Origin: Candidatus Bathyarchaeota archaeon
GTDB lineage: Archaea; Thermoproteota; Bathyarchaeia; Bathyarchaeales; Bathycorpusculaceae
Length of the DNA: 64,000 bases
Direction of reading: 5' to 3'
Assembly (NCBI GenBank): GCA_963782525.1
Contig: CAWAKC010000001.1
Coordinates: 96,001 to 160,000, forward strand
Under the pieces are notes generated by a model, which was given only the letters and a program-made list of their open reading frames with translations, did not search any database and was not told the origin of the DNA. The position numbers and the translations under genes were made by a program. Of this stretch, positions 1-64,000 are shown piece after piece. How positions within the stretch are numbered: position 1 is the stretch's first letter; each line of letters starts with the position of its first letter.

Positions 1-259
1 GGAAATTTGCTGTTTGCATAAACTTTTTTTAATTATGCATGAACCGCCCCCGCACATTTGCATTGAGACAAGCGAAGAAACCTACAACCAACTCAGAGTG
101 CCTCAATTTAGTAAAAACAGACACTCTTTTCCACAGGGTAATGTAAGCGGAAAAAGCCAATTGCGACTTACCCCTATATAGAATCTGCAATGTAGTTTAA
201 TAAGATCCAATTATGATGGCGCTACTAAGTGCATTAACAAAAAAGGTAATTTAGAAAAA

Positions 260-571
260 TTATGGTTGGGAATTCTCAGTTGTTTCTTCTGCTTTGCGCT
301 TCCTAAAGAGAATGAACACATGACCGCGAACTTCCACCAACGCAGAATTTGTTTTCTCAGCTGCGTCGGCTGCGATTGCTTGAGCTGTAACTGCATCCTG
401 CATCGCTGCGGGCAAAATCCTGACTTTAACCATCTTGTTCCTCTGAAGTTGCTTCTCGATTTCGCCTGCTAGCTGTGGCGTTAAACCTTCTTTACCAACC
501 CAAATCGTTGGGTTCTCATCTTTCAAAACATGCCTAACATGGCGTTTCATTCGGGTTGTTATCTTGCTCAA
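260..571 (-). CDS. yhbY: YhbY/CRM-domain RNA-binding protein
   Basis: PTIWVGKEGLT, MVKVRIL and VEVRGHVFILFR motifs; lies next to Rpp21 as in the conserved archaeal cluster. Confidence 0.9.
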   Translation of the reverse strand: MSKITTRMKRHVRHVLKDENPTIWVGKEGLTPQLAGEIEKQLQRNKMVKVRILPAAMQDAVTAQAIAADAAEKTNSALVEVRGHVFILFRKRKAEETTENSQP

Positions 572-896
572 GTTTCTTTTGCTCCTGTTTCAGTTTTAAT
601 AGCATACGAGTTTGGTTGCCGCAGTTTAAACATGTTACTACAACGTGTGGCTCCCTTTTCTGTTTTATCCTAACCCGGCAGTTTACGCCTTGCACGAATA
701 GGCTGTTGCATTCTTTGCAGGTTCCGCGCCTAAACTCTACGGGCATGCGGATTTTGGCAGCCATAGCAATCTTTCTTGCTGACAAAACGTATTGTATAGC
801 CAGTTTGGGGTTAGATCTACCGACCTTCGTGGCTTGCTCAAATAGAATTTGAATTCGTTGCTTCGCAATTTGCTTCACATTGGTTTGCTGCTTCAT
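534..896 (-). CDS. rnp4: RNase P protein subunit Rpp21
   Basis: IAKQRIQILF N-terminus, CKEC...CLNCG zinc ribbon and RVR motif; ATG at 896 preferred over 917. Confidence 0.9.
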   Translation of the reverse strand: MKQQTNVKQIAKQRIQILFEQATKVGRSNPKLAIQYVLSARKIAMAAKIRMPVEFRRGTCKECNSLFVQGVNCRVRIKQKREPHVVVTCLNCGNQTRMLLKLKQEQKKLEQDNNPNETPC

Positions 897-952
897 GAAT
901 TTACCAAACAATCCCAAAGGCGCTATCCGATTACATAACGCTTGCGTTTAAA

Positions 953-1843
953 TTAACTGGCTTTCTGAGATAGCTCCAACTTCAACTTTTTAAGCGATTC
1001 AGCCATTATCAGAGGCTTATTCTTCAATGTCTTCTGTGCCTTTGAAGTGTCAAGTGAGGAATCCATGGGGCGTTTTGCTGGCCAAGTGAATTGCGAAGAC
1101 AAAACCGAATCGATTAAACTTTTGTCTAAATCGAAAGTGTCGGCAATTTGTTCAGCAAAGTTTAATCGACTTACCCTCGTTGCACCGCACGTATGGTAAA
1201 TCCCAGTAAGTCGGCGCTCTATAACTTCCAGAGTCATCTCAGCTAGGTTAGTGTTAAGCGTTGGCGTGTTCCATTGGTCAGTTACGATTTTGACGTGTTC
1301 GCCTTTTCGGAGGGTTTCGATTAGCCAGAGGGCAAAGTTGACTTTTCCAGCTGCTGGTGTTGAGCCGTAGATGACGCTGGGTCTGCCTATGAAGTATTCG
1401 GGTTGGGTTTGAACGATTTCTTCGGCTTTCAGTTTGGTTAATCCATAGTAGTTGATTGGATCAGGTTTGTCGGTTTCTTTGTAGTTGCCTTTTTCGCCGT
1501 TGAAAACGTAATCAGTTGAAATGTAAATCATAAATGAGCCTGCACTTTGGGCGGCTTCAACGATGTTTCTTGTGCCTTCGACGTTTATTTTCCATGCGAG
1601 CTCTTTGTTGGTTTCGCATTTATCCACGTCTGTTAATGTTGCTGCGTGGACGACGACGTCTGGTTTTATGGTTTTGAAAACTTCATCAACCTGTGTCTTC
1701 CCAGATATATCGAGCTTAACAAAGTTGCCATAGACTGATAGGCTTTGGATGTCAGAGGAGTAAACCTCGATTCCTTTGGCAATTGCGAGTTTGGCAAGTT
1801 TTGACCCGTACAGTCCGCTTGCGCCGGTAATTAGAAGCTTCAA
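953..1843 (-). CDS. rfbD: dTDP-4-dehydrorhamnose reductase
   Basis: GASGLYG, ISTDYVF, YGLTK and RPMDSSL motifs; TTG start at 1843 overlaps the rfbB stop. Confidence 0.92.
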   Translation of the reverse strand: MKLLITGASGLYGSKLAKLAIAKGIEVYSSDIQSLSVYGNFVKLDISGKTQVDEVFKTIKPDVVVHAATLTDVDKCETNKELAWKINVEGTRNIVEAAQSAGSFMIYISTDYVFNGEKGNYKETDKPDPINYYGLTKLKAEEIVQTQPEYFIGRPSVIYGSTPAAGKVNFALWLIETLRKGEHVKIVTDQWNTPTLNTNLAEMTLEVIERRLTGIYHTCGATRVSRLNFAEQIADTFDLDKSLIDSVLSSQFTWPAKRPMDSSLDTSKAQKTLKNKPLIMAESLKKLKLELSQKAS

Positions 1844-2847
1844 TGCATTCCACCGAGTTTCCAGGGTGTTGGATGCAAGATAACTTCTGTGGCAAAGGGG
1901 GTCCACCAGTGCTCGTTGTCAAGGTACCATTGAACCGTCGACTCCAAAGATTTCTCGAAACCGCACTTTGGTTTCCAACCAAGTTCAGTTCTGATTTTTG
2001 TGGAGTCCAAGCTGTAGCGGGTGTCATGTCCAGGGCGATCTTCAACGAATGTGATTAGGCTTTCAGGTTTGTGGAGTTGGCAAAGGATTTTTTTGACGAT
2101 TTCAATGTTGGTTATTTCGTTTCCTGCTGAAACGTTGTAGATTTCCCCAGCCTTGCCCTTTTCAAGTACGACGCTTAGGGCTTCACAATGGTCCTGAACA
2201 TTTATCCAGTCGCGTATGTTGGTTCCTGCTCCGTAGATTGGAATAGGCAGGTCTCTTAACGCGCGGATAACTGTTTTGGGGATTAATTTTTCGGGTAACT
2301 GGTATGGACCGAAGTTGTTGGTACACCGTGTTATGGAGACGTTCAAGCCGAAAGTTCGGTGGTATGATAGTACAAACATATCTGCGGCTGCTTTTGAAGC
2401 TGAATAAGGATTTGATGGTTTAGGCGGGGTGGTTTCTGTAAATGAACCTTCAAGGGCTTCTCCGTAAACCTCGTCTGTGGATACCTGCAATAATCGGGCT
2501 TTGTGATTATGTCGTCTTATGGCTTCCAAGATAATGAATGTGCCAACAGTGTTGTTCTGTAAGAAAACGTTGGGGTCAGAGATACTTCGGTCAACATGGG
2601 TTTCCGCCGCGATGTTCACTACTGCATCGACTTGATGGATGAGTCGGTTCATGAGTTGTGGGTTGCAGATGTCTCCTTTGATGAAGGTGTAGCGTTTGTC
2701 GTTCTCTATTTCATGCAGGTTAGCTGGGTTAGCGCCTATGCCTATTTTGTCAACGTTTATCAGTTCTACGTCAGGGTACTTTGCAAGCATGAGTCTGCAG
2801 AAGTTGCTTCCGATAAATCCTAAACCGCCTGTAACTAACAGTTTCAT
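1840..2847 (-). CDS. rfbB: dTDP-glucose 4,6-dehydratase
   Basis: GGLGFIG, AAETHVDRSI, STDEVYG, YSASK and DRPGHD motifs. Confidence 0.96.
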   Translation of the reverse strand: MKLLVTGGLGFIGSNFCRLMLAKYPDVELINVDKIGIGANPANLHEIENDKRYTFIKGDICNPQLMNRLIHQVDAVVNIAAETHVDRSISDPNVFLQNNTVGTFIILEAIRRHNHKARLLQVSTDEVYGEALEGSFTETTPPKPSNPYSASKAAADMFVLSYHRTFGLNVSITRCTNNFGPYQLPEKLIPKTVIRALRDLPIPIYGAGTNIRDWINVQDHCEALSVVLEKGKAGEIYNVSAGNEITNIEIVKKILCQLHKPESLITFVEDRPGHDTRYSLDSTKIRTELGWKPKCGFEKSLESTVQWYLDNEHWWTPFATEVILHPTPWKLGGMH

Positions 2848-2853
2848 AGTTCA

Positions 2854-3357
2854 TCACTTGTGGGGTGGGATATTCCAGTTCCAAGGTTTACCAACACGTG
2901 AATCATCTTTTTTACCATTTATGCTTTTGGGGATAAGTGTTGGGTCATCCCAAGCGCGGCGTTCTTCATCAGGGTCCTTTGCATCATACAAATTAGTTGT
3001 GAAGTAAAGCAACATCGCAGGTTCGTTGCCCACTGCTTTGAAACCATGCCAATAATGTCCTGGCATACGCACTACCTGCAAATCGGAGCCGCTGCTGACA
3101 ACTTCATCTAACTCGCCCGTTTCGTCATCAAAGGCGCAAATCTTTATCGTACCCTTTAGTGCCAAAAAATAGTCGTTCTGGCCCCGGACATGTCGGTGCC
3201 AAGCGCGAATACCTTCTGGGAAAGTGAACGAGTGGTTAGCTTGAACGATGGTATCTTCTTCGAAGAGGTCTTTCCAATCTTTCCGCATAACTTCTGTGAA
3301 GAAGCCTCTTTCGTCTGGAAACCGACGCAATTGTCTAATTCTTATCCCTTTTAACAT
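2854..3357 (-). CDS. rfbC: dTDP-4-dehydrorhamnose 3,5-epimerase (cupin)
   Basis: DERGFFTE, IRAWHRH and HGFK motifs; rml operon context. Confidence 0.88.
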   Translation of the reverse strand: MLKGIRIRQLRRFPDERGFFTEVMRKDWKDLFEEDTIVQANHSFTFPEGIRAWHRHVRGQNDYFLALKGTIKICAFDDETGELDEVVSSGSDLQVVRMPGHYWHGFKAVGNEPAMLLYFTTNLYDAKDPDEERRAWDDPTLIPKSINGKKDDSRVGKPWNWNIPPHK

Positions 3358-3425
3358 AAGTTATACCCTGCTTACAGTCAATCTTATCGTTTAAAAAACT
3401 TTATAACGGTTGCCTTTTTTAGGGG

Positions 3426-4484
3426 TTAAACTTCCACTTCCGAGTAGTCGCCGACATGCAGTTTTATGGTTCTGTTTCTCTGGTTTCTAGTTACCTTGGC
3501 GTTTTTGCCAATTAAACTATCTTCAAGCCGCTCAACACCGTTAACCGTAACACTATCTTGTACAACGCAGTATTCTAGGTTGGAGCTGCAAATTTTTGAG
3601 TTATCGCCTATGCTGGTGTAGGGACCGATGAAAGAATCCTCAATCAACACGCCCTTCCCTATCACGCATGGTCCTCTGATGGTACTGTTTACAATTTTGG
3701 CTTCAAGCTCAACCTTCACTCTGCCATCTACCACGCTATCCGTTACTGTTCCTTTTATGTCTCTCTGAATGTATTCGTCAAGTATCCGCGCGTTGGCAGA
3801 TAAAATGTCGTCTTTTTTGCCCGTGTCAAGCCACCAAGAATTCAAGATTTCAGCTTTAACTTTAAAGCCCATGTTAATCATTTCTTGAATGGCATCGGTT
3901 ATTTCTAGTTCACCGCGCCATGAAGGCTTTATTCGTTCTATGGCTTCATGAACTTTATTGGAGAACAGGTAGGTGCCAATTATTGCCAAGTTACCCATGA
4001 AAGTTTTAGGTTTCTCCACAAGACGGATGATGTTACCTTCATCATCTAGCTGGGCTATACCAAAGCTTGAGGGGTTATCCACTTCCTTGAGAATAATGAG
4101 TGCATCAAGATGTTCATTTTTGAATTTTTTAACAAACGTTTCCAAGCCTTGACCCGTAACGTTGTCGCCTAAGCACATCACAAAGGAATCCTGACCGAGA
4201 AAACCTTTAGCGGTTTTAACAGCATGTGCCAAACCGAGTGGTTCCTGAGGAATGTAGGAAACGTTCAGGTTCCAGTTTGAACCATCTTTAACGTAATCCT
4301 CGACGAACTGACCAGTCTCGTGTGCTGTGATGATGCCGACTTTTTTTATGCTGGTTGATGCAACTTGGTCAAGAACATATCCCAAGATGGGTTTGTTAGC
4401 CACTGGAATTAGCTGCTTGGCACAGGTGAAAGTTAATGGTCTAAGTCTGGTTCCTTTCCCGCCGCTGAGAACGAGCGCTTTCAT
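3426..4484 (-). CDS. rfbA: Glucose-1-phosphate thymidylyltransferase, long form with C-terminal left-handed beta-helix
   Basis: GGKGTRLRPLT, KQLIPVANKP, EKP, RGELEITDAI and WLDTG motifs. Confidence 0.95.
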   Translation of the reverse strand: MKALVLSGGKGTRLRPLTFTCAKQLIPVANKPILGYVLDQVASTSIKKVGIITAHETGQFVEDYVKDGSNWNLNVSYIPQEPLGLAHAVKTAKGFLGQDSFVMCLGDNVTGQGLETFVKKFKNEHLDALIILKEVDNPSSFGIAQLDDEGNIIRLVEKPKTFMGNLAIIGTYLFSNKVHEAIERIKPSWRGELEITDAIQEMINMGFKVKAEILNSWWLDTGKKDDILSANARILDEYIQRDIKGTVTDSVVDGRVKVELEAKIVNSTIRGPCVIGKGVLIEDSFIGPYTSIGDNSKICSSNLEYCVVQDSVTVNGVERLEDSLIGKNAKVTRNQRNRTIKLHVGDYSEVEV

Positions 4485-4891
4485 TTTAATCCCCCAATTA
4501 TATAATATCTGTAGTATGACTTACTTTTCCCTATTAAATAATTACATTAACCAGTTGTAGTTGCACAGGCACAACCACATACGTCTATTAACAAAAATAA
4601 ACAATGATTATACCAAGCCCTCATCCGCCAAAGAAAGGGGAGCTAACATGAAAAAATCGAAAGACCTTTTATTTTCTTCTTTGATTGATCGAAAAACGAA
4701 GTGTAAATTTATCAGCTTATGCAGCCTCTACTCGAGCGCAAGTTACACTTGCACACATACAGGCGGTAACTACTGTGGCAAGTACAGGAAATTAAATAAC
4801 CTTAAAGAAAAATTAGGGAACCAAAACCAGACATTAATCGAAGTAGCACAATAATTTTCCTTCTGAAACAACATATATTTTTTCAATTGAA

Positions 4892-6490
4892 CTATTCTAC
4901 TTTGAGATTCCTTTTTCTTTTTAAGGAATTCATCAACTTTTCAACTAAGTTAATTATCATAACCAACGGTTTTCGCAATGGGCCCATTGCGTTGGCAACT
5001 TCACGAATATTTACCAAGTCAGCCTTTTTTAGGGTTTGAGTGACCACAGCAAAAACTATGAAAGCAAACACAAAAAGAACTGCACCTACAATTAATTTTA
5101 TTGGATTGCTGAATGGTAATATAGAGATTGCAAAGTAAGTTAGGAGTCCAGCTACGGCCGAAGAAATGGTAATCTTTGCCGAAGAAACCCAATCCACCGA
5201 AACTCCGAAATTATTTTTAATAAACCGTAAGCTTAAGAAAAAGCTTGGAAGGCTAAACGTCGTTGATGCTACTATTAAGCCTATGATTCCGAATTGGGAA
5301 ATCAAAACAAAACTCAATGGAAAGCCTATGGCAACGCTGAGAAGGGTTAGTTTCAGATTGTATTTTGTGTGTCCTTGACCGTTAATTAGGTTAGTTGTGC
5401 TTAGGCTACCAAGAGCTGAAAAAAGATAAATCACCGATAGTAAGGCAAGATAAAGAGGCGCCTGAACATACTTGTCTTCGAAAATGGTTCCGATGGCGGG
5501 CTGCGCTAAGGCCATAACCAATACTGTGACTGGAACTACAATTAGGGCAGCGTACTTAACTGAAAATTGGAAAACATTCCGAAGGGTTTCTTTGTCTTTT
5601 TGAGCATCCAGTTTGGAGAATGCTGGGAACAACATAGTTGTTACAGGAGTTGCGAAGAATGTTATCAAGACAACAAAGTTCAATGCTACAGAATAATTCC
5701 CGATGTAAGCATTATCTGTAACGAAAATTGCCATTATAGTGCTGTTAAATTGGGTCAGAAAACCAGATAGAATTGCGCCAATGGAAAGTGGCAATCCATA
5801 TCTTAGCATGGTCTTAATCGTTTTCATTAACTCTAATGCACCAGTCATTGGCTTAGGCAGCGACTGATACATTACGAACATAAGCAAAACTCCAATTAAC
5901 CCTGCAAATAAAACGCCGACTGAAAACCCAATGACTGCGCCAAGAGTACCTAAACCTACAGCCACGAGGGCAATAATCAAGGCTGTTTTTACAATCGATT
6001 GAACAATCAACATGACACTGTTTAGGTGCATTTTCTCTAGGCCAGTGAAAGTGGCAGATGCAGTATTAACTAAAGCGCCTGTCAAGATAAACAATGAAGC
6101 TATTTGGATTAACTGAACGATTGCTGGTCGCCCATAGAATTGAGCCAGAAATTGGGAGAGTGCCAAAGACAAAACCGAAAGCGCTAAACCCACGATTATT
6201 TCGAAGGCCAATCCCGAAACGAAAACACTCCGTATTTTCGCCACGTTATTTTCGCTGTTAGCTTCTGCAGAATACTTTATCATCGCCGTGGTTACTCCCC
6301 AATCCCTAAACGTGGCGATTAGGTTGGGTGCGGCAAGAGCAATAGCGTATAAACCCATGTTGTCAGGGCCTAAAAGCCTTGCGATAACAATCGTGCCAAC
6401 AGCAGAGATAACGGTAGACATGACTAGACCCCAAAGTAGGTGAAAGCCTCCTTTGGCTGAAACCCGAGCCATCTCTGTAGCCTTAGACAA
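4892..6490 (-). CDS. Wzx/RfbX-type oligosaccharide flippase (MOP superfamily)
   Basis: About 14 hydrophobic segments; ARLLGPDNMGLY and FPAFSKL motifs; glycan locus context. Confidence 0.85.
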   Translation of the reverse strand: MSKATEMARVSAKGGFHLLWGLVMSTVISAVGTIVIARLLGPDNMGLYAIALAAPNLIATFRDWGVTTAMIKYSAEANSENNVAKIRSVFVSGLAFEIIVGLALSVLSLALSQFLAQFYGRPAIVQLIQIASLFILTGALVNTASATFTGLEKMHLNSVMLIVQSIVKTALIIALVAVGLGTLGAVIGFSVGVLFAGLIGVLLMFVMYQSLPKPMTGALELMKTIKTMLRYGLPLSIGAILSGFLTQFNSTIMAIFVTDNAYIGNYSVALNFVVLITFFATPVTTMLFPAFSKLDAQKDKETLRNVFQFSVKYAALIVVPVTVLVMALAQPAIGTIFEDKYVQAPLYLALLSVIYLFSALGSLSTTNLINGQGHTKYNLKLTLLSVAIGFPLSFVLISQFGIIGLIVASTTFSLPSFFLSLRFIKNNFGVSVDWVSSAKITISSAVAGLLTYFAISILPFSNPIKLIVGAVLFVFAFIVFAVVTQTLKKADLVNIREVANAMGPLRKPLVMIINLVEKLMNSLKRKRNLKVE

Positions 6491-7157
6491 TCTCTCTTCC
6501 TGTCGCCTGACTCTTTATGGGTTAACTGTTGACTTTATGTATCGTTTATCACTTTTGGTGTCTCTACGGGTTTTTATTTCATTTTATTTGTGGTTATGGG
6601 TTTTTTTGTGCCACTTCTTTTTTGTTGTGTGATTTGTTGTGTTTTGTTTTTGGGTTGTTTTTTGCAAGTTGTTTAGTTGTGGTGTGGAGGTTTTGTTTCA
6701 CAAGTGTACATGAGGCTATGTTGTGTTAGGCGGTTGTGATAGCGGGGCATGTTGAGTTTTTTTGGGAATTCTGATGATTCCGTGGCTCCTTAACCGCGGG
6801 TGGAAGAACACCCAAGAAATTAATTAAGTTTAGTCTGTACTGAGAAGTATCTATTTCGCTTCAGCCAGTTTCTTGATTCCATACATGGTTGGCATCTTAG
6901 TCTTTGAAAGGCTTCTTTATTCTGGTTTTTTGGATATATTCTGCAGTCTGAAATATCCCTTTTAAGCCTTTTTCGACTTTGTTTTTAACATCGGGAGAAA
7001 AACTTTATGAGCTCAGCCGCAAAAACTTATACCTCGCCACTTGGCTTGTACGTCATTGTAGTAGCTGAGCAACCACATAAGTTAATATCTTCTTTCAAGA
7101 ATACTTGTTTAGAGCTAAGTTTTAGTGTAAAAAAATTGTTCGCAGGAGTTTTTCAGG

Positions 7158-7376
7158 ATGAAGTTTAGATGGGTATTCTTGTTAGCTGCAAACTTTGCAA
7201 ATTCTATATTCATGGTTTTCATTTTATTATCAATGTATCTCAAAAGTTCGCATACAGTTACTTTAATTGAGCCCAACGAACTCATCATAACAGCCGAAGT
7301 GTTCTTTTCAATCTTTATTGTAATTTCAAGCGTTACAGTGGCAGGTTGGAACTTTCTAAAACAAAATAAAGCTTAG
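7158..7376 (+). CDS. Small two-TM membrane protein, hypothetical
   Basis: ATG with upstream GGAG; two hydrophobic helices. Confidence 0.45.
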   Translation: MKFRWVFLLAANFANSIFMVFILLSMYLKSSHTVTLIEPNELIITAEVFFSIFIVISSVTVAGWNFLKQNKA

Positions 7377-7401
7377 ACTGATTCGTCAACTGTCAAAATG
7401 T

Positions 7402-9234
7402 TTAGATCATGTAGTCTTGACTTTCATTTTGTTTCTCCGCTCCATTGCCATCTACGTCGCCTTCAACTATTTCATCGACAATTTCCACCGATATGTAACC
7501 TCTCTTAAAAGCCACAACTGACAAAACAAACAACACAGCCACAACCGAAGCCGCTATCACTATTGTCTGCGTGGAAAACAGGTTGTCTTGTGTAGAGGTG
7601 AGTGTGGGAGGTGGGGTTTGTGAGGATGGTGAAGTTGCGGTTGGAGTCGGAGTTGTTGTAGGTGTTGGGCTTGTGTTTGGCGTGGAACTCGACGTAGGAG
7701 TTGGCGAAGGTGCAGAAGATTCATTTGTTGTTGTAACAGTGTACAAGCCTGAATCTGCCCAGACATTCAAAGAGTTATTAGCGTACTCCCGAAAACCAAC
7801 AACAGCCCCAACCTTATTGTTCAAGGTTAACGTGGCATTGCCCCAGCATGGAGTAGAAGAGAAAGCCACCCAAGACGCATTATCCCACTGCCCAGTATTA
7901 TTCGTACTAAAAACATAGCCACCTCTCGACAAACTATATGTATCAGTCCAAAGAGCAGAAAAAGTCATACTAGTGCCCGCAACAACTGAAGTCGATAGAA
8001 ATTTTAATGCAGAGGGTGGAGGAGTAGCTTGGTTCCAATCTAACTCTGCAGTTGAAGAAGCATCAAGAGTTAAAGTTATCGTGTTGTTTTGACTATTCCA
8101 AAAGCCTGATGTAAAAACTGGGCATCCCATATTAGTCCATAAATTAATAATGGCGGTGCTGTTTGAAGTGAAAGTCAAGCGATTATCTGTAAAGAAGTCG
8201 GTACAAGTTACTAATGTAGAATTGCCGCCGTCTACTGGGTTGTCGAGGTGAATTAACAAGGTATTGTTTGTGGCTGAATCGACATACCTGTAGTAATCGG
8301 TTAAAGAGATAGGATCAGGCTGTGTGTATAAGTCCATGAGTTCAGGGGCGATTAAACTACGATTATATATTCTTACATCATCGATTGAGCCGTCCAAAAA
8401 TAGAGACCTACCGCCATTCCTTGCACCGATTGTGATATTGTTATTGGTACCGTAAAGAGCTACACCACCAAATGATTGCTGACCCAAAAAAACGCCGTCC
8501 CAATAGCCTTTCAAATAACCAGTTGTACTATCATAAGTTAGCACGGCTAAATGGAATTTGCTGTCGTTGTAATCTGAGGGCAGGGCAAAAGTAAACGGGC
8601 TTTCCGCAGAAGAAGTTTTCCACCAACCGGTAAGTTTTGTTAAATTAGCAATCGATAGGAAAGAGTGATTATCTGTGAAACCTACTATAGTTTGCTGTGA
8701 ACTATTCGAACTTTTTAACCATGCTGAAATAGTGACAGCGTTTCCTGTAATATTAAGACCCTGTTCGCTGCCACATGCTACATAGCCAAATCCGGTAAAG
8801 CTTAGGCTATCTCCAAATTTTCCCGCAGCCCACACAGCGTTGTTTATCGTTCCATTAACCCTATTTCCGCTTCGGTCATTCACAGCTAAACCAGACCCTT
8901 CATCGAAATTCCAATATCCAGCCAAACTATTGTCATTAATAACTCCCAGATAGGGAGAACTAAGCAAGTGTACAGGATGATTGAAATTAAAATAAGCGGA
9001 ACTCTGGAAACTCCACTGGTCAGTTTGTTCATAGTCTATATCTGAGAGGGCAATTGGAATACTTAACAAAAACGAAATGAGTAAAAAACAGAGGAGCGCT
9101 TTTTTGATAATTACATTCAATCTATTGATGTTCGGAGTTCTATCATGATAATTCCTAACAAATAACTGCCTGGGTAAAAGGCAATTTTTAAAATCTATTC
9201 GGTAACTTAGTGCTCCTTTGTATTCTAGTAGCAT
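7402..9234 (-). CDS. Membrane-anchored LamG/concanavalin-like domain surface glycoprotein (start may be near 9120)
   Basis: LAGYWNFDEGSG...GSIDDVRIYNRSL LamG motifs, signal-like N-terminus, P/T/S-rich linker, C-terminal TM followed by KR, many NxS/T sequons. Confidence 0.85.
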   Translation of the reverse strand: MLLEYKGALSYRIDFKNCLLPRQLFVRNYHDRTPNINRLNVIIKKALLCFLLISFLLSIPIALSDIDYEQTDQWSFQSSAYFNFNHPVHLLSSPYLGVINDNSLAGYWNFDEGSGLAVNDRSGNRVNGTINNAVWAAGKFGDSLSFTGFGYVACGSEQGLNITGNAVTISAWLKSSNSSQQTIVGFTDNHSFLSIANLTKLTGWWKTSSAESPFTFALPSDYNDSKFHLAVLTYDSTTGYLKGYWDGVFLGQQSFGGVALYGTNNNITIGARNGGRSLFLDGSIDDVRIYNRSLIAPELMDLYTQPDPISLTDYYRYVDSATNNTLLIHLDNPVDGGNSTLVTCTDFFTDNRLTFTSNSTAIINLWTNMGCPVFTSGFWNSQNNTITLTLDASSTAELDWNQATPPPSALKFLSTSVVAGTSMTFSALWTDTYSLSRGGYVFSTNNTGQWDNASWVAFSSTPCWGNATLTLNNKVGAVVGFREYANNSLNVWADSGLYTVTTTNESSAPSPTPTSSSTPNTSPTPTTTPTPTATSPSSQTPPPTLTSTQDNLFSTQTIVIAASVVAVLFVLSVVAFKRGYISVEIVDEIVEGDVDGNGAEKQNESQDYMI

Positions 9235-9238
9235 TGGA

Positions 9239-10273
9239 TCAAACTTCTTTATCTTTTACCAAATTCGCCATAAATAGTGGAAAATAAGACATCATTTTAT
9301 TCAGAGCCTCTTTATCGCTCACGCGCCTTGCATATTTTTGAACACTATAACGTTTTATTAGAATACTCCGAATATTTTTTGAAACCCATCTGATTCCAGA
9401 GAAAAATCCTTTTACTGCTCCATCTCGACTTCTTTTGGGGAAAGACAGGTAGTAGATAAAATTCATTGTTAGCGCAGGAATAACATAAAAGAACACGTTG
9501 GGTAGCTGATAGTTCTTCAATATAGTAGCTAATAGGTTCTTCGTTTGGTGAAAATAGCGGATTTGGCAAGAGACCGAAGACATGGTAGAGCTTACCCTGT
9601 GAATCACAGTGGCTTTTGAAAAACAAAGAACATGATAACCATTCAACCAAACCTTCCAAGAAAGGTCAAGGTCCTCACATAGAAAGAAAAAGTCTGCATC
9701 AAACAACCCCGTGACGTCTATAACTGATTTTCTTACCAAAAGGGCAGCTCCTTTTCCGTATGAAATAATGAACAAATTATCAAATCTTTTTTCGTAAACT
9801 CTGTTCCGCCCTATGCTAAATCCCCAACCGGTACGGTCGACTATGTAACCAAGAGAATCAATCACCTGAGTTTTCTGAGAAAGAATCAACTTCGGTTGAA
9901 CAATGCCAACGGTTTGGCAGTTCTCCATTACTGTTACCAGCTGCTTAATGCAGTCTTTATCAACCAAAGTATCGTTGTTAAGAAGGAATAGATACTTGCC
10001 ACTTGAAAAGGTGGCTCCGATATTGTTCGCCTCAGCAAACCCTGAGTTATAACCAAGGGGTACCAATTTTAAATCAGTAACATTCGGTCGTTTGAATTTT
10101 GGAATGTCCTCTTCGCTTATGTCACCTGATCCGTTGTCAACTACAATGATTTCTAATAGTGGGTAATCGCTCAGCACTAAGCTTTCTAAACAATCTAGCA
10201 ATAGATTACGATTCTTATAAGTCACTATAATAACGGATACTATCGGCTGGGTATTGCTATTCATTTTTAACAC
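9239..10273 (-). CDS. GT2 glycosyltransferase (rhamnosyltransferase-like)
   Basis: VVDNGS, NSGFAEANN, LLNND and CEDLDL motifs. Confidence 0.9.
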   Translation of the reverse strand: MLKMNSNTQPIVSVIIVTYKNRNLLLDCLESLVLSDYPLLEIIVVDNGSGDISEEDIPKFKRPNVTDLKLVPLGYNSGFAEANNIGATFSSGKYLFLLNNDTLVDKDCIKQLVTVMENCQTVGIVQPKLILSQKTQVIDSLGYIVDRTGWGFSIGRNRVYEKRFDNLFIISYGKGAALLVRKSVIDVTGLFDADFFFLCEDLDLSWKVWLNGYHVLCFSKATVIHRVSSTMSSVSCQIRYFHQTKNLLATILKNYQLPNVFFYVIPALTMNFIYYLSFPKRSRDGAVKGFFSGIRWVSKNIRSILIKRYSVQKYARRVSDKEALNKMMSYFPLFMANLVKDKEV

Positions 10274-10814
10274 TTTTGATTTTACTTAAAAGTAAAAAAA
10301 GGACAAACAACCAGAAACCCGATAGAAGTAAAAGAAAAACTGTAGGGGTACTTACATATAGAAAAGGTAGTTGTCCAATAATGTAATAGCTATCGTAGTT
10401 AAGATTTTGGGAATTTTGTGTCCATAATTCAAATAATTTTATCAATGAGTCATTGAAAAAGAAGAAAGCGAAAACTAAACTTAACACGCATGCAAGGACT
10501 AGAGCTCCGAAAAGTAACTTGAAGTAGTTGTCAAGTCTAAAGTGAAGTTGTCTACGACCAAGCGATACTTGGATATGGCGCTTAGAGATAAACGATCGAT
10601 TTTTCAGGTTTTTCCTAGTGTAAGCCAATCCCACTGCACAAGCAATCGCTAAAACTATTTCTATATGGCTATCAGCTAAAGTTGTCATAGATGATGCAGA
10701 ACCGTTCGTCAACTGCAAGTCAATGCCCCAAAGGTGATTAAAGGAAATAGCTATCGTTATCACCAATAGGAGCCACAACCCCATTTCAGTTATTTCTTCT
10801 TTGTCCATTTTCAA
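10257..10814 (-). CDS. Hypothetical membrane protein (about 4 TM)
   Basis: Hydrophobic segments; overlaps both neighbours in the operon. Confidence 0.6.
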   Translation of the reverse strand: MKMDKEEITEMGLWLLLVITIAISFNHLWGIDLQLTNGSASSMTTLADSHIEIVLAIACAVGLAYTRKNLKNRSFISKRHIQVSLGRRQLHFRLDNYFKLLFGALVLACVLSLVFAFFFFNDSLIKLFELWTQNSQNLNYDSYYIIGQLPFLYVSTPTVFLLLLSGFWLFVLFLLLSKIKSVKNE

Positions 10815-12838
10815 GAGGAGCTACCGTTGGTCCATAATGGGGAGACATCGATGAGTAATAAACGAGGATTTTCAAAGTCCAAAACAAGTGAGGCTGAATA
10901 AAATGGATTGACTTGTATCTTTAAGTCGTCAAACCAGACGGCAAAGCTGTTTGAGCTTGCTAATTGTGAAGTTTCTAAAACAATACTTTTAACGGAGCTA
11001 ATATTGAAGCCTGAATTCTGAGAAGTGAAGTTGTTTACATCAATTATTAACGGATTTACCTCGTTATTGTCAACTTTTAAGTTCCACCAACGCTGATTCA
11101 TCTGGGTATCTCGCAAGCGAATTGTGATAGGGTTGGCCTGGGTCGAATTGTCTTTTATTGAGAAAGAGAAGGATGTGAACAACGAGAAATCAATAGGTTG
11201 ATTAAAATCAAATCTGGCACCAGCGGTGGAGTTGCCGATCTTGGAAATTGCTGTCATACATAATCCATCTTCATTTAGTGATATATTGACAAGAGGTACA
11301 CCTCGGTCTATTGCCCAACCGGCTAAGTTCGTGTTCGCTTGCAATATGGAGTAATTCATGTTTTGGATTTTTTCAGTGCCGACTAGAGTGGTGGGGTTAG
11401 TGTAAACTGAATGAAGGAAAAAATTGGCTGAAGCAGTTTGATCGATAATTAAATAATGCACTTTATAGAATTTTATGACATCGATTATTTGCGATAAGTT
11501 ATAATAGTCCATACTCATAACTGTGGGCCGATTTGTATAGAACGTAAAAAGGGGACTTCTAGCCATTATTACATTGGAAGAAGACGTATTAGCGTTTAGC
11601 CATGCATATGCTTGGTTATAATTAAAGACAGAACTCCTTCCAACGGAATCCATAGATACATTAGAAAAGATCGAATATTGGGGAATAAAGGAACAGAAAA
11701 TTATTGTGAGAAGTATGCAAATTGATGCAATGTGTACCGTTGGGGATTTCATTTTAATACCTAGAAAGGAGCGTTGACCAGATTTAACCTCGCCAATAAC
11801 ATAGCCGATGGCGAAGACGACTACGATCGGAATCAGCCAAACAGTATACCTTTGGTTAGGGCCAGCTTCTGCGAAAGAGTATAATAGAATTTGCAATGGT
11901 ACAACTAACCACACTAACGAGCGGCGGAAGAACAGAACGATTCCAGCAATACCTAAAACGAAAAGAATGGGATTTGACAAGTATAAGAGGTTGACACCGT
12001 CAGAGATGGCTGGCAGTATTGAGCCTACACTTGTTGTTGTTGCAGAGGTTATTCTTAGACCCAATGGGCTCCCTGATGCAGCATAATTCATAAAGACGCC
12101 TGGAGCGCAGATGGCTATCAGAACGATTGTGCCGCTTAGTAGCCAGAGAGCATTCCTTAGTGTTCTTCGTTTGAAAAACCCGTATAGAATGAGGGGAGCA
12201 ATACTCATTAGTACAATTAATCCGTCAAGCAACCGACTTTGTATTGCAAGACCTGTAAATAGACCTGCAAATACTAGGAAAACACCGCGCTTATCAGGAT
12301 TCTTTTGGTAAACGATGGCGGCTATTAGCGACAGCGGTCCGAATAGGCACATAAGTATGCTGTTGGATGGGGAAATGGCATAAAAAATTTGTAATGGAAA
12401 CATAGCAATAATTAAACCAGCCACTAAACCAGTTTTGTTATCGAAGATAACCTTTCCTAAAAAATATATAACTGGTACAGTGAGGCTGCCTATCATAATG
12501 TTAAGGAACTGTATGCTGGCGAAAGAAACTCCGAGAATCTTGAATTGCCCTGCAATTAGCAGTGTGTACAGTGGGGAGTTAAAATTGTAAGAATGGCTTG
12601 GTGTAAGAAAGCCTGAAGCAGTATGCATTACTTCCCATGGATAACTTAGGTAATCTGTGATCCATCCATGTTGATTAACGAAGTTTGCAGATAAGTTAGC
12701 GTAGATTGCCTCATCTGTGTTCACAAAATCTTGAATAATGAAGTGAGCAATCCATTGAACAAAAAAAGCGATAACAAATAAAAGTAGAACGTTTTTGCCA
12801 TCAGTTTTCGTCGCGCGAAAAACAGCTTTTAGATCCAA
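10811..12838 (-). CDS. GT-C (ArnT/PMT, GT39-like) glycosyltransferase with a C-terminal CBM11-like beta-sandwich
   Basis: TDEAIY loop-1 motif, SPLY, multiple TMs, RY motif, soluble C-terminal domain ending WFDDLKI. Confidence 0.8.
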   Translation of the reverse strand: MDLKAVFRATKTDGKNVLLLFVIAFFVQWIAHFIIQDFVNTDEAIYANLSANFVNQHGWITDYLSYPWEVMHTASGFLTPSHSYNFNSPLYTLLIAGQFKILGVSFASIQFLNIMIGSLTVPVIYFLGKVIFDNKTGLVAGLIIAMFPLQIFYAISPSNSILMCLFGPLSLIAAIVYQKNPDKRGVFLVFAGLFTGLAIQSRLLDGLIVLMSIAPLILYGFFKRRTLRNALWLLSGTIVLIAICAPGVFMNYAASGSPLGLRITSATTTSVGSILPAISDGVNLLYLSNPILFVLGIAGIVLFFRRSLVWLVVPLQILLYSFAEAGPNQRYTVWLIPIVVVFAIGYVIGEVKSGQRSFLGIKMKSPTVHIASICILLTIIFCSFIPQYSIFSNVSMDSVGRSSVFNYNQAYAWLNANTSSSNVIMARSPLFTFYTNRPTVMSMDYYNLSQIIDVIKFYKVHYLIIDQTASANFFLHSVYTNPTTLVGTEKIQNMNYSILQANTNLAGWAIDRGVPLVNISLNEDGLCMTAISKIGNSTAGARFDFNQPIDFSLFTSFSFSIKDNSTQANPITIRLRDTQMNQRWWNLKVDNNEVNPLIIDVNNFTSQNSGFNISSVKSIVLETSQLASSNSFAVWFDDLKIQVNPFYSASLVLDFENPRLLLIDVSPLWTNGSSS

Positions 12839-12839
12839 T

Positions 12840-13988
12840 TCAATCCCGCTGCTTCATTTGCCATTTAACATAGGGTCCTTTAAAGATATATCGTAGAATC
12901 CCTACAACTTCTAGCCCATAAAAGAAGGCTCGCCTAACTACTACCCTTGAGAACAAATTCTTGAGCAACAGATCTACCACAAAAAGTAGTATCACTAAAA
13001 CTGAAAAGATTTCGGTATAAACAATTGAAGTATTTAACACCCGTATAAGAAGCCATAAAGAGGTAACTAATAAGGTAAAGAAAGCGAATGGCTCAAAGAA
13101 GACTAATAATAAATACCTGAGTAATATAAACGCTTCAAAATGATTCTGCTTTCTTCTTAGCATTAAAGAGTAAAATTTTCTTAACCCGTGAACGCGCCCA
13201 GCGAAGGGGCGGATAACATGTTTTATATAATCTTTTGTAAAGGTAGGAGGTGAAGAACCTTTCGCTTGAACAGTATCGAGGACTTTGACTCTATACCCTT
13301 GTTTGATTACTCTAAGACCTGTATCGAGATCAGTGCTAGATGACTCTGTAAAATCATCAATTAGGGACTTGCGTAGACATGCAAATGGTCCAGCGGGATG
13401 ACTAGCAGTTCTAATTCTGCTTTCCAAAACTCTAATATATTCACCTATTTGATGGAAAGCATTTGTTTCTTGACTCTTGCTCATAATTACCGCTGAAACG
13501 CAGCCCGTCGAAGGATTAAACAGTAATTCTTTTACGGACTCAACCAATGCTTCTTCGTTAAGAATTGTGTCTGCATCACTAATAGCAACTATGTCGCCTT
13601 TTGCAAGTTTAATTCCAGTCCTCAACGCAGCGGCTTTTCCCATTCTCTGATTTCTTATGTAAACAAGCCGTTTCTCTTCACTTTGCCAATGCTTTAGAAT
13701 CTCTGGCGTAGAATCAGTTGAACCATCATCGACAACCAAAACTTCCCATTCACCCGGATAAGCTAATTTAAACGTATTATCAAGCTTATTTACAATGGAT
13801 GTTTCCTCATTGAAAGCGGGAATAATGAATGACAAAAAAGGGAATTTATCGGGCAAAGCTGTGTTAGTTATAACTTTTTGTGACCTTGCAGCGGCAACTT
13901 TAAGAAAAAGAACATAGAAAGGTATTCCTGGGCAAAGTGTGACTAAGAAAAACAAACTCACAACCCACAAAACCAGTGCAATATCCAC
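12840..13988 (-). CDS. GT2 glycosyltransferase, membrane anchored
   Basis: IPAFNEE, VDDGSTD, GKAAAL and SDAD motifs. Confidence 0.88.
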   Translation of the reverse strand: MDIALVLWVVSLFFLVTLCPGIPFYVLFLKVAAARSQKVITNTALPDKFPFLSFIIPAFNEETSIVNKLDNTFKLAYPGEWEVLVVDDGSTDSTPEILKHWQSEEKRLVYIRNQRMGKAAALRTGIKLAKGDIVAISDADTILNEEALVESVKELLFNPSTGCVSAVIMSKSQETNAFHQIGEYIRVLESRIRTASHPAGPFACLRKSLIDDFTESSSTDLDTGLRVIKQGYRVKVLDTVQAKGSSPPTFTKDYIKHVIRPFAGRVHGLRKFYSLMLRRKQNHFEAFILLRYLLLVFFEPFAFFTLLVTSLWLLIRVLNTSIVYTEIFSVLVILLFVVDLLLKNLFSRVVVRRAFFYGLEVVGILRYIFKGPYVKWQMKQRD

Positions 13989-14061
13989 TACAAATCACTA
14001 CTTAAACTATTGTTAAATCTATTTAGAACCGTCAGACTATCTAACTCAAAAAAAAGGTTCA

Positions 14062-15099
14062 CTACTTAATCAGTGGCCTAAGCTTTTTTACAAGTGACAC
14101 AGTTGCTTTGTTAAAGATCTGAATGTAAGAGCTATTGTATAAGTGAACTTCTTGACTGAAAGTCTCAACAACTTCTCTATCAGAAATTGTTCTTTGACTT
14201 TGTAATAATCTTCTTTGTTTCAGGATATTATTTCTAAATTTAAAGATATCTGAATACATCAGCATTTTATTCGAGAGCCAACCGTTCCTAAGAGAATATC
14301 CAAGTACACTGAGTTCTACTATTGAGAGCAAAGGCATTAACACTAACAGGGTATTTGAGGAATAATTTTTCAGGAGGGTAATCAATCTATTGCGTTCGAC
14401 TAGGAAAAGTTTTTTCTTAGAGAATCGCCCCCAACTATTTCCCCATTTATGGTAGACCTTGGATGAAGGGACATAATAAGATTTTATTCCAAACATTTTT
14501 CCACGCCAACCCCAATCTGCATCCTCTCCAAACGCAAAATAATCAAGATCCAAAAAACCTATTTCATCAATTACCTTTCTAGAGGTCAAAACGCAAGCGC
14601 CACTTGCATATGCAATTTCTGTTAGCCCATCATATTTTCCATCATCTAATTCACCAAAGCCGTTCGAATAGCATATTCCAGACATACTGATTGCATTCCC
14701 GACTGTATCTATGGTTGTAGGGTTATCAAGCAATAATATTTTGGGTTGATAAAAACCGCGATCATTTTTGTTCGCTTCTTTCAGTAACTCGTCTAACCAA
14801 CAGGGATCAACTATGACATCATTATTCAATAAAACGATATAGTAGCCCTTTGCATGTTTCAAGCCCACAAAGTTACCAATAGAGAAACCTGTGTTCTTTC
14901 CAGTTGCAATGAATTCAATATTTTTGTATTGCTTGTATTTACTTTGCGCGATTTTAAAACTATTGTCAGTAGAACCATTATCAACGATTATTATCTGCAA
15001 TTGGGGGTAGTGAGAATTCATTATTGAAAGAATACAATCAATCAAAATTTCTCCACCATTATAGTTGAGAACAATAATGCTCACCAGAGGAAGGGACAT
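14062..15099 (-). CDS. GT2 glycosyltransferase (paralog of 9239..10273)
   Basis: VDNGSTD, NTGFSIGN, LLNND, SGAC and EDADW motifs. Confidence 0.9.
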   Translation of the reverse strand: MSLPLVSIIVLNYNGGEILIDCILSIMNSHYPQLQIIIVDNGSTDNSFKIAQSKYKQYKNIEFIATGKNTGFSIGNFVGLKHAKGYYIVLLNNDVIVDPCWLDELLKEANKNDRGFYQPKILLLDNPTTIDTVGNAISMSGICYSNGFGELDDGKYDGLTEIAYASGACVLTSRKVIDEIGFLDLDYFAFGEDADWGWRGKMFGIKSYYVPSSKVYHKWGNSWGRFSKKKLFLVERNRLITLLKNYSSNTLLVLMPLLSIVELSVLGYSLRNGWLSNKMLMYSDIFKFRNNILKQRRLLQSQRTISDREVVETFSQEVHLYNSSYIQIFNKATVSLVKKLRPLIK

Positions 15100-15192
15100 T
15101 TAAAACTTATACCTGATTAAGACAGTCAGTAGGTTCTGAATTATCACAAGAACAGAAATTTGTCAAACGTATCTGAGGCAATAAAGACAACA

Positions 15193-16155
15193 TTAGCGGG
15201 GGTTAACTCTTTTGGATAACCTAGTTATTGCGTATAGTGTTATCGCAGTTGAGATCATAAAGCAGCCTAGCAGTAAGAATCCTATTGATGCCAAAGCAAC
15301 GTTGGTTACTATTCTACCTAAATCGACGTATAAGTTCATTAGCCATACTCCAAACAAAGCACCCATGATCAAACATATTATGCCGGGTAATCCAAGAAAC
15401 ATTATGGGTTTATCTTCGACAACAAGTTTAACGATGGACATTATTAAGCCCAAGCCATGAGTTATTGGGTTTTCTGTTGAGGTGGAGATGTCGCCGGTTT
15501 CATATTTGCATGTGCCTGTTACTTCACTTATTCTTAAGTTGTGTTTGCTTGCATCTAGCAGTATTTGCACACTTGCACCCATACCCACTTCGGAGACATT
15601 GAGCCGTTCTAGGGCTTGGCGATTGTATGCTCTAAATCCGCTCTGTGAATCGCTGACACCCTTTCGGGATGAGTTATTAACAAGTTTTGTTATTACTTTG
15701 GCGCCTACTTTGCGGTAGAAAGGCATTTCGGCGGTACCTTTGTCATCTATAAATCTGCTGGCTATCACGACATCGGAATTGCCTTTTATGATTGGGTCGA
15801 TTACTTGGGGAATTTCAGTGGCTGTGTGTTGTCCATCGCCATCCAAAGTGACCAACACATCTGCACCAGACTCCAAAGCCCGTGAAAACAGGCTTTTTAT
15901 GGCGGCGCCGTACCCTGAATTTTCTTCGTGACGAATGACGTCAGCGCCTAAACGTTCGGCAATTTTTCCAGTTAAGTCGCTTGAACCGTCATCGCAAACG
16001 ATTACTGTGTCAGCATATTTTTGTGCTTCGATGATTATGCGTGCGATGGAGTGTTCTTCGTTAAAAGCTGGGATACCCACGGCGACAAAGGGTTTCTGCA
16101 TTTCAGAAGCTACAGCAGCCACGTAGATACTTTCGGGTTTTTCAACAAGAACCAA
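15193..16155 (-). CDS. Dolichol-phosphate glycosyltransferase-like GT2 (DPM1/AglJ-like) with two C-terminal TMs
   Basis: PAFNEE, DDGSSD, GYGAA, LDGDGQH and DSQSGFRAY motifs. Confidence 0.88.
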   Translation of the reverse strand: MVLVEKPESIYVAAVASEMQKPFVAVGIPAFNEEHSIARIIIEAQKYADTVIVCDDGSSDLTGKIAERLGADVIRHEENSGYGAAIKSLFSRALESGADVLVTLDGDGQHTATEIPQVIDPIIKGNSDVVIASRFIDDKGTAEMPFYRKVGAKVITKLVNNSSRKGVSDSQSGFRAYNRQALERLNVSEVGMGASVQILLDASKHNLRISEVTGTCKYETGDISTSTENPITHGLGLIMSIVKLVVEDKPIMFLGLPGIICLIMGALFGVWLMNLYVDLGRIVTNVALASIGFLLLGCFMISTAITLYAITRLSKRVNPR

Positions 16156-16157
16156 AC

Positions 16158-16553
16158 CTAATTGCCTCCAACCGTTGTAAAATTAAGAGACAAAAACCTA
16201 GCAAACTCGCGGTCTGTGGCCCAAGATGAAGCTAAACAATTTCCCCATCTAACAGCTATTTCACTAATTTTTTGGGCTAACGCCAATCCAACAGTTCTCA
16301 CCAAATGCTCAGCCTTGCTTTCCATTGATATTTGCAGCTTTACAATTATGGCCGTCACTACCTGAGCCAGCTTTGTGCTTTTGATGTTGTCTACGTATCT
16401 TATGGTGAGGTCTATTATACCGCGTTCAACCCGACTTAGAGTTCTAAACCAGTGGCCATGTCTAAGAGCAAGTTTCTTGGTTTTAGCAAGCTCCTGAATA
16501 GAAGCTAAGCGACCAATGCTCCTCTTCGTAGATAGCCAACCTTCCTTTCTCAT
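16158..16553 (-). CDS. Conserved basic helical hypothetical protein heading a GT operon
   Basis: ALRHGHWFRTL and LAQKIS...WGN...WATD motifs; in-window paralog at 36498..36900. Confidence 0.75.
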   Translation of the reverse strand: MRKEGWLSTKRSIGRLASIQELAKTKKLALRHGHWFRTLSRVERGIIDLTIRYVDNIKSTKLAQVVTAIIVKLQISMESKAEHLVRTVGLALAQKISEIAVRWGNCLASSWATDREFARFLSLNFTTVGGN

Positions 16554-17291
16554 AGCTCAACTGTTGCGAATTAATGATATAAGGGATTTATGAATTACAA
16601 ATAAGTAACATCTAAAAGTTATCCACTACAATTTGTTTGAAAAAAGTTAAAAAATAAGTACAGAAATGAATTTAAAAAAATAAAATCATTACAGAAATTT
16701 ACATATCTTAGTGGAATTTTATGACTTCGGGATCTCGAAAATAGACCATGAGGAATAAAGATGCTAACACCACTTTTTTTAAAGAGAAAACTGTTACTAC
16801 CCAAGCCACCAATGTTAACGAGTATCGGAAACTTTGGCACCGCCTCCGGCAAGGATCATCCATACGGTCTGAGTAATGGTCGACTTTTAGCAACAGCATC
16901 CACAGTCGAAGATAACCGAACTAAGGTTGAGGATTAACTTATATCAAAAAAGCATTTTTAGAGAATAGTTAGAGACACAGCCAATAAAAAGAAAACAGTA
17001 TTGAAACTTCAGGATATCGCCCGAAAGACAGAATTTACAACTTTAATAGAAATGAAAATGCTTAAAAACAATCAATAAATTAAAAAATTTCTCTTTAGTT
17101 CATCCCCTGATGCATTATCCAGCCTCACTCAATTAAGAGGACAGAACATAATTTTTAGGCCATTTATTTTTGACCTTTTTGATAATCTCTTAAACGACCA
17201 CTATCCTTAATCGCGCTACCCAATTTTCAGATCGAACAATAAGCCAAGTAATCAATTTTTTTAATAAAGAAAAGAGAGGGGGTTATCGCAT

Positions 17292-17924
17292 TTACCTTTC
17301 TACGCGAAACAAGGGATTGCGACGTTTTATCAATAATACTGCAGCAAGCACAACGATTATTACGACAGAAATGGTTACTGCCCAAGTCCAAACTGGAATA
17401 GATGATGTTGGTGCTACTTCAGTTGTGCCGCCTATCGCAAACAAAGGATCATCCACACTATTCAAAGTAATGGTCAACGTTTTAGCAACAGCATCCACCG
17501 TTGTGGCCAACGCAACATAACTATCGGTAGCAGGCAAGTACTTGTAAACAGTGTAGGGTGCTTTGACATTTTGAACATCGCTATCAGAATAATTTATAGT
17601 AATTGTCGCCTGCGAGAAATCTTTGGCAGCCATGTCAAAAGTCACAACGACGAAATGATTCAAAGAGACACCACTTGGAATGTTAGCTGAAGGTTGAGGA
17701 TTACCATTGTAGACCGCAGCGGTCACAGAGCCCGTAGCGCCAGGTGTTCCCTGAACAACATACGTAATACCCACATCATTGTCACACGCGGTACATGTTC
17801 CATTAGAAGCAATAACTAAATTAGTCGTCTTCTGTGTAGTGTATTGTGCAGCAACTAAACCAGCTGACAAAGATATCATGAGCACAGCTATTATTGAGAG
17901 TACGCAAATTTTTGATTTATTCAC
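17292..17924 (-). CDS. Secreted beta-rich surface protein with a C-terminal membrane anchor
   Basis: Signal peptide, T/V-rich beta domain, C-terminal TM followed by KRR. Confidence 0.75.
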   Translation of the reverse strand: MNKSKICVLSIIAVLMISLSAGLVAAQYTTQKTTNLVIASNGTCTACDNDVGITYVVQGTPGATGSVTAAVYNGNPQPSANIPSGVSLNHFVVVTFDMAAKDFSQATITINYSDSDVQNVKAPYTVYKYLPATDSYVALATTVDAVAKTLTITLNSVDDPLFAIGGTTEVAPTSSIPVWTWAVTISVVIIVVLAAVLLIKRRNPLFRVER

Positions 17925-18036
17925 ACTTATTCCTCTTTTGACAAGACGTATATCATAAGACGCCTTAAGAGCTTTATGAATTTAGAATAAATAAAAACAT
18001 TCAAAATTATTTTGTGTTATAATTCAAGTCAACTAG

Positions 18037-19965
18037 CTACCAAATATTTACGTTAAATAAAAATCTCAAACCCCAATTCAAAAGAACCAGAAAAATTACC
18101 GCCAAAACCAAAAAAACAATCCACCGTCGCCAACTCTTCCAACCCCCCACAAAACAAATAACAAAAAACAACCCCAAACTAGACAAAACCACCCAAGGCA
18201 TCAAAAACAGGAACCTATCAAAAACAAAACTTTTAGCCGCAAATAAAATAGAAACACAACCCACAAATACCCAAGCAACTAAAAAATTCGAAACTCCAGA
18301 TTTAAACTTCACCAAAACCAGAAAACCAACAACCGATAAAACAATCAAAAGCCCACTTGCAAAAACCCCACCCAAAACAAAATCCACACTATTCTGCAAC
18401 CCACTCAAAAGAAAACCAACATCAGGGAAACCCAAACTAGACTGAGCAGTAACAAAAACAGAACTCGACGATCCAGCAGAGGACAAAAACCGCCGAGTCA
18501 AATCACAAATCAAACCAACACCTATGGTAGCAAGGACCAAAATAGCCTCACCCTTTACTCGATCAAACAACCGCCCCTTCCCAACCGCTAATCGCCACTC
18601 CAAAAACAAAAACGCCACTAGAGACAGCGCAAAAATAAACCAAGTCCAGGAATGGGAAAATAAAACAAGCACCGATACACTCAATAAACCAAGAAAGCCC
18701 AAACTGGACCACTTATCTAATAATCTAAAAAACAAAAGTACGTAAGCAAACACCAAAATTAACGCCAACATATTGGCAAAATAACCAGAATAAATTAAGC
18801 CCAGACCTTGGAAAGAAAAAGGCACTAACAAAACCCCGATAATCCAAACTGCCCTAAACTTACAAAGCAGCCTTAGAACAAAAAAACTAACTAAACCAAA
18901 CAATACAAGCAACAAAGCAGAAACGTACTCAATTACGCTTAAAGAAGAAACAAAAAAAGATAGGCCATAAATCAAAACCAAAAACAAAGCCCTATCATTA
19001 CCGAGAGCAAAAGATAGAGCAGAATTAACATCTACACTTCTCATGTGCTCAAGCCACTGAAAATAAGCTGGCGAATCAACGCTCACCAACATATTTGTCG
19101 GATTAACCCAAGGCAAAACCGTGAAAACAACAAACAAACAAGAAACAACCGAAGAAACCACAACAGCCAAAGGAACAGCCAAACGACCACGCAAAAAACT
19201 GGTCCCGATTTCACGGTTTAAATCAAATAAACCCCGTAAACGAGCTTCAAAGCCAACCAACCATCCGCCCCTAATTTTATTAAACAACCACTTCCCAGGC
19301 AAAACCATAACCACAAAAGCTGCAACCCCCAACAAAACAAGCATCAAATAAGCATACGATATAAACGGATAACCCATATTCGAAAAAACCAACTCAACAC
19401 TGCTCCAATGCAAGGCAGGACCCGACAGTTGAGGGTTCAAATTCAAAAATGCAGGAACATTAAACAAAATCAAAGCAGCCAACTCTTCAAACAAAACAAG
19501 AAAAAGGGTGCCTACTAACAAACTCTTAAACATGTAAAAGCGAGAAACACCAAAAAAAACAAAAGACAACAAAAAACATAAAACAGCAACCAAAATAGAA
19601 CCCAAAACCATAGCAAAAACATCAATGAACCCAAAAATGACCAAACCGACCAATACAACTAAACTACACGAAACAAAATCTGCCAAAATCCCGTAGATTC
19701 CCTTAAGCCTCCTAGAACCTAAACCATAAAAGAGCCCAACTAAAATAACCAAAACCGCCCCCTCCCAAACATAACGATCTAAACTGCTTGAAAACAAACT
19801 AACAATTCCGTTATGCTCAACCATACCTCTGTTAGTTAGAACAAAAAAAGACAAACCAAAATAACTCACTAAACTAAGCAACGAATATATCAGGCACAAA
19901 GCAAGCGAAAAACCTATTGCTAAAACCAACAGCTTTTGCTTGTTCAAACTTTCTGACAGCTTCAC
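18037..19965 (-). CDS. Large polytopic membrane protein, putative GT-C fold in the C-terminal half
   Basis: 642-aa open frame, more than 15 hydrophobic helices, VSVDSPAY and FSHSWTW motifs. Confidence 0.65.
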   Translation of the reverse strand: MKLSESLNKQKLLVLAIGFSLALCLIYSLLSLVSYFGLSFFVLTNRGMVEHNGIVSLFSSSLDRYVWEGAVLVILVGLFYGLGSRRLKGIYGILADFVSCSLVVLVGLVIFGFIDVFAMVLGSILVAVLCFLLSFVFFGVSRFYMFKSLLVGTLFLVLFEELAALILFNVPAFLNLNPQLSGPALHWSSVELVFSNMGYPFISYAYLMLVLLGVAAFVVMVLPGKWLFNKIRGGWLVGFEARLRGLFDLNREIGTSFLRGRLAVPLAVVVSSVVSCLFVVFTVLPWVNPTNMLVSVDSPAYFQWLEHMRSVDVNSALSFALGNDRALFLVLIYGLSFFVSSLSVIEYVSALLLVLFGLVSFFVLRLLCKFRAVWIIGVLLVPFSFQGLGLIYSGYFANMLALILVFAYVLLFFRLLDKWSSLGFLGLLSVSVLVLFSHSWTWFIFALSLVAFLFLEWRLAVGKGRLFDRVKGEAILVLATIGVGLICDLTRRFLSSAGSSSSVFVTAQSSLGFPDVGFLLSGLQNSVDFVLGGVFASGLLIVLSVVGFLVLVKFKSGVSNFLVAWVFVGCVSILFAAKSFVFDRFLFLMPWVVLSSLGLFFVICFVGGWKSWRRWIVFLVLAVIFLVLLNWGLRFLFNVNIW

Positions 19966-20130
19966 ATCACTTAGCCCAACAACTTATTCCATAATCATTC
20001 ATGGAGTAAGAGTAATAATCCATAGACCATAAATTAGTTGCCCTAATCAAGGAATTCTCACTCAGTACGAAGTCTGTTTCTTTGAGGCACTCGATGCCTT
20101 AACGGGGCATATTTAATTTGCTTTGAATAT

Positions 20131-20205
20131 TGTTAACCAGCAAGAACCAAAGGCTTCGGAAACGCCTTGTTAAGGGCTCAATCCTTGTGCAAAACAGCAA
20201 GTTGC
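20131..20205 (+). pseudogene. Degraded galU fragment (VNQxEPKGFGNAxLxAQ)
   Basis: gttaaccagcaagaaccaaaggcttcggaaacgcc...gtgcaaaac aligns with galU 22243-22316, with indels. Confidence 0.6.
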
Positions 20206-20477
20206 ATAATAGATGAATGGACTCATTGAACTGGAGAAGCCAAGCACCCCCAATATGCTTTGTAACCGAGAAATAAAGTGTGGATAGAACTGTTTCAGCA
20301 TCGAAATGTAGACATGCAAAGTTATCAAGACCATAAGAAACTGCGATTAATCGGAGCCAAAAACCGTTTTGCCTGCAGTACTATCAATAAGGGTCAAAAG
20401 TTTTAATCAATTGTTGTAGAAAACCGTGATTTCAAGGAAATTGATGATAAATTATTGAACTGTCTAGCCAAAGCATA

Positions 20478-21861
20478 TTACCCTAATCCAATGGCGATAA
20501 ATTTCAATTTTTTTGAGAAGACTTCAGGGTCAAAAATTCTTCTGCCATCAATTAGGATGGGTTGCTTCATGTTTTTGGTGAAGTCATCAGGTGTCAGTTT
20601 TTTGAATTCTTCCCACTCAGTAACCAGAATGCATGCGTCAGCATTTTTTATACATTCAAACGCTGATTTAGCATAATGGATTTTGTCGTTAAAGATGGTC
20701 TTTGCAATGGGTGCGGCAACTGGATCATAAGCTGTCACGCTTGCACCTTCGCGTAACAATTGGTTAATGATGGGTATAACTCGTGCCTCTCTCATGTCGT
20801 CTGTATCTGGTTTAAAGGCTAAGCCAAGGATGGCGATGCTTTTTCCCTCGAGACTTCCAAGCTCCTCTCTGCAAAATGTAACTGCTTTCAAAGGTTGAGT
20901 TTTGTTAACCGCCTCAACAGAATCCAAAAGCTCAGGGTCATAACCCAAGCTCTTTGAACAAGCAATCAACGCCTTAACATCCTTAGGAAAACATGAACCC
21001 CCATAGCCCAAGCCAGCATCCAAAAAAAGGGCCAATACGCTTATCCAGACCCATCGCTTTGGCAACAATTTTAACGTCTGCACCAAGGATTTTTTCGCAC
21101 ATGTTAGCAATAGTGTTTATGAAACTGATTTTGGTGGCAAGCATGGAGTTGCTGGCATACTTGATCAGTTCAGCGGTAGAAAGACTGGTTCTAATGATCG
21201 TGGGTACGTGTTCACTGTAGAAGCCTTTGTATAATTCTTCTAAAACATCGCCCGAACGATTATCAAAAGAGCCAATAACGACTCTCTCGGCATTTATGGT
21301 GTCTTGAAAAGCGGAACCTTGACGCAAAAATTCTGGATTCATGCATAAGCCAAAATCTTTACCGGCAACTTTTCCTGATTCTTTTTCAAGAAGGGGGTTA
21401 ACAATATTTTGTGTTGTTCCAGGCACCACTGTGCTTTTAATTATTGTAATGTGATAAGTATCTTTTTTCTTAAGCGCTTTTCCAATGTTACTTGCAGCCG
21501 ACTCAATATATTTTAAGTCAATGCTACCATCGGGTTTACTTGGTGTTCCCACGGCAACAAACGTTAAATCCGTTTTAGAAATAACCCAATCTGTTTGACC
21601 AACTACGCCCTTAAGATGACCCTTTTGAATGCTCTCCGAAAGTTTCTCTGCCAGACTAGGTTCATAGAAAGTAGGAATCCCTTGGTTTATTTTTGTGATT
21701 TTTTCCTCATCAACATCGCAGGCAAGAACATTGTAACCCTTACTCGCAAAACCCACTGCTGTACATAAACCAACATAACCAGTACCGATAACAGATATTT
21801 TGGGCTGTTTTTCCAAGCTAACATGACTCCTAGCGAATGATTGTTGGAAATTAGCTTGCAT
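20478..21861 (-). CDS. ugd: UDP-glucose 6-dehydrogenase, split by a frameshift at a homopolymer near 21025
   Basis: GTGYVG, MNPEFLRQG, IKYASN, GYGGSCFPKD and LAFKPDTDDMRE motifs spread over two overlapping ORFs. Confidence 0.92.
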
Positions 21862-21909
21862 TAAATATATATGGGTTATACAAGAATTGGAGAGGGAAGG
21901 ATAATAGAA

Positions 21910-22779
21910 ATGGTGCTTAAAGTCGTAATCCCCGCAGCAGGTTTAGGAACCCGCCTATTTCCAGCAACCAAAGAGCAGCCCAAAGAAATGCTACCAATTT
22001 TCTCCAAAACTGCACAAGGAGAAATGACTGTTAAGCCAGTGGTGCAGTTGGTTTTTGAGCAATTGCATGAGGGTGGACTTCGCGAATTCTGCTATGTTGT
22101 AGGCAGAGGCAAACGAGGAATAGAAGATCATTTCACCCCTGACGCACAATGCATCAGAACCCTTGAAGTAATGGGCAAAAATGATTTAGCCTCTGACTTA
22201 GAAGGCTTTTACGAAAAACTTGACTCTTCAACAATCATGTGGGTTAACCAACCTGAACCCAAAGGCTTTGGCAACGCAGTTTTAATGGCTCAACCCTTCG
22301 TGCAAAACGAAAGTTGTTTGGTTCACGCAGGAGACAGTTGCATAATATCGGAAAAAATGGATTACGTAAAAAAACTTCTCGAAGCCTTCAACCGATTTAA
22401 CGCTGACGCAGCTTTTCTTGTACTTGAAATCAAAAATCCCAAACAATACGGAATTGTCGAAGGAGAAGAAATTGAACCAGGAATAATAAAAGTTGAAGCT
22501 GTTGTTGAGAAACCTGAAAAACCAAAAACGAACTGGGCAATTATGGCAATGTATGTTTTCCACCCAATTATCTTCAAAGCATTAGAAGCAACTAAACCAG
22601 GAAACAACGGAGAAATCCAGCTAACAGATGCTATCCAGAAACTTGTTGATTGGGGATTAAAAGTATACGCTATAAAATTAGATGAAAGTTATTCGCACCT
22701 GGACATTGGAAGCCCAGAAAGGTATTGGGAGGCACTAGAGCTTTCATACAAGCAATTCTGCAAGAGGACAACAACATGA
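21910..22779 (+). CDS. galU: UTP-glucose-1-phosphate uridylyltransferase
   Basis: PAAGLGTRLFPATKEQPKEMLP, VEKP and GEIQLTDAI motifs. Confidence 0.9.
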   Translation: MVLKVVIPAAGLGTRLFPATKEQPKEMLPIFSKTAQGEMTVKPVVQLVFEQLHEGGLREFCYVVGRGKRGIEDHFTPDAQCIRTLEVMGKNDLASDLEGFYEKLDSSTIMWVNQPEPKGFGNAVLMAQPFVQNESCLVHAGDSCIISEKMDYVKKLLEAFNRFNADAAFLVLEIKNPKQYGIVEGEEIEPGIIKVEAVVEKPEKPKTNWAIMAMYVFHPIIFKALEATKPGNNGEIQLTDAIQKLVDWGLKVYAIKLDESYSHLDIGSPERYWEALELSYKQFCKRTTT

Positions 22780-23786
22780 TGGATTCCATAATCACCCAAG
22801 ACATTGATACAATATTGGGAGCGGTCAAAGGAGATAGCTTTGAGGGAAAAAAAGTGCTTGTCACAGGCGGCGCCGGTTTTATTGGCAGCTGGCTATGCGA
22901 CGTCCTCCTTAAGTTTAGAGCAAATGTAACTACAATAGATGACTTATCGACTGGAAGAATGAAAAACATTGACCACTTAAGTAAAAATTCACATTTTGAT
23001 TTCATTAAGTCAGATGTTTGTAAATTCGAGAGCCCAGAAAAGTTTGATTTTATCCTCCACATGGCTGGACACGCATCACCCGACGAGTATCAAGCGCACC
23101 CAATTGAAACACTCCAGACAAGTGCTCTTGGAACTTTTGCGATGGCTGAGTTGGCAAGAAAAAATGATGCCAAATTACTGTTTGCTTCAACTTCAGAGGT
23201 GTATGGCGACACAGAAGTAATTCCTACTCCAGAAACCTACTGGGGAAAAGTTAACCCCATCGGACCACGTTCATGTTATGACGAAGGCAAACGCTTCGCT
23301 GAAGCCTTACTTATGGCATATAGCAAGCAACAGGGATTGGATGTTCGAATACCCAGAATCTTCAACTCCTACGGTCCACGACTAAGAGAAGACGGATTAT
23401 ACGGCAGAGCCATGTCCCGCTTTATCCAACAAGCAATAACCAACCAACCTATAACCGTCTACGGTGACGGAAAACAAACACGGTCATTCTGCTACATAAC
23501 TGACACTGTTACAGGATTACTGCTTTTAGCTCAGAAACAAGAAGCTAATGGTGAAGTTGTTAACGTAGGGAATATCAAAGAAGTCACCATAATAGAGCTT
23601 GCACAGAAGATTAAAGCGGTAACAAAAACTAAATCAGAAATACAGTTCCATCCTTTGCCTAAGGATGATCCTAAGAGGCGTTGCCCCGACATCCGAAAGC
23701 TGGAGAGCTTGGTTTGTTGGAGCCCGAGCGTAAGTTTAGGGGATGGGTTAGAGCGTACAGTCAAGTGGTTTGCCGATAAAGTGTGA
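22776..23786 (+). CDS. uxs: UDP-glucuronate decarboxylase (UDP-xylose synthase)
   Basis: GGAGFIG, ASTSEVYGD, YWGKVNPIGPRSCYDEGKR and DDPKRRCPDI motifs; ATGA overlap with galU. Confidence 0.92.
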   Translation: MMDSIITQDIDTILGAVKGDSFEGKKVLVTGGAGFIGSWLCDVLLKFRANVTTIDDLSTGRMKNIDHLSKNSHFDFIKSDVCKFESPEKFDFILHMAGHASPDEYQAHPIETLQTSALGTFAMAELARKNDAKLLFASTSEVYGDTEVIPTPETYWGKVNPIGPRSCYDEGKRFAEALLMAYSKQQGLDVRIPRIFNSYGPRLREDGLYGRAMSRFIQQAITNQPITVYGDGKQTRSFCYITDTVTGLLLLAQKQEANGEVVNVGNIKEVTIIELAQKIKAVTKTKSEIQFHPLPKDDPKRRCPDIRKLESLVCWSPSVSLGDGLERTVKWFADKV

Positions 23787-23849
23787 CTTTATTTACCCTT
23801 TTTTACCGTTTTTGTAATTACCAAAGCTCCCAGAGGGTGGAACCGAGCG

Positions 23850-24070
23850 TCGCCATCATGGAGTTTTATCCTTCTGTTCCTCTGATTGTGGGTTACTTTG
23901 GCATTTTTGCCGATTAAACTATCTTCAAGCCGCTCAACACCCTTAACCGAACCGCTCTCTTGAACCGCACAATATTCAAGGTTCGAACTGCAAATTTTTG
24001 AGTAGCCGCCAATGCTTGTGTGAGGTCCGATGAAAGAATCCTCAATCAACACAACCTTCCCAATCACGCA
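23850..24070 (-). pseudogene. Truncated second copy of the rfbA C-terminus
   Basis: CVIGKVVLIEDSFIGP...VERLEDSLIGKNAKVT is nearly identical to the end of 3426..4484; no N-terminal domain. Confidence 0.85.
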
Positions 24071-24436
24071 CAACCTTTTCTGTTGATGCCGGTTACCAAG
24101 TGTTAGGCAATCTAACGCTCTTAGATCATATGTTTAGCAACTTAATTGGTTCAGCACTTAGGAAACTAAAACTGATCCATTACAATTACAACGAACCAAA
24201 TCGACTGCTTACAAGGCATATTTGTTTGGTATATCGGTCAATACCCTAATTACTATTGACTGGGCGTGTACAATTAACCGATAACTTCATTGACAACAAA
24301 ATAGGAGCCATCTATCATACGGTCGGACCAGACATCTCTTACAGCGGAAACCACGGATATGGCACACCTTCTTAGTGCAGAAAAGGTTTTTATTATAAAG
24401 CTTTTTTAGATTAAAAAGGCTGCTTAAAGAAATTTC

Positions 24437-25770
24437 TTAATTAGATATCTGTTTTTTGACAAAACAAAGCGCACTTTCTACGCAAGCATCCATATTAAGA
24501 TACTTAAATTCGGAGAATCTACCGACTAATCCTATCCCTTTTTCGTCAAAATAGTTATTGATAATGCTAAGATTAGCATTGTAGTTGAGGTCATTGATAA
24601 CATAGGCATATTGTGTTCTATGCACCTTTGCAAAACCGACATCTTTCTTGTTGATTAAGCCCAGCCATGACAAGTCATCGACCGTTCGTTCAACGATGTC
24701 TTTATCAGACATCTTCCAAATAGGGTCACCAACATTACAGGTTATTTCTGTTAGCACCGACGATTTCTTGAATGGAGCAACGCATGGGCTATAGTTTGAC
24801 GGGAAGCTTATACGGTGAGTGAGAACTGCCTTGTCAGAGATATAAAGCCACGAAAGATCATTTAATTTATCCTTGTTTATACCAAGCATTACCACGATTA
24901 GGGAATTATACTTTAGAGAACCCGCTGCCTCCTTTACTTCTTTGGGGGCATCAACAGCGCCAACCAGGTTTTGGATCGGCATTGTGGAAACTATTCTATC
25001 AAACGATTTCTCAATTTGACCATTGGAAACAATCCACTGGTTATCTTCATAACTAACACTTTTGACCGGGAAGTTCAAGATTATTTTTTCTTTGCCGATT
25101 TTGGTTTCAAGCGCTCGTATTATCGCTTCTATTCCTCCTGTTCGAGAATAGTAGAAATGCAATTGGTGAGTGTAACCTTCTGTCTCTATGCCCAACGACG
25201 ATTTTATTATGTCTTCGACTGGAGGATCAGGGATTCTCTTACCCAATTAATACCCATTTCCTCTAGGCGATATTTCCAGATCTTTTCATTATAGGGTACA
25301 AGATATTTTTTAGCGATTCCCTCACCGAAGGTATTAAAAAACCATTCACTTAGATTTTTAGAGTTAACCGATTGGCATTTGGCCTTTCTTAGAAGCGACT
25401 GGATGAACCCATTCAAGCACTCAAAGTTTTCTTCCTTTGACAAGGCAGCTAAGCCGTTCTCAAACGGATACTTAACGAGAAGTTTTTTGTATAAAACCTT
25501 TGTATTGCGTCGATTTTTGATTTTGTTTTGCCCCAAGAGGTCTGTAAGAAAATTTAGCGCGTCAATATTCTTTGAAAAGATTATATGAGAGCCTGCATCG
25601 TCAAAGGTAAAACCGTCTTGTTGACTTGAACGCATCAAACCGCCGCATGCTTGATCCTTCTCGAGGATTTCAAAACTCAGGCCCTTCTGATTTAACAAGT
25701 GTCCTATTGTTAGTCCAGATAGCCCTCCGCCAAAAATACCAGTTTTAACTTTGGTGCTTGTTCTGATTGC
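24437..25770 (-). CDS. FAD-dependent oxidoreductase, UDP-galactopyranose mutase/HemY-like (frameshifted near 25240)
   Basis: IFGGGLSG upstream of the called ORF, then GGLMRS, YPFENG, PYNEKIW and GRFSEFKYLNMD. Confidence 0.8.
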
Positions 25771-26008
25771 AAGTCCCTCTGAATTGCTGAGAAGTTATAA
25801 AATGCCTAATATTAATATTCTACCCTTTCCTGCGGAAAAGAGCGCATACCTAAAATAAAACTCAAAAGGAAATATGTTTAAATTTCAAATTTATACTTAG
25901 ATAACTCTCAAAAGTTGCGTCTGACTGTCAGATAGGCAGGTAACGATGATACTCACAAAAAAAGAACTTCCCTGCCTTGTTCTAAACCCAAGAATCGAGA
26001 GGTATTCC

Positions 26009-28919
26009 GTGCGAAATCTACAAGTTACCGTAATCAACCATTGCCTAGTTTTCATACGGAAATTCTGGCCAGTTTTAATTGTTTTCGCTTTGGGCTTAAC
26101 ACCCTTGTTGTGGTTTAGATCCGGTTTTATTGTCGTCTGAGGAGATTACTTTCCTTTCGTTAACCCTCTGGCTAACTCTAGATTCATGTATACATGGTCA
26201 GATGCCACAGCACTAGGAGCGTCCCGCAAGCAGGCAATCCTACTCCAATGCAGAGCATTTGGTTTGCTCTCTGGTATATTTTAGCGAGCGCCGGATTGAG
26301 CATCGGTTCCATCCAAATTATTCTCCAAGTAACTTACTTCCTAGGCGCAGGACTATCAATATACCTTCTTGCGTCAACTGTCTATAAACAGGGGAAGTGA
26401 TGCCATTTGTGGCCAGCATTTTTTACATGTTTAACTTAATTATGTTCTTTAGAAACTTCAACGACGCGGCTTCTTGGTCTTAGTATTAATACCGTTAATG
26501 ATCTTCTTTTACATAAGAATCATCCGTAATGTCAGACAAGGCCACAGAATAACCGGTAACGTAATAGCTCTCTCGGTAATTTCAACGGTGCTTTTGAGTT
26601 TTTCACTTACCAATCCAGCTTATACTGTGTTAACCGTAACTGTGTTCTTTGTCCTTTTTCTGTATTCCTTAATCACGGAAAAAGGTTTACGCTTGAAAAT
26701 TTTCAAGGCCCTATGTTTTCTTTCCTCTGTAACCCTGCTCATGAATATATGGTGGATAATACCGCTCATAATTGAAATCACATCCTACGCTGGCGGCTTT
26801 ATCCAGCTAGGAACAACTACTAACGTAGTTGGATGGTCGTTCGTTTATGGAAGATCAAGCTTTCTTAACCTATTCTGGCTCAACGGCATTTGGAACTGGA
26901 CCCCAGAATATTTCCCATACATCGGTACTTATGCTAATCCAATCCTGCAAACGCTACTCTTTATCCCTATAATTCTTGCGTTTTCAGCGCTATTTTTCAA
27001 AGGAAAATACCGAAAAATCAATCTTATTTTTGCTGCAACAATAGTTGTCCTAATATTTCTTGCAAAAGGTCTGCATCCACCACTAGGCCACATAAATCTT
27101 TTTGTATATAACCACCTACCAGGCGCATTTCTTTTCAGAGAGCCCTTCTTAAAATTATACGACTTCCTTCTCATTCCCATGGCACTGTTAATTGGGTTTG
27201 CGACAACTTCAGTTGTGCAGAAGATAAAAATCTCAAACTTACCATACAAAAAAATCCTCTGTCTATTGCTAGTCCTCTTCTTAGTATCAAGCTTTATCAT
27301 CTCAGTTTTCCCTCTCTTCAAAACCGATCTTTTATTCGGCAAAACCGAAGCTCTTCCATTTTCATCGTACGTCCAAATACCTACTTATTGGTACCAAGCC
27401 AGTGATTACATAAATAGCATTTCAGGTAATTTCAGAGTCCTCCAGACGCCCGGAGACGATTTCTATCAAATTCCCTATATATGGGGATACTACGGTTCAG
27501 ACGCCATCGCTTCCTCTCTGATCACAAAGCCTGTACTGCAAAACAGCTTCGGCTATGCTAGCGTAAATGACATGGCATCATTAATTTACCAAGAATTTGA
27601 TGCAAACGAATCGGTGGCTTTTGTTAATACAATATCACTCTTGAATATCAAATACATTATTCAAAGAAATGACGTGTGGTGGAACTATAGCGGAAGAACC
27701 ATACATTCTCCAGAGTACATGAAATCGTTCCTATCTAACACAAGCGGTATTAAGCTTGTGACTTCCTTTGGTCCACTCGACATTTTCGAAGTCTCAGACA
27801 ACCTGTCCCTTCCAAGAGTTACACAACCAATAGCCAAATATTTACTGACAACTCAATTACTGATTACACGCAGATACTTTCAGCAACAATACATCAATTC
27901 ACTCGGCATTCTTCTGTCCGACAAGTTAAGTGCCTCTCAGGATCAGTTTTTCACGGGGTTTGCCAAATACATTGATCAACAACAAGACTGAAATAAACTA
28001 GCATGCCGGAAACGGTAGAAAACTTTCATTCACGTGGGACGACTTGATACCTGGAAGCCTCCAAATTAGGTATTATTCTGGTCGGAAAAATGTCATAACG
28101 GATGGTAATGAAACTCAGGACACTTTAAAATTTCCGTCACTAGACTCATGTCCTTACGAATTTTCCTCTGCCTACAATGAGACCGGTTGGGCCGCGCATA
28201 ATTCTACATTAGTTTTTCTAAAACAGGAAGTGGGCCTATGGCAATCGGCGAAATGCTATGTGGAGGACAACCAATACCCGATATAATGGGTGTATGGTGG
28301 CAAACAGGTTGGGAAGGCATGGGAACAAAACATCTACAGATCCCAATTATAATTCCAGCTAACCAAGAAGCAATAATTCAATTCCACCATATCCTCACCG
28401 AGAATATCACAATAGTGAGCAACCCAATTCCTTTTAAGACTAACTCGCCATCGGATAACAAATTGTTTGAGCAAAACTGCCCCAACTTGAATTCAGAGTA
28501 ATCAATCCCACGTAAGTAGAAGTAACAATAAAAAATGCAACTCAACCCTTCTTTCTTACTTTCGGAGAAAACTATGATCCTCAATGGAAAGCTTATGTCA
28601 TAAATAATGGTGAAGGTGTGAGTCAAAACGGATTCCCAATCCAAGATATCTCTTATCTATTTAATCAACCGATAAGCAATCAGTATCATTTCATAGCTAA
28701 TGGATATGCGAATGCATGGTACATCGACCCCCTTCAATTGCATGAAGGGACAAACTTACAATCACTCTCTTCTTCGTTCCTCAAGCCTATTACTATATAG
28801 GTGAACTAGTAACCGTAGTAACAATAGTCTTAGCAGCTTGCTACTTACTTTTGACTTTTGTAAGGAAGAAAAGCGTCGAAATATTAATATTACATAGAAA
28901 AGTTCGATGGCTTTAAATG
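26009..28919 (+). CDS. Large GT-C membrane glycosyltransferase, DUF3367/AftD-like, fragmented by several indels
   Basis: NIWWIIP, LAKGLHPP, LFREP, IPTYW, NIKYIIQRND and ANGYANAW motifs across consecutive fragments. Confidence 0.7.
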
Positions 28920-28973
28920 ACCCAAATAACATTTAGGGTTCCAAATAAACACTTTGCATTTGGAGTGCTATAA

Positions 28974-30111
28974 GTGGATATTTTGTTCTCAGGAGCGGTA
29001 TTTTTCATCCCGAATGGAAAGGCGGCGAACCAGTTATCGGAAAAGAATTAATTCGCTTTTTATCAAAGAGACATAATTGTCAAATCTCCAAATCTCTTCC
29101 ATTTGCGCTTGATAAAACGAGATCTATCTTTCGTTTATTGAAAAAGACAATTTGCGTTTATCGTGATTAATAGAGCAAATATCTCAAAAGCGAATGTTGT
29201 CTTATCTTTTTATCATTTTCGACTCATCCATAATGAATGAGTCCTTAAAAAGAAAGGTCCCTCTTATTATTACCCAGCATATCTATTGGGGGCTGTGTCC
29301 CAAATTCGATTTTTGGAACAATGCAACTAATTGCTCTTGTCAAAAGTTGAACCTCAATCGCGAGATTGCAAGGAATGCATTCAAAGCAGATAACCTTGGA
29401 CCTCAACTCGTCTCCAATTGTTGAAAAAATTGATTAATAATTTAAGAAATAACCGCAAACCAACTCTTTGCGCATGTGATGCGATTGTCGTTCCCAGCAA
29501 TTTTATGGTCGGATTATACAAGAGGAACTTGGCGATGTAGACGTAAGAGCAGTGCATAATGGAATCGACACAGAATTGTCTCATCCAACAGAGAGAGACG
29601 TTACCGCTAAAAAACGGATTCTCTATGCTGAAGCAAGGACTAATGTCAAAGGTTATCACCATTTTGTCAAATTAGCAACTGAAGTCTCCAAATTAAGGGA
29701 TGACGTTGAGTTTTTAGCCTTCGGCTACGGCAAAGGCTCGGCACATAATAGCGTAAAGGACCTTGGCTTTCTTAGAAATCTGATGTCCCGAAGGCATAGT
29801 AGCTTATACGCTCTAATTTTCCCGCGTTGTGTGATGACCCCTTTGGTCGATTCCGCTTGAAAGCATGGCCTGCGGATGTCCTGTAATAGCTTATGGCTCG
29901 GGCGGCGTCTCTGAAATGATTAGCACGTAAAAACGGCAACTTGGTTTCAACAGGCGATTTTGATCAACTACTAAAAACGACCATAATCTAGTCGATAACA
30001 CATCAAAGGCAGAACAAATGAGGCTGACATCAAGGCAGTATGTAGAGAAAAATTTCTGTTAGATTCAATGTCAGAAACTACGAAAGGATTATTGTAGAAA
30101 TAGCAAGATAA
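28974..30111 (+). pseudogene. GT4 glycosyltransferase, heavily frameshifted
   Basis: KGGE, HIYWGLCP, HNGID, KGYH and ACGCPVIA...GGVSEM fragments. Confidence 0.7.
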
Positions 30112-30119
30112 CTTTTAAT

Positions 30120-30750
30120 TATTTTAGACTTCTTATTTTACGAGCTGGCGCACCCGCAATAACGGTATACGCGGGGAACGAAGAGGTAACAACGCTATAG
30201 CGCCAACAACACAGTGCTTTCCTAAGGACACCCCTTAAGAATAAAGCTATGTGCCCCCAAAAAGCAGTCATCGCCAATTATGATTTCTTTTGGTTCATCG
30301 ATGCCTTGCATAAGAGGCGGGATATCAATGTTTTCAGAAGCATGGTTATGATCTATTACTGACACATCTAAGAAATTAGGCAGTTTTTGCCGATCGTAAT
30401 TTTTTTTGCTGCGCCCATACTGAAGTCGTCGCCGATATTGGAATTATCGCCGATATCAATCGTGGGGTTTGCGTTGGTACCTAAGGGTATTGTCATTATT
30501 GATGCCCTGTAACCAATTGATACATTGTCGCCTATGGTGACGTTTTGCAGGTTGCATTTCCAGAGTGAGTAGCCTGGACCGATAAGGATGTTTCCCGGCT
30601 TTTCCGACTCTGATGTGGAAGGGAAAGCTCATGAGGTAAAAAACGCGCTCTCTCCTTTCCTAATTAGTTTTGAAGACAATCTGGTTTTATCGTTTTCCCA
30701 GCCTGGGCGTCGAAGCCCATCTTTGCTGCCCATGTTTAGCCTCTTTTTTA
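30120..30750 (-). pseudogene. Hexapeptide-repeat O-acyltransferase, frameshifted
   Basis: VTIGDNVSIG, IDIGDNSNIG, ITIGKNCLI, DHNH, IIGDDCFLG and VIAGAPAR read on the minus strand. Confidence 0.75.
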
Positions 30751-30759
30751 CGTATACAT

Positions 30760-32059
30760 TATAGCTGTTATATATACGCTTGTGAATCGAGTTTATTCCA
30801 TTTTTTGACGTTAAACTTGCGTTCTCTAGTTCGGGTTACTTATGTACTCCAAAACATTGCAACATTAATGTCCCAGTCCCAACTTTTTGCTAATTCCAGA
30901 GCTTCTTTGGGATTTTGCAATAAAATCGCCGCCGGTTAACAGCCGCAGTACTGATTTGCGAATTCTTTGGAATTTTTCAGTGGGACTACCATCATTCCTT
31001 TTGGATACGCGACCCTTAAAGCAGGAATATCAAACCTTACTGTCGGCAAACACAAGCCATCGCCTCGGCCGCAGTCATCCCAGAATTATCGTAAATTATG
31101 TGTGAAGAAAAACTTTGCTTTTAAGAATTTTATATTTTTCGACGCCATCCACATATCCAAGACAATCGATATTTGGTTAGATTTTTGCTCTTTTAGCTAT
31201 TTCCTGGCTTATTTTTTCTTCAAAATCTTTTGATCCATTACCTATTAGGGCTAACTCCCCGTCAGGCTTTGAACTTTACAAACGTTCTCCCAAATCTCAA
31301 TAAATAATTAACGCCTTTCATCGGGTGGATGCGCCCAACAAAGCAACCATCATACTATGCTTTTTTGCTCAGGCACTTGTTTGATTTCTTCTGACCTCAG
31401 CCACCAAAAGATTGCCTTTAGCCTATCTTCGGGGAAACCTTGATTAGTAAAATATTTCTTATCCGCATCGTTAGTAACAAATATCAAATCAGAAAAGGTT
31501 ATCGACCGATAGTGGATGGCTTCTCAACAAAATAGTTTGCGAGCGTTTTGAAATCGGGTAAAGTTTTAGACTTATTCCGTATGCGTATTCAAACCCTTTA
31601 AACGGACTTGGAATAGGTACATAATAGCTGCTTTACCCAGAGCTAGCCAATTCTTTTCGACAAACGCAGCGGGTATAACATCGGGCCAAAAATTTGTAGC
31701 TGAATAGATTAAAGTTTTCTTCTGGGAAGTGTCTTCCCTTCACCTCCCTAGATGCATAAAAAGTCTGAAAGTGACTTGACACAGGGGTCTACCAAATTTT
31801 TCAATTCTCGAACAGGAGATTATGGAGAATTCAACATTGTTAACATTCTAATTTTGGCAGGTAATGTAACCGCTTTCTGAAGTAATAATGTGGATGTCGA
31901 CTGCTCTGGGCTGCCCATCTTCGGGCTGAATTCAAGAAGGATTTTTGTATCGCCGCCCATTGTGCCCGGAGGACTAATCGACATAGCGAAAACATAAAGA
32001 CTGTAACAAATATGTGGATTTTCTCCGGTTAACCGAAATATAGTTTGAGTATAAAGCAA
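30760..32059 (-). pseudogene. GT4 glycosyltransferase, heavily frameshifted
   Basis: MGGDTKILLE, LGYVDGVEKY and GMTAAEAMAC fragments. Confidence 0.65.
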
Positions 32060-32144
32060 ATTATTTGTTTAAATGACAAGCAAAATAATATATTTATATG
32101 TTATATTTACTTTTTCCGTAAATATACAAATGCAACCCTGAACC

Positions 32145-32917
32145 TCAATAGATACATAGCAACAGCATAAATTGGATGCGTAACCAGTTTCTTCCAGTTT
32201 CCGTTCTCAACAAAAACGCCTAAAAGCCTGTACCGCATGCCCGTTTGCTTAGTACTTCTAAATCGTTTGCTCCCCATTTATGTACATAAGTCTGAATCCC
32301 GTCGGTATAGTAGCCTTTTTTCTTCAATAACGGTTCATTTTGAATTTGCCTTCATTATGGAAAAGACTGGCGCTGCAGACAGCGGTTTTCCCGATGGCTC
32401 TTATTTTTCTGTCAAAATCCCAGTCTTCAGGGCCAATAAGTGACTCGTCAAAGCCGCCTACTTTGATAAAGGCGTCTCTTATGATGAAACGAACCGCGTC
32501 AATAACGGTACCTGTGTAGAAGCTTCGTTCGAAATCTCTTACTTTAATCCAGAAGCCTTCGCCGACAATGCGTTCCGGCACATAAACCGCGACTACATCA
32601 GAGGAATCTAGGAGCTTAACGCATTCCTCTATTAAACGGTCGCTAATGATCATGTCAGCGTCTAAATAAAGCACGTATTTTCCAAGAGCCATCTGCACAC
32701 CATAGTTTCTCTGTGCAGACCGCTCGTTTCCCTTCAAATAGACTTTTGCGCCCAAACTCTTCGCGATATCGAGGGTAGAGTCAGTTGAATAATTATCGAC
32801 CAGCAGTACCTCAACTTTCTTGTAGGTTTGGTTTTTCACTGACGAAATGCAGTTTGCTATGTTGGCTTCTTCGTTTTTTGTTGTAATAACAACGGAGACT
32901 AAGGCACTGCTTTGCAT
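32145..32917 (-). CDS. GT2 glycosyltransferase (C-terminus frameshifted)
   Basis: TTKNEE, VDNYSTD, ERSAQRN, YLDAD and GPEDWD motifs. Confidence 0.85.
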
Positions 32918-32939
32918 ATTATCCTCGAATTGAAATGGT

Positions 32940-34409
32940 TTATTTTGTTTTTTCGAAATCCCTAACATGCCCCAAAACTTTTGTGGCACCCTTAACAGAG
33001 TATTTTACGTCTCGCCAGCTACGGATACGGGTAAGTTGCCTTAGCATATACTTAGGAGTTAAGAACACGTGGTATATTTCGTCGCATAACTGCATCACTT
33101 CTTCAGCGGTCATATCTGGTGTAGTCATAACTGGTTCTTTCATATCAAACCGTTCATAATCAGTGGGATCAAAGCGGAACCAGCCGTTCTTTACTGCTTC
33201 AGCATACAATTTGCTGCCGGGGTAGGGAATAACAACTGTTGACTGAAGAGTTATTGCCCAGCCTTTTTGCATCAAAGTTTTTGCTACATTGAGAGTTTTT
33301 TCAGCTTCTGCCCGGGTTTCCCATGGGTAACCAACCATAATTGTTATATGTGGTTCAAGCCCTTCCTCGCGGGGCACTCGGCATTCACTCATGATGCCGT
33401 CTATTGTGGTTCCTTTGTTGAGTCTATCAAGCGTGCTTGACTTCCAGACTCAATACCGAACAGCAGCATCCTAAAACCCGCTTTCTTCATTAAACGGTAT
33501 TCTTCACGCTTTAAAGCGCCAAAACGCATGTTACAGCTAAACTGAATCGTTTTGTTGTAGCCACGCTCGATCATCAGGTTAGCAAACTTTCTGAGCCATT
33601 CGCCTGCTGGGAAACAACCTGTATCGTCAAACACTGATTTAACGCCATATCGGTTGATCAACACACCTATCTCGTCTGCTAAACGCTCTGGTTTCATTGC
33701 CCGGAAGGTGGGGTAAAGTGTTGGCCAAGAGCAGAATGTGCAGCCGCCGTCTTTTCTCCACCAGCAGTCGCGTCCTGCCATAGTGTAGGCGCCTGGGGTA
33801 ACTTTGAAGTTGCCGTTTCGGGTGTTGTATAGGTTCCATTTACTTAATGTTCTGTTTATGAAAGGTAAATCGTTTAGATCGTGATTTAATTTGAATTGCC
33901 CAGTGTTTTTTACTAACCGTTTTCTCGATACCAAATCCCCGGCTCAGGGTCGCTTTGTTTGCCGTTCAAGTAGTTGACTAAGTTAAGTAACAGAAAATCG
34001 TAGTCGCCGCCTGTTAAGATATAGTCGACTTTGCTTTGCTCCATGGATTCCAGCGGCAAAGCAGTAACGTGATCGCCAACCAGAACCACCTTTGATCTGG
34101 AAGAAGTTTCTTTACCTCATTTATGATTGCCCAGTGTTTTTTCACTACTGGGGTTTTTGTTTCAACCATAATAACATCAGGAGATGCATGCTGCAAATCA
34201 GTTAGCCATTGGTTATAAGGTTTTTCTTCAGCTATGCCATCGTCCCAGATAACTTCGTAGCCGGCGTCATTAAGTAAGGTGGCAGCATAGGCTGGAACAA
34301 CTGGGTAAATGTAGGTTGGTGACTTGAAATATTGGAATTGTCTGTTTTGGCGAGAAGCGGAACGCCTTTGTCTGAAATGTATAGGTGGATAGGAAATGCT
34401 GATTTTCAT
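32940..34409 (-). CDS. Cobalamin-binding radical SAM protein (class B-like), in three or more frameshifted pieces
   Basis: YPP...PAYAATLL B12-binding N-terminus, CWWRKDGGCTFC, DDT, GIESG, MVGYPWET and IPYPGS motifs. Confidence 0.85.
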
Positions 34410-34415
34410 CGTTTT

Positions 34416-35368
34416 AGCTCACGCTTTGATAATCCGATTAGGAAGAATGAGCCATAGACTAAATGGGTTACTATTATGCCAAACCAAACAAGAACAGTAT
34501 AGTTTGGCGCTTTTCACTTGCATTAGCGGCAGCAACCAAGCCTGAGAGACAAAATAAACCAAAACCCCAGCAGATAAACGTAGATAAAAAAGGGGTAAAT
34601 AACAGAGAGGACTATTCCGACTAATAGCCCCAGAACCAGCAGTGAAGGGAAGAAATAGGTTACTTTGACTGAATTTTCAGGGAACTTTTTAGCAAAAAAT
34701 CCTCTGTGTTCTCCAAACCGGGAAACCTGTTTTAAGATGAGGCTTAAACAGTGAGCGTCTGTGATGATAAACGACAACTTCTGAGGATTCAATTAGTTTT
34801 TTGCCGATTTTTTTAATTGCCAAGCACATGAGTGTATCTTCGCCTGGCCAGTATTTTTCGTTCCACCCGCCGGCATTTACTATCACGGATTTTGGAGCTA
34901 TAAAATTGCAGGAGTGTATGTCGTCAGATTCGAAGCAGCTTTTCATTTTATACCTTGTGGATAAGGTTCCGACCATGAAAGAAGAAAGAACATAACCGCC
35001 AGCTTTTTGTAATTAACCATCTGCCAGTGGCGTTAATCCAGGCCCGCCAACACCGCCAACTGTGTGTCTTTAAGAAGCTTTAAAGCGTTAGTCAACCAGT
35101 CACTTCTTGGATAAGCATCGTTATCGATGAAAGCGCAGATATTCACCGTTTGAGTTTTTTACACCAATGTTGCGTTTGACTCCGGGAGAAACTGGGCCAG
35201 TAGCAATTACTTTGACCCATCGATAGTTTCAGTCGAAGAATCGGGTAAGAAGAAAATCTCAAAAATTGGTAATCCAGCTGTTTACAACCGTTGATAGATT
35301 CTAGTGTGTATGCGTCGACTTCTTTGCAAGGAATAATGATGGATACCAGCGGTTTCGATCGATTTCAA
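34416..35368 (-). pseudogene. GT2 glycosyltransferase with C-terminal TMs, frameshifted
   Basis: VSIIIPC, KRNIG, FIDNDAYP, WPGEDT and YHHRR fragments. Confidence 0.75.
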
Positions 35369-35369
35369 G

Positions 35370-36137
35370 TCACGAAAAATAAATGAAAACATGCTTTGAA
35401 AACCGTTTCTTCGTGAGATAGGTCGCTGATACCAGTGAAGTGATCCTGAAGCCTGATAAGCTATCCCAAGTAAATCAATAAACATATGCCACATTTCTTT
35501 TGGTTTAAATTTGGCGTCTAATTTAATATTTACCGGCATCTCCACAACTTTTAAGCCGTAAAGATTCGCGACAGCCAGTAACTCAACATCAAAAGCATAT
35601 CGTTTAACAGCTAATCTTGGAAAAATATCGATAAACGCACTTTTCCTCATCGCTTTAAGCCCAGACTGAGTATCTTTAAGCGGCACTCCTGTAAGAAGGC
35701 GAACAAACAATTGAAGCACTAACTAAAGATTCTTCTCGAATAGGAACTTCCACATGTGAGTCGCATGTTTCTTGGAAGCAATAACGATGTCACTGTATTT
35801 TAATGCCTCAATGTAGTCTGATATTGTTCTAAATCGATTTCCATATCACTATCGGCAAAAAAAACAATGTTGCCAAGGGCTTTCATGAAACCAGTTTTTA
35901 CAGCATAGCCTTTTCCCACATTTTTACTGTAACTTAAAACTTTAACATGCCCATTTTTTCCTGCATAACTCTTTGCTTTTGCAAAAGTTTTATCTGCACT
36001 TCCATCATCAACAACTACGATCTCATATGCCAAGTTTTTACCCATAACTACATTATCGATGATTATCCAAGTGTATCCTCAATGAATTCTTCTTCATTAA
36101 AGGCTGGAACAACAATCGATAATTCCACTTGACTCAT
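35370..36137 (-). pseudogene. Dolichol-phosphate glycosyltransferase-like GT2, frameshifted
   Basis: SIVVPAFNEE, VDDGSAD, GKGYAV, FADSD, DTQSGLK and FDVELL motifs. Confidence 0.8.
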
Positions 36138-36383
36138 TAAACCCCCTCAGCCTCAATGGCTTTTCTTCCAAATTTCAAAAAGCAAACAAGCTGCAAGAAA
36201 ACCCCAACGACCAAAGCATAAAACGCGTAAACGGCAATGAAATCAGCTAAATAAGATAAGCCCGCGGACAAAAAAATAGCGGTGCAAACTAAAAAAATCA
36301 TAAACACACTACAAATGGCGAGCCCCAGTTTTCACGAACAGAATCTTTGATGGTTACAATCATGTTGATAGAGCTTTGCTCAT
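36137..36383 (-). CDS. Small two-TM membrane protein (RENWGxPF...AVYAFYALVVGVFLQL), frameshifted and absent from the ORF track
   Basis: Manual translation; its stop overlaps the downstream GT2 start (TAATG). Confidence 0.55.
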
Positions 36384-36497
36384 AGTAGATGCACGATATT
36401 CTTTTTACTATAATGGAATTGTTAAGGATTTAACAGTTACGAATTTAATGGGGTAGATTCAGGTTAATAATCTTGAAACGGTAGAAATATTTCGTTC

Positions 36498-36900
36498 TCA
36501 ATTTTGAATCTTCACCTTAAATATTCTGGAATTATTAAAGAACATTATAGCCAGAAAGATAGCAAACGGAGAATCAAATGCCCAAGTGACAGCAGAAGTA
36601 TTTCCTATCTTCTGAGCTGAAGAACTGATTTTTTGAGCCAGAGGTAAACCTATTTCTCGCAACCCTATTAAAAAGCTACCTTGATCTGCATTTTCCAACT
36701 TCCTCGTAAGCATGAGTATACTTTTTGCTAACCGGGCACTTCGAAAACTACAACCTTATCGTTAAATTAAATAGCACTCTAACGATTCTATGAAGTACTT
36801 TAAACCATACGCCAGAACGTAGGGCTTTTGTTTTTAGTGCCATCAACTGTTTTTTATTTAGGAAGCGGAAACCATTGGGATCAAGGGCAGCGCTAAACAT
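36498..36900 (-). pseudogene. Paralog of 16158..16553, frameshifted
   Basis: KTKALRSGVWFKVL...LTI and GLPLAQKIS...GN...WAFD motifs. Confidence 0.7.
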
Positions 36901-37003
36901 CATTAATTTTCCTTATGAAATGGTTTTTTATATGTTGAATCAATCAGGTCAGTATTTATAAATTGTGTAAAACGAAACGGATAATACATCATATTTTGAA
37001 GAG

Positions 37004-38517
37004 CTAATAAGTTGCGTTATAGGAGTAAATTGCAATTTTCCCACTGCTATAAACTTCATGAAAAGATGAAGGAAGAGTTGGTTCACCATACCATCCCTGC
37101 CCGTTTATCCACCATATAAGGTAAATCTGTGATCCGTCATGCGAAGCTTCAATTGCAGACTGTTCAGGGTCATCAAACCCATAGCTCTTAACTTGTGACT
37201 CATTCAGGTTAAGCAAAGCCCAACTGTAAAATACAGTATGTGTAAGCAAGAGTGAACTGCCATTAGCAGTATTTTTGAACCAACTTAGGACGTTGGCTGT
37301 ATCTTGGCAATCACTTTGGAGATCGTGTTTTGTAGCATTGAAGTCGGCATTTGGTATTCGTAACTGTTTAAGTAATTGGGGTTAAAGTACAAAAACGGTT
37401 TTTGGGGAGTTGTTATAACGTATCCGACACTGAGAATAGCGGTTGAAAGAGCAAGGTATAATACGACAATCTTGCGCACGGCAAACTTGTAGCGTTTCCA
37501 TTTAATTGACTTTAGCCTGCTTAATGTTTCAGTTGCAAAGAAAGCAAGTGGGTAGGTGAGCATTAACACCCAACGATAGGGGCTGATAGAAGCGATTGGC
37601 ACCAACACAAGAATTAAGCTCATGAGAAGCCAAGCCTTGAGTTGAAGATTTCGCAGTCGCCTCAGATTTATCAGCGCTAAGGGCAGGATAAGTATGAAGC
37701 AATAAAGGAAAAAACCTCCTGTGTCTAACAACATTGTTTGATAGGAAGCAAAGCCTGTCCAATTAGCCAAAGGCGACACGCCGCTTGTTGAGGTATTAAA
37801 AATGCCTGAATGCAGTACATCACTCGAATAAGCAGTGAAAAAATAAATGATTGCAGGAAAAGAAATAAGTGATAAGAAAATCGAACCTGCAAAATTTCTA
37901 TGGAACAAGTTATAGGCAATTGTACAGATGATTACCCCAAACATAAGTACCGAAACAAGCTGATGAGACAACGCTACCACGACCATCACCAAAGAAAGAA
38001 GGACATAGTTTTTCCATGAACGATCCTTCCGGTTAATAAGAAGCGTTAAAACAACAAAAAAGAAGATTAAGCCAAGTTCTTCGCGAAGTTGATCCCAAGA
38101 GGCCCTTAAAGCCACAAAATATACAGTTCCCAAAATAGCAACGAATGTACTTTTGGAAGGCGACCAGCTTAGTCCTTTTTTTGCATAACTATATATTGAT
38201 AAGCTTAAGAAACCAAGAAGCAACGGCGGAATTATCTTAAGAACAAAAACTATGGGACCACCTGCTGCAACAATCGTCATAAGAATAACGTAAAACAGCG
38301 GCGCCGTTGCAAGCAGACTGCCTATGTTTACCCCGTTATGAAGCCATAGCAGGGTATTGGGAACATAGAAGCCCATAGTATCGAACCCAATGATGAAAGG
38401 GCCCATTAAAATCTCAGGTATAGCCCTAATTGCCAAAGGAATGATAAAAGCTAAGAGTGGAAAAACATTCCGATTTTGGGTAATCCAAGTTTTTGTATGA
38501 CTAGGAACTTTAACCAC
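37004..38517 (-). CDS. Polytopic membrane protein, putative GT-C, with one frameshift near 37300
   Basis: IGFDTMGFY, SHQL and PYRW motifs; soluble C-terminal domain continues in 37004..37249. Confidence 0.65.
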
Positions 38518-38645
38518 TTTTTCCTTCCAACACTGGAGACCAAATTTATTAATTTATTAAACGTGGATCGCCAGCCTAAATCCCTTGTGCTAGTTCGAAA
38601 TTGAAAAAGATTTACTGTTCATTGGCAGATCTTAACACCAGCTCA

Positions 38646-40049
38646 TCACTGGCTATTGTTCAGAGCATAATGGGCTGCGCCTAAAATCATGCCGTTTGTA
38701 TTACTGTCTATCGATAAAACTAAATTTGCGCTGTAGGGATCCACATTATAATCGGCTCCAGCGTAGTACCCGCTTGTTGAATCTGGGAGAATTTTCTCAA
38801 GGTAAATAGCCATGTTTCGAGCAAAGGTTGTGTTGTAGAGAGCCAAGAAACTCACGGATACTTTGGTGAAAATAATCGGGTTCATCGTTGAATAGGTGGT
38901 TTCGCCGTTGTTTATTATTTTCCAGGTATCACCATTGGGCAACACTACCCATTCATATACGAAACCTGTCATGGTATTTCCTTCACTAAAAGCAACATAT
39001 TGTCCTGTGGCATTGTATCTTGCTTCGTGTGCTAGGTAAACTTGTTTAGCTAAAGCCAAAAATTGCGGGCTATTATTAAGTTCGAAAACTGAACTGAGTA
39101 GTGGCTCGCATGAAATTGAAGTTTTAGGCAAAGTGATACCCTCTGGTGTAGTGACATTGCCATCGTTAAGCATGTTAGCTAGAATTTGGTTAGGTAGAGC
39201 TGCGAGTTGAGGGAAAAAGCTTGCAAAACCGCTCATGTAGTAATAACCATAGACACTATCGTCGTTGCTTTCAGATGTTATGAGACTTGGAATCAGCGCA
39301 GCATAATTTGATCTTCCAGAAATAGTTATGTTGTTTATTCGCGACGCTAAGCTATTGTTGAAAGTTTTAAGATTGTTTAAAGCAACAAAAAGTCTTCCAG
39401 TATCCACTACATCAATATTGCTTGTCGCTAAATCTGATGAAGCGTGATAATCTTTTCCATCTGAAGCCTGGTAGAACCAATAGGGATAACTCGCATTGTT
39501 AAGTTCACGGGTTTCTAAAAACGTAAGAACCTTGTTTATTCTGGCGTTCGACCCCCAATCACCATCATAACCAATTAAACCTGTCCTATTTGCATCGATA
39601 ATTGCTTGAATATAAACGCCCAGATCCCAATCGGTAAAATATGGAAATCCCAAGCTTGCTTTAGGAAGCCCAGTTTTAGCATCTACACCGGTGTTTGGTT
39701 GATAGTATTGCCAAGCGTTTGTCGCCACTGTTTTCCATACTGTAGCAGTGAGGTTTTGGTTTGATTCTATAAGACCTGGCGGTTTAGTACCAATAATGGG
39801 GTCCGTTACACTTGTAACAATGTTTCTGAAGATTGTATTAATGTCAGGTGTTTTAGTCGGATTAGTTGTTGAAGTGTGATTTGTAGTTTGTTGACTCGGA
39901 TCAGGAGTGGCAGTAGGGTCGTTAACTACTGGCTGAACAATAATTGGTTTACTTTGAGTTCCAACTGATAACCAAGCAAAAACAGAAACCATCATTACCA
40001 CAATAAGTGAAATGGCCAAAACAGAATTTACTTTCATCCCTATTTTCAA
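38646..40049 (-). CDS. Membrane-anchored DUF3131-like (GH144/glycoamylase-related) protein
   Basis: N-terminal TM and P/T linker; AWQYY...TGL, TDWDLGVYI, DVVDTGRL, AFSEG and NTNGMIL motifs. Confidence 0.7.
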   Translation of the reverse strand: MKIGMKVNSVLAISLIVVMMVSVFAWLSVGTQSKPIIVQPVVNDPTATPDPSQQTTNHTSTTNPTKTPDINTIFRNIVTSVTDPIIGTKPPGLIESNQNLTATVWKTVATNAWQYYQPNTGVDAKTGLPKASLGFPYFTDWDLGVYIQAIIDANRTGLIGYDGDWGSNARINKVLTFLETRELNNASYPYWFYQASDGKDYHASSDLATSNIDVVDTGRLFVALNNLKTFNNSLASRINNITISGRSNYAALIPSLITSESNDDSVYGYYYMSGFASFFPQLAALPNQILANMLNDGNVTTPEGITLPKTSISCEPLLSSVFELNNSPQFLALAKQVYLAHEARYNATGQYVAFSEGNTMTGFVYEWVVLPNGDTWKIINNGETTYSTMNPIIFTKVSVSFLALYNTTFARNMAIYLEKILPDSTSGYYAGADYNVDPYSANLVLSIDSNTNGMILGAAHYALNNSQ

Positions 40050-40389
40050 CGGATTTATTCTAAAAATCTTTCTTTTACCAATGTTACTTGAAGAATTCAG
40101 GGAAAAAGCACGCTTAAGGGCATTAAGTTGATGGAAGCGCTTCCGTTTAGTTAATGGTAACTGTATAACGAAATGCCTCCTTAAACGATTTGTTAAACGT
40201 ATTTCCCTGCACGATTAGCCAACAGCCCCTTCAGTAAGAGACACTGTTAGTTTTTAACGTGTTTGCATATTTTAAAATTATGGTAATAAAGTGCTAAATA
40301 AACATGATGAATCATTTCGCAAGCACATATTTACATCAACGTTTGATAAAATAGCTTGTTTTGTTATCATCTTAAAAGTAACACTTCAA

Positions 40390-41649
40390 TCATCCGAAAA
40401 GAATGCCGTTTTTAACGGCGCCATCAGAGGCAATAGAGCCTTTTTTAACTGTTTTTGTCCAATCTCTTTTCCGCCTAAACAAAAGTTTTAGAAATGCCCA
40501 GCCTGCAATGAACATTTGCGTAAGCCAATAAATGTAAATGAAGGGTATCCACAGAATATTTTGGGGTTTTATCGGTTTTTCAGAGGCTGCTAAAGCTACG
40601 CCTATCGAAACTAGCGAAACAGCAGTTAAAGCTATTACAAGCCCAGTAAAGTTGATGATTGGGTTGCTTTGCGACAGGAATAAGGCAACGAAGAACCAGT
40701 TAATGTAGCTCAGCAGGGACACAACCATCATGAACGGTCCCGCCATGGAGATTTCTGCGTCAATTGTTCTTTTGTTTAGGTTGTCGAGGAGACGTCCGTA
40801 TTTGATGGCTGTTTCCATGTAGCCCCTGTACCATCGAACCCGTTGCTTAAACAGTGGGCGCATGGTGCTGGGGGTTTCTTGGCCTGAGCAAACATCAGGG
40901 GCATATTTGATAAGATGTTTTTTTTCGACCATTCGCAATGCAAATTCTACATCTTCAGTCAACGAATTCTCGTCCCAGCCGCCTAACTCTTCGACCACAC
41001 TGCGTCTGACAAATTGACAACTCCCAGTTAGGGGAACGAACAGTTGAAGATGCTCTCTTCCAGTAAGTAATGCTTGGAACCAAGCTTTTTCTTCCATCGC
41101 AATGACTCGTGTGAGGGCGTTTGTTTTTTCGTTAATTGAAGTTGTTCGGCCTTGCACCGCCATGACTTTGTTATCATTGAAATAAGAGACAACTTTTGAT
41201 AGAACATCTTTTTCAGGAAAACTATCTGCGTCAAAAACTCCCACTATATCGCCCGTCACAAATGGTAATGCGAGGTTAAGAGCTGCGGGTTTGCCTTTCA
41301 CTGATTTCTCGGAAATAACTTTGACGTTTTCAGGATATTTCTCGGAAAACTCTGAACATATTTTGAGTGTATTATCCGCGGATTTTCCGTCTACCACTAT
41401 TATTTGCATTTTTTCTTTTGGGTAATCAATATTTATGATGCCGTCTAAGCATCTTTGAATTACAGTTTCCTCATTTTTAGTTGGCACTATAATTGAAAAT
41501 TTTGGAAAATCAGCAATTTTAGTGTCCAAAGACGTTGACAGTTGTTTGCGTTTACTTCTTATTCCAAGGAAGATTATCGATCCATTGTAAACTGTCCAAA
41601 AAAGAAGTACCGCAAGAAGAATTATGGAGATGATATCGGTAACTATCAT
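40390..41649 (-). CDS. Processive GT2 polysaccharide synthase (cellulose synthase/PgaC-like)
   Basis: GKPAALN, FDAD, LTED and QRVRW motifs with flanking TMs. Confidence 0.88.
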   Translation of the reverse strand: MIVTDIISIILLAVLLFWTVYNGSIIFLGIRSKRKQLSTSLDTKIADFPKFSIIVPTKNEETVIQRCLDGIINIDYPKEKMQIIVVDGKSADNTLKICSEFSEKYPENVKVISEKSVKGKPAALNLALPFVTGDIVGVFDADSFPEKDVLSKVVSYFNDNKVMAVQGRTTSINEKTNALTRVIAMEEKAWFQALLTGREHLQLFVPLTGSCQFVRRSVVEELGGWDENSLTEDVEFALRMVEKKHLIKYAPDVCSGQETPSTMRPLFKQRVRWYRGYMETAIKYGRLLDNLNKRTIDAEISMAGPFMMVVSLLSYINWFFVALFLSQSNPIINFTGLVIALTAVSLVSIGVALAASEKPIKPQNILWIPFIYIYWLTQMFIAGWAFLKLLFRRKRDWTKTVKKGSIASDGAVKNGILFG

Positions 41650-41969
41650 TTGTATCCAGCCTTTTTCAAGTATTCACTGGATAAAACTGCGGCAAGCGAA
41701 CGGATTGCAGGACTTAAATTTGATTGTTTGATCTTTTTAATATTATTGGCAACCTTAAATCTAACCAATTGAGCAGAGCTATGGAAGATAAATCTATTTT
41801 TCATTACAGTCTCACATATGATCTTTAAACCTTTTAAGTTTTGTTTTTCTTATAGGGTTTTAGTGAATGCTTTTTGTTTCCATTGTTTAGAATATGAGTA
41901 ATAAAAAAGTATCTGAATAAACCCTAATCTATTAACTCTGAAATGAAGCAAACGTAAATTTGCCCGTTT

Positions 41970-41988
41970 AACCTCAAAAGTTGAGGTT
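41970..41988. promoter_or_regulatory. Perfect 8-bp inverted repeat AACCTCAA-aag-TTGAGGTT in a divergent intergenic region
   Basis: Read directly from the sequence; function inferred. Confidence 0.35.
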
Positions 41989-42078
41989 TATCTTTGGCTT
42001 TCATGGTCTCTATCCATCAAAGAGCTCGGTTGCAATAATACTTAAAAGGAGCATATCCATTTTTTATTGTAGAATCTT

Positions 42079-43008
42079 ATGCGCAGATTTTTGTTGTTTC
42101 TTTGGATTACAAGTCTTGTTTTTGCGGCGTGTCTTGTAAGCGGCAGCGAAAGTCAGACACAAAGCCCAAAAAACGAATACGCTATAGCACTTCAAGGGTT
42201 TGTGTGGGACCATTCAACTTTAAACGCTCTCGTTGTTACGGCAGATAATGAGTCTTGGTGGAACCCGTCTTACCTTAGTTCCGCAACTCGTGCGGTTGGA
42301 CAGTGGAATGATGCGATCGCTGCTTTTGTGTCAAACTACTCCGACTATTCTTACTTGTCCAACCTGAGGATTCAAACAACAGTTTCGAACGTTTCGTTAC
42401 CAGATTTTGATATCTACATCAATTGGACTGATTCTTCGTTGAGCAACATGACTGACGAGATTGGTTTATCACAAATTTTTCCCAACCCTGAAAGTGTTAT
42501 AATTAATTCAACGATTATTCTGGGGACTCACGCCAATCACGATGCACCTTTGAATGAAGTAGACATGCAGCATATTGCTCTTCACGAGTTGGGTCATAGT
42601 TTAGGCTTGGGACACAGCAACTACACCGGTGATTTGATGTATGCTATTTACAGTTTAGGTAGTCCACCTCCACTTATTTCAACTTTAGATGTTTATGGGG
42701 TTGCCACTCTTTTTGCTTGGGAAACAAATTCAACGAACTTTTACCCTATCAATGACTGGTTAAATGTAAACTCTGTAACTTTGCCATCAGACACGGTTGA
42801 TTACCGATTTTTGCCAGTGTCAGCTGAAAACGCCACTCCCCAAACCCTCGCAGACAACCCTACAGTCCAGTTTTTAATTATTATGTTTGAAACTCTGATT
42901 CATCCCGAAATCGCAGCAGTCATCTTGGCGATAATATTCCTTATGTTGATTGTCGGGTTATATTCTAGAAAGAAAAAAGTAAAACAAAACGTTACAGTTG
43001 ACTCATAA
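42079..43008 (+). CDS. Matrixin-family (M10) zinc metalloprotease, secreted with a C-terminal anchor
   Basis: HELGHSLGLGH, Met-turn DLMY, signal peptide, C-terminal TM followed by RKKK. Confidence 0.88.
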   Translation: MRRFLLFLWITSLVFAACLVSGSESQTQSPKNEYAIALQGFVWDHSTLNALVVTADNESWWNPSYLSSATRAVGQWNDAIAAFVSNYSDYSYLSNLRIQTTVSNVSLPDFDIYINWTDSSLSNMTDEIGLSQIFPNPESVIINSTIILGTHANHDAPLNEVDMQHIALHELGHSLGLGHSNYTGDLMYAIYSLGSPPPLISTLDVYGVATLFAWETNSTNFYPINDWLNVNSVTLPSDTVDYRFLPVSAENATPQTLADNPTVQFLIIMFETLIHPEIAAVILAIIFLMLIVGLYSRKKKVKQNVTVDS

Positions 43009-43606
43009 ACTCAACGAAGTCCTTGAGACTTCGAGGTTGAAGAGTATAGTTGGATTTTTTTTCTTCGCCAATCGTCGATGATGGCTTTACGCCGTAGTCA
43101 TGTCCTGGATAAACTTCGATATCATCGTTTAGTTTTAGGATTTTGTTAAATAGACTATCATACATGCTTTTGGAGTTGCCGCCTGGAAAATCGGTTCTGC
43201 CGCATTCCCCGACAAACAATGTGTCTCCCGTCAAAAGTTTCTGGTTATCAACGAGCAGGCAGATACTGTCAGTGGTGTGACCAGGAGTGTAGATAATTTT
43301 TAGGTTGATTTTTCCAACTTGTAATGTATCGCCTTCGTCAACGGAGATGTCATGAAGTGCCTTGGATTGTTTATGTGCAACTATTTTTGATCCAAAAATC
43401 GAAGCTAATTCTGAGTTGCCTGCTGTATGGTCAGAGTGCCCGTGGGTGTTTATAACGTATTTTAGGTGGAGCTTCTGGGTTTTTACGATTTTCATTATTT
43501 CGTCAGCATTATAACTCGAATCAACGACCGCTGCTTGCTTGGTTTCTTCATATGCTATAATGTACGAGAAGTTGTCGCTATGCGTCTGAATTTGTTTAAA
43601 AAACAT
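42992..43606 (-). CDS. Metallo-beta-lactamase-fold hydrolase, glyoxalase II-like
   Basis: THGHSDH, TPGHT, TGDTLF, GRTD and PGHDY motifs. Confidence 0.9.
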   Translation of the reverse strand: MFFKQIQTHSDNFSYIIAYEETKQAAVVDSSYNADEIMKIVKTQKLHLKYVINTHGHSDHTAGNSELASIFGSKIVAHKQSKALHDISVDEGDTLQVGKINLKIIYTPGHTTDSICLLVDNQKLLTGDTLFVGECGRTDFPGGNSKSMYDSLFNKILKLNDDIEVYPGHDYGVKPSSTIGEEKKSNYTLQPRSLKDFVEFMSQL

Positions 43607-44366
43607 TTTTTCTACCTGCCTCATTAGCTTCTAAATAATCTTGTATGATTGCTATGTCTGAGGGTGGATACCCTGAATAATACTTGCCGAAGTAACCGAA
43701 AGCATCCATTTTGCCAAGGAAAGGCGTGAGTTTCTCTGCCTCCGCCTTTAGATCCACTGCCCTGTCGACTTCTATTTTACCCAAGGTTCCTTTGACTCTT
43801 TTGCGGTCCCCTTCCCAACGGATATACAAAAAATCTGCGGTTACTTCCCCAATTTGTGCCATTAGGGGGGTGTCAGCCCAAGCTAAAGCAACCGAGTTAT
43901 CTTTTAAAAGAGAGTAGAACTCTGGTGTTAGCCAGCTTTTGTTCCTAACTTCAATGACGTAACGGTGTACTTTAGGTAGTTTCTGCAAGTACACCTCTAA
44001 GTCGGAAAGATGTTCAACGCCGAAGTTTGGAGGAAACTGCAACAACAAGACTCCAAGCTTTTCCCCAAGCAAGCCTACTGTTTCAAGAAAAACATCTGTT
44101 TCATATTGGCAATCCTTGAGCATCCTTATGTGAGTTATAAGCTGGGGAAATTTGAGAGAGAAAAGAAAATTCGGGGTGCCCTGTTGTTTCCAGTTGGTTA
44201 CAGTCGTTTTGGCGGGGATTCGATAGAAAGTGCTGTCAACTTCAACGGTGTTAAACTGGTGGGCATAGTAGGTTAAGTAATCTTTGGAAACAGTTTTTTG
44301 GGGGTAAAAAACGCCTTTCCAGAAATCGTAGCTCCAGCCAATTGTGCCTAAATGGAGATTTTGCAT
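43596..44366 (-). CDS. DUF72 (YecE-like) TIM-barrel protein
   Basis: GTIGWSY, TVEVDSTFY, LLQFPP, EVRNKSW and YIRW motifs. Confidence 0.9.
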   Translation of the reverse strand: MQNLHLGTIGWSYDFWKGVFYPQKTVSKDYLTYYAHQFNTVEVDSTFYRIPAKTTVTNWKQQGTPNFLFSLKFPQLITHIRMLKDCQYETDVFLETVGLLGEKLGVLLLQFPPNFGVEHLSDLEVYLQKLPKVHRYVIEVRNKSWLTPEFYSLLKDNSVALAWADTPLMAQIGEVTADFLYIRWEGDRKRVKGTLGKIEVDRAVDLKAEAEKLTPFLGKMDAFGYFGKYYSGYPPSDIAIIQDYLEANEAGRKNVF

Positions 44367-44367
44367 G

Positions 44368-45828
44368 CTACTCTTTTCCCTTTAGCAGTAACCAGTCATT
44401 GTCGCCAGCCTTTTTAAGCCGTACCAGAATGTAGCGTCCCTTGAGGCGTTGGCCGTCTAGGGTGACTTCGATTATGTCGTTCTCCCAGAGTTTAGCTTCG
44501 TAGTGTCCCTTATCCCAGATTTTCACAGTTCCAGCGCCATATTGCCCTTTGGGGATTTCGCCCTCAAAGCTGCCGTATTCGTAGGGGTGGTCTTCGGTTT
44601 CCACCGCTAAAACCTTCTGTCCAGCCTCAGGCATCCCCTTTGGAACTGCCCAGCTCTTGAGAACTCCATCCTTTTCCAATCTAAAGTCATAGTGGAGTCG
44701 TCTGGCATGGTGCTCTTGGATAACAAAGATGAGTTTATCCCCTTTTTTCTCTGGAACGCCTTTAGGTTCGGGGGTTTCTCCAAAATGACGTTTAGAGGCA
44801 TATTCAGACAGTTTCTCGTCTACTTCTGAAGCCTTTTCTTTGGCTCCACCTATATCCTCTCCGACACCTTCACTTTTTTTGGTTTCCAAGATTTGGTCAA
44901 TCGTACATTGTTCAGGTGGCTTATCATCTCTTAACCGTTTAAACCGTGCCATACGCAAACGCATATCCCTTGTTAACACTTGATAGGCGACTTCGCAAAC
45001 GAGTTTGGGTTCAAGCCACGTGACCACGTCGCCGGCTTCTGGCTTAAAGGGCGCAAGGTCAGTTTTTATTTTCTCAAATTTATCAGATAAAACCCCAATC
45101 ATCTGCTGAGTAAAACCCGTGCCCACCTTGCCCACATAGACAGGTTTACCGTTATCATAAACACCAAGCAACAGGGCGCCAAAAGTTTTCGCCCTAACCG
45201 CTTCGCCTCTTGTGTGCCCAAAGATTACGCAGTCACATGTTTTTAGTTTTTTTATCTTCAACCAACTCCCAGTCCGCAAACCTTCCTCGTATTGACTATC
45301 CTTGCGCTTCGCTACAACCCCCTCTAAGCCCTTTTCCAACACCAATTTGAAGTAGGATTCGCCTTTTTCTTCGATAAAATCGCATAAAAGCACGTTTGAG
45401 CCTTCAGGCAATGAGTCTTTCAGGATGGCTTTGCGCTCCATCAGTGGCAGTTCAGTCAGCGACTTTCCATCTTTCTCCAATATGTCAAAAACGATGTAGA
45501 CTACGGGGGCTCGACCTTCTTGGCGCTGGATTTCCCTCGTTGAAACGGCTTGCCCCCGTTCGAGGAGCGATTGGAAATCGGGTTTGCCCTCCCGCATCAC
45601 GATGATTTCGCCGTCAACAACTATGTTGTGGGCAAGCTTTGTTAGTTCCTGCAACTCGGAAAAATTTTGTTTCAACTCTTTCTCATTTCGACTCTTGAGG
45701 CTAAAGGGCTCCTCTACGTAAGCGATGGCGCGGAACCCGTCCCATTTAACCTCGAAAATCCAGTCCTTATCCGAAAAAGGCTCCTCAGCAACCTTTGCAA
45801 GCATAGGCAGGTAGATGCGGCGGCTCAT
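44368..45828 (-). CDS. ligD: LigD-type ATP-dependent DNA ligase fused to a C-terminal 3'-phosphoesterase (PE) domain
   Basis: PMLA, EVKWDGFR, EGVVAK, WLKIK and KVGTGF ligase motifs, followed by HHARRLHYDFRLE, SWAVPKG, EDHP and YGAG PE motifs. Confidence 0.93.
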   Translation of the reverse strand: MSRRIYLPMLAKVAEEPFSDKDWIFEVKWDGFRAIAYVEEPFSLKSRNEKELKQNFSELQELTKLAHNIVVDGEIIVMREGKPDFQSLLERGQAVSTREIQRQEGRAPVVYIVFDILEKDGKSLTELPLMERKAILKDSLPEGSNVLLCDFIEEKGESYFKLVLEKGLEGVVAKRKDSQYEEGLRTGSWLKIKKLKTCDCVIFGHTRGEAVRAKTFGALLLGVYDNGKPVYVGKVGTGFTQQMIGVLSDKFEKIKTDLAPFKPEAGDVVTWLEPKLVCEVAYQVLTRDMRLRMARFKRLRDDKPPEQCTIDQILETKKSEGVGEDIGGAKEKASEVDEKLSEYASKRHFGETPEPKGVPEKKGDKLIFVIQEHHARRLHYDFRLEKDGVLKSWAVPKGMPEAGQKVLAVETEDHPYEYGSFEGEIPKGQYGAGTVKIWDKGHYEAKLWENDIIEVTLDGQRLKGRYILVRLKKAGDNDWLLLKGKE

Positions 45829-46661
45829 TTCTGCTCCAACTGTCTGAGGGTTTCCCGCAGGGCAACCATGAGGCCTTTGGCTTCGATTTCTGGAGGTTTC
45901 TCAATGTGGATTTTTTCGCCTTTCACTTTTTGTTTTACGAGTTCCTGCACTCGCTCCATGTAAGTGTCTTTGAATTCTGTTATATCGAATTCGCCTGAAA
46001 GGTCAGTGACGATTTTTACTGCAAGGTCTAATTCAGTTTTTTGGGGGGTTTCAAGCTTGTTTAAGGGTTCAAAATCTGTGGGGTCTACAACATCGTAGGC
46101 GTAACGTAGAGTCGTTAGAACCAAGGCTCCTTTGTAAGTGTGCAGAAGCGCTGGATATTCTTTGGTTCGGAGCATGATTCGTCCAGCGCCCGCCTTGTTT
46201 GTTTTTTCCAGCGCCTTTAACAATAAACTATAGGCATCTTTGCTTTTGTCAGGCAACAAAGCGTACGTTCTGTCAAAGTAGACAGGATCCACTGAAAAGT
46301 AATCGACAAACTTGCTTATGCGGATGCGCTTGTCGGATTCGGGTTTAGCCTCCTTAAGCTCCTTTTGGTCAAAGGTGATGTACTCGTTTTTAGCGACTTC
46401 GTAGCCGCGAACAACCTCATTCCAGGGCACTATTTTGTCATCTTTGGTGCACATCTTTACGTACTTTAAGGGTTGACCGTCGGTTTTATGCAGAAAATGA
46501 AACGCGATGCCCTTATCATAAATCATCGAAAACAACTTTACTGGAACATTCACCAAGCCAATCGTGATGTTTCCTGACCAAATGGATCTACTGGGGGCAG
46601 AAGCACTGGTTTTCTCTGTTGACTGATCGAGGTTTTCTTGTTCTTCTTGCTCTAAACTCAA
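45825..46661 (-). CDS. ku: Prokaryotic Ku DNA end-binding protein
   Basis: RSIWSGNITIGLVNVPVKL, VRGYE, DPVYFDRTY, FKDTY and LMVALRETL motifs. Confidence 0.95.
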   Translation of the reverse strand: MSLEQEEQENLDQSTEKTSASAPSRSIWSGNITIGLVNVPVKLFSMIYDKGIAFHFLHKTDGQPLKYVKMCTKDDKIVPWNEVVRGYEVAKNEYITFDQKELKEAKPESDKRIRISKFVDYFSVDPVYFDRTYALLPDKSKDAYSLLLKALEKTNKAGAGRIMLRTKEYPALLHTYKGALVLTTLRYAYDVVDPTDFEPLNKLETPQKTELDLAVKIVTDLSGEFDITEFKDTYMERVQELVKQKVKGEKIHIEKPPEIEAKGLMVALRETLRQLEQK

Positions 46662-46714
46662 AATTTTAACTCTCCAAAACCGTCAAAATCTGATTAAAAT
46701 AACTATGCGGCTTC

Positions 46715-46729
46715 AAAGGTTTAACCTTT
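46715..46729. promoter_or_regulatory. Palindrome AAAGGTT-T-AACCTTT overlapping the putative BRE/TATA of the ku operon
   Basis: Minus strand reads GAAAAAGGTTAAACC about 55-70 nt upstream of the ku TTG; GGAG RBS present. Confidence 0.4.
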
Positions 46730-46797
46730 TTCCGACTCCTATCATGATGAAAGAGAAGTGCCATGCTCTTATCTAAAAGTTTTTGTCCCCGCTTAGC

Positions 46798-48005
46798 TTA
46801 TGATTTTCTATTTGGGAACTGCACCATGTTGGCTTTCATGGCTGAAAGTGCTGCTTCTGCCTTTGGACCGCCTAAGTCTTTGGCAACTTCTTTTAGTTTC
46901 TCAGGGATGTTTATGTGCTGTGGATACCGTTCCAAGCATTTTTTGCATCCTTTACACAACGCCGCATCCGCTCGTGAACCCGTCAAACCACCCATCAGGA
47001 ACATAGCGTACATGCTACGAGTTTGTTGCTCGTCGCCTGACAAGTACAGTTCGTTGTAGGCTTGGAAGTTGCGGGGGATGTTTACGCCGTTTATGCAGGG
47101 CAAACAGTATTGGCAACCAGTGCAAGAAACCTTGAGGAGTTTTCGGTAAGCATCAGCAACCTGTTTTATCAATGCGAGTTCATTTGGATTCATGGAGTTT
47201 GGCAAGGCGACTTCAGCAGTTCTAATGTTTTCCATCACTTGGCTTTCCTCGTTCATGCCAGAAAGTACAAGGGTTACTTCAGGATGATTCCAAACCCACC
47301 GTAGTCCCCACTCAGCAGGACTTCGCTTAACTGCTGCATCATCATAGAATTTTTTAGCTTCGTTGGGTAGTTTATTTGCTAAGCTGCCGCCACGTAGAGG
47401 CTCCATAACCATGACTGCAAGCTTTTTTGAAGCAGCATACTTGAGACCTTCGGTACCCGCCTGCAGTTTTTCATCAAGGAAGTTGTACTGGATTTGGCAC
47501 ATAGTCCAGTCATTGGCTGCGATGATTTCTTTAAAAGTGGGAAGAGAACCATGGAAGGAGAATCCCATGTTAACGATTTTTCCTTCTGCTTTGGCTTTCT
47601 CCAAAAATTTTATGACTCCAAATCCCTGCAGTTTCTTCCAGAACTCGGCTTCTAACCCATGTAACAGGTAGTAGTCTATGTGTTCAGTTTGGAGTTTCTG
47701 CAACTGCAAGTTAAGCATTTTCTCCATATCTTCGGCCCGTCTAAGCATGAATGGGGTGAGTTTTGTGGCGACTTTGACTTTGTTTCGGTAGCCATCGAGC
47801 AGGGCTTTACCGAGGATTTTTTCGCTTTCACCCATATGGTAGGGGGAGCGGAGTCAACATAGTTTACGCCGTTGTCTATTGCAAGGCGGATTTGTTTAAT
47901 AGCGCGTTCTTCATCGACAACTTGCCCTTTCATGGGTAGACGCATACATCCGAACCCGAGGGCGGATAGTTTGTCGTTATTTTTTGGAACAATCCTGTAT
48001 TGCAT
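46798..48005 (-). CDS. Aldo/keto reductase with a C-terminal ferredoxin-like domain; frameshift at the G5 run near 47845
   Basis: LGFGCMRLP, VATKL, YYLLH, MEPLRGG and CTGCQYCLPC motifs. Confidence 0.9.
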
Positions 48006-48081
48006 GACTTCACACTCAAAGATTAGGTACTAAATAGCAAAAATAACGCATAACTTTTAAAGATTAACCAACTCTGAAAAA

Positions 48082-48957
48082 TTAGAGTTTCAAGACTGCT
48101 CTTTTTTCAAAAATATCTTTCCACGGATTACCCGTCCGCTTAACTACAGTAGAAATAGTGTAGTCGGTTGGGTTTATTCCTTTCTTCACTTCATTCCACT
48201 CCAAGGGAGTTGAAACGGTAGCGTCAGGCGTCGGACGCAAACTGTAGGGAACAACCATCGTGCGCAAAGGCGAATTCTGCAAGTAATCAGCAAAAACTTT
48301 GCCGGGCTTCTTGGTGTCCTTGAATTCGGATACAACCAGTTCACTTTCTTTTGTCAGCTCAACGCCAACTTCATGAACAAAAGCCCTCGCTTTCGCAAAG
48401 GAATATTCAGGTTCAATGGGAATTACAACATGCAACCCTTTTTTGCCCGAAGTCTTCACAAAAGGAGTAAGTCCTAAGTCAAGAAGCTTATCTTTCAACA
48501 ACAACGAAGCTTCCGCAGCGTCACTCAAAGTTGCAGGCGGTTCAGGGTCAACATCAAAGAACAGCAAGTCAGGCGTATCCAAGGCGTCGATTTTGGAGAA
48601 AGGCATATGGATTTCCAAAGAAGCCAAGTTCGCCAGCCAAATGAGCGTGTCTAAGTCATTGCAAACGATGTAGTAAACATCCCGCTTCGAGGTTGGTGAG
48701 TAGATTTTTTTGGTTTTGACCCAGTAGGGGGTTCCTTCGGGTGCATTCTTTTCGAAAAAACTAACCTTATCGCCCTCGATGCCATCTGGGTACCTGGTTA
48801 AAACTAAAGGTCTGTCGGCTATGACGGGGAGAATTTTTGGAGCCATCCGAATGTAATATTCAACAACTTGGCCTTTGGTTACTTTGTTTTTGGGATAGAA
48901 GACTTTGTCGAGGTTTTTTAAGTCAACTTTAGTTAAGTCTTTGAGTTCTTCGGTCAT
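48082..48957 (-). CDS. Stand-alone LigD polymerase (AEP primase-polymerase) domain
   Basis: NLDKVFYP, RYPDGI, FFEK, FDVDP, KTSGKKGLHV, DYLQN, PYSLR and STPLEW motifs. Confidence 0.93.
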   Translation of the reverse strand: MTEELKDLTKVDLKNLDKVFYPKNKVTKGQVVEYYIRMAPKILPVIADRPLVLTRYPDGIEGDKVSFFEKNAPEGTPYWVKTKKIYSPTSKRDVYYIVCNDLDTLIWLANLASLEIHMPFSKIDALDTPDLLFFDVDPEPPATLSDAAEASLLLKDKLLDLGLTPFVKTSGKKGLHVVIPIEPEYSFAKARAFVHEVGVELTKESELVVSEFKDTKKPGKVFADYLQNSPLRTMVVPYSLRPTPDATVSTPLEWNEVKKGINPTDYTISTVVKRTGNPWKDIFEKRAVLKL

Positions 48958-49219
48958 AGTTTTGCTCCAAAAATCAGCGTTATCTAATGTTAGGTGGAGC
49001 TTGTTTTTCTGCTTTTTGGAAGCCCACACATACCTTTGGCAGATTACACAAACGTTCAAGTTTTCCTTGAAAAACACGTTTTTTAGCAGTTACATCTATA
49101 TAGCTAAGGGGGCATTACTAGTAAATTGCGGAAGTTAATCTAGAAAAAGTAAATTTTAGGGCTAACTTAGTTTGCTGTTTCCAAGATTATTCGCTAAATT
49201 AAAGGAGAATAAAATAAGT

Positions 49220-49846
49220 ATGAAACCAAAAAAGCCCACCCTTGAAGACCAGCTTGCCTTCATCGCTACACAGCATGAAGTGTACCCAACCGAGCTCTTC
49301 CAAGCCTTAATTGAGGCAAAAGAGCAGGGTAAACCGATGTCGGTCTCAGATTTAACTGTAGAATACCGGGGAAATGTTACAACCCAAGCAATCTTTCTAA
49401 TTACAAAAGATACCAAAGTAGTGGCTCAGTTTCGGGTCCCAGATGAAACCCTTGCAAGAACCGACGTTTCATTCGATCATTCGATGGACACGAACAAAGT
49501 ACGCAAAGAAATCGCCCGCCAAAACCCAGCGCCCTCACACTACAAAATAGAGAATCTACGCGTCGGCATGAAAAAAATCAATGTTGCCGCCGAAGTTCTG
49601 CAGACCGCTGAACCCGCTAAAGTTCATACACAATTCCGAGACAACGCCGTCGTTTCTAACGCATCCATCGGGGATGATACAGGAAAAATTCTGCTTTGCC
49701 TGTGGGATCAACAGATAGGCTCAGTTCACGTCGGCGACTTCATAGAAGTCAAGAATGCTCATGTAGCCATGTTTAAAGGCGAAAAACAGCTGAGACTCGG
49801 TAAGAACGGGTCAATCACCATTTTAGAAAAACCCATAGAAAACTAA
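49220..49846 (+). CDS. OB-fold single-stranded nucleic-acid-binding protein (crenarchaeal SSB-like C-terminus plus an extra N-terminal domain)
   Basis: IGDDTGKILLCLWD and IEVKNAHVAMFKGEKQLRLGK. Confidence 0.8.
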   Translation: MKPKKPTLEDQLAFIATQHEVYPTELFQALIEAKEQGKPMSVSDLTVEYRGNVTTQAIFLITKDTKVVAQFRVPDETLARTDVSFDHSMDTNKVRKEIARQNPAPSHYKIENLRVGMKKINVAAEVLQTAEPAKVHTQFRDNAVVSNASIGDDTGKILLCLWDQQIGSVHVGDFIEVKNAHVAMFKGEKQLRLGKNGSITILEKPIEN

Positions 49847-50013
49847 ACGACACTTTATTTTTTTATTTAAAGCAGTCAATTTTTAATTTTCAGATAAAAA
49901 GCGTTTTCAAATATTGCCGATTTCTCAAGTATTAACAAAGGCAAAAAACCATTTTTACCAAACAGACAAGAAAGTGAAAATTAAAAAATAAAAATGTTGA
50001 TGAAAATACGTTT

Positions 50014-50394
50014 TTAAACGTATTTTTTGTCGTTATAGCAGTACCATCTTTGGTATTGAGGTATCCAAGTTAAGGGTCTACCGCATGTTGGGCACATCGG
50101 CTGTGTTGTCTGTGTTTGGGCTTGTTGGACTGGTTGAGCTACAGCTTGAGTTGGCTGATATGTGTTTTGAACCATCTGTGGCTTTAGAAGGATGAAGTCT
50201 GTTGCGGCTTGCACATCTTCCCATGCGACGGTTTGGATTTCGCCACTGTCACTTTCAACTGTTAGTGCAATTCCATTTTTTCCAACGGAGAAAGCGAGGT
50301 CCTTTACTTTTCCTATTAGGCGCCCTTTTGCATCTATAACTTGCATCGAAACTAATGCGTCTCTGGTTAATGGTTTATCAGTTGTTTTTTCCAT
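50014..50394 (-). CDS. PRC-barrel protein with a Q-rich linker and a C-terminal zinc-ribbon-like motif
   Basis: QVIDAKGRLIGKVKDL...AWEDVQAATDFILL, then CPTCG...WYCYND. Confidence 0.8.
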   Translation of the reverse strand: MEKTTDKPLTRDALVSMQVIDAKGRLIGKVKDLAFSVGKNGIALTVESDSGEIQTVAWEDVQAATDFILLKPQMVQNTYQPTQAVAQPVQQAQTQTTQPMCPTCGRPLTWIPQYQRWYCYNDKKYV

Positions 50395-50463
50395 CTTGAC
50401 TCACTACTCTTCTCTTAGGGAATTCGGGTTTAAAGTTTTTTCGTTTCTACCTCAAACCACAGT

Positions 50464-50985
50464 CTATTGTAGAGGGATTTCCCAGTAACTTATTATGTCG
50501 CCTTTCACCCATTTGCCGCCTAAACTTCTCACAACCTCATTGATGTCATCCCATTCAGCCTTCAAGAACACCACAGGCTTAGCAACCACACAATCCGCTT
50601 TAACGGTGAAGCTAAGCAATTTTCGCTGTTCAGGACTAAATTCATTCTCCATTTTGCTTGCCATCCGACTTGGCTGGGGCGTAGGGAGCTTCGCAACCAT
50701 AGATTTAGCTTCGAGCACAACTTGAGGTTTCATCCCTGCGGCAGGCTTAGATACAATTTTTAATTCCGTAGTTTTAGATAGAAGAATCTCTGGTATCGGC
50801 ATGGATTCGGCAACGTCCTCGAAACTTTCACTTCTGACAACCATGGAAATTTGCTTGGTGAACAGGTCCATTTTTACATCTAAAATTTCAGCATCGCTTG
50901 GCAAGGTAGAAGAAAATGGGGATGCTTTGCCTTGGAGCAAACCTGAAAGGGATTCAGGCGTTAGTTTGACGATTCGGATTTTCAT
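50464..50985 (-). CDS. Hypothetical protein (two small domains joined by a P/K-rich linker)
   Basis: Clean ATG-started ORF; EWDDINEVVRSLGGKWV motif. Confidence 0.65.
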   Translation of the reverse strand: MKIRIVKLTPESLSGLLQGKASPFSSTLPSDAEILDVKMDLFTKQISMVVRSESFEDVAESMPIPEILLSKTTELKIVSKPAAGMKPQVVLEAKSMVAKLPTPQPSRMASKMENEFSPEQRKLLSFTVKADCVVAKPVVFLKAEWDDINEVVRSLGGKWVKGDIISYWEIPLQ

Positions 50986-51068
50986 TTACAGCCGCTCAAA
51001 TTGCCTTTAGGGACTGATAACTTAAAAATATTTTCTATCTATATAAAAAAAGGAAGTTAAGAAAAAGT

Positions 51069-51698
51069 TTACGTGAGTTTGGTGGCTCGGCGATTGCGCC
51101 ATTCTACAAAAGTGCCCGAGTATACTCCCCAGCACATCAGCCTAGGTGTAACTGTTCTCAGTAAAGCTGGGCATACAGCAAGTTGAATGACGAAGTTGAG
51201 AGCAAAGGTAGCAAGCATCACAACTGCGAAGGAGAAATCGCCTATTAGGCTGAATCCTAGTACCCCGATATTGAATAGGTACGTATATTGCCATAGGATA
51301 TAGGCTGTTCCGATAAACAGTGTAATGGCGTAGATAGCAACAAGGATGAGAAGGCTTCTTTTTTGCTTACTGCTTACAGCATTTCTCGGGATGAGAAGCC
51401 AATTTAAGCCGAAGATGATTAACGCTGTTACTGATTCTACCCATGCAGCGTAAGGAGGTACTTGCTCAACATATACGCCGCCAATAAAAGCTCCGATCAT
51501 GCATCCTGCAAGACCACTCCACCCAAACCATACAGGAAAGACACCTAGTAAAATTACTGGAAGGTAAAGAAGGGTAAATCCGGGTAGCATACCTGGAGCT
51601 GATCCATAAAATAATATGGCGTAAATTGCGGCTACCATTGCAGTTATTGCAACTTGTTTTGCTTTACTTTGTTGGGCCATCATCAGTTCAATGTTCAA
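51069..51698 (-). CDS. QueT-like ECF-type membrane substrate-binding protein
   Basis: AITAMVAAIYAIL N-terminal helix, GCMIG, about 5-6 TMs. Confidence 0.55.
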   Translation of the reverse strand: MNIELMMAQQSKAKQVAITAMVAAIYAILFYGSAPGMLPGFTLLYLPVILLGVFPVWFGWSGLAGCMIGAFIGGVYVEQVPPYAAWVESVTALIIFGLNWLLIPRNAVSSKQKRSLLILVAIYAITLFIGTAYILWQYTYLFNIGVLGFSLIGDFSFAVVMLATFALNFVIQLAVCPALLRTVTPRLMCWGVYSGTFVEWRNRRATKLT

Positions 51699-51869
51699 TC
51701 CTTATGTTTTAGCAATGAACGGTTTCAAAGATGAGATTACATAAAAGCATTGTCATTCGTCTTACGGATGTAATACAAATATGGATGAGCGACGATTTTC
51801 AAATAGCCAACTATAAAAGTTCCCATCGCAGAGAAATAAAAGCATAAGCAAATCAATCGCTGGGAAAAA

Positions 51870-52796
51870 ATGACTAACCAACAGCGCAAAAAAATCGTTA
51901 TGGTCATCGCAGTCACAATCCTAATCGCCTTGAATCTATATACATTCATTGCAGCTTACCCAGAAACCTACACGCCCTCACCAGGCATCAACACTCAAGG
52001 CACCATACTCGCAAAAGATTTTTCGGCCTATTACGTGGGCGCATGGAGACTCTGGAATAATCCGTCGCAAGTTTTTCATTTCGGCGCATTAGGCGGAGCT
52101 GAGCCTCTCACGCCGCCGCAACCTGAAGCCTACAAGTACCTGCCCTCATTTCTAGTAATTGCATCGCCTTTGCTATCGCTGGATTACCAACAAGCCTTGT
52201 TAGCTTTTGACATTGTTCAGTTTTTGTTTCTACCCATAATGGCATGCATGCTCTACAAACTCTTAGAATCCAAACACCTTGCCGTAACCTTTGCTGTAAT
52301 GGTTATTGCATTGCTGCTGCCGTTCCCATCTCCGAATGGGGGCTTATCTCTAAGTTACTATTGGCAATGGGGTGAAGGACAAGCCAAAGTATTTCTCGCG
52401 TTTCTGCTTCTTCTCGGCTTCTACCTTGGCAGTAAAGGCAGGCCAGTGCTGTCGGGAGTTGCGTTGGCACTGGGATTTTTCGATGTAAGATTTGGCTTGC
52501 TTGCCCTTCCACTCTTCATAATGTACAACCGCAAAAACCTCAAAACAGCAATCCCAAGCGCAATCGCAGCATTAGCGCTCTCAAACATTTTGTTGCTTTA
52601 TCCAGGCATGGGCGCAGGGTTCATAAGCATGGTTTTTGGCTCAGGAATCACAACACCACTTTACTATTACGCGCTCATACCATTCCTCACTTTAATGGCA
52701 TTGATAGTTGTTAATTTCAAAGAGTTGGTTGCAGCATTCGATTACAAAAGACTCTTTGCCAGATTCACGGGTCCATCAGAAACAACAGAAAAGTAA
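51870..52796 (+). CDS. GT87 (DUF2029) GT-C glycosyltransferase
   Basis: DFSAYY, YKYLP and GQ motifs with multiple TMs. Confidence 0.75.
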   Translation: MTNQQRKKIVMVIAVTILIALNLYTFIAAYPETYTPSPGINTQGTILAKDFSAYYVGAWRLWNNPSQVFHFGALGGAEPLTPPQPEAYKYLPSFLVIASPLLSLDYQQALLAFDIVQFLFLPIMACMLYKLLESKHLAVTFAVMVIALLLPFPSPNGGLSLSYYWQWGEGQAKVFLAFLLLLGFYLGSKGRPVLSGVALALGFFDVRFGLLALPLFIMYNRKNLKTAIPSAIAALALSNILLLYPGMGAGFISMVFGSGITTPLYYYALIPFLTLMALIVVNFKELVAAFDYKRLFARFTGPSETTEK

Positions 52797-52825
52797 CTGT
52801 TATGTCTTTGGACGTTTCCAAGAAA

Positions 52826-53074
52826 TCAGACGAATACTATTACTACAATTCCAGAAAGTATAGTGCTGTATCTAGCCAGTAGTTTGAACCAAGAGGGTGG
52901 TCTAGGCCCATCCTTTGTTGCTTCGTTTAGCCCCAAAGCTATAGTCACTACGCCTAATATTAACGCTAAAGTTTTGAGTATTATAGATAGCTTGTGCCTC
53001 AACTTTTCTGGCGCCTCCTTGATTTTGCAGATTTCCATGTATTCTATGCGGAGTTTTGTCAAATATAAGAGCAT
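52826..53074 (-). CDS. Small two-TM hypothetical protein
   Basis: Two hydrophobic helices; start uncertain. Confidence 0.4.
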   Translation of the reverse strand: MLLYLTKLRIEYMEICKIKEAPEKLRHKLSIILKTLALILGVVTIALGLNEATKDGPRPPSWFKLLARYSTILSGIVVIVFV

Positions 53075-53137
53075 TTTTTCAGATGAAATTTGGTTATCGA
53101 GAACTAACAGATATTAGCTTGGAAAGATCATTCTATA

Positions 53138-53569
53138 GTGTGGGTGCAGTTATTGAAGCTAAAGCTACAGATATTCACGCAAGATAACCTTGAAGGCAAC
53201 TACGTAGGCAGGCACTACCGCATCGCCGTAGTTGACTCGGATAAATCTAAGAGTTATCCATCGAATTTTATCTGTATGCTGCCATCTCAGATAAGTGTGG
53301 ACCAAAAAAAGAACAATGTTTTTTCAAAGATGTTCGGCGACAAATGTCAAGAACAAGCCAAAGTGCTCTTAACCCATGCTTTAGTGAGCGAGAATGACTC
53401 GGATGTAAAAAACGAGATTGAACGAAGACTCAAACTTCTCGACCCAAAAACCGTTAACCAGATAAAATGCAGCTCATGCGGAAAACTCTACCAGCCCCGA
53501 CGAATAAAACGGTTTAAACGAAATTATTGTCAAGAATGCATGACCAAAAGCTATGGCAATCGTGGATAG
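53138..53569 (+). CDS. Hypothetical protein with a C-terminal zinc ribbon
   Basis: CSSCG...YCQEC motif. Confidence 0.65.
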   Translation: MWVQLLKLKLQIFTQDNLEGNYVGRHYRIAVVDSDKSKSYPSNFICMLPSQISVDQKKNNVFSKMFGDKCQEQAKVLLTHALVSENDSDVKNEIERRLKLLDPKTVNQIKCSSCGKLYQPRRIKRFKRNYCQECMTKSYGNRG

Positions 53570-53745
53570 ATTAAGGAAGTGGTCTGTTTACTTCGCGATT
53601 GAAAAAACCCAAGCTGAAAGGGAGAGAGCTTCTCAACCGCTTCACAAGCTCTCCTCACAATCAACTAAGCGTTTCCACGCTGATTAAAGGGTTAACAAAC
53701 AGTTCAGCAAAAAACCTGAGTGTTGGTTTGAGCAGAAAAAACGTT

Positions 53746-54270
53746 CTAACGGATAGATTGTTTTTCTATTATATACATTAACGCACGAATGCCTTTTAGT
53801 ATCTTGTGGGGAGAAGGCGGGTTGCCTAAAATTTTGAGGTCAACATGGAAAATTTTGTCTGCGCCACCCAGAACAGCGTACGAATCGTTGAGGATTCCGC
53901 ATCCGCAAGCGTCATCGCCTACTGCAATTACGAATTTTGGCGCGGGCATGGCTTCGTAAGTTTTCTTGGCTGCTATCTCCATGTTGCGTGTTATGGCGCC
54001 TGTAACTATGAGGACGTCAGCATGTCGGGGGGAAGCGACGAAGGATATGCCGAAGCGTTCAACATCGCAGTATGGGGTTGAGAGGTTATTGAGTTCAATT
54101 TCCGTTGAATTGTCGCTGCCTGCATCTAGTTCACGGATGGCTAAGCTTCCGCCAAAAATCTTGTCCACTTTTTCCTTGATTTGCACACCTATAGCTTCGA
54201 ATTCCGAATCGCTAAACTGGAATTGGTCGGTGGTCGGTTTTTTGAAGACGTTAGAGATTGCTTTTGCCAT
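53746..54270 (-). CDS. NuoB/HyfI-like small subunit (EhrS) lacking the canonical Fe-S cysteines
   Basis: DVERFGISFVASPRHAD and TYEAMPAPKFVIAVG; GSDNSTE, GDDA and GNPP replace GSCNGCE, GDCA and GCPP. Confidence 0.9.
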   Translation of the reverse strand: MAKAISNVFKKPTTDQFQFSDSEFEAIGVQIKEKVDKIFGGSLAIRELDAGSDNSTEIELNNLSTPYCDVERFGISFVASPRHADVLIVTGAITRNMEIAAKKTYEAMPAPKFVIAVGDDACGCGILNDSYAVLGGADKIFHVDLKILGNPPSPHKILKGIRALMYIIEKQSIR

Positions 54271-54274
54271 AATA

Positions 54275-55834
54275 TCACATATCCGTTCCTGCATATGAGA
54301 GGTTCATGCTCTTGTTGATTAATGGAAAATCTGGAACAATATTTCCAAGGACGGCATGCTCCATGGCTTGCCAGTTGCAGAAAGAAGCCGTCCGCACCTT
54401 GTAGCGGTAGATTAAGCCTTCTTTGATTTGGACCCAATGAACGTTCTGTCCCCGAGGTGCCTCCACAAGCGACAAAGCATATCCGTCTTTGATTTGGCAA
54501 GGCACCGAAATGTCTCCACTTACAAATTCATTGAGTAATCGCTGAATTATTTGTACTGAATCCCGCACTTCTTTAGCTTTAAGGTTGAATCGGGCAAGAA
54601 CATCACCGTTTGCCTGAGTTCTGCCTTTAAGTTTAAGCTCTGGGTACAAACCATACGGATGGGTTATTCGTGTATCGCACATTTTTCCCGAAGCCCTTGC
54701 AACGGGACCTGTAATGTGGAGGGGTTCAAGGATTTCCGCTCTAACTTTGCCCGTAGTCTCGAACCGGTCAACGACCGAAAAGTAGGTGCTGTCGATTCCT
54801 GTGGCATCGTTGAGCCTCTCCGGGAAAGATAAAAGATAATTTGAGAGGTTTTTGAGTGCCCCTTCTGGAACATCCTTGGTTAATCCACCAACTACTACGA
54901 TGCCTTTCATGAATCTGGAACCAGTCAAAGCGTCGTTTTGCCTAAAAATTTCTTCTCTAAGGATGAAGAATGGGCTGGCACCAACGGGGTAGGCTACATC
55001 GACGCACATACCTGCCAAGTCTCCAAGATGCGAATAAATCCGTTCAAGCTCAAACAGTATAGTCCTAAGTTGTAGGGCTCGTTTTGGCACTTCTGAACCG
55101 CAGATTTTTTCAACCGCATTACAGTAGCCAACGGCGTTAGCGACGGTTTCGTCCCCACTAATAGTTTCAGCGATTCGAACGCAGTCTTGAGGTTTTACAC
55201 CTTCCGCAAGCTTCTCCAATCCGCGGTGCTTGTAGAAAAGCCTCACTTCCAGATTAAAAATGGTCTCACCGATAACGCTAAATCTGAAGTGACCAGGCTC
55301 TATAATTCCAGCGTGAACTGGCCCTACTGGAATCTGGTAGACTCCTTCGCCTTCAACCTGCTTGAAATAGTATTCGTTTTGGTCGCCGGCCGTTGAGGTT
55401 TCTATTTTGCCATTTTTGAATGATTTTAAGAGCGGATGGAAGCCTGACGGGTAAGTCTCATGCAGGAACAGTCTTCTTGTGTCGAAGGCTCCTTGGAATT
55501 CTATTCCGAAGCCGTCGGTGATTTCCCGTTCGTACCAACATGCGGATGGGTAAGTTTTAGCGATAGAAACCGCGTGATTATCGGTTAGAGTAGATTGCAG
55601 GACCAGGATTTGCTTGAAACCGGGAATTTCGAACGTATAGAATAGGGTGAATCCTTTTTCAGCGAAATCTTCAACGCAGAATAGGCTTATGAGTTCAAAC
55701 CTGTTTTCGTCGAAGATGCCGATGGCTTTTTGTAAGTCGATTATGTTGAGGGACAAGTATACGTCGTTGTTTAAGCCTTCAGTTAAGGTGAGTTTTTGGC
55801 CAGAAATTGTTTCGAGTACTTCTTTGAGGTTCAT
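54275..55834 (-). CDS. HycE/HyfG-like NuoC+D fusion large subunit without NiFe motifs (EhrL)
   Basis: WYEREI, GPVHAGIIEPGHFRF, HRGLEK and EAPRG motifs; ETISGDE and NKSMNLSY in place of the CxxC motifs. Confidence 0.92.
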   Translation of the reverse strand: MNLKEVLETISGQKLTLTEGLNNDVYLSLNIIDLQKAIGIFDENRFELISLFCVEDFAEKGFTLFYTFEIPGFKQILVLQSTLTDNHAVSIAKTYPSACWYEREITDGFGIEFQGAFDTRRLFLHETYPSGFHPLLKSFKNGKIETSTAGDQNEYYFKQVEGEGVYQIPVGPVHAGIIEPGHFRFSVIGETIFNLEVRLFYKHRGLEKLAEGVKPQDCVRIAETISGDETVANAVGYCNAVEKICGSEVPKRALQLRTILFELERIYSHLGDLAGMCVDVAYPVGASPFFILREEIFRQNDALTGSRFMKGIVVVGGLTKDVPEGALKNLSNYLLSFPERLNDATGIDSTYFSVVDRFETTGKVRAEILEPLHITGPVARASGKMCDTRITHPYGLYPELKLKGRTQANGDVLARFNLKAKEVRDSVQIIQRLLNEFVSGDISVPCQIKDGYALSLVEAPRGQNVHWVQIKEGLIYRYKVRTASFCNWQAMEHAVLGNIVPDFPLINKSMNLSYAGTDM

Positions 55835-55839
55835 TTATT

Positions 55840-57315
55840 TCACCCTATTTTTAATTCTGACACGATGCTGTTGAGCAAGTTGGTTAGTTGCTGTGGGAAG
55901 AATACGCCCAAAGCAAAAACAGTGACCAAAAGGATTACAATTGGGATTTTCATGCCCAACGAAGCTTCATAACGCTTCACCCCTGGTGAATCTTCTTCTT
56001 TTTTGGACAGCAACTTAATCATAAAAATCCCGAATGCGCCAGCCACAAAAAGGAAAACTATCAGCAAACCCAAAAGCAAAAAAGGCGACAACTTGGTCGA
56101 TTCCAAAAGAATTGAAAGTTTGGGCAGAAAAATCGCTGATAGGGGCATGCCGATTATTGCTATTGTACCGAGTATCAGGCTCCATGCGGCGAAGGGTTGG
56201 AATTTGAAGACGTTTCTTATATGTTCCATTCGGACACTTTTATACTGATGGTGAAGGATACCTGCAGATAAGAAAAGGGAAGCCTTCGTGAAAGCATGTG
56301 CCAAAGTATAGAAAAGTAACCAGAACAACGCCAAAGGTGTTCCTATGCCTAACCCAACGAGAAGAAAACCCATGTTTTCCACGGTTGAGTAGCCGATGAG
56401 TTTCTTTAGGTTCACCTGGTTGAGCATTGTTAACGCTGCAATAACCATGCTTATCAAGCCAAAACCGATCAGGAACCAAGAAATTTTTGGCAACTCAGAG
56501 GTTTGGGATGCAATCGCGTAAACCCTGATAATGCCGTAGATGCCTACGCTTGTAACGCATCCTGATAGGATGGCGCTGACTGGGGCAGGAGCTTTAGAGT
56601 GCGCGCTGGGTAGCCAAGCGTGAAAAGGAACGATTCCTGATTTTGCAGCGAAGCCCACAAACGTGAAGATAAAGGCTGCAAACATTATTGCAGGTGACAG
56701 GGTGCTGGCGATTGACATTAATGAGCTCCAGTTGAGGGTGCCTGCACCAAAATTGTTTTCGGTTAGGGTAAAGATGAGTATTAAACCGATGAAAGAGAAG
56801 AGCATACAGGTGGAGGTTATGAAGACATACTTTAGAGTGGCTCCAATGTTTTTGGGCGCATTTAGGATGACTATGAGGACAGCTGAAAACGCGGTCGTTA
56901 ATTCTGCGAGAATCCAGAAGAGCGCAAGGTTGTCAGCAAAGAACGCGTATGTTATTGCCATTAAGAGCAGGTTGAAGGCGACGTAGAAGAGTTTGAGGCT
57001 GCTACGGTCCATCTCATGGATTTCGATGCTACCCTCAATGTAGCCCCTTGAATAAAGGGCTGCAAGCAGGAACAGGAACGCTGAAATCAAAATTTCGTAG
57101 AGGCTAAGATGGTCAACTAAGAAGTAGTTGCCCCCCAAAGAGTAGGTTGGTATTGCGGCGTAGACGAGGGTGAAGAGTGTGAGGACAAGGTAGGATGCTG
57201 GAAGTATGATTGATAAGATGTTCATGGTGCCGTGTGACTTAGAAACCACCGTTAGCAACAAGACCGCAACACCAACAAAGGCGTATATGGCTAATATCAG
57301 GTTTAATGATATCAT
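55840..57315 (-). CDS. hyfF: HyfF-like antiporter-type membrane subunit
   Basis: WILAELTT, KSGIVPFHAWLP, YSTVENMG and HAFTKASLF motifs. Confidence 0.88.
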   Translation of the reverse strand: MISLNLILAIYAFVGVAVLLLTVVSKSHGTMNILSIILPASYLVLTLFTLVYAAIPTYSLGGNYFLVDHLSLYEILISAFLFLLAALYSRGYIEGSIEIHEMDRSSLKLFYVAFNLLLMAITYAFFADNLALFWILAELTTAFSAVLIVILNAPKNIGATLKYVFITSTCMLFSFIGLILIFTLTENNFGAGTLNWSSLMSIASTLSPAIMFAAFIFTFVGFAAKSGIVPFHAWLPSAHSKAPAPVSAILSGCVTSVGIYGIIRVYAIASQTSELPKISWFLIGFGLISMVIAALTMLNQVNLKKLIGYSTVENMGFLLVGLGIGTPLALFWLLFYTLAHAFTKASLFLSAGILHHQYKSVRMEHIRNVFKFQPFAAWSLILGTIAIIGMPLSAIFLPKLSILLESTKLSPFLLLGLLIVFLFVAGAFGIFMIKLLSKKEEDSPGVKRYEASLGMKIPIVILLVTVFALGVFFPQQLTNLLNSIVSELKIG

Positions 57316-58031
57316 ATTTGTTCAGCCTCCAAATCCTTGATTTCCTCAGAAGTCTTTTTCTGTGAATCATGAAAAGGGTTGAGTCTTGCATGGAACTCTT
57401 CGATTGTTGAGTCGATGCCGAAAGCCAAGATAGTAGCGATAAGCGTTAACATTATCAAATCCACGATGATTAGAACCTCAATCAGCAGGGGAAGCTCAGT
57501 TAGGAAAAGGCTGAAGAGAACAACGCCGTTTTCCATCGTTAAGTAGCCAACGATGTTGGTTAGAGTTTGTTTTCTTGTGAAAATTACAATCATACCCATG
57601 AACACTATGGACATCCCGACGGTGGCGCCGAGAAAGAAGAGATTTGAATTAAAACGGTTCAACTCTGAGAGGAGACTGGAGAAGGCAAAGTAAACAAACA
57701 GTACGATAACTATACTGGCGAGCAACGCTGTTACGGGGCTGAGGAAATGGAACTTGACATCCCTTTTTATGTTAAGCCGCTTCTGCACGACTCCCATGAA
57801 ATGAGGAATAATCAACACTTTACTTACCAAAATAATGATTGCAAGGATCAGCAACGTTATGCTGCCTGTTTCGACAAAATACAGCAGCGCCATCGCTGCT
57901 AACAGCAAAGACTGGAAAGCATACGTCTTTATGAGGGAACGGATATCGCGTTTCATAATTATGACAGCTGCAGTTGCTAGAATCAGAACAATTAGGATTT
58001 GTGCAAGGTTTCCGGTTGAAGCGATTATCAT
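57312..58031 (-). CDS. hyfE: HyfE-like membrane subunit
   Basis: YAFQSLLL, KVLIIP and GYLTMENG motifs. Confidence 0.85.
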   Translation of the reverse strand: MIIASTGNLAQILIVLILATAAVIIMKRDIRSLIKTYAFQSLLLAAMALLYFVETGSITLLILAIIILVSKVLIIPHFMGVVQKRLNIKRDVKFHFLSPVTALLASIVIVLFVYFAFSSLLSELNRFNSNLFFLGATVGMSIVFMGMIVIFTRKQTLTNIVGYLTMENGVVLFSLFLTELPLLIEVLIIVDLIMLTLIATILAFGIDSTIEEFHARLNPFHDSQKKTSEEIKDLEAEQI

Positions 58032-58984
58032 GCAAACACCTCAATAATTAAGGTTATAATCGAGAGGAAAAGTGCGACTGCAAAAAGCCCTGGAAGACGG
58101 AATAAGCGGGATTTTGCGCATGAGGACTCAAATAACCCGATGATAATAGCGAGCACGATGGCTTTGAGAATAAAGGCGCCAAGCGAAATCAGGATTGGAA
58201 GAGCCGAGAAATCTGATGTTAATCCCCATGGAACAAGAATGTTGATGAGAATTCCCATGAGTAGTAGCTGTTTCATTGCGCTCGACATTTCCATCATAGC
58301 CAGGTTCTTTCCTGATTGCTCAAGAATCATGGCTTCATGAATCATTGTTAATTCGAGGTGGGTTTCTGGGTTATCCACGGGAACTCTGGCGGATTCTACA
58401 ATAATGACGATGAAGATCGAGATTGATACCAGGATTAGAACAGGATTAACCAGAATATTTGAGGCTAAGGCACCTCTGAACATGTCGGGCAGGTTTATGG
58501 TTTTGAAAGCAAACGCAAGGGCGGCAAAGACGACTATTATTACGGGTTCGATTAGTGCGGATATTGCCATTTCTCGGCTGCTTCCCATGCCGCCAAACGT
58601 GCTGCCCGCGTCAAGTCCGGAGAGTGCCATGAAAAACTTTGCCATCGCCAGCAAGTAGAGGAAGAGGATTATGTTTCCCACTAAATCGTTGGGTTGCGGT
58701 ATGACGACGAGCGGAACGAAAAGGCTTGCGACCAAAAGTGCTGCAATGTTTACAAGAGGTGTAATGCGCATAATCCATGACGAATTTGTAGAGTAGACGG
58801 TTTCTTTTTTGAGCAGCTTAGCCAAGTTGCGGTAAGTCTGGAGAATAGGTGGACCACGCCTTTTCTGAGCATGTGCTTTCACTATTTTTATTAAACTAAT
58901 GAATAAAGGCGAGATTAACAGGACAAAGAGCATGTTTAGGATGCCGTATGCGATTAGTGTCAAGTAATCCATTATGCAAACCAC
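58028..58984 (-). CDS. hyfC: HyfC/NuoH-like membrane subunit
   Basis: RRGPPILQ, GGMGSSRE and RVPVDNPETHLELTMIHEAM motifs. Confidence 0.9.
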   Translation of the reverse strand: MVCIMDYLTLIAYGILNMLFVLLISPLFISLIKIVKAHAQKRRGPPILQTYRNLAKLLKKETVYSTNSSWIMRITPLVNIAALLVASLFVPLVVIPQPNDLVGNIILFLYLLAMAKFFMALSGLDAGSTFGGMGSSREMAISALIEPVIIVVFAALAFAFKTINLPDMFRGALASNILVNPVLILVSISIFIVIIVESARVPVDNPETHLELTMIHEAMILEQSGKNLAMMEMSSAMKQLLLMGILINILVPWGLTSDFSALPILISLGAFILKAIVLAIIIGLFESSCAKSRLFRLPGLFAVALFLSIITLIIEVFA

Positions 58985-60912
58985 CAGATTATCAGTAGAA
59001 ATACAACTATAGTTACAAAGGCGTACGCGATGTGCAAGTCAGCGTCACCCCGCTGGACGTTGTTCACTTTTAGGGATATTTTTCTGATAATGGCTGCGGC
59101 GGGCAGGTAGATGCGCTCTTCGAAGAAATTTATCAAGTGAATTTCTGCTTTTCCATCCTTGAAAATTACGTTTTTATCGTCGTAGTAGTTTCGTTCGGAT
59201 TTCTTTTGGGTTCGGAAAATCGATTTTAGGATGGTGACTATTGGTTCGGAGAATCCTGAAGCGGTGTACTCCATCTTGGCTGTTTGGGTTGGGAATCCGC
59301 AACCCCATGTTTCAGCGATTCGTTCCCGCCTGTTAGCAACCTCACGCATGGCAATGAATGTAAACACATAGAAGCCTCCTAGTATTAACCCAATGAAGAG
59401 CATGTTTGGCAGCGGGAACGAGAAACCCAAAACACTGAAAAGCTGCAGAGAGAAAACTCCCAACGCAATACATAAAGCGGCTAGTATGGCTGGTCCAATA
59501 ATCATGAGTTTAGGTGATTCCTTAGCCATCTTTGCCTCGTTTGAGCGCGGCAATGCAAGGAAAGTTATCCCAAATGCCTTTACAAAACACGCCGCCGCAA
59601 GTGCACTTGTTAGAGCAAACACCGCCAATGAAGCAATCAAAATCACTTCAAGGAATGGGTTGGCTAAAGCTGCAGATTGAAAGAAGGCTTGAAAAATCAT
59701 GAGTTCACTTACGAACCCATTAAAAGGCGGCAACGCCGAAATTGAGACGGCACCGATTAAGAAAAGTAGGGCGGTTTTGGGCATACGCTTGATTAAGCCA
59801 CCCATTTCCTCGATGTTGCGTGTACCAGTAGCGTTGACTATGCTGCCGCTGGTCATGAAGAGCAGGCTTTTGAAGATGGCGTGGTTTAGGGTGTGGAATA
59901 GGGCACCTGCGAGGGCAAGAAATGCGATGGCTTCTAGCCCAGCGAGCGAGAAGATTACGAATAGTCCGACGCCGATTAAGATGATGCCGATGTTTTCGAT
60001 GCTGTGATAGGCGAGTAAACGTTTGATATCATGTTCTTTTAGAGCATAGATTACACCTAGTACCGCCGAGGTTGTTCCTGCAGCGAGGATTAGGATGCCC
60101 CACCAAGTTTGCATCGGCAAAAGCAATATAAAGCGCACTAAGCCGTAAATGGCGACTTTTATCATAACTCCTGACATAAGTGCGGATATGTTGGAAGGGC
60201 TTGCGGGATGGGCGTGTGGCAGCCATTTGTGGAAGGGTATGATTCCTGCTTTTATGCCGAAGCCCAAGAACAGAAATACAAATGCTATTGAAGTGATTAC
60301 GGGGTCTGCCCGTATCTGCCCCATATTGAAGGTGCCGGTCACAACGTAGATGAAGAGGAATGCGAAAAGAAGGAAAAGCGTACTTAAGTGGGTCATTATG
60401 AAGTAGAACATGCCTGCTTTCTGGGTGTCCTTTTTCTCAAACTCGACCATCACAAGTAAAAATGAGGAGAGCGCCATGATTTCCCAGAAAAACAGGAACG
60501 AAAACATGGAAAATGATGCGACAACTAGAACCATGGAGACGATAAAGATGTTCATGAAGGACACAATCAGATTTTTCCTGCCCTCGTGCTCAGTGTGCTC
60601 AACATAAGAAAACGAATAAATCGCCACTGCAACCGAAACAATCGCGACTAATACGAGAAAGAACGCCGCTAACCTATCGACAAAGAATGAGAACTGAAAA
60701 GAGGGCACCATCTGGTAGGCGAGGAGCGAAAAACTTTTGTTAGAGAGGATTATTTCCAAGGCAAAAGCCAAGATGGCGACACCAGCGATACAGGTGAATA
60801 TCAGAGAAGCCTGTCTTGGAGTTTTGCTGTTTGTCATTTTTGAGGCTAAAAGAGGCAAAAGGATTGCTACAAGAAATGAAGCTAAGCCTAACGGAAACAA
60901 GATTTCGAGCAT
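58972..60912 (-). CDS. hyfB: HyfB-like antiporter-type membrane subunit
   Basis: FWEIM, KAGIIPFHKWLP, LAYHSIENIG, NHAIFKSLLF, PPFNGFVSE and TWGCG motifs. Confidence 0.9.
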   Translation of the reverse strand: MLEILFPLGLASFLVAILLPLLASKMTNSKTPRQASLIFTCIAGVAILAFALEIILSNKSFSLLAYQMVPSFQFSFFVDRLAAFFLVLVAIVSVAVAIYSFSYVEHTEHEGRKNLIVSFMNIFIVSMVLVVASFSMFSFLFFWEIMALSSFLLVMVEFEKKDTQKAGMFYFIMTHLSTLFLLFAFLFIYVVTGTFNMGQIRADPVITSIAFVFLFLGFGIKAGIIPFHKWLPHAHPASPSNISALMSGVMIKVAIYGLVRFILLLPMQTWWGILILAAGTTSAVLGVIYALKEHDIKRLLAYHSIENIGIILIGVGLFVIFSLAGLEAIAFLALAGALFHTLNHAIFKSLLFMTSGSIVNATGTRNIEEMGGLIKRMPKTALLFLIGAVSISALPPFNGFVSELMIFQAFFQSAALANPFLEVILIASLAVFALTSALAAACFVKAFGITFLALPRSNEAKMAKESPKLMIIGPAILAALCIALGVFSLQLFSVLGFSFPLPNMLFIGLILGGFYVFTFIAMREVANRRERIAETWGCGFPTQTAKMEYTASGFSEPIVTILKSIFRTQKKSERNYYDDKNVIFKDGKAEIHLINFFEERIYLPAAAIIRKISLKVNNVQRGDADLHIAYAFVTIVVFLLIIWWFA

Positions 60913-61335
60913 AAAGTGCCTCTATGTTGAAGAATTAACCCATGGCACCGTCTGACTGAGCGCCTCGATGAAACCGCCTGAAAAAGATAGCCAAATAGTC
61001 AGTTTTGGTATTAGTCGGGTTCTCATGTTAAGTCTATCGCCCACCACAACCATATAGAAAAGCTTTTTGGCGCTGAATCGACAGAAAACCAAGGGATGAT
61101 TAAATGTGCAAGTGAACACCATTTTATAGCGAAAAATAACAACCAACATGCTGTCGTAATACTATTAAGATAAACGATTAGAAAATATACTCCGCAATGA
61201 GAAAATGTTTAATATCAATCAAACAAAAATAAGCCCGCAAAAACTCCAATCAATTTGCTCACCGGGATGCCAAGTAGAACAAGCGTAGTTTAGAGCCAAT
61301 TGGGCACAAACTAAATACTTCGATAGCCATACGTT

Positions 61336-62211
61336 TTGTCTATGGGTTACCAACCTCGAAAAACATCACCTAAGGGCGCAATTCACGGGTACAAAAAGCC
61401 TCTGCGGGAAAGAAGGAAAGATAGAAAACGGGTTCGCAAAGGACTTGTTCAACCGTTACCCGAAGAAAAGCATGTTCCATCTGAGCGGGAAATTGTAGGC
61501 GTTACCCTCAAACGACTGCACACTTTAGGCATCCAAAAGTTTGGGTCGTCACCCTTCAGCGAACACTTCGACCGATGGCTAATTAACGTAACGTCTGTTC
61601 TGGAAGAGTTTGAGTCACACCCTGCCATGGGAGTTGACGATGAATTTATTCAGGAGCGCTCACAAGCACTCGCCACCATTAAGCAGCAACTGGATAAATT
61701 AAGCCGTAATGAATCTACGCTTGACCAAGAATTAAAAAACCTCTCTGACCAGAGAACCCGCCTCAAGCAAATCAACTCCGAATACTCAACTTCAGCAGGG
61801 ATTATTAGAGGTCAAAGAAACCGTGAAATCAAACGCCTCAATGCTTCAATTAATCTTCTAAAAAAGGAACAGGATGAAGTGATCCGCATGAAAACCGGAT
61901 TTTTCCACGGCATCTCCAAAAAAGATAGGGAACAAAAAGAAGGTGCAATAGCGCAAGAAATAAATGATAAGCAAACAGAGCTGGAATTAGTTATGCTGGA
62001 TTTTAGCGCTAAACTTAAAGAACTCAAAGAAGAATACGATACAAAAAGGGAGCCGGTGCTTGAAGAAATAAAAAAATTTCGCAGAACAATCCAAACCCTC
62101 GAGATGGACTGTTCCTTAGAGGAGCGATGGTTTGGCTGTGAAGCCATCATAGACACCGTAAACTCATTTCTTCTGAGAAAATCAACCCAACCCAAGGGAG
62201 ATCTGAACTAA
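61336..62211 (+). CDS. Hypothetical coiled-coil protein
   Basis: Basic N-terminus, QKFGSSPFSEHF, long E/K/L heptad region. Confidence 0.7.
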   Translation: MSMGYQPRKTSPKGAIHGYKKPLRERRKDRKRVRKGLVQPLPEEKHVPSEREIVGVTLKRLHTLGIQKFGSSPFSEHFDRWLINVTSVLEEFESHPAMGVDDEFIQERSQALATIKQQLDKLSRNESTLDQELKNLSDQRTRLKQINSEYSTSAGIIRGQRNREIKRLNASINLLKKEQDEVIRMKTGFFHGISKKDREQKEGAIAQEINDKQTELELVMLDFSAKLKELKEEYDTKREPVLEEIKKFRRTIQTLEMDCSLEERWFGCEAIIDTVNSFLLRKSTQPKGDLN

Positions 62212-62684
62212 AAATCCTCTTTTACTAAGCGATAGAAATACCAATCCTTTAAGCATTTGGCTTTGTTTTTTTCATAGAATTTCTGCGCTGACTTGTTCCA
62301 TGTTAGAACGGTAAACTCTATTCTGCCGCATCCTTCCCGTTTAGCTGTAGCTTTTATGAAGTCGAACATTTTTTCGCCTACCCCATTTCGTCTGAACTCT
62401 TCAAGGACGTAGATGTCTTCGAGGAAGAGTGTTGGCAATGCGAGGAAGCTTGAATAGGTGAAGAAGAATATGATGTATGAAACGTACCTGTCGTCGACTT
62501 TTCCTATGAACGCTTGATACTTGGGCTTGTCAGATAAACAGTCCCTCCGCAACCTCTGTTTTGCCTCTACATTAGGCGGGGATAGCTTCTCGTACTCAGC
62601 AAGCTTTGCGATTAAACCCAGAAAATCATCGAATGTTTTTTCATCGACTTTTTCGATAACTATCGAGGATTCTTCTTTGTGCAT
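62208..62684 (-). CDS. GNAT N-acetyltransferase (diamine/SSAT-like)
   Basis: LAEYEKL, LFLEDIYV...RRNGVG and VLTWNKSAQKFY motifs. Confidence 0.9.
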   Translation of the reverse strand: MHKEESSIVIEKVDEKTFDDFLGLIAKLAEYEKLSPPNVEAKQRLRRDCLSDKPKYQAFIGKVDDRYVSYIIFFFTYSSFLALPTLFLEDIYVLEEFRRNGVGEKMFDFIKATAKREGCGRIEFTVLTWNKSAQKFYEKNKAKCLKDWYFYRLVKEDF

Positions 62685-62823
62685 GAAATGTATTGGTGAC
62701 CTTGAGATTAAAAGTACTTACTATAGAGAAATGAAATTTTGTTGTTTAAAAGCTCCATCAGATAATTTTTGGTTCCTTTTAATAAGTTAAAGTTATAAAT
62801 AATTACTTACCAAAAAGGTAACC

Positions 62824-63042
62824 ATGAAGAATTCTGAATGCACAATCTACATCATGCTCAAAGAAAAATGGATACAGAAATTCAGAAAAGAAGCAGATGG
62901 CTGGAAAGAATATAGCCGAAACGGCACCATTCGCCCATGCACAGCAGAACAATTCATCTCTCATATCCTTCCACTGTTGGCGGGAATAAAAGGACCAAAC
63001 GTAACGGTCAAGGCTGAACCTGATGAGAAGAAGAAAACTTAG
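62824..63042 (+). CDS. Small hypothetical protein
   Basis: ATG about 25 nt after TTATAAAT; globular-looking sequence. Confidence 0.55.
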   Translation: MKNSECTIYIMLKEKWIQKFRKEADGWKEYSRNGTIRPCTAEQFISHILPLLAGIKGPNVTVKAEPDEKKKT

Positions 63043-63164
63043 GTAAACTTGGAATTTGATGTTAAAGCGGAGCGGTTAAGCGGTTGTGGTTGCGCTTATG
63101 CAGTCACAGAGTCTTAAAGGCACGTTTTTACAAAATAAGAATGGTGTTTTAATTGGAAAAAACA

Positions 63165-63434
63165 ATGATGAAATATCAAGTTTTAATCAAAACGATTTCA
63201 GGAAGGGGCGGCGAGTTCTGGGAAGCGTTCCAAAGGATGCCTACAGAACCAATGAAAGGAGTAATGATCGAGTCCTCATGGAGCCTTTACGGATACTGGG
63301 ATTTTGTCATCTTCTTCAAAGCCGATAGCAACGAAAACAGCCTTCACTTCGTCGGCGAAGTCTTGAGAGCAATTCCGGGCATAGCCGATACCAGCACATC
63401 GCCGATGACCATTCTCAAAGAACACAAAATGTAA
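63165..63434 (+). CDS. GYD/Lrp-C-terminal-like ferredoxin-fold small protein
   Basis: LYGYWDFVIFF and LRAIPGIADTST motifs. Confidence 0.65.
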   Translation: MMKYQVLIKTISGRGGEFWEAFQRMPTEPMKGVMIESSWSLYGYWDFVIFFKADSNENSLHFVGEVLRAIPGIADTSTSPMTILKEHKM

Positions 63435-63872
63435 AAGGCAACAGTTTTCGCTGTTGTTCTTCCTTTCTTTTCTTTTGAATACAAGATATCGCCTTCGTTT
63501 CTCTTTTTCAACCAAGAATATGTTAGAACAGTTTTCTAAACAAAGTTAAGTTGTTTTTTCTCAAGCTAGCAAATAAGTAATTATCCCTGAAGCCGAAATG
63601 GTTAAAATATTAACCTTTTAGATTACGTAATACGCTTTCAGTTTTTCTAACGCTGTTTCCATTCCTTTTTCCCTTTATTTTTTGTCTGGTTTTCTTTTTT
63701 AGGTTCATTCTTTGCTTTGTTTTTCGCCTTGTTTTTTATTTTCGTCACCCTCCTAACTCTATTCACTATTCAATTGTCAACTCACGCTTATTCGGTTTGC
63801 CTTTCATGAAGCCAACAAAGCAGGTTTTGTTGCGTTAGATTTCACAGCAGGAACTATTATAAGAAAACATAG

Positions 63873-63998
63873 TGGTGGCGGGGGTGGGACTTGAACCCAC
63901 GAAGGCCTGCGCCAGAGGATCTTAAGTCCTCCTCCATATCTTAGGTGTAAATTGTTTTTATCTGGCCACCTATTTAGACCTGGCTCGGATACCCCGCC
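63873..63998 (-). tRNA. tRNA-Leu(TAA) with encoded CCA and a 38-nt intron in the D-arm (63936..63973)
   Basis: Acceptor GGCGGGG/CCCCGCC, anticodon arm GAGGA-CT-TAA-GA-TCCTC, long variable arm, T arm GTGGG-TTCAAGT-CCCAC. Confidence 0.93.
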
Positions 63999-64000
63999 AC

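Follow-up and report, generated by a model that had tools for sequence, protein, structure and literature searches.

The Ehr (Ech hydrogenase-related) complexes occur widely in bacteria and archaea and were reportedly first described in Geobacter sulfurreducens; we know of none with a demonstrated transport function. Among the systems to which they can be compared, group 4 [NiFe]-hydrogenases carry the motifs RxCGxCxxxH and DPCxxCxxH/R at the N- and C-terminal ends of the large subunit, respectively, and have a ferredoxin-type subunit with two [4Fe-4S] clusters, and the MBH complex of Pyrococcus furiosus combines three clusters and a NiFe site with a sodium module of the Mrp type. Respiratory complex I (Nuo/Fpo) has 11–14 subunits, which include three antiporter-like proteins as well as NuoA, I, J and K, and its NuoB carries cluster N2. 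Mrp antiporters consist of the MrpA–G set, with neither a peripheral arm nor NuoH-, NuoB- or NuoCD-like subunits. In DabAB and in the cyanobacterial NDH-1MS (CupA/B) complexes an ion-translocating module of the complex I type drives a non-redox reaction, and a dedicated anhydrase-like subunit is used. The available portions of the genome papers that use the gene names ehrABCDLS (PMC6688271, PMC6147122, PMC10284858, PMC4378227) still give the function of Ehr as unknown, and such papers, as far as their accessible text goes, model these complexes as redox-driven pumps; coupling of cytoplasmic redox reactions to ion translocation is assumed, and formate dehydrogenase partners are proposed, in the accessible part of PMC6349859, and the excerpt of PMC7894505 has Geobacter Ehr subunits going up on formate.

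The window (the whole 64,000-nt stretch of Bathyarchaeia DNA analysed, to which all coordinates refer) contains a six-gene minus-strand operon at 53746–60912, whose gene set and order (HyfB-, HyfC-, HyfE- and HyfF-like genes followed by a large and a small subunit) are those of ehrABCDLS (Table 1). The preliminary description had reported six intact, tightly packed genes without frameshifts and without an accompanying NuoI/HyfH ferredoxin gene, and both points hold. The ORF list gives no internal stop in any of the six frames; in gene order, the successive junctions are overlaps of 13, 4 and 4 nt, a gap of 5 nt and an overlap of 20 nt, and the last of these becomes a 4-nt gap if EhrS starts at M9 (ATG 54268–54270; 174 aa), near which most of its homologs apparently start since position 6 of the query is a gap in 105 of 121 aligned rows. 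EhrA and EhrD score above the NCBIfam equivalog cut-offs of NF006418 (883 bits, cut-off 794) and NF006427 (594 bits, cut-off 511), and EhrC matches the "hydrogenase 4 membrane subunit" family NF008556 at 66.8 bits, under its cut-off of 136. A profile search gave no match to a Fer4 family in any of the six proteins, and no ferredoxin-type (NuoI/HycF/HyfH) ORF lies within the operon; other Ehr also have no separate NuoI/HyfH gene, and their large subunits have no NiFe cysteines.

Table 1. Features of the ehr operon and the segment that carries it, in window coordinates
Feature	Coordinates	Strand	Remarks
ehrA, HyfB/HycC/NuoL-like antiporter-type subunit	58972..60912	-	646 aa; PF00361 4.5e-60, PF00662
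ehrB, HyfC/HycD/NuoH-like subunit	58028..58984	-	318 aa; PF00146 9.6e-34
ehrC, HyfE-like small membrane subunit	57312..58031	-	239 aa; NF008556 E=2.4e-18
ehrD, HyfF/MbhH-like antiporter-type subunit	55840..57315	-	491 aa; PF00361 6e-49
ehrL, NuoC-NuoD/HycE-like large subunit without NiFe ligands	54275..55834	-	519 aa; PF00329, PF00346, PF00374
ehrL former N-terminal NiFe motif, residues 222–237	55124..55171	-	translation checked
ehrL former C-terminal NiFe motif, residues 506–519	54278..54319	-	translation checked
ehrS, NuoB/HycG-like small subunit without Fe-S cysteines	53746..54294	-	182 aa; PF01058 2e-22
D61 and T64 codons replacing CxxC ligands	54103..54114	-	D61 54112–54114 GAC; T64 54103–54105 ACG
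D128 codon replacing third ligand, and C130 codon	53905..53913	-	D128 53911–53913 GAC; C130 53905–53907
N158 codon replacing GCPP cysteine	53821..53823	-	AAC
Segment with operon, missing from syntenic site of same-genus genome	52773..61293		8.5 kb; comparison with G038

The large subunit had been said to lack both NiFe CxxC motifs, and alignment of EhrL to E. coli HycE (7z0s_E, E=8.1e-66) agrees, placing S226, E229, S513 and G516 at the positions of the four NiFe cysteines. The altered motifs are themselves conserved: A222, E223, S226, G227, D228, E229, A232 and N233 of the N-terminal motif are invariant in 20/20 orthologs, as are 12 of the 14 positions of the C-terminal one. The SGD core of the former is also common to cluster-keeping Ehr, the NKS-x-N/D-x-SY-x-G-x-D core of the latter is found in nearly all Ehr rows printed, and the former active-site motifs are conserved across all Ehr rows examined, cluster-keeping ones included. 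These pocket motifs are the same with or without the small-subunit cluster; under the tentative wider reading given below, electron transfer may therefore not be what Ehr complexes in general are built for, and the cluster may be a dispensable structural or regulatory element.

In EhrS, residues D61, T64, D128 and N158 occupy the positions of the four [4Fe-4S] cysteines when aligned to E. coli HycG (7z0s_G, E=3.6e-26), as the preliminary description had read them; it had also held that the substitutions are not single-base errors, and each of the four codons is indeed two or three changes from TGY. The same residues recur across 120 homologs from many assemblies: in the resulting 121-row alignment D61 and D128 are present in every row, position 158 is N in 116 (D in 4, T in 1), and position 64 is T in 72, A in 26, V in 21 and I and P in one each. 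Codon usage at these sites varies among 25 orthologs (D61: GAC 20, GAT 5; D128: GAT 13, GAC 12; N158: AAC 14, AAT 10, GAT 1). Close homologs, then, also lack the cysteines; of the D/T/D/N pattern, which the preliminary description had proposed to follow across homologs, both Asp are invariant and the Asn nearly so, and ehrS is under purifying selection (below). A nearby CGC motif had been put forward as a source of alternative ligands. Its first cysteine, C130, is kept in 121/121 rows and is the sole conserved Cys of the whole protein, but C132 is Cys in only 71/121, and cluster-binding relatives, too, commonly have Cys where C130 lies (for example GACGCSGG). With only one conserved Cys, a cluster held through CGC/Asp appears unlikely; the Asp-ligated [4Fe-4S] clusters known to us keep three Cys. 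The AF2 model of EhrS is confident (mean pLDDT 90.9) and has MbhJ (6cfw_J) as its best Foldseek match, with a target-normalised TM of 0.89 and an rmsd of 2.0 Å; it is silent on metal content because AF2 disregards cofactors.

The membrane arm retains its charged residues, so that the antiporter-like Glu/Lys/His motifs are preserved as had been claimed. Invariant are E144, K221, H228, K229, H340, H344, K348 and E403 of EhrA (19/19 orthologs); E138, K225, H232, H340 and K344 of EhrD (21/21, with K399 in 20/21); D125, E138, E146, E197, R200, D204, E207, E211, E217, E286, K291 and R293 of EhrB (20/20); and E167 and E179 of EhrC (18/18). The invariant membrane residues align with those of HycC, HycD and MbhH, the matches being E=3.4e-72 for EhrA with 7z0s_C (HycC), E=5.3e-45 for EhrB with 7z0s_D (HycD), in which the acidic TM5-6 loop is aligned, and E=3.4e-38 for EhrD with 6cfw_H. 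Purifying selection is strong on all six genes, with median NG86 dN/dS values of 0.067 (A), 0.057 (B), 0.058 (C), 0.066 (D), 0.078 (L) and 0.098 (S), which are rough because dS is close to saturation (medians 1.15–1.39); the relaxed selection that had been named as an argument against a non-redox derivative is not seen in EhrS or EhrL.

E. coli formate hydrogenlyase Hyc (7Z0S) provides the best solved matches for five of the subunits, and shares the acidic HycD loop and the antiporter residues. Unlike Hyc/Hyf, the operon has no NiFe site, proximal cluster, HycF/HyfH or HycB ferredoxin, or formate dehydrogenase, so the complex cannot be a hydrogenase; the group 4 [NiFe]-hydrogenases are ruled out by the absence of both NiFe motifs from EhrL and of a ferredoxin-type subunit. 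MBH (6CFW) contributes MbhH, which matches EhrA and EhrD, and MbhM, which matches EhrB, in addition to MbhJ, but its NiFe site, clusters and Mrp-type sodium module are missing here. MrpA and MrpD of Mrp antiporters (6Z16, 7QRU, 7D3U) match EhrA with E values from 4.7e-48 to 1.4e-31 and have the same charged residues, and Mrp, like the Ehr operon as we read it below, needs no redox cofactor. This MrpA/D-type homology is the only one found, however, since the operon has no recognisable MrpB, MrpE, MrpF or MrpG and does have a NuoH-like subunit and an EhrL/EhrS peripheral arm. Nor is it respiratory complex I, with which it has in common only NuoB-, NuoCD- and NuoH-like proteins and two antiporter-like homologs, and whose N2 ligands it lacks.

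Among 54 metagenomic Ehr loci with both subunits, none of the four NiFe cysteines is found in any large subunit (54/54), and all four Fe-S cysteines are kept in the small subunit of 48. The preliminary description had taken the same background for granted, and these counts bear it out; four cysteines are the usual, though not formally required, state of an Ehr small subunit, and the Bathyarchaeia operon is therefore a minority, cluster-less variant. The large-subunit tree has two separate cluster-less clades (AU p=0.022), of which the one with the Bathyarchaeia operon is mostly archaeal. Its sister lineage (L043/L052, support 96*) retains all four cysteines together with a Cys-rich N-terminal extension that resembles a ferredoxin and is likewise missing from the window's EhrS, indicating that the electron wire was lost on the stem to this clade, a long one (0.82 changes per column). 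Because the cluster is retained in most Ehr, and in some is joined by extra ferredoxin domains, redox chemistry may have been the ancestral activity of the family, and the function of the cluster-less Bathyarchaeia clade may differ greatly from that of its relatives.

With no recognisable redox-metal site and yet strong conservation, the Bathyarchaeia Ehr complex probably works without electron transfer. The non-redox derivative suggested in the preliminary description is supported at the sequence level by homologs that lack the cysteines, by dN/dS values of 0.06–0.10 and by the lack of a spare NuoB partner (below). We give about an even chance to the reading that this is a functional accessory Ehr operon, of a mostly archaeal clade without the last redox cofactor site, whose product transfers no electrons and is most likely an ion-gradient-coupled cation/proton translocator. 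In such a secondary translocator the cofactor-free EhrL-EhrS cap, in which the former active-site motifs are invariant, would form a polar, acidic cavity; this might accommodate a hard cation, water or a small substrate, and might serve as a gate or a feed for the acidic TM5-6 loop of EhrB and the channel of charged residues, a chain that is intact in the two antiporter-like, the NuoH-like and the HyfE-like subunits. A catalytic pocket, in place of a gate, would likewise agree with the strict conservation of the former NiFe motifs across Ehr.

The second, cluster-poor clade includes candidate-phyla-radiation bacteria. Its operon adjoins F-type ATP synthase genes in 4/8 loci, versus 0/69 loci with a cluster-keeping small subunit, which fits a role tied to ion gradients, and in two loci (L039 and L045) a carbonic-anhydrase-type gene directly follows ehrL. 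The two genes represent different anhydrase classes at the same position. The L039 gene encodes a gamma-carbonic anhydrase of the Cam/CcmM type (3kwc, E=9.1e-37; 1qrf, E=3.5e-31) that has His at what we take to be the Zn ligand positions, and the product of the L045 gene is CsoSCA-like (PF20686, 29 bits, cut-off 21.5), a weak assignment, as it scores 34 bits with TIGR02701, whose cut-off is 241. Both contexts, ATP synthase and carbonic anhydrase, belong to this clade and not to Bathyarchaeia. A wider reading, which we offer only tentatively, is that cluster-less Ehr arose at least twice, in archaea such as Bathyarchaeia and in the clade that includes candidate-phyla-radiation bacteria, as true non-redox machines in which the complex I scaffold would couple an ion gradient to cation exchange (pH or sodium homeostasis) or to vectorial CO2 hydration next to ATP synthase.

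For the Bathyarchaeia operon itself we regard as rather unlikely an ion-gradient-driven non-redox enzyme with its active site in the EhrL/EhrS pocket, which by itself or aided by a loosely associated partner would carry out, for example, vectorial CO2 hydration in the manner of DabAB or NDH-1 CupA/B. The anhydrase genes of the convergent clade point to such an enzyme, the family-wide conservation of the EhrL motifs is as expected of a working pocket, and the acidic or polar D/T/D/N sites would suit a hard metal. Those genes, however, come from only two loci of the other clade, one of them weakly matched; no anhydrase-like gene lies near the window operon or any of 24 related genome loci, two anhydrase queries found no tblastn match at E<=1e-3 in the window's genome (a result that speaks for the classes of those two proteins only), and the dedicated anhydrase-like subunit of DAB/Cup systems is absent from the operon.

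Less probable still than such a non-redox enzyme is that the complex remains a redox enzyme; a substrate bound in the EhrL pocket would then be supplied with electrons by a partner, soluble or encoded separately, or via a cofactor with non-cysteine ligands. The redox coupling assumed in PMC6349859 and the formate response in PMC7894505, to the extent of the accessible text of each, agree with this, as does the retention of the cluster by most Ehr, but EhrS has a single conserved Cys, there is no ferredoxin gene or domain, no redox gene stands beside the operon in the window, no redox neighbour is conserved in the related loci, and neither the cluster nor the ferredoxin-like extension, both still present in the sister lineage, survives in this clade.

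It is very improbable that EhrS is a spare and that the complex assembles with a Cys-intact NuoB-like protein encoded elsewhere, an objection raised in the preliminary description. The genome has one such gene, its only other NuoB-type gene, on contig C3, but the product is 45% identical to EhrS and the gene sits in a complete ten-gene operon of its own, in the order nuoA-B-CD-H-I-J-K-L-M-N, with its own large subunit, in which both NiFe motifs are intact, and its own ferredoxin subunit; EhrS, moreover, shows purifying selection and accompanies the cassette at the 24 related loci. The other three PF01058 genes of the genome each encode a small subunit beside a NiFe large subunit of its own, and on our reading resemble cytoplasmic hydrogenases of the group 3 type. 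Least credible is a decaying or functionless relic, or a product of sequencing errors: all recognised cofactor ligands are absent and the cassette is uncommon, most relatives being without it, but six intact frames, the low dN/dS, the recurrence of D61 and D128 in every row, the use of both synonymous codons at substituted sites, the codon distance from Cys and the invariant membrane residues make it untenable.

That a well-conserved Ehr without any cofactor site has evolved twice is an argument that the scaffold can function when no electrons are transferred. The cluster-less form would also be the simplest experimental entry point to the family, since its expression would need no NiFe and probably no Fe-S maturation. 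If its role is ion homeostasis or inorganic-carbon handling, it would bear on the membrane energetics of slow-growing peat and soil anaerobes and of ultra-small bacteria without respiratory chains, and would be a third functional state, beside hydrogenase and quinone reductase, in the evolution of complex I.

The six-gene cassette is complete at 21 of 24 related genome loci, the other three being cut by contig ends, and is also present in many metagenome loci. Its flanking genes vary among the related loci; in the window they encode Ku/LigD, a PRC-barrel protein and an Ssb-like protein. The cassette is carried by 2 of 200 genomes of the family and 1 of 10 of the genus. In the congener G038 (locus L112) bases 132–2971 match window positions 50013–52772 and bases 4168–5583 match 61294–62713, with only 1.2 kb of unrelated DNA between these flanks. 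The ehr cassette behaves as a self-contained accessory unit, one that Bathyarchaeia of peat and soil gain and lose.

The ehr genes of the window are six intact ORFs whose ends overlap or nearly abut, and they are the one Ehr operon of the source genome (2.87 Mb, 12 contigs). Profile matches assign each product to a subunit of the complex (see the table), and no 4Fe-4S ferredoxin family of Pfam or NCBIfam is matched by any of the six proteins, in agreement with a preliminary description of six intact genes lacking a ferredoxin gene. In passages of several genome papers the same gene set and order is named ehrABCDLS and its function is described as unknown (PMC6688271, PMC6147122, PMC10284858, PMC4378227); the complex type is known.

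Subunits of the Ehr operon and other features of the window and source genome
Feature	Coordinates	Assignment and matches
ehrABCDLS operon	window 53746-60912 (-)	
EhrA		HyfB/NuoL-like; PF00361, PF00662; NF006418 883 bits (cut-off 794)
EhrB		NuoH/HyfC-like; PF00146
EhrC		HyfE-like; NF008556 66.8 bits (under cut-off of 136)
EhrD		HyfF-like; NF006427 594 bits (cut-off 511)
EhrL		fused NuoC-NuoD/HycE-like large subunit; PF00329, PF00346, PF00374
EhrS		NuoB/HycG-like small subunit; PF01058
End-joining repair cluster	window 44368-49846	
LigD ligase + phosphoesterase	window 44368-45828	
Ku	window 45825-46661	
Aldo/keto reductase	window 46798-47835	weak 4Fe-4S domain match; lies amid the repair genes
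LigD primase-polymerase	window 48082-49077	
Ssb-like protein	window 49172-49846	OB-fold
Hydrophobic ORF	window 18037-19965 (-)	642 aa
Overlapping ORF pair	window 20478-21861 (-)	292 and 210 aa
Second NuoB-containing operon	G000 C3:101185-110922 (L111 686-10423), outside the window	NuoA, B, fused CD, H, I, J, K, three antiporter-like subunits

EhrL and EhrS are a textbook pair. Alignment of EhrS with E. coli HycG (7z0s_G, E = 3.6e-26), from the solved formate hydrogenlyase, places D61, T64, D128 and N158 at the four cluster ligand positions, and their codons (GAC, ACG, GAC and AAC) are each two to three changes from a Cys codon. Alignment of EhrL with HycE (7z0s_E, E = 8.1e-66) similarly replaces the four NiFe cysteines by S226, E229, S513 and G516, and the histidine of the NiFe motif by N233. 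The preliminary description had reported these D/T/D/N substitutions, their distance from Cys codons and the loss of the NiFe motifs from the large subunit; since the ligand alignments and codons agree with it, that observation is correct in all the particulars that could be checked. The predicted AlphaFold2 structure of EhrS (mean pLDDT 90.9) superimposes best on MbhJ (6cfw_J; Foldseek, target-normalised TM 0.89, rmsd 2.0 Å); model and search confirm the fold only and are silent on metals.

A search of a 90%-clustered protein collection with EhrS gave 120 homologs at 70–95% identity. Together with the query these make 121 rows. All of them have Asp at positions 61 and 128; at position 64, 72 have T, 26 A, 21 V, and one each I and P, and at position 158, 116 have N, four D and one T. 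Twenty-four ortholog loci from named assemblies (L006–L029; 64–95% identity) are labelled mostly Bathyarchaeia, with one Methanomicrobiales MAG and one Aenigmatarchaeota MAG; 21 have the complete six-gene set, the other three being truncated by contig ends, and in related loci the six ehr genes alone are constant. Median pairwise Nei-Gojobori dN/dS (pairs with dS of 0.05–2 only) is 0.067 for EhrA (73 pairs), 0.057 for EhrB (67), 0.058 for EhrC (41), 0.066 for EhrD (55), 0.078 for EhrL (31) and 0.098 for EhrS (89), values that indicate purifying selection on all six genes and are rough because median dS (1.15–1.39) is near saturation. Both synonymous codons are used at the substituted sites (D61, GAC 20 and GAT 5; D128, GAT 13 and GAC 12; N158, AAC 14 and AAT 10), and the residues are therefore held by selection.

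The preliminary description had also noted that antiporter-like charged motifs are preserved in the membrane arm, and the canonical residues are indeed invariant among orthologs with one near-exception. EhrA matches HycC (3.4e-72), MbhH and MrpA/D, and its E144, K221, H228, K229, H340, H344, K348 and E403 are unchanged in 19/19 orthologs; EhrD matches MbhH (3.4e-38) and has E138, K225, H232, H340 and K344 in 21/21 and K399 in 20/21. EhrB, which matches HycD (5.3e-45), keeps D125, E138, E146, E197, R200, D204, E207, E211, E217, E286, K291 and R293 in all 20 orthologs, and EhrC keeps E167 and E179 in all 18. The helix positions of these charged residues are our reading of the alignments.

The former NiFe motifs of EhrL are likewise constrained: 8 of 16 positions of the N-terminal one are the same in 20/20 orthologs, the SGDE core and N233 among them, and 12 of 14 positions of the C-terminal one are invariant in orthologs. 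The SGD core of the first and the NKS-x-N/D-x-SY-x-G-x-D core of the second recur in the EhrL rows examined, with or without a cluster in the small subunit, as does the stretch PVGPVHAGIIEPGHFRF, which shows single conservative changes only. The Bathyarchaeia-type clade has lost the arginine before SGD and has a few other changes of its own. Recurrence of the same EhrL motifs with or without a cluster suggests that the role of this pocket is independent of the neighbouring cluster.

Cluster loss is unusual within Ehr. Most of the best 150 representatives of 50%-identity clusters have four cysteines. Filtering for rows that were ungapped at the ligand sites, had at least 95 core residues and showed the G-x-P-P context left 105; 85 of these have four Cys, 13 have none and seven have one to three. 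A scan of metagenomes with a profile built from 12 cluster-less sequences gave at least 80 loci, and since these are ranked by similarity to a cluster-less query and only the matches listed are counted, their proportions are not population estimates. Among the matches listed, all four cysteines are present in 69 of 81 small subunits, and at most one in the other 12. The 54 small-large pairs among them (53 loci, L080 having two; large subunit at least 300 aa) have none of the four NiFe cysteines in any large subunit (54/54), so all are Ehr; cluster ligands are kept in 48 of the paired small subunits and lost in six, which bears out the statement of the preliminary description that NuoB-like subunits normally keep their [4Fe-4S] cysteines.

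A separate ferredoxin-like ORF lies between the L and S genes in 2/80 loci among the matches listed. Long small subunits (at least 200 aa, with extra cysteines) make up 25 of the 69 cluster-keeping ones among the matches listed; they range from 200 to 378 aa, and their N-terminal extension is ferredoxin-like and rich in Cys. Six were tested, and Fer4-family matches were above cut-off in L098, L064 and L059 and below it in L043, L052 and L067. The long form resembles a fusion of ferredoxin to NuoB, which might stand in for the absent NuoI-type subunit. The family thus spans three kinds of small subunit: ferredoxin domain plus cluster, cluster only, and neither. Two contigs carry tandem Ehr sets (L076, A-B-C-D-L-S then A-B-C-D; L080, L-S then A-B-C-D-L-S).

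A quick IQ-TREE analysis of EhrL (LG+G4; 50 sequences, 536 columns) used large subunits of 480–640 aa with a paired small subunit, plus seven from the Bathyarchaeia set, near-duplicate loci being omitted. The forms with Asp, Ala/Thr, Asp and Asn at the ligand positions (D[A/T]DN), the type of the window operon, make a single clade of eight (support 100); its stem is long (0.82 changes per column), and its sister group (support 96) is formed by L043 and L052, both cluster-keeping. The other cluster-poor forms (TEGD, SCDD and TCDD) make a separate clade of five (support 93), and their gene order is S-A-B-C-D-L, whereas that of the D[A/T]DN clade is A-B-C-D-L-S. Forcing all 13 cluster-poor rows together, a group named after the tree was made, costs 24.2 log-likelihood units and is rejected by the AU test (p = 0.022, LG+G4), and a single origin is rejected with it; the cluster appears to have been lost twice independently.

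Among the matches listed, L043 is the cluster-keeping locus nearest to the D[A/T]DN clade, and its small subunit is identical to a protein recorded under Candidatus Nitrosotalea bavarica, whose genus comprises acidophilic ammonia oxidisers; Methylacidiphilum and Sulfobacillus are acidophilic Ehr hosts named in passages of the literature, and these hosts hint at a link of Ehr to acid habitats. Within the D[A/T]DN clade, the small subunit of L095 is the exact protein recorded for a Dehalococcoidales MAG. None of the best 119 matches to the cluster-less profile has more than one of the four cysteines, and their named sources are Methanomicrobiales, Altiarchaeota, Staskawiczbacteria, Paceibacterota and Kerfeldbacteria; other cluster-less representatives are labelled Chloroflexota or Dehalococcoidia.

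The window operon is a conserved, selected and self-contained Ehr variant that has no recognisable NiFe or Fe-S ligand set and no ferredoxin module, and whose ion-translocation apparatus is intact. We infer that the complex transfers no electrons. Secondary, gradient-coupled cation/proton translocation would be the most economical mechanism; the cofactor-free EhrL-EhrS cap would then form a polar, acidic cavity that may feed or gate the EhrB channel.

The main rival is a gradient-driven, non-redox reaction of the CO2-hydration type in the cap cavity. Gene contexts in the second cluster-poor clade give hints. Among the eight loci in the matches listed that combine S-first order with a cluster-poor small subunit, atpD-atpC lie directly upstream of ehrS in L031, L039 and L045, and atpB lies just downstream of ehrL in L036; these genes belong to F-type ATP synthase operons. 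The gene that immediately follows ehrL encodes, in L039, a Cam/CcmM-type gamma-carbonic anhydrase (3kwc, 9.1e-37; 1qrf, 3.5e-31) whose 90% cluster includes Moranbacteria proteins, and, in L045, a weak CsoSCA-like protein (PF20686, 29 bits, cut-off 21.5; 2fgy, 5.4e-4; TIGR02701, 34 bits, cut-off 241). Three ATP synthase queries (blastp) had no match in the loci of the 69 cluster-keeping small subunits among the matches listed or in D[A/T]DN clade loci, and the two anhydrase queries had none in the source genome. These contexts (two to four loci of related lineages, none from Bathyarchaeia) are a lead, not proof.

A residual redox function is unlikely. The preliminary description had offered a nearby CGC motif as a source of alternative ligands, and its first cysteine, C130, is indeed kept in 121/121 rows, but C132 is Cys in just 71. 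Ordinary cluster-binding relatives, too, often have a Cys at this site, and C130 is the sole conserved Cys across the whole of EhrS; with C132 variable and a single Cys conserved, CGC is rejected as a ligand set.

A small subunit borrowed from elsewhere in the genome, as the preliminary description had considered, is also unlikely. The sole other NuoB-type gene keeps all four cysteines; it belongs to a ten-gene operon on contig C3, with the order nuoA-B-CD-H-I-J-K-L-M-N. This operon also encodes a ferredoxin subunit, its large subunit retains both NiFe motifs intact, and it is in effect a putative complex-I-ordered group 4 hydrogenase. Partnership of the NuoB-like protein with EhrL is rejected, since its gene lies in a complete operon that has a large subunit of its own. 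The other three PF01058 genes adjoin their own NiFe large subunits and are, by our reading, cytoplasmic hydrogenases. Decay of the ehr operon is unlikely, decay or sequencing error being rejected on the strength of the recurring residues, the codon distance from Cys and the dN/dS values.

In the passages of Ehr literature consulted, with the founding papers and supplements outside their scope, there is no mention of a small subunit that has lost its Fe-S cysteines, of a cluster-less Ehr or its convergent origin, of ferredoxin-fused forms as its sister group, or of ATP synthase and anhydrase genes beside it. A full-text literature search found no paper joining Bathyarchaeia with Ehr, and none joining Ehr, cryo-EM, hydrogenase and antiporter.

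The ehr cassette is rare. Orthologs are present in 2/200 genomes sampled from the family and 1/10 from the genus, and a class-level sample of 150 further genomes gave no ortholog, just paralogs of 42–48% identity. A 100% complete genome of the same genus (G038) has flanks collinear with the window and 1.2 kb in place of window positions 52773-61293; in another genome (G311) the ortholog and the flank genes are on different contigs. The operon's neighbours encode Ku, LigD domains, an Ssb-like protein, a PRC-barrel protein and unassigned proteins, and nothing in this neighbourhood bears on Ehr function. Elsewhere in the window, the product of the 642-aa ORF is extremely hydrophobic and rich in Leu, Val, Phe, Ser and Gly, which explains the extreme composition of that region (GC skew -0.43, AT skew +0.51), and the overlapping ORF pair looks by eye like a single nucleotide-sugar dehydrogenase that a frameshift has broken in two.
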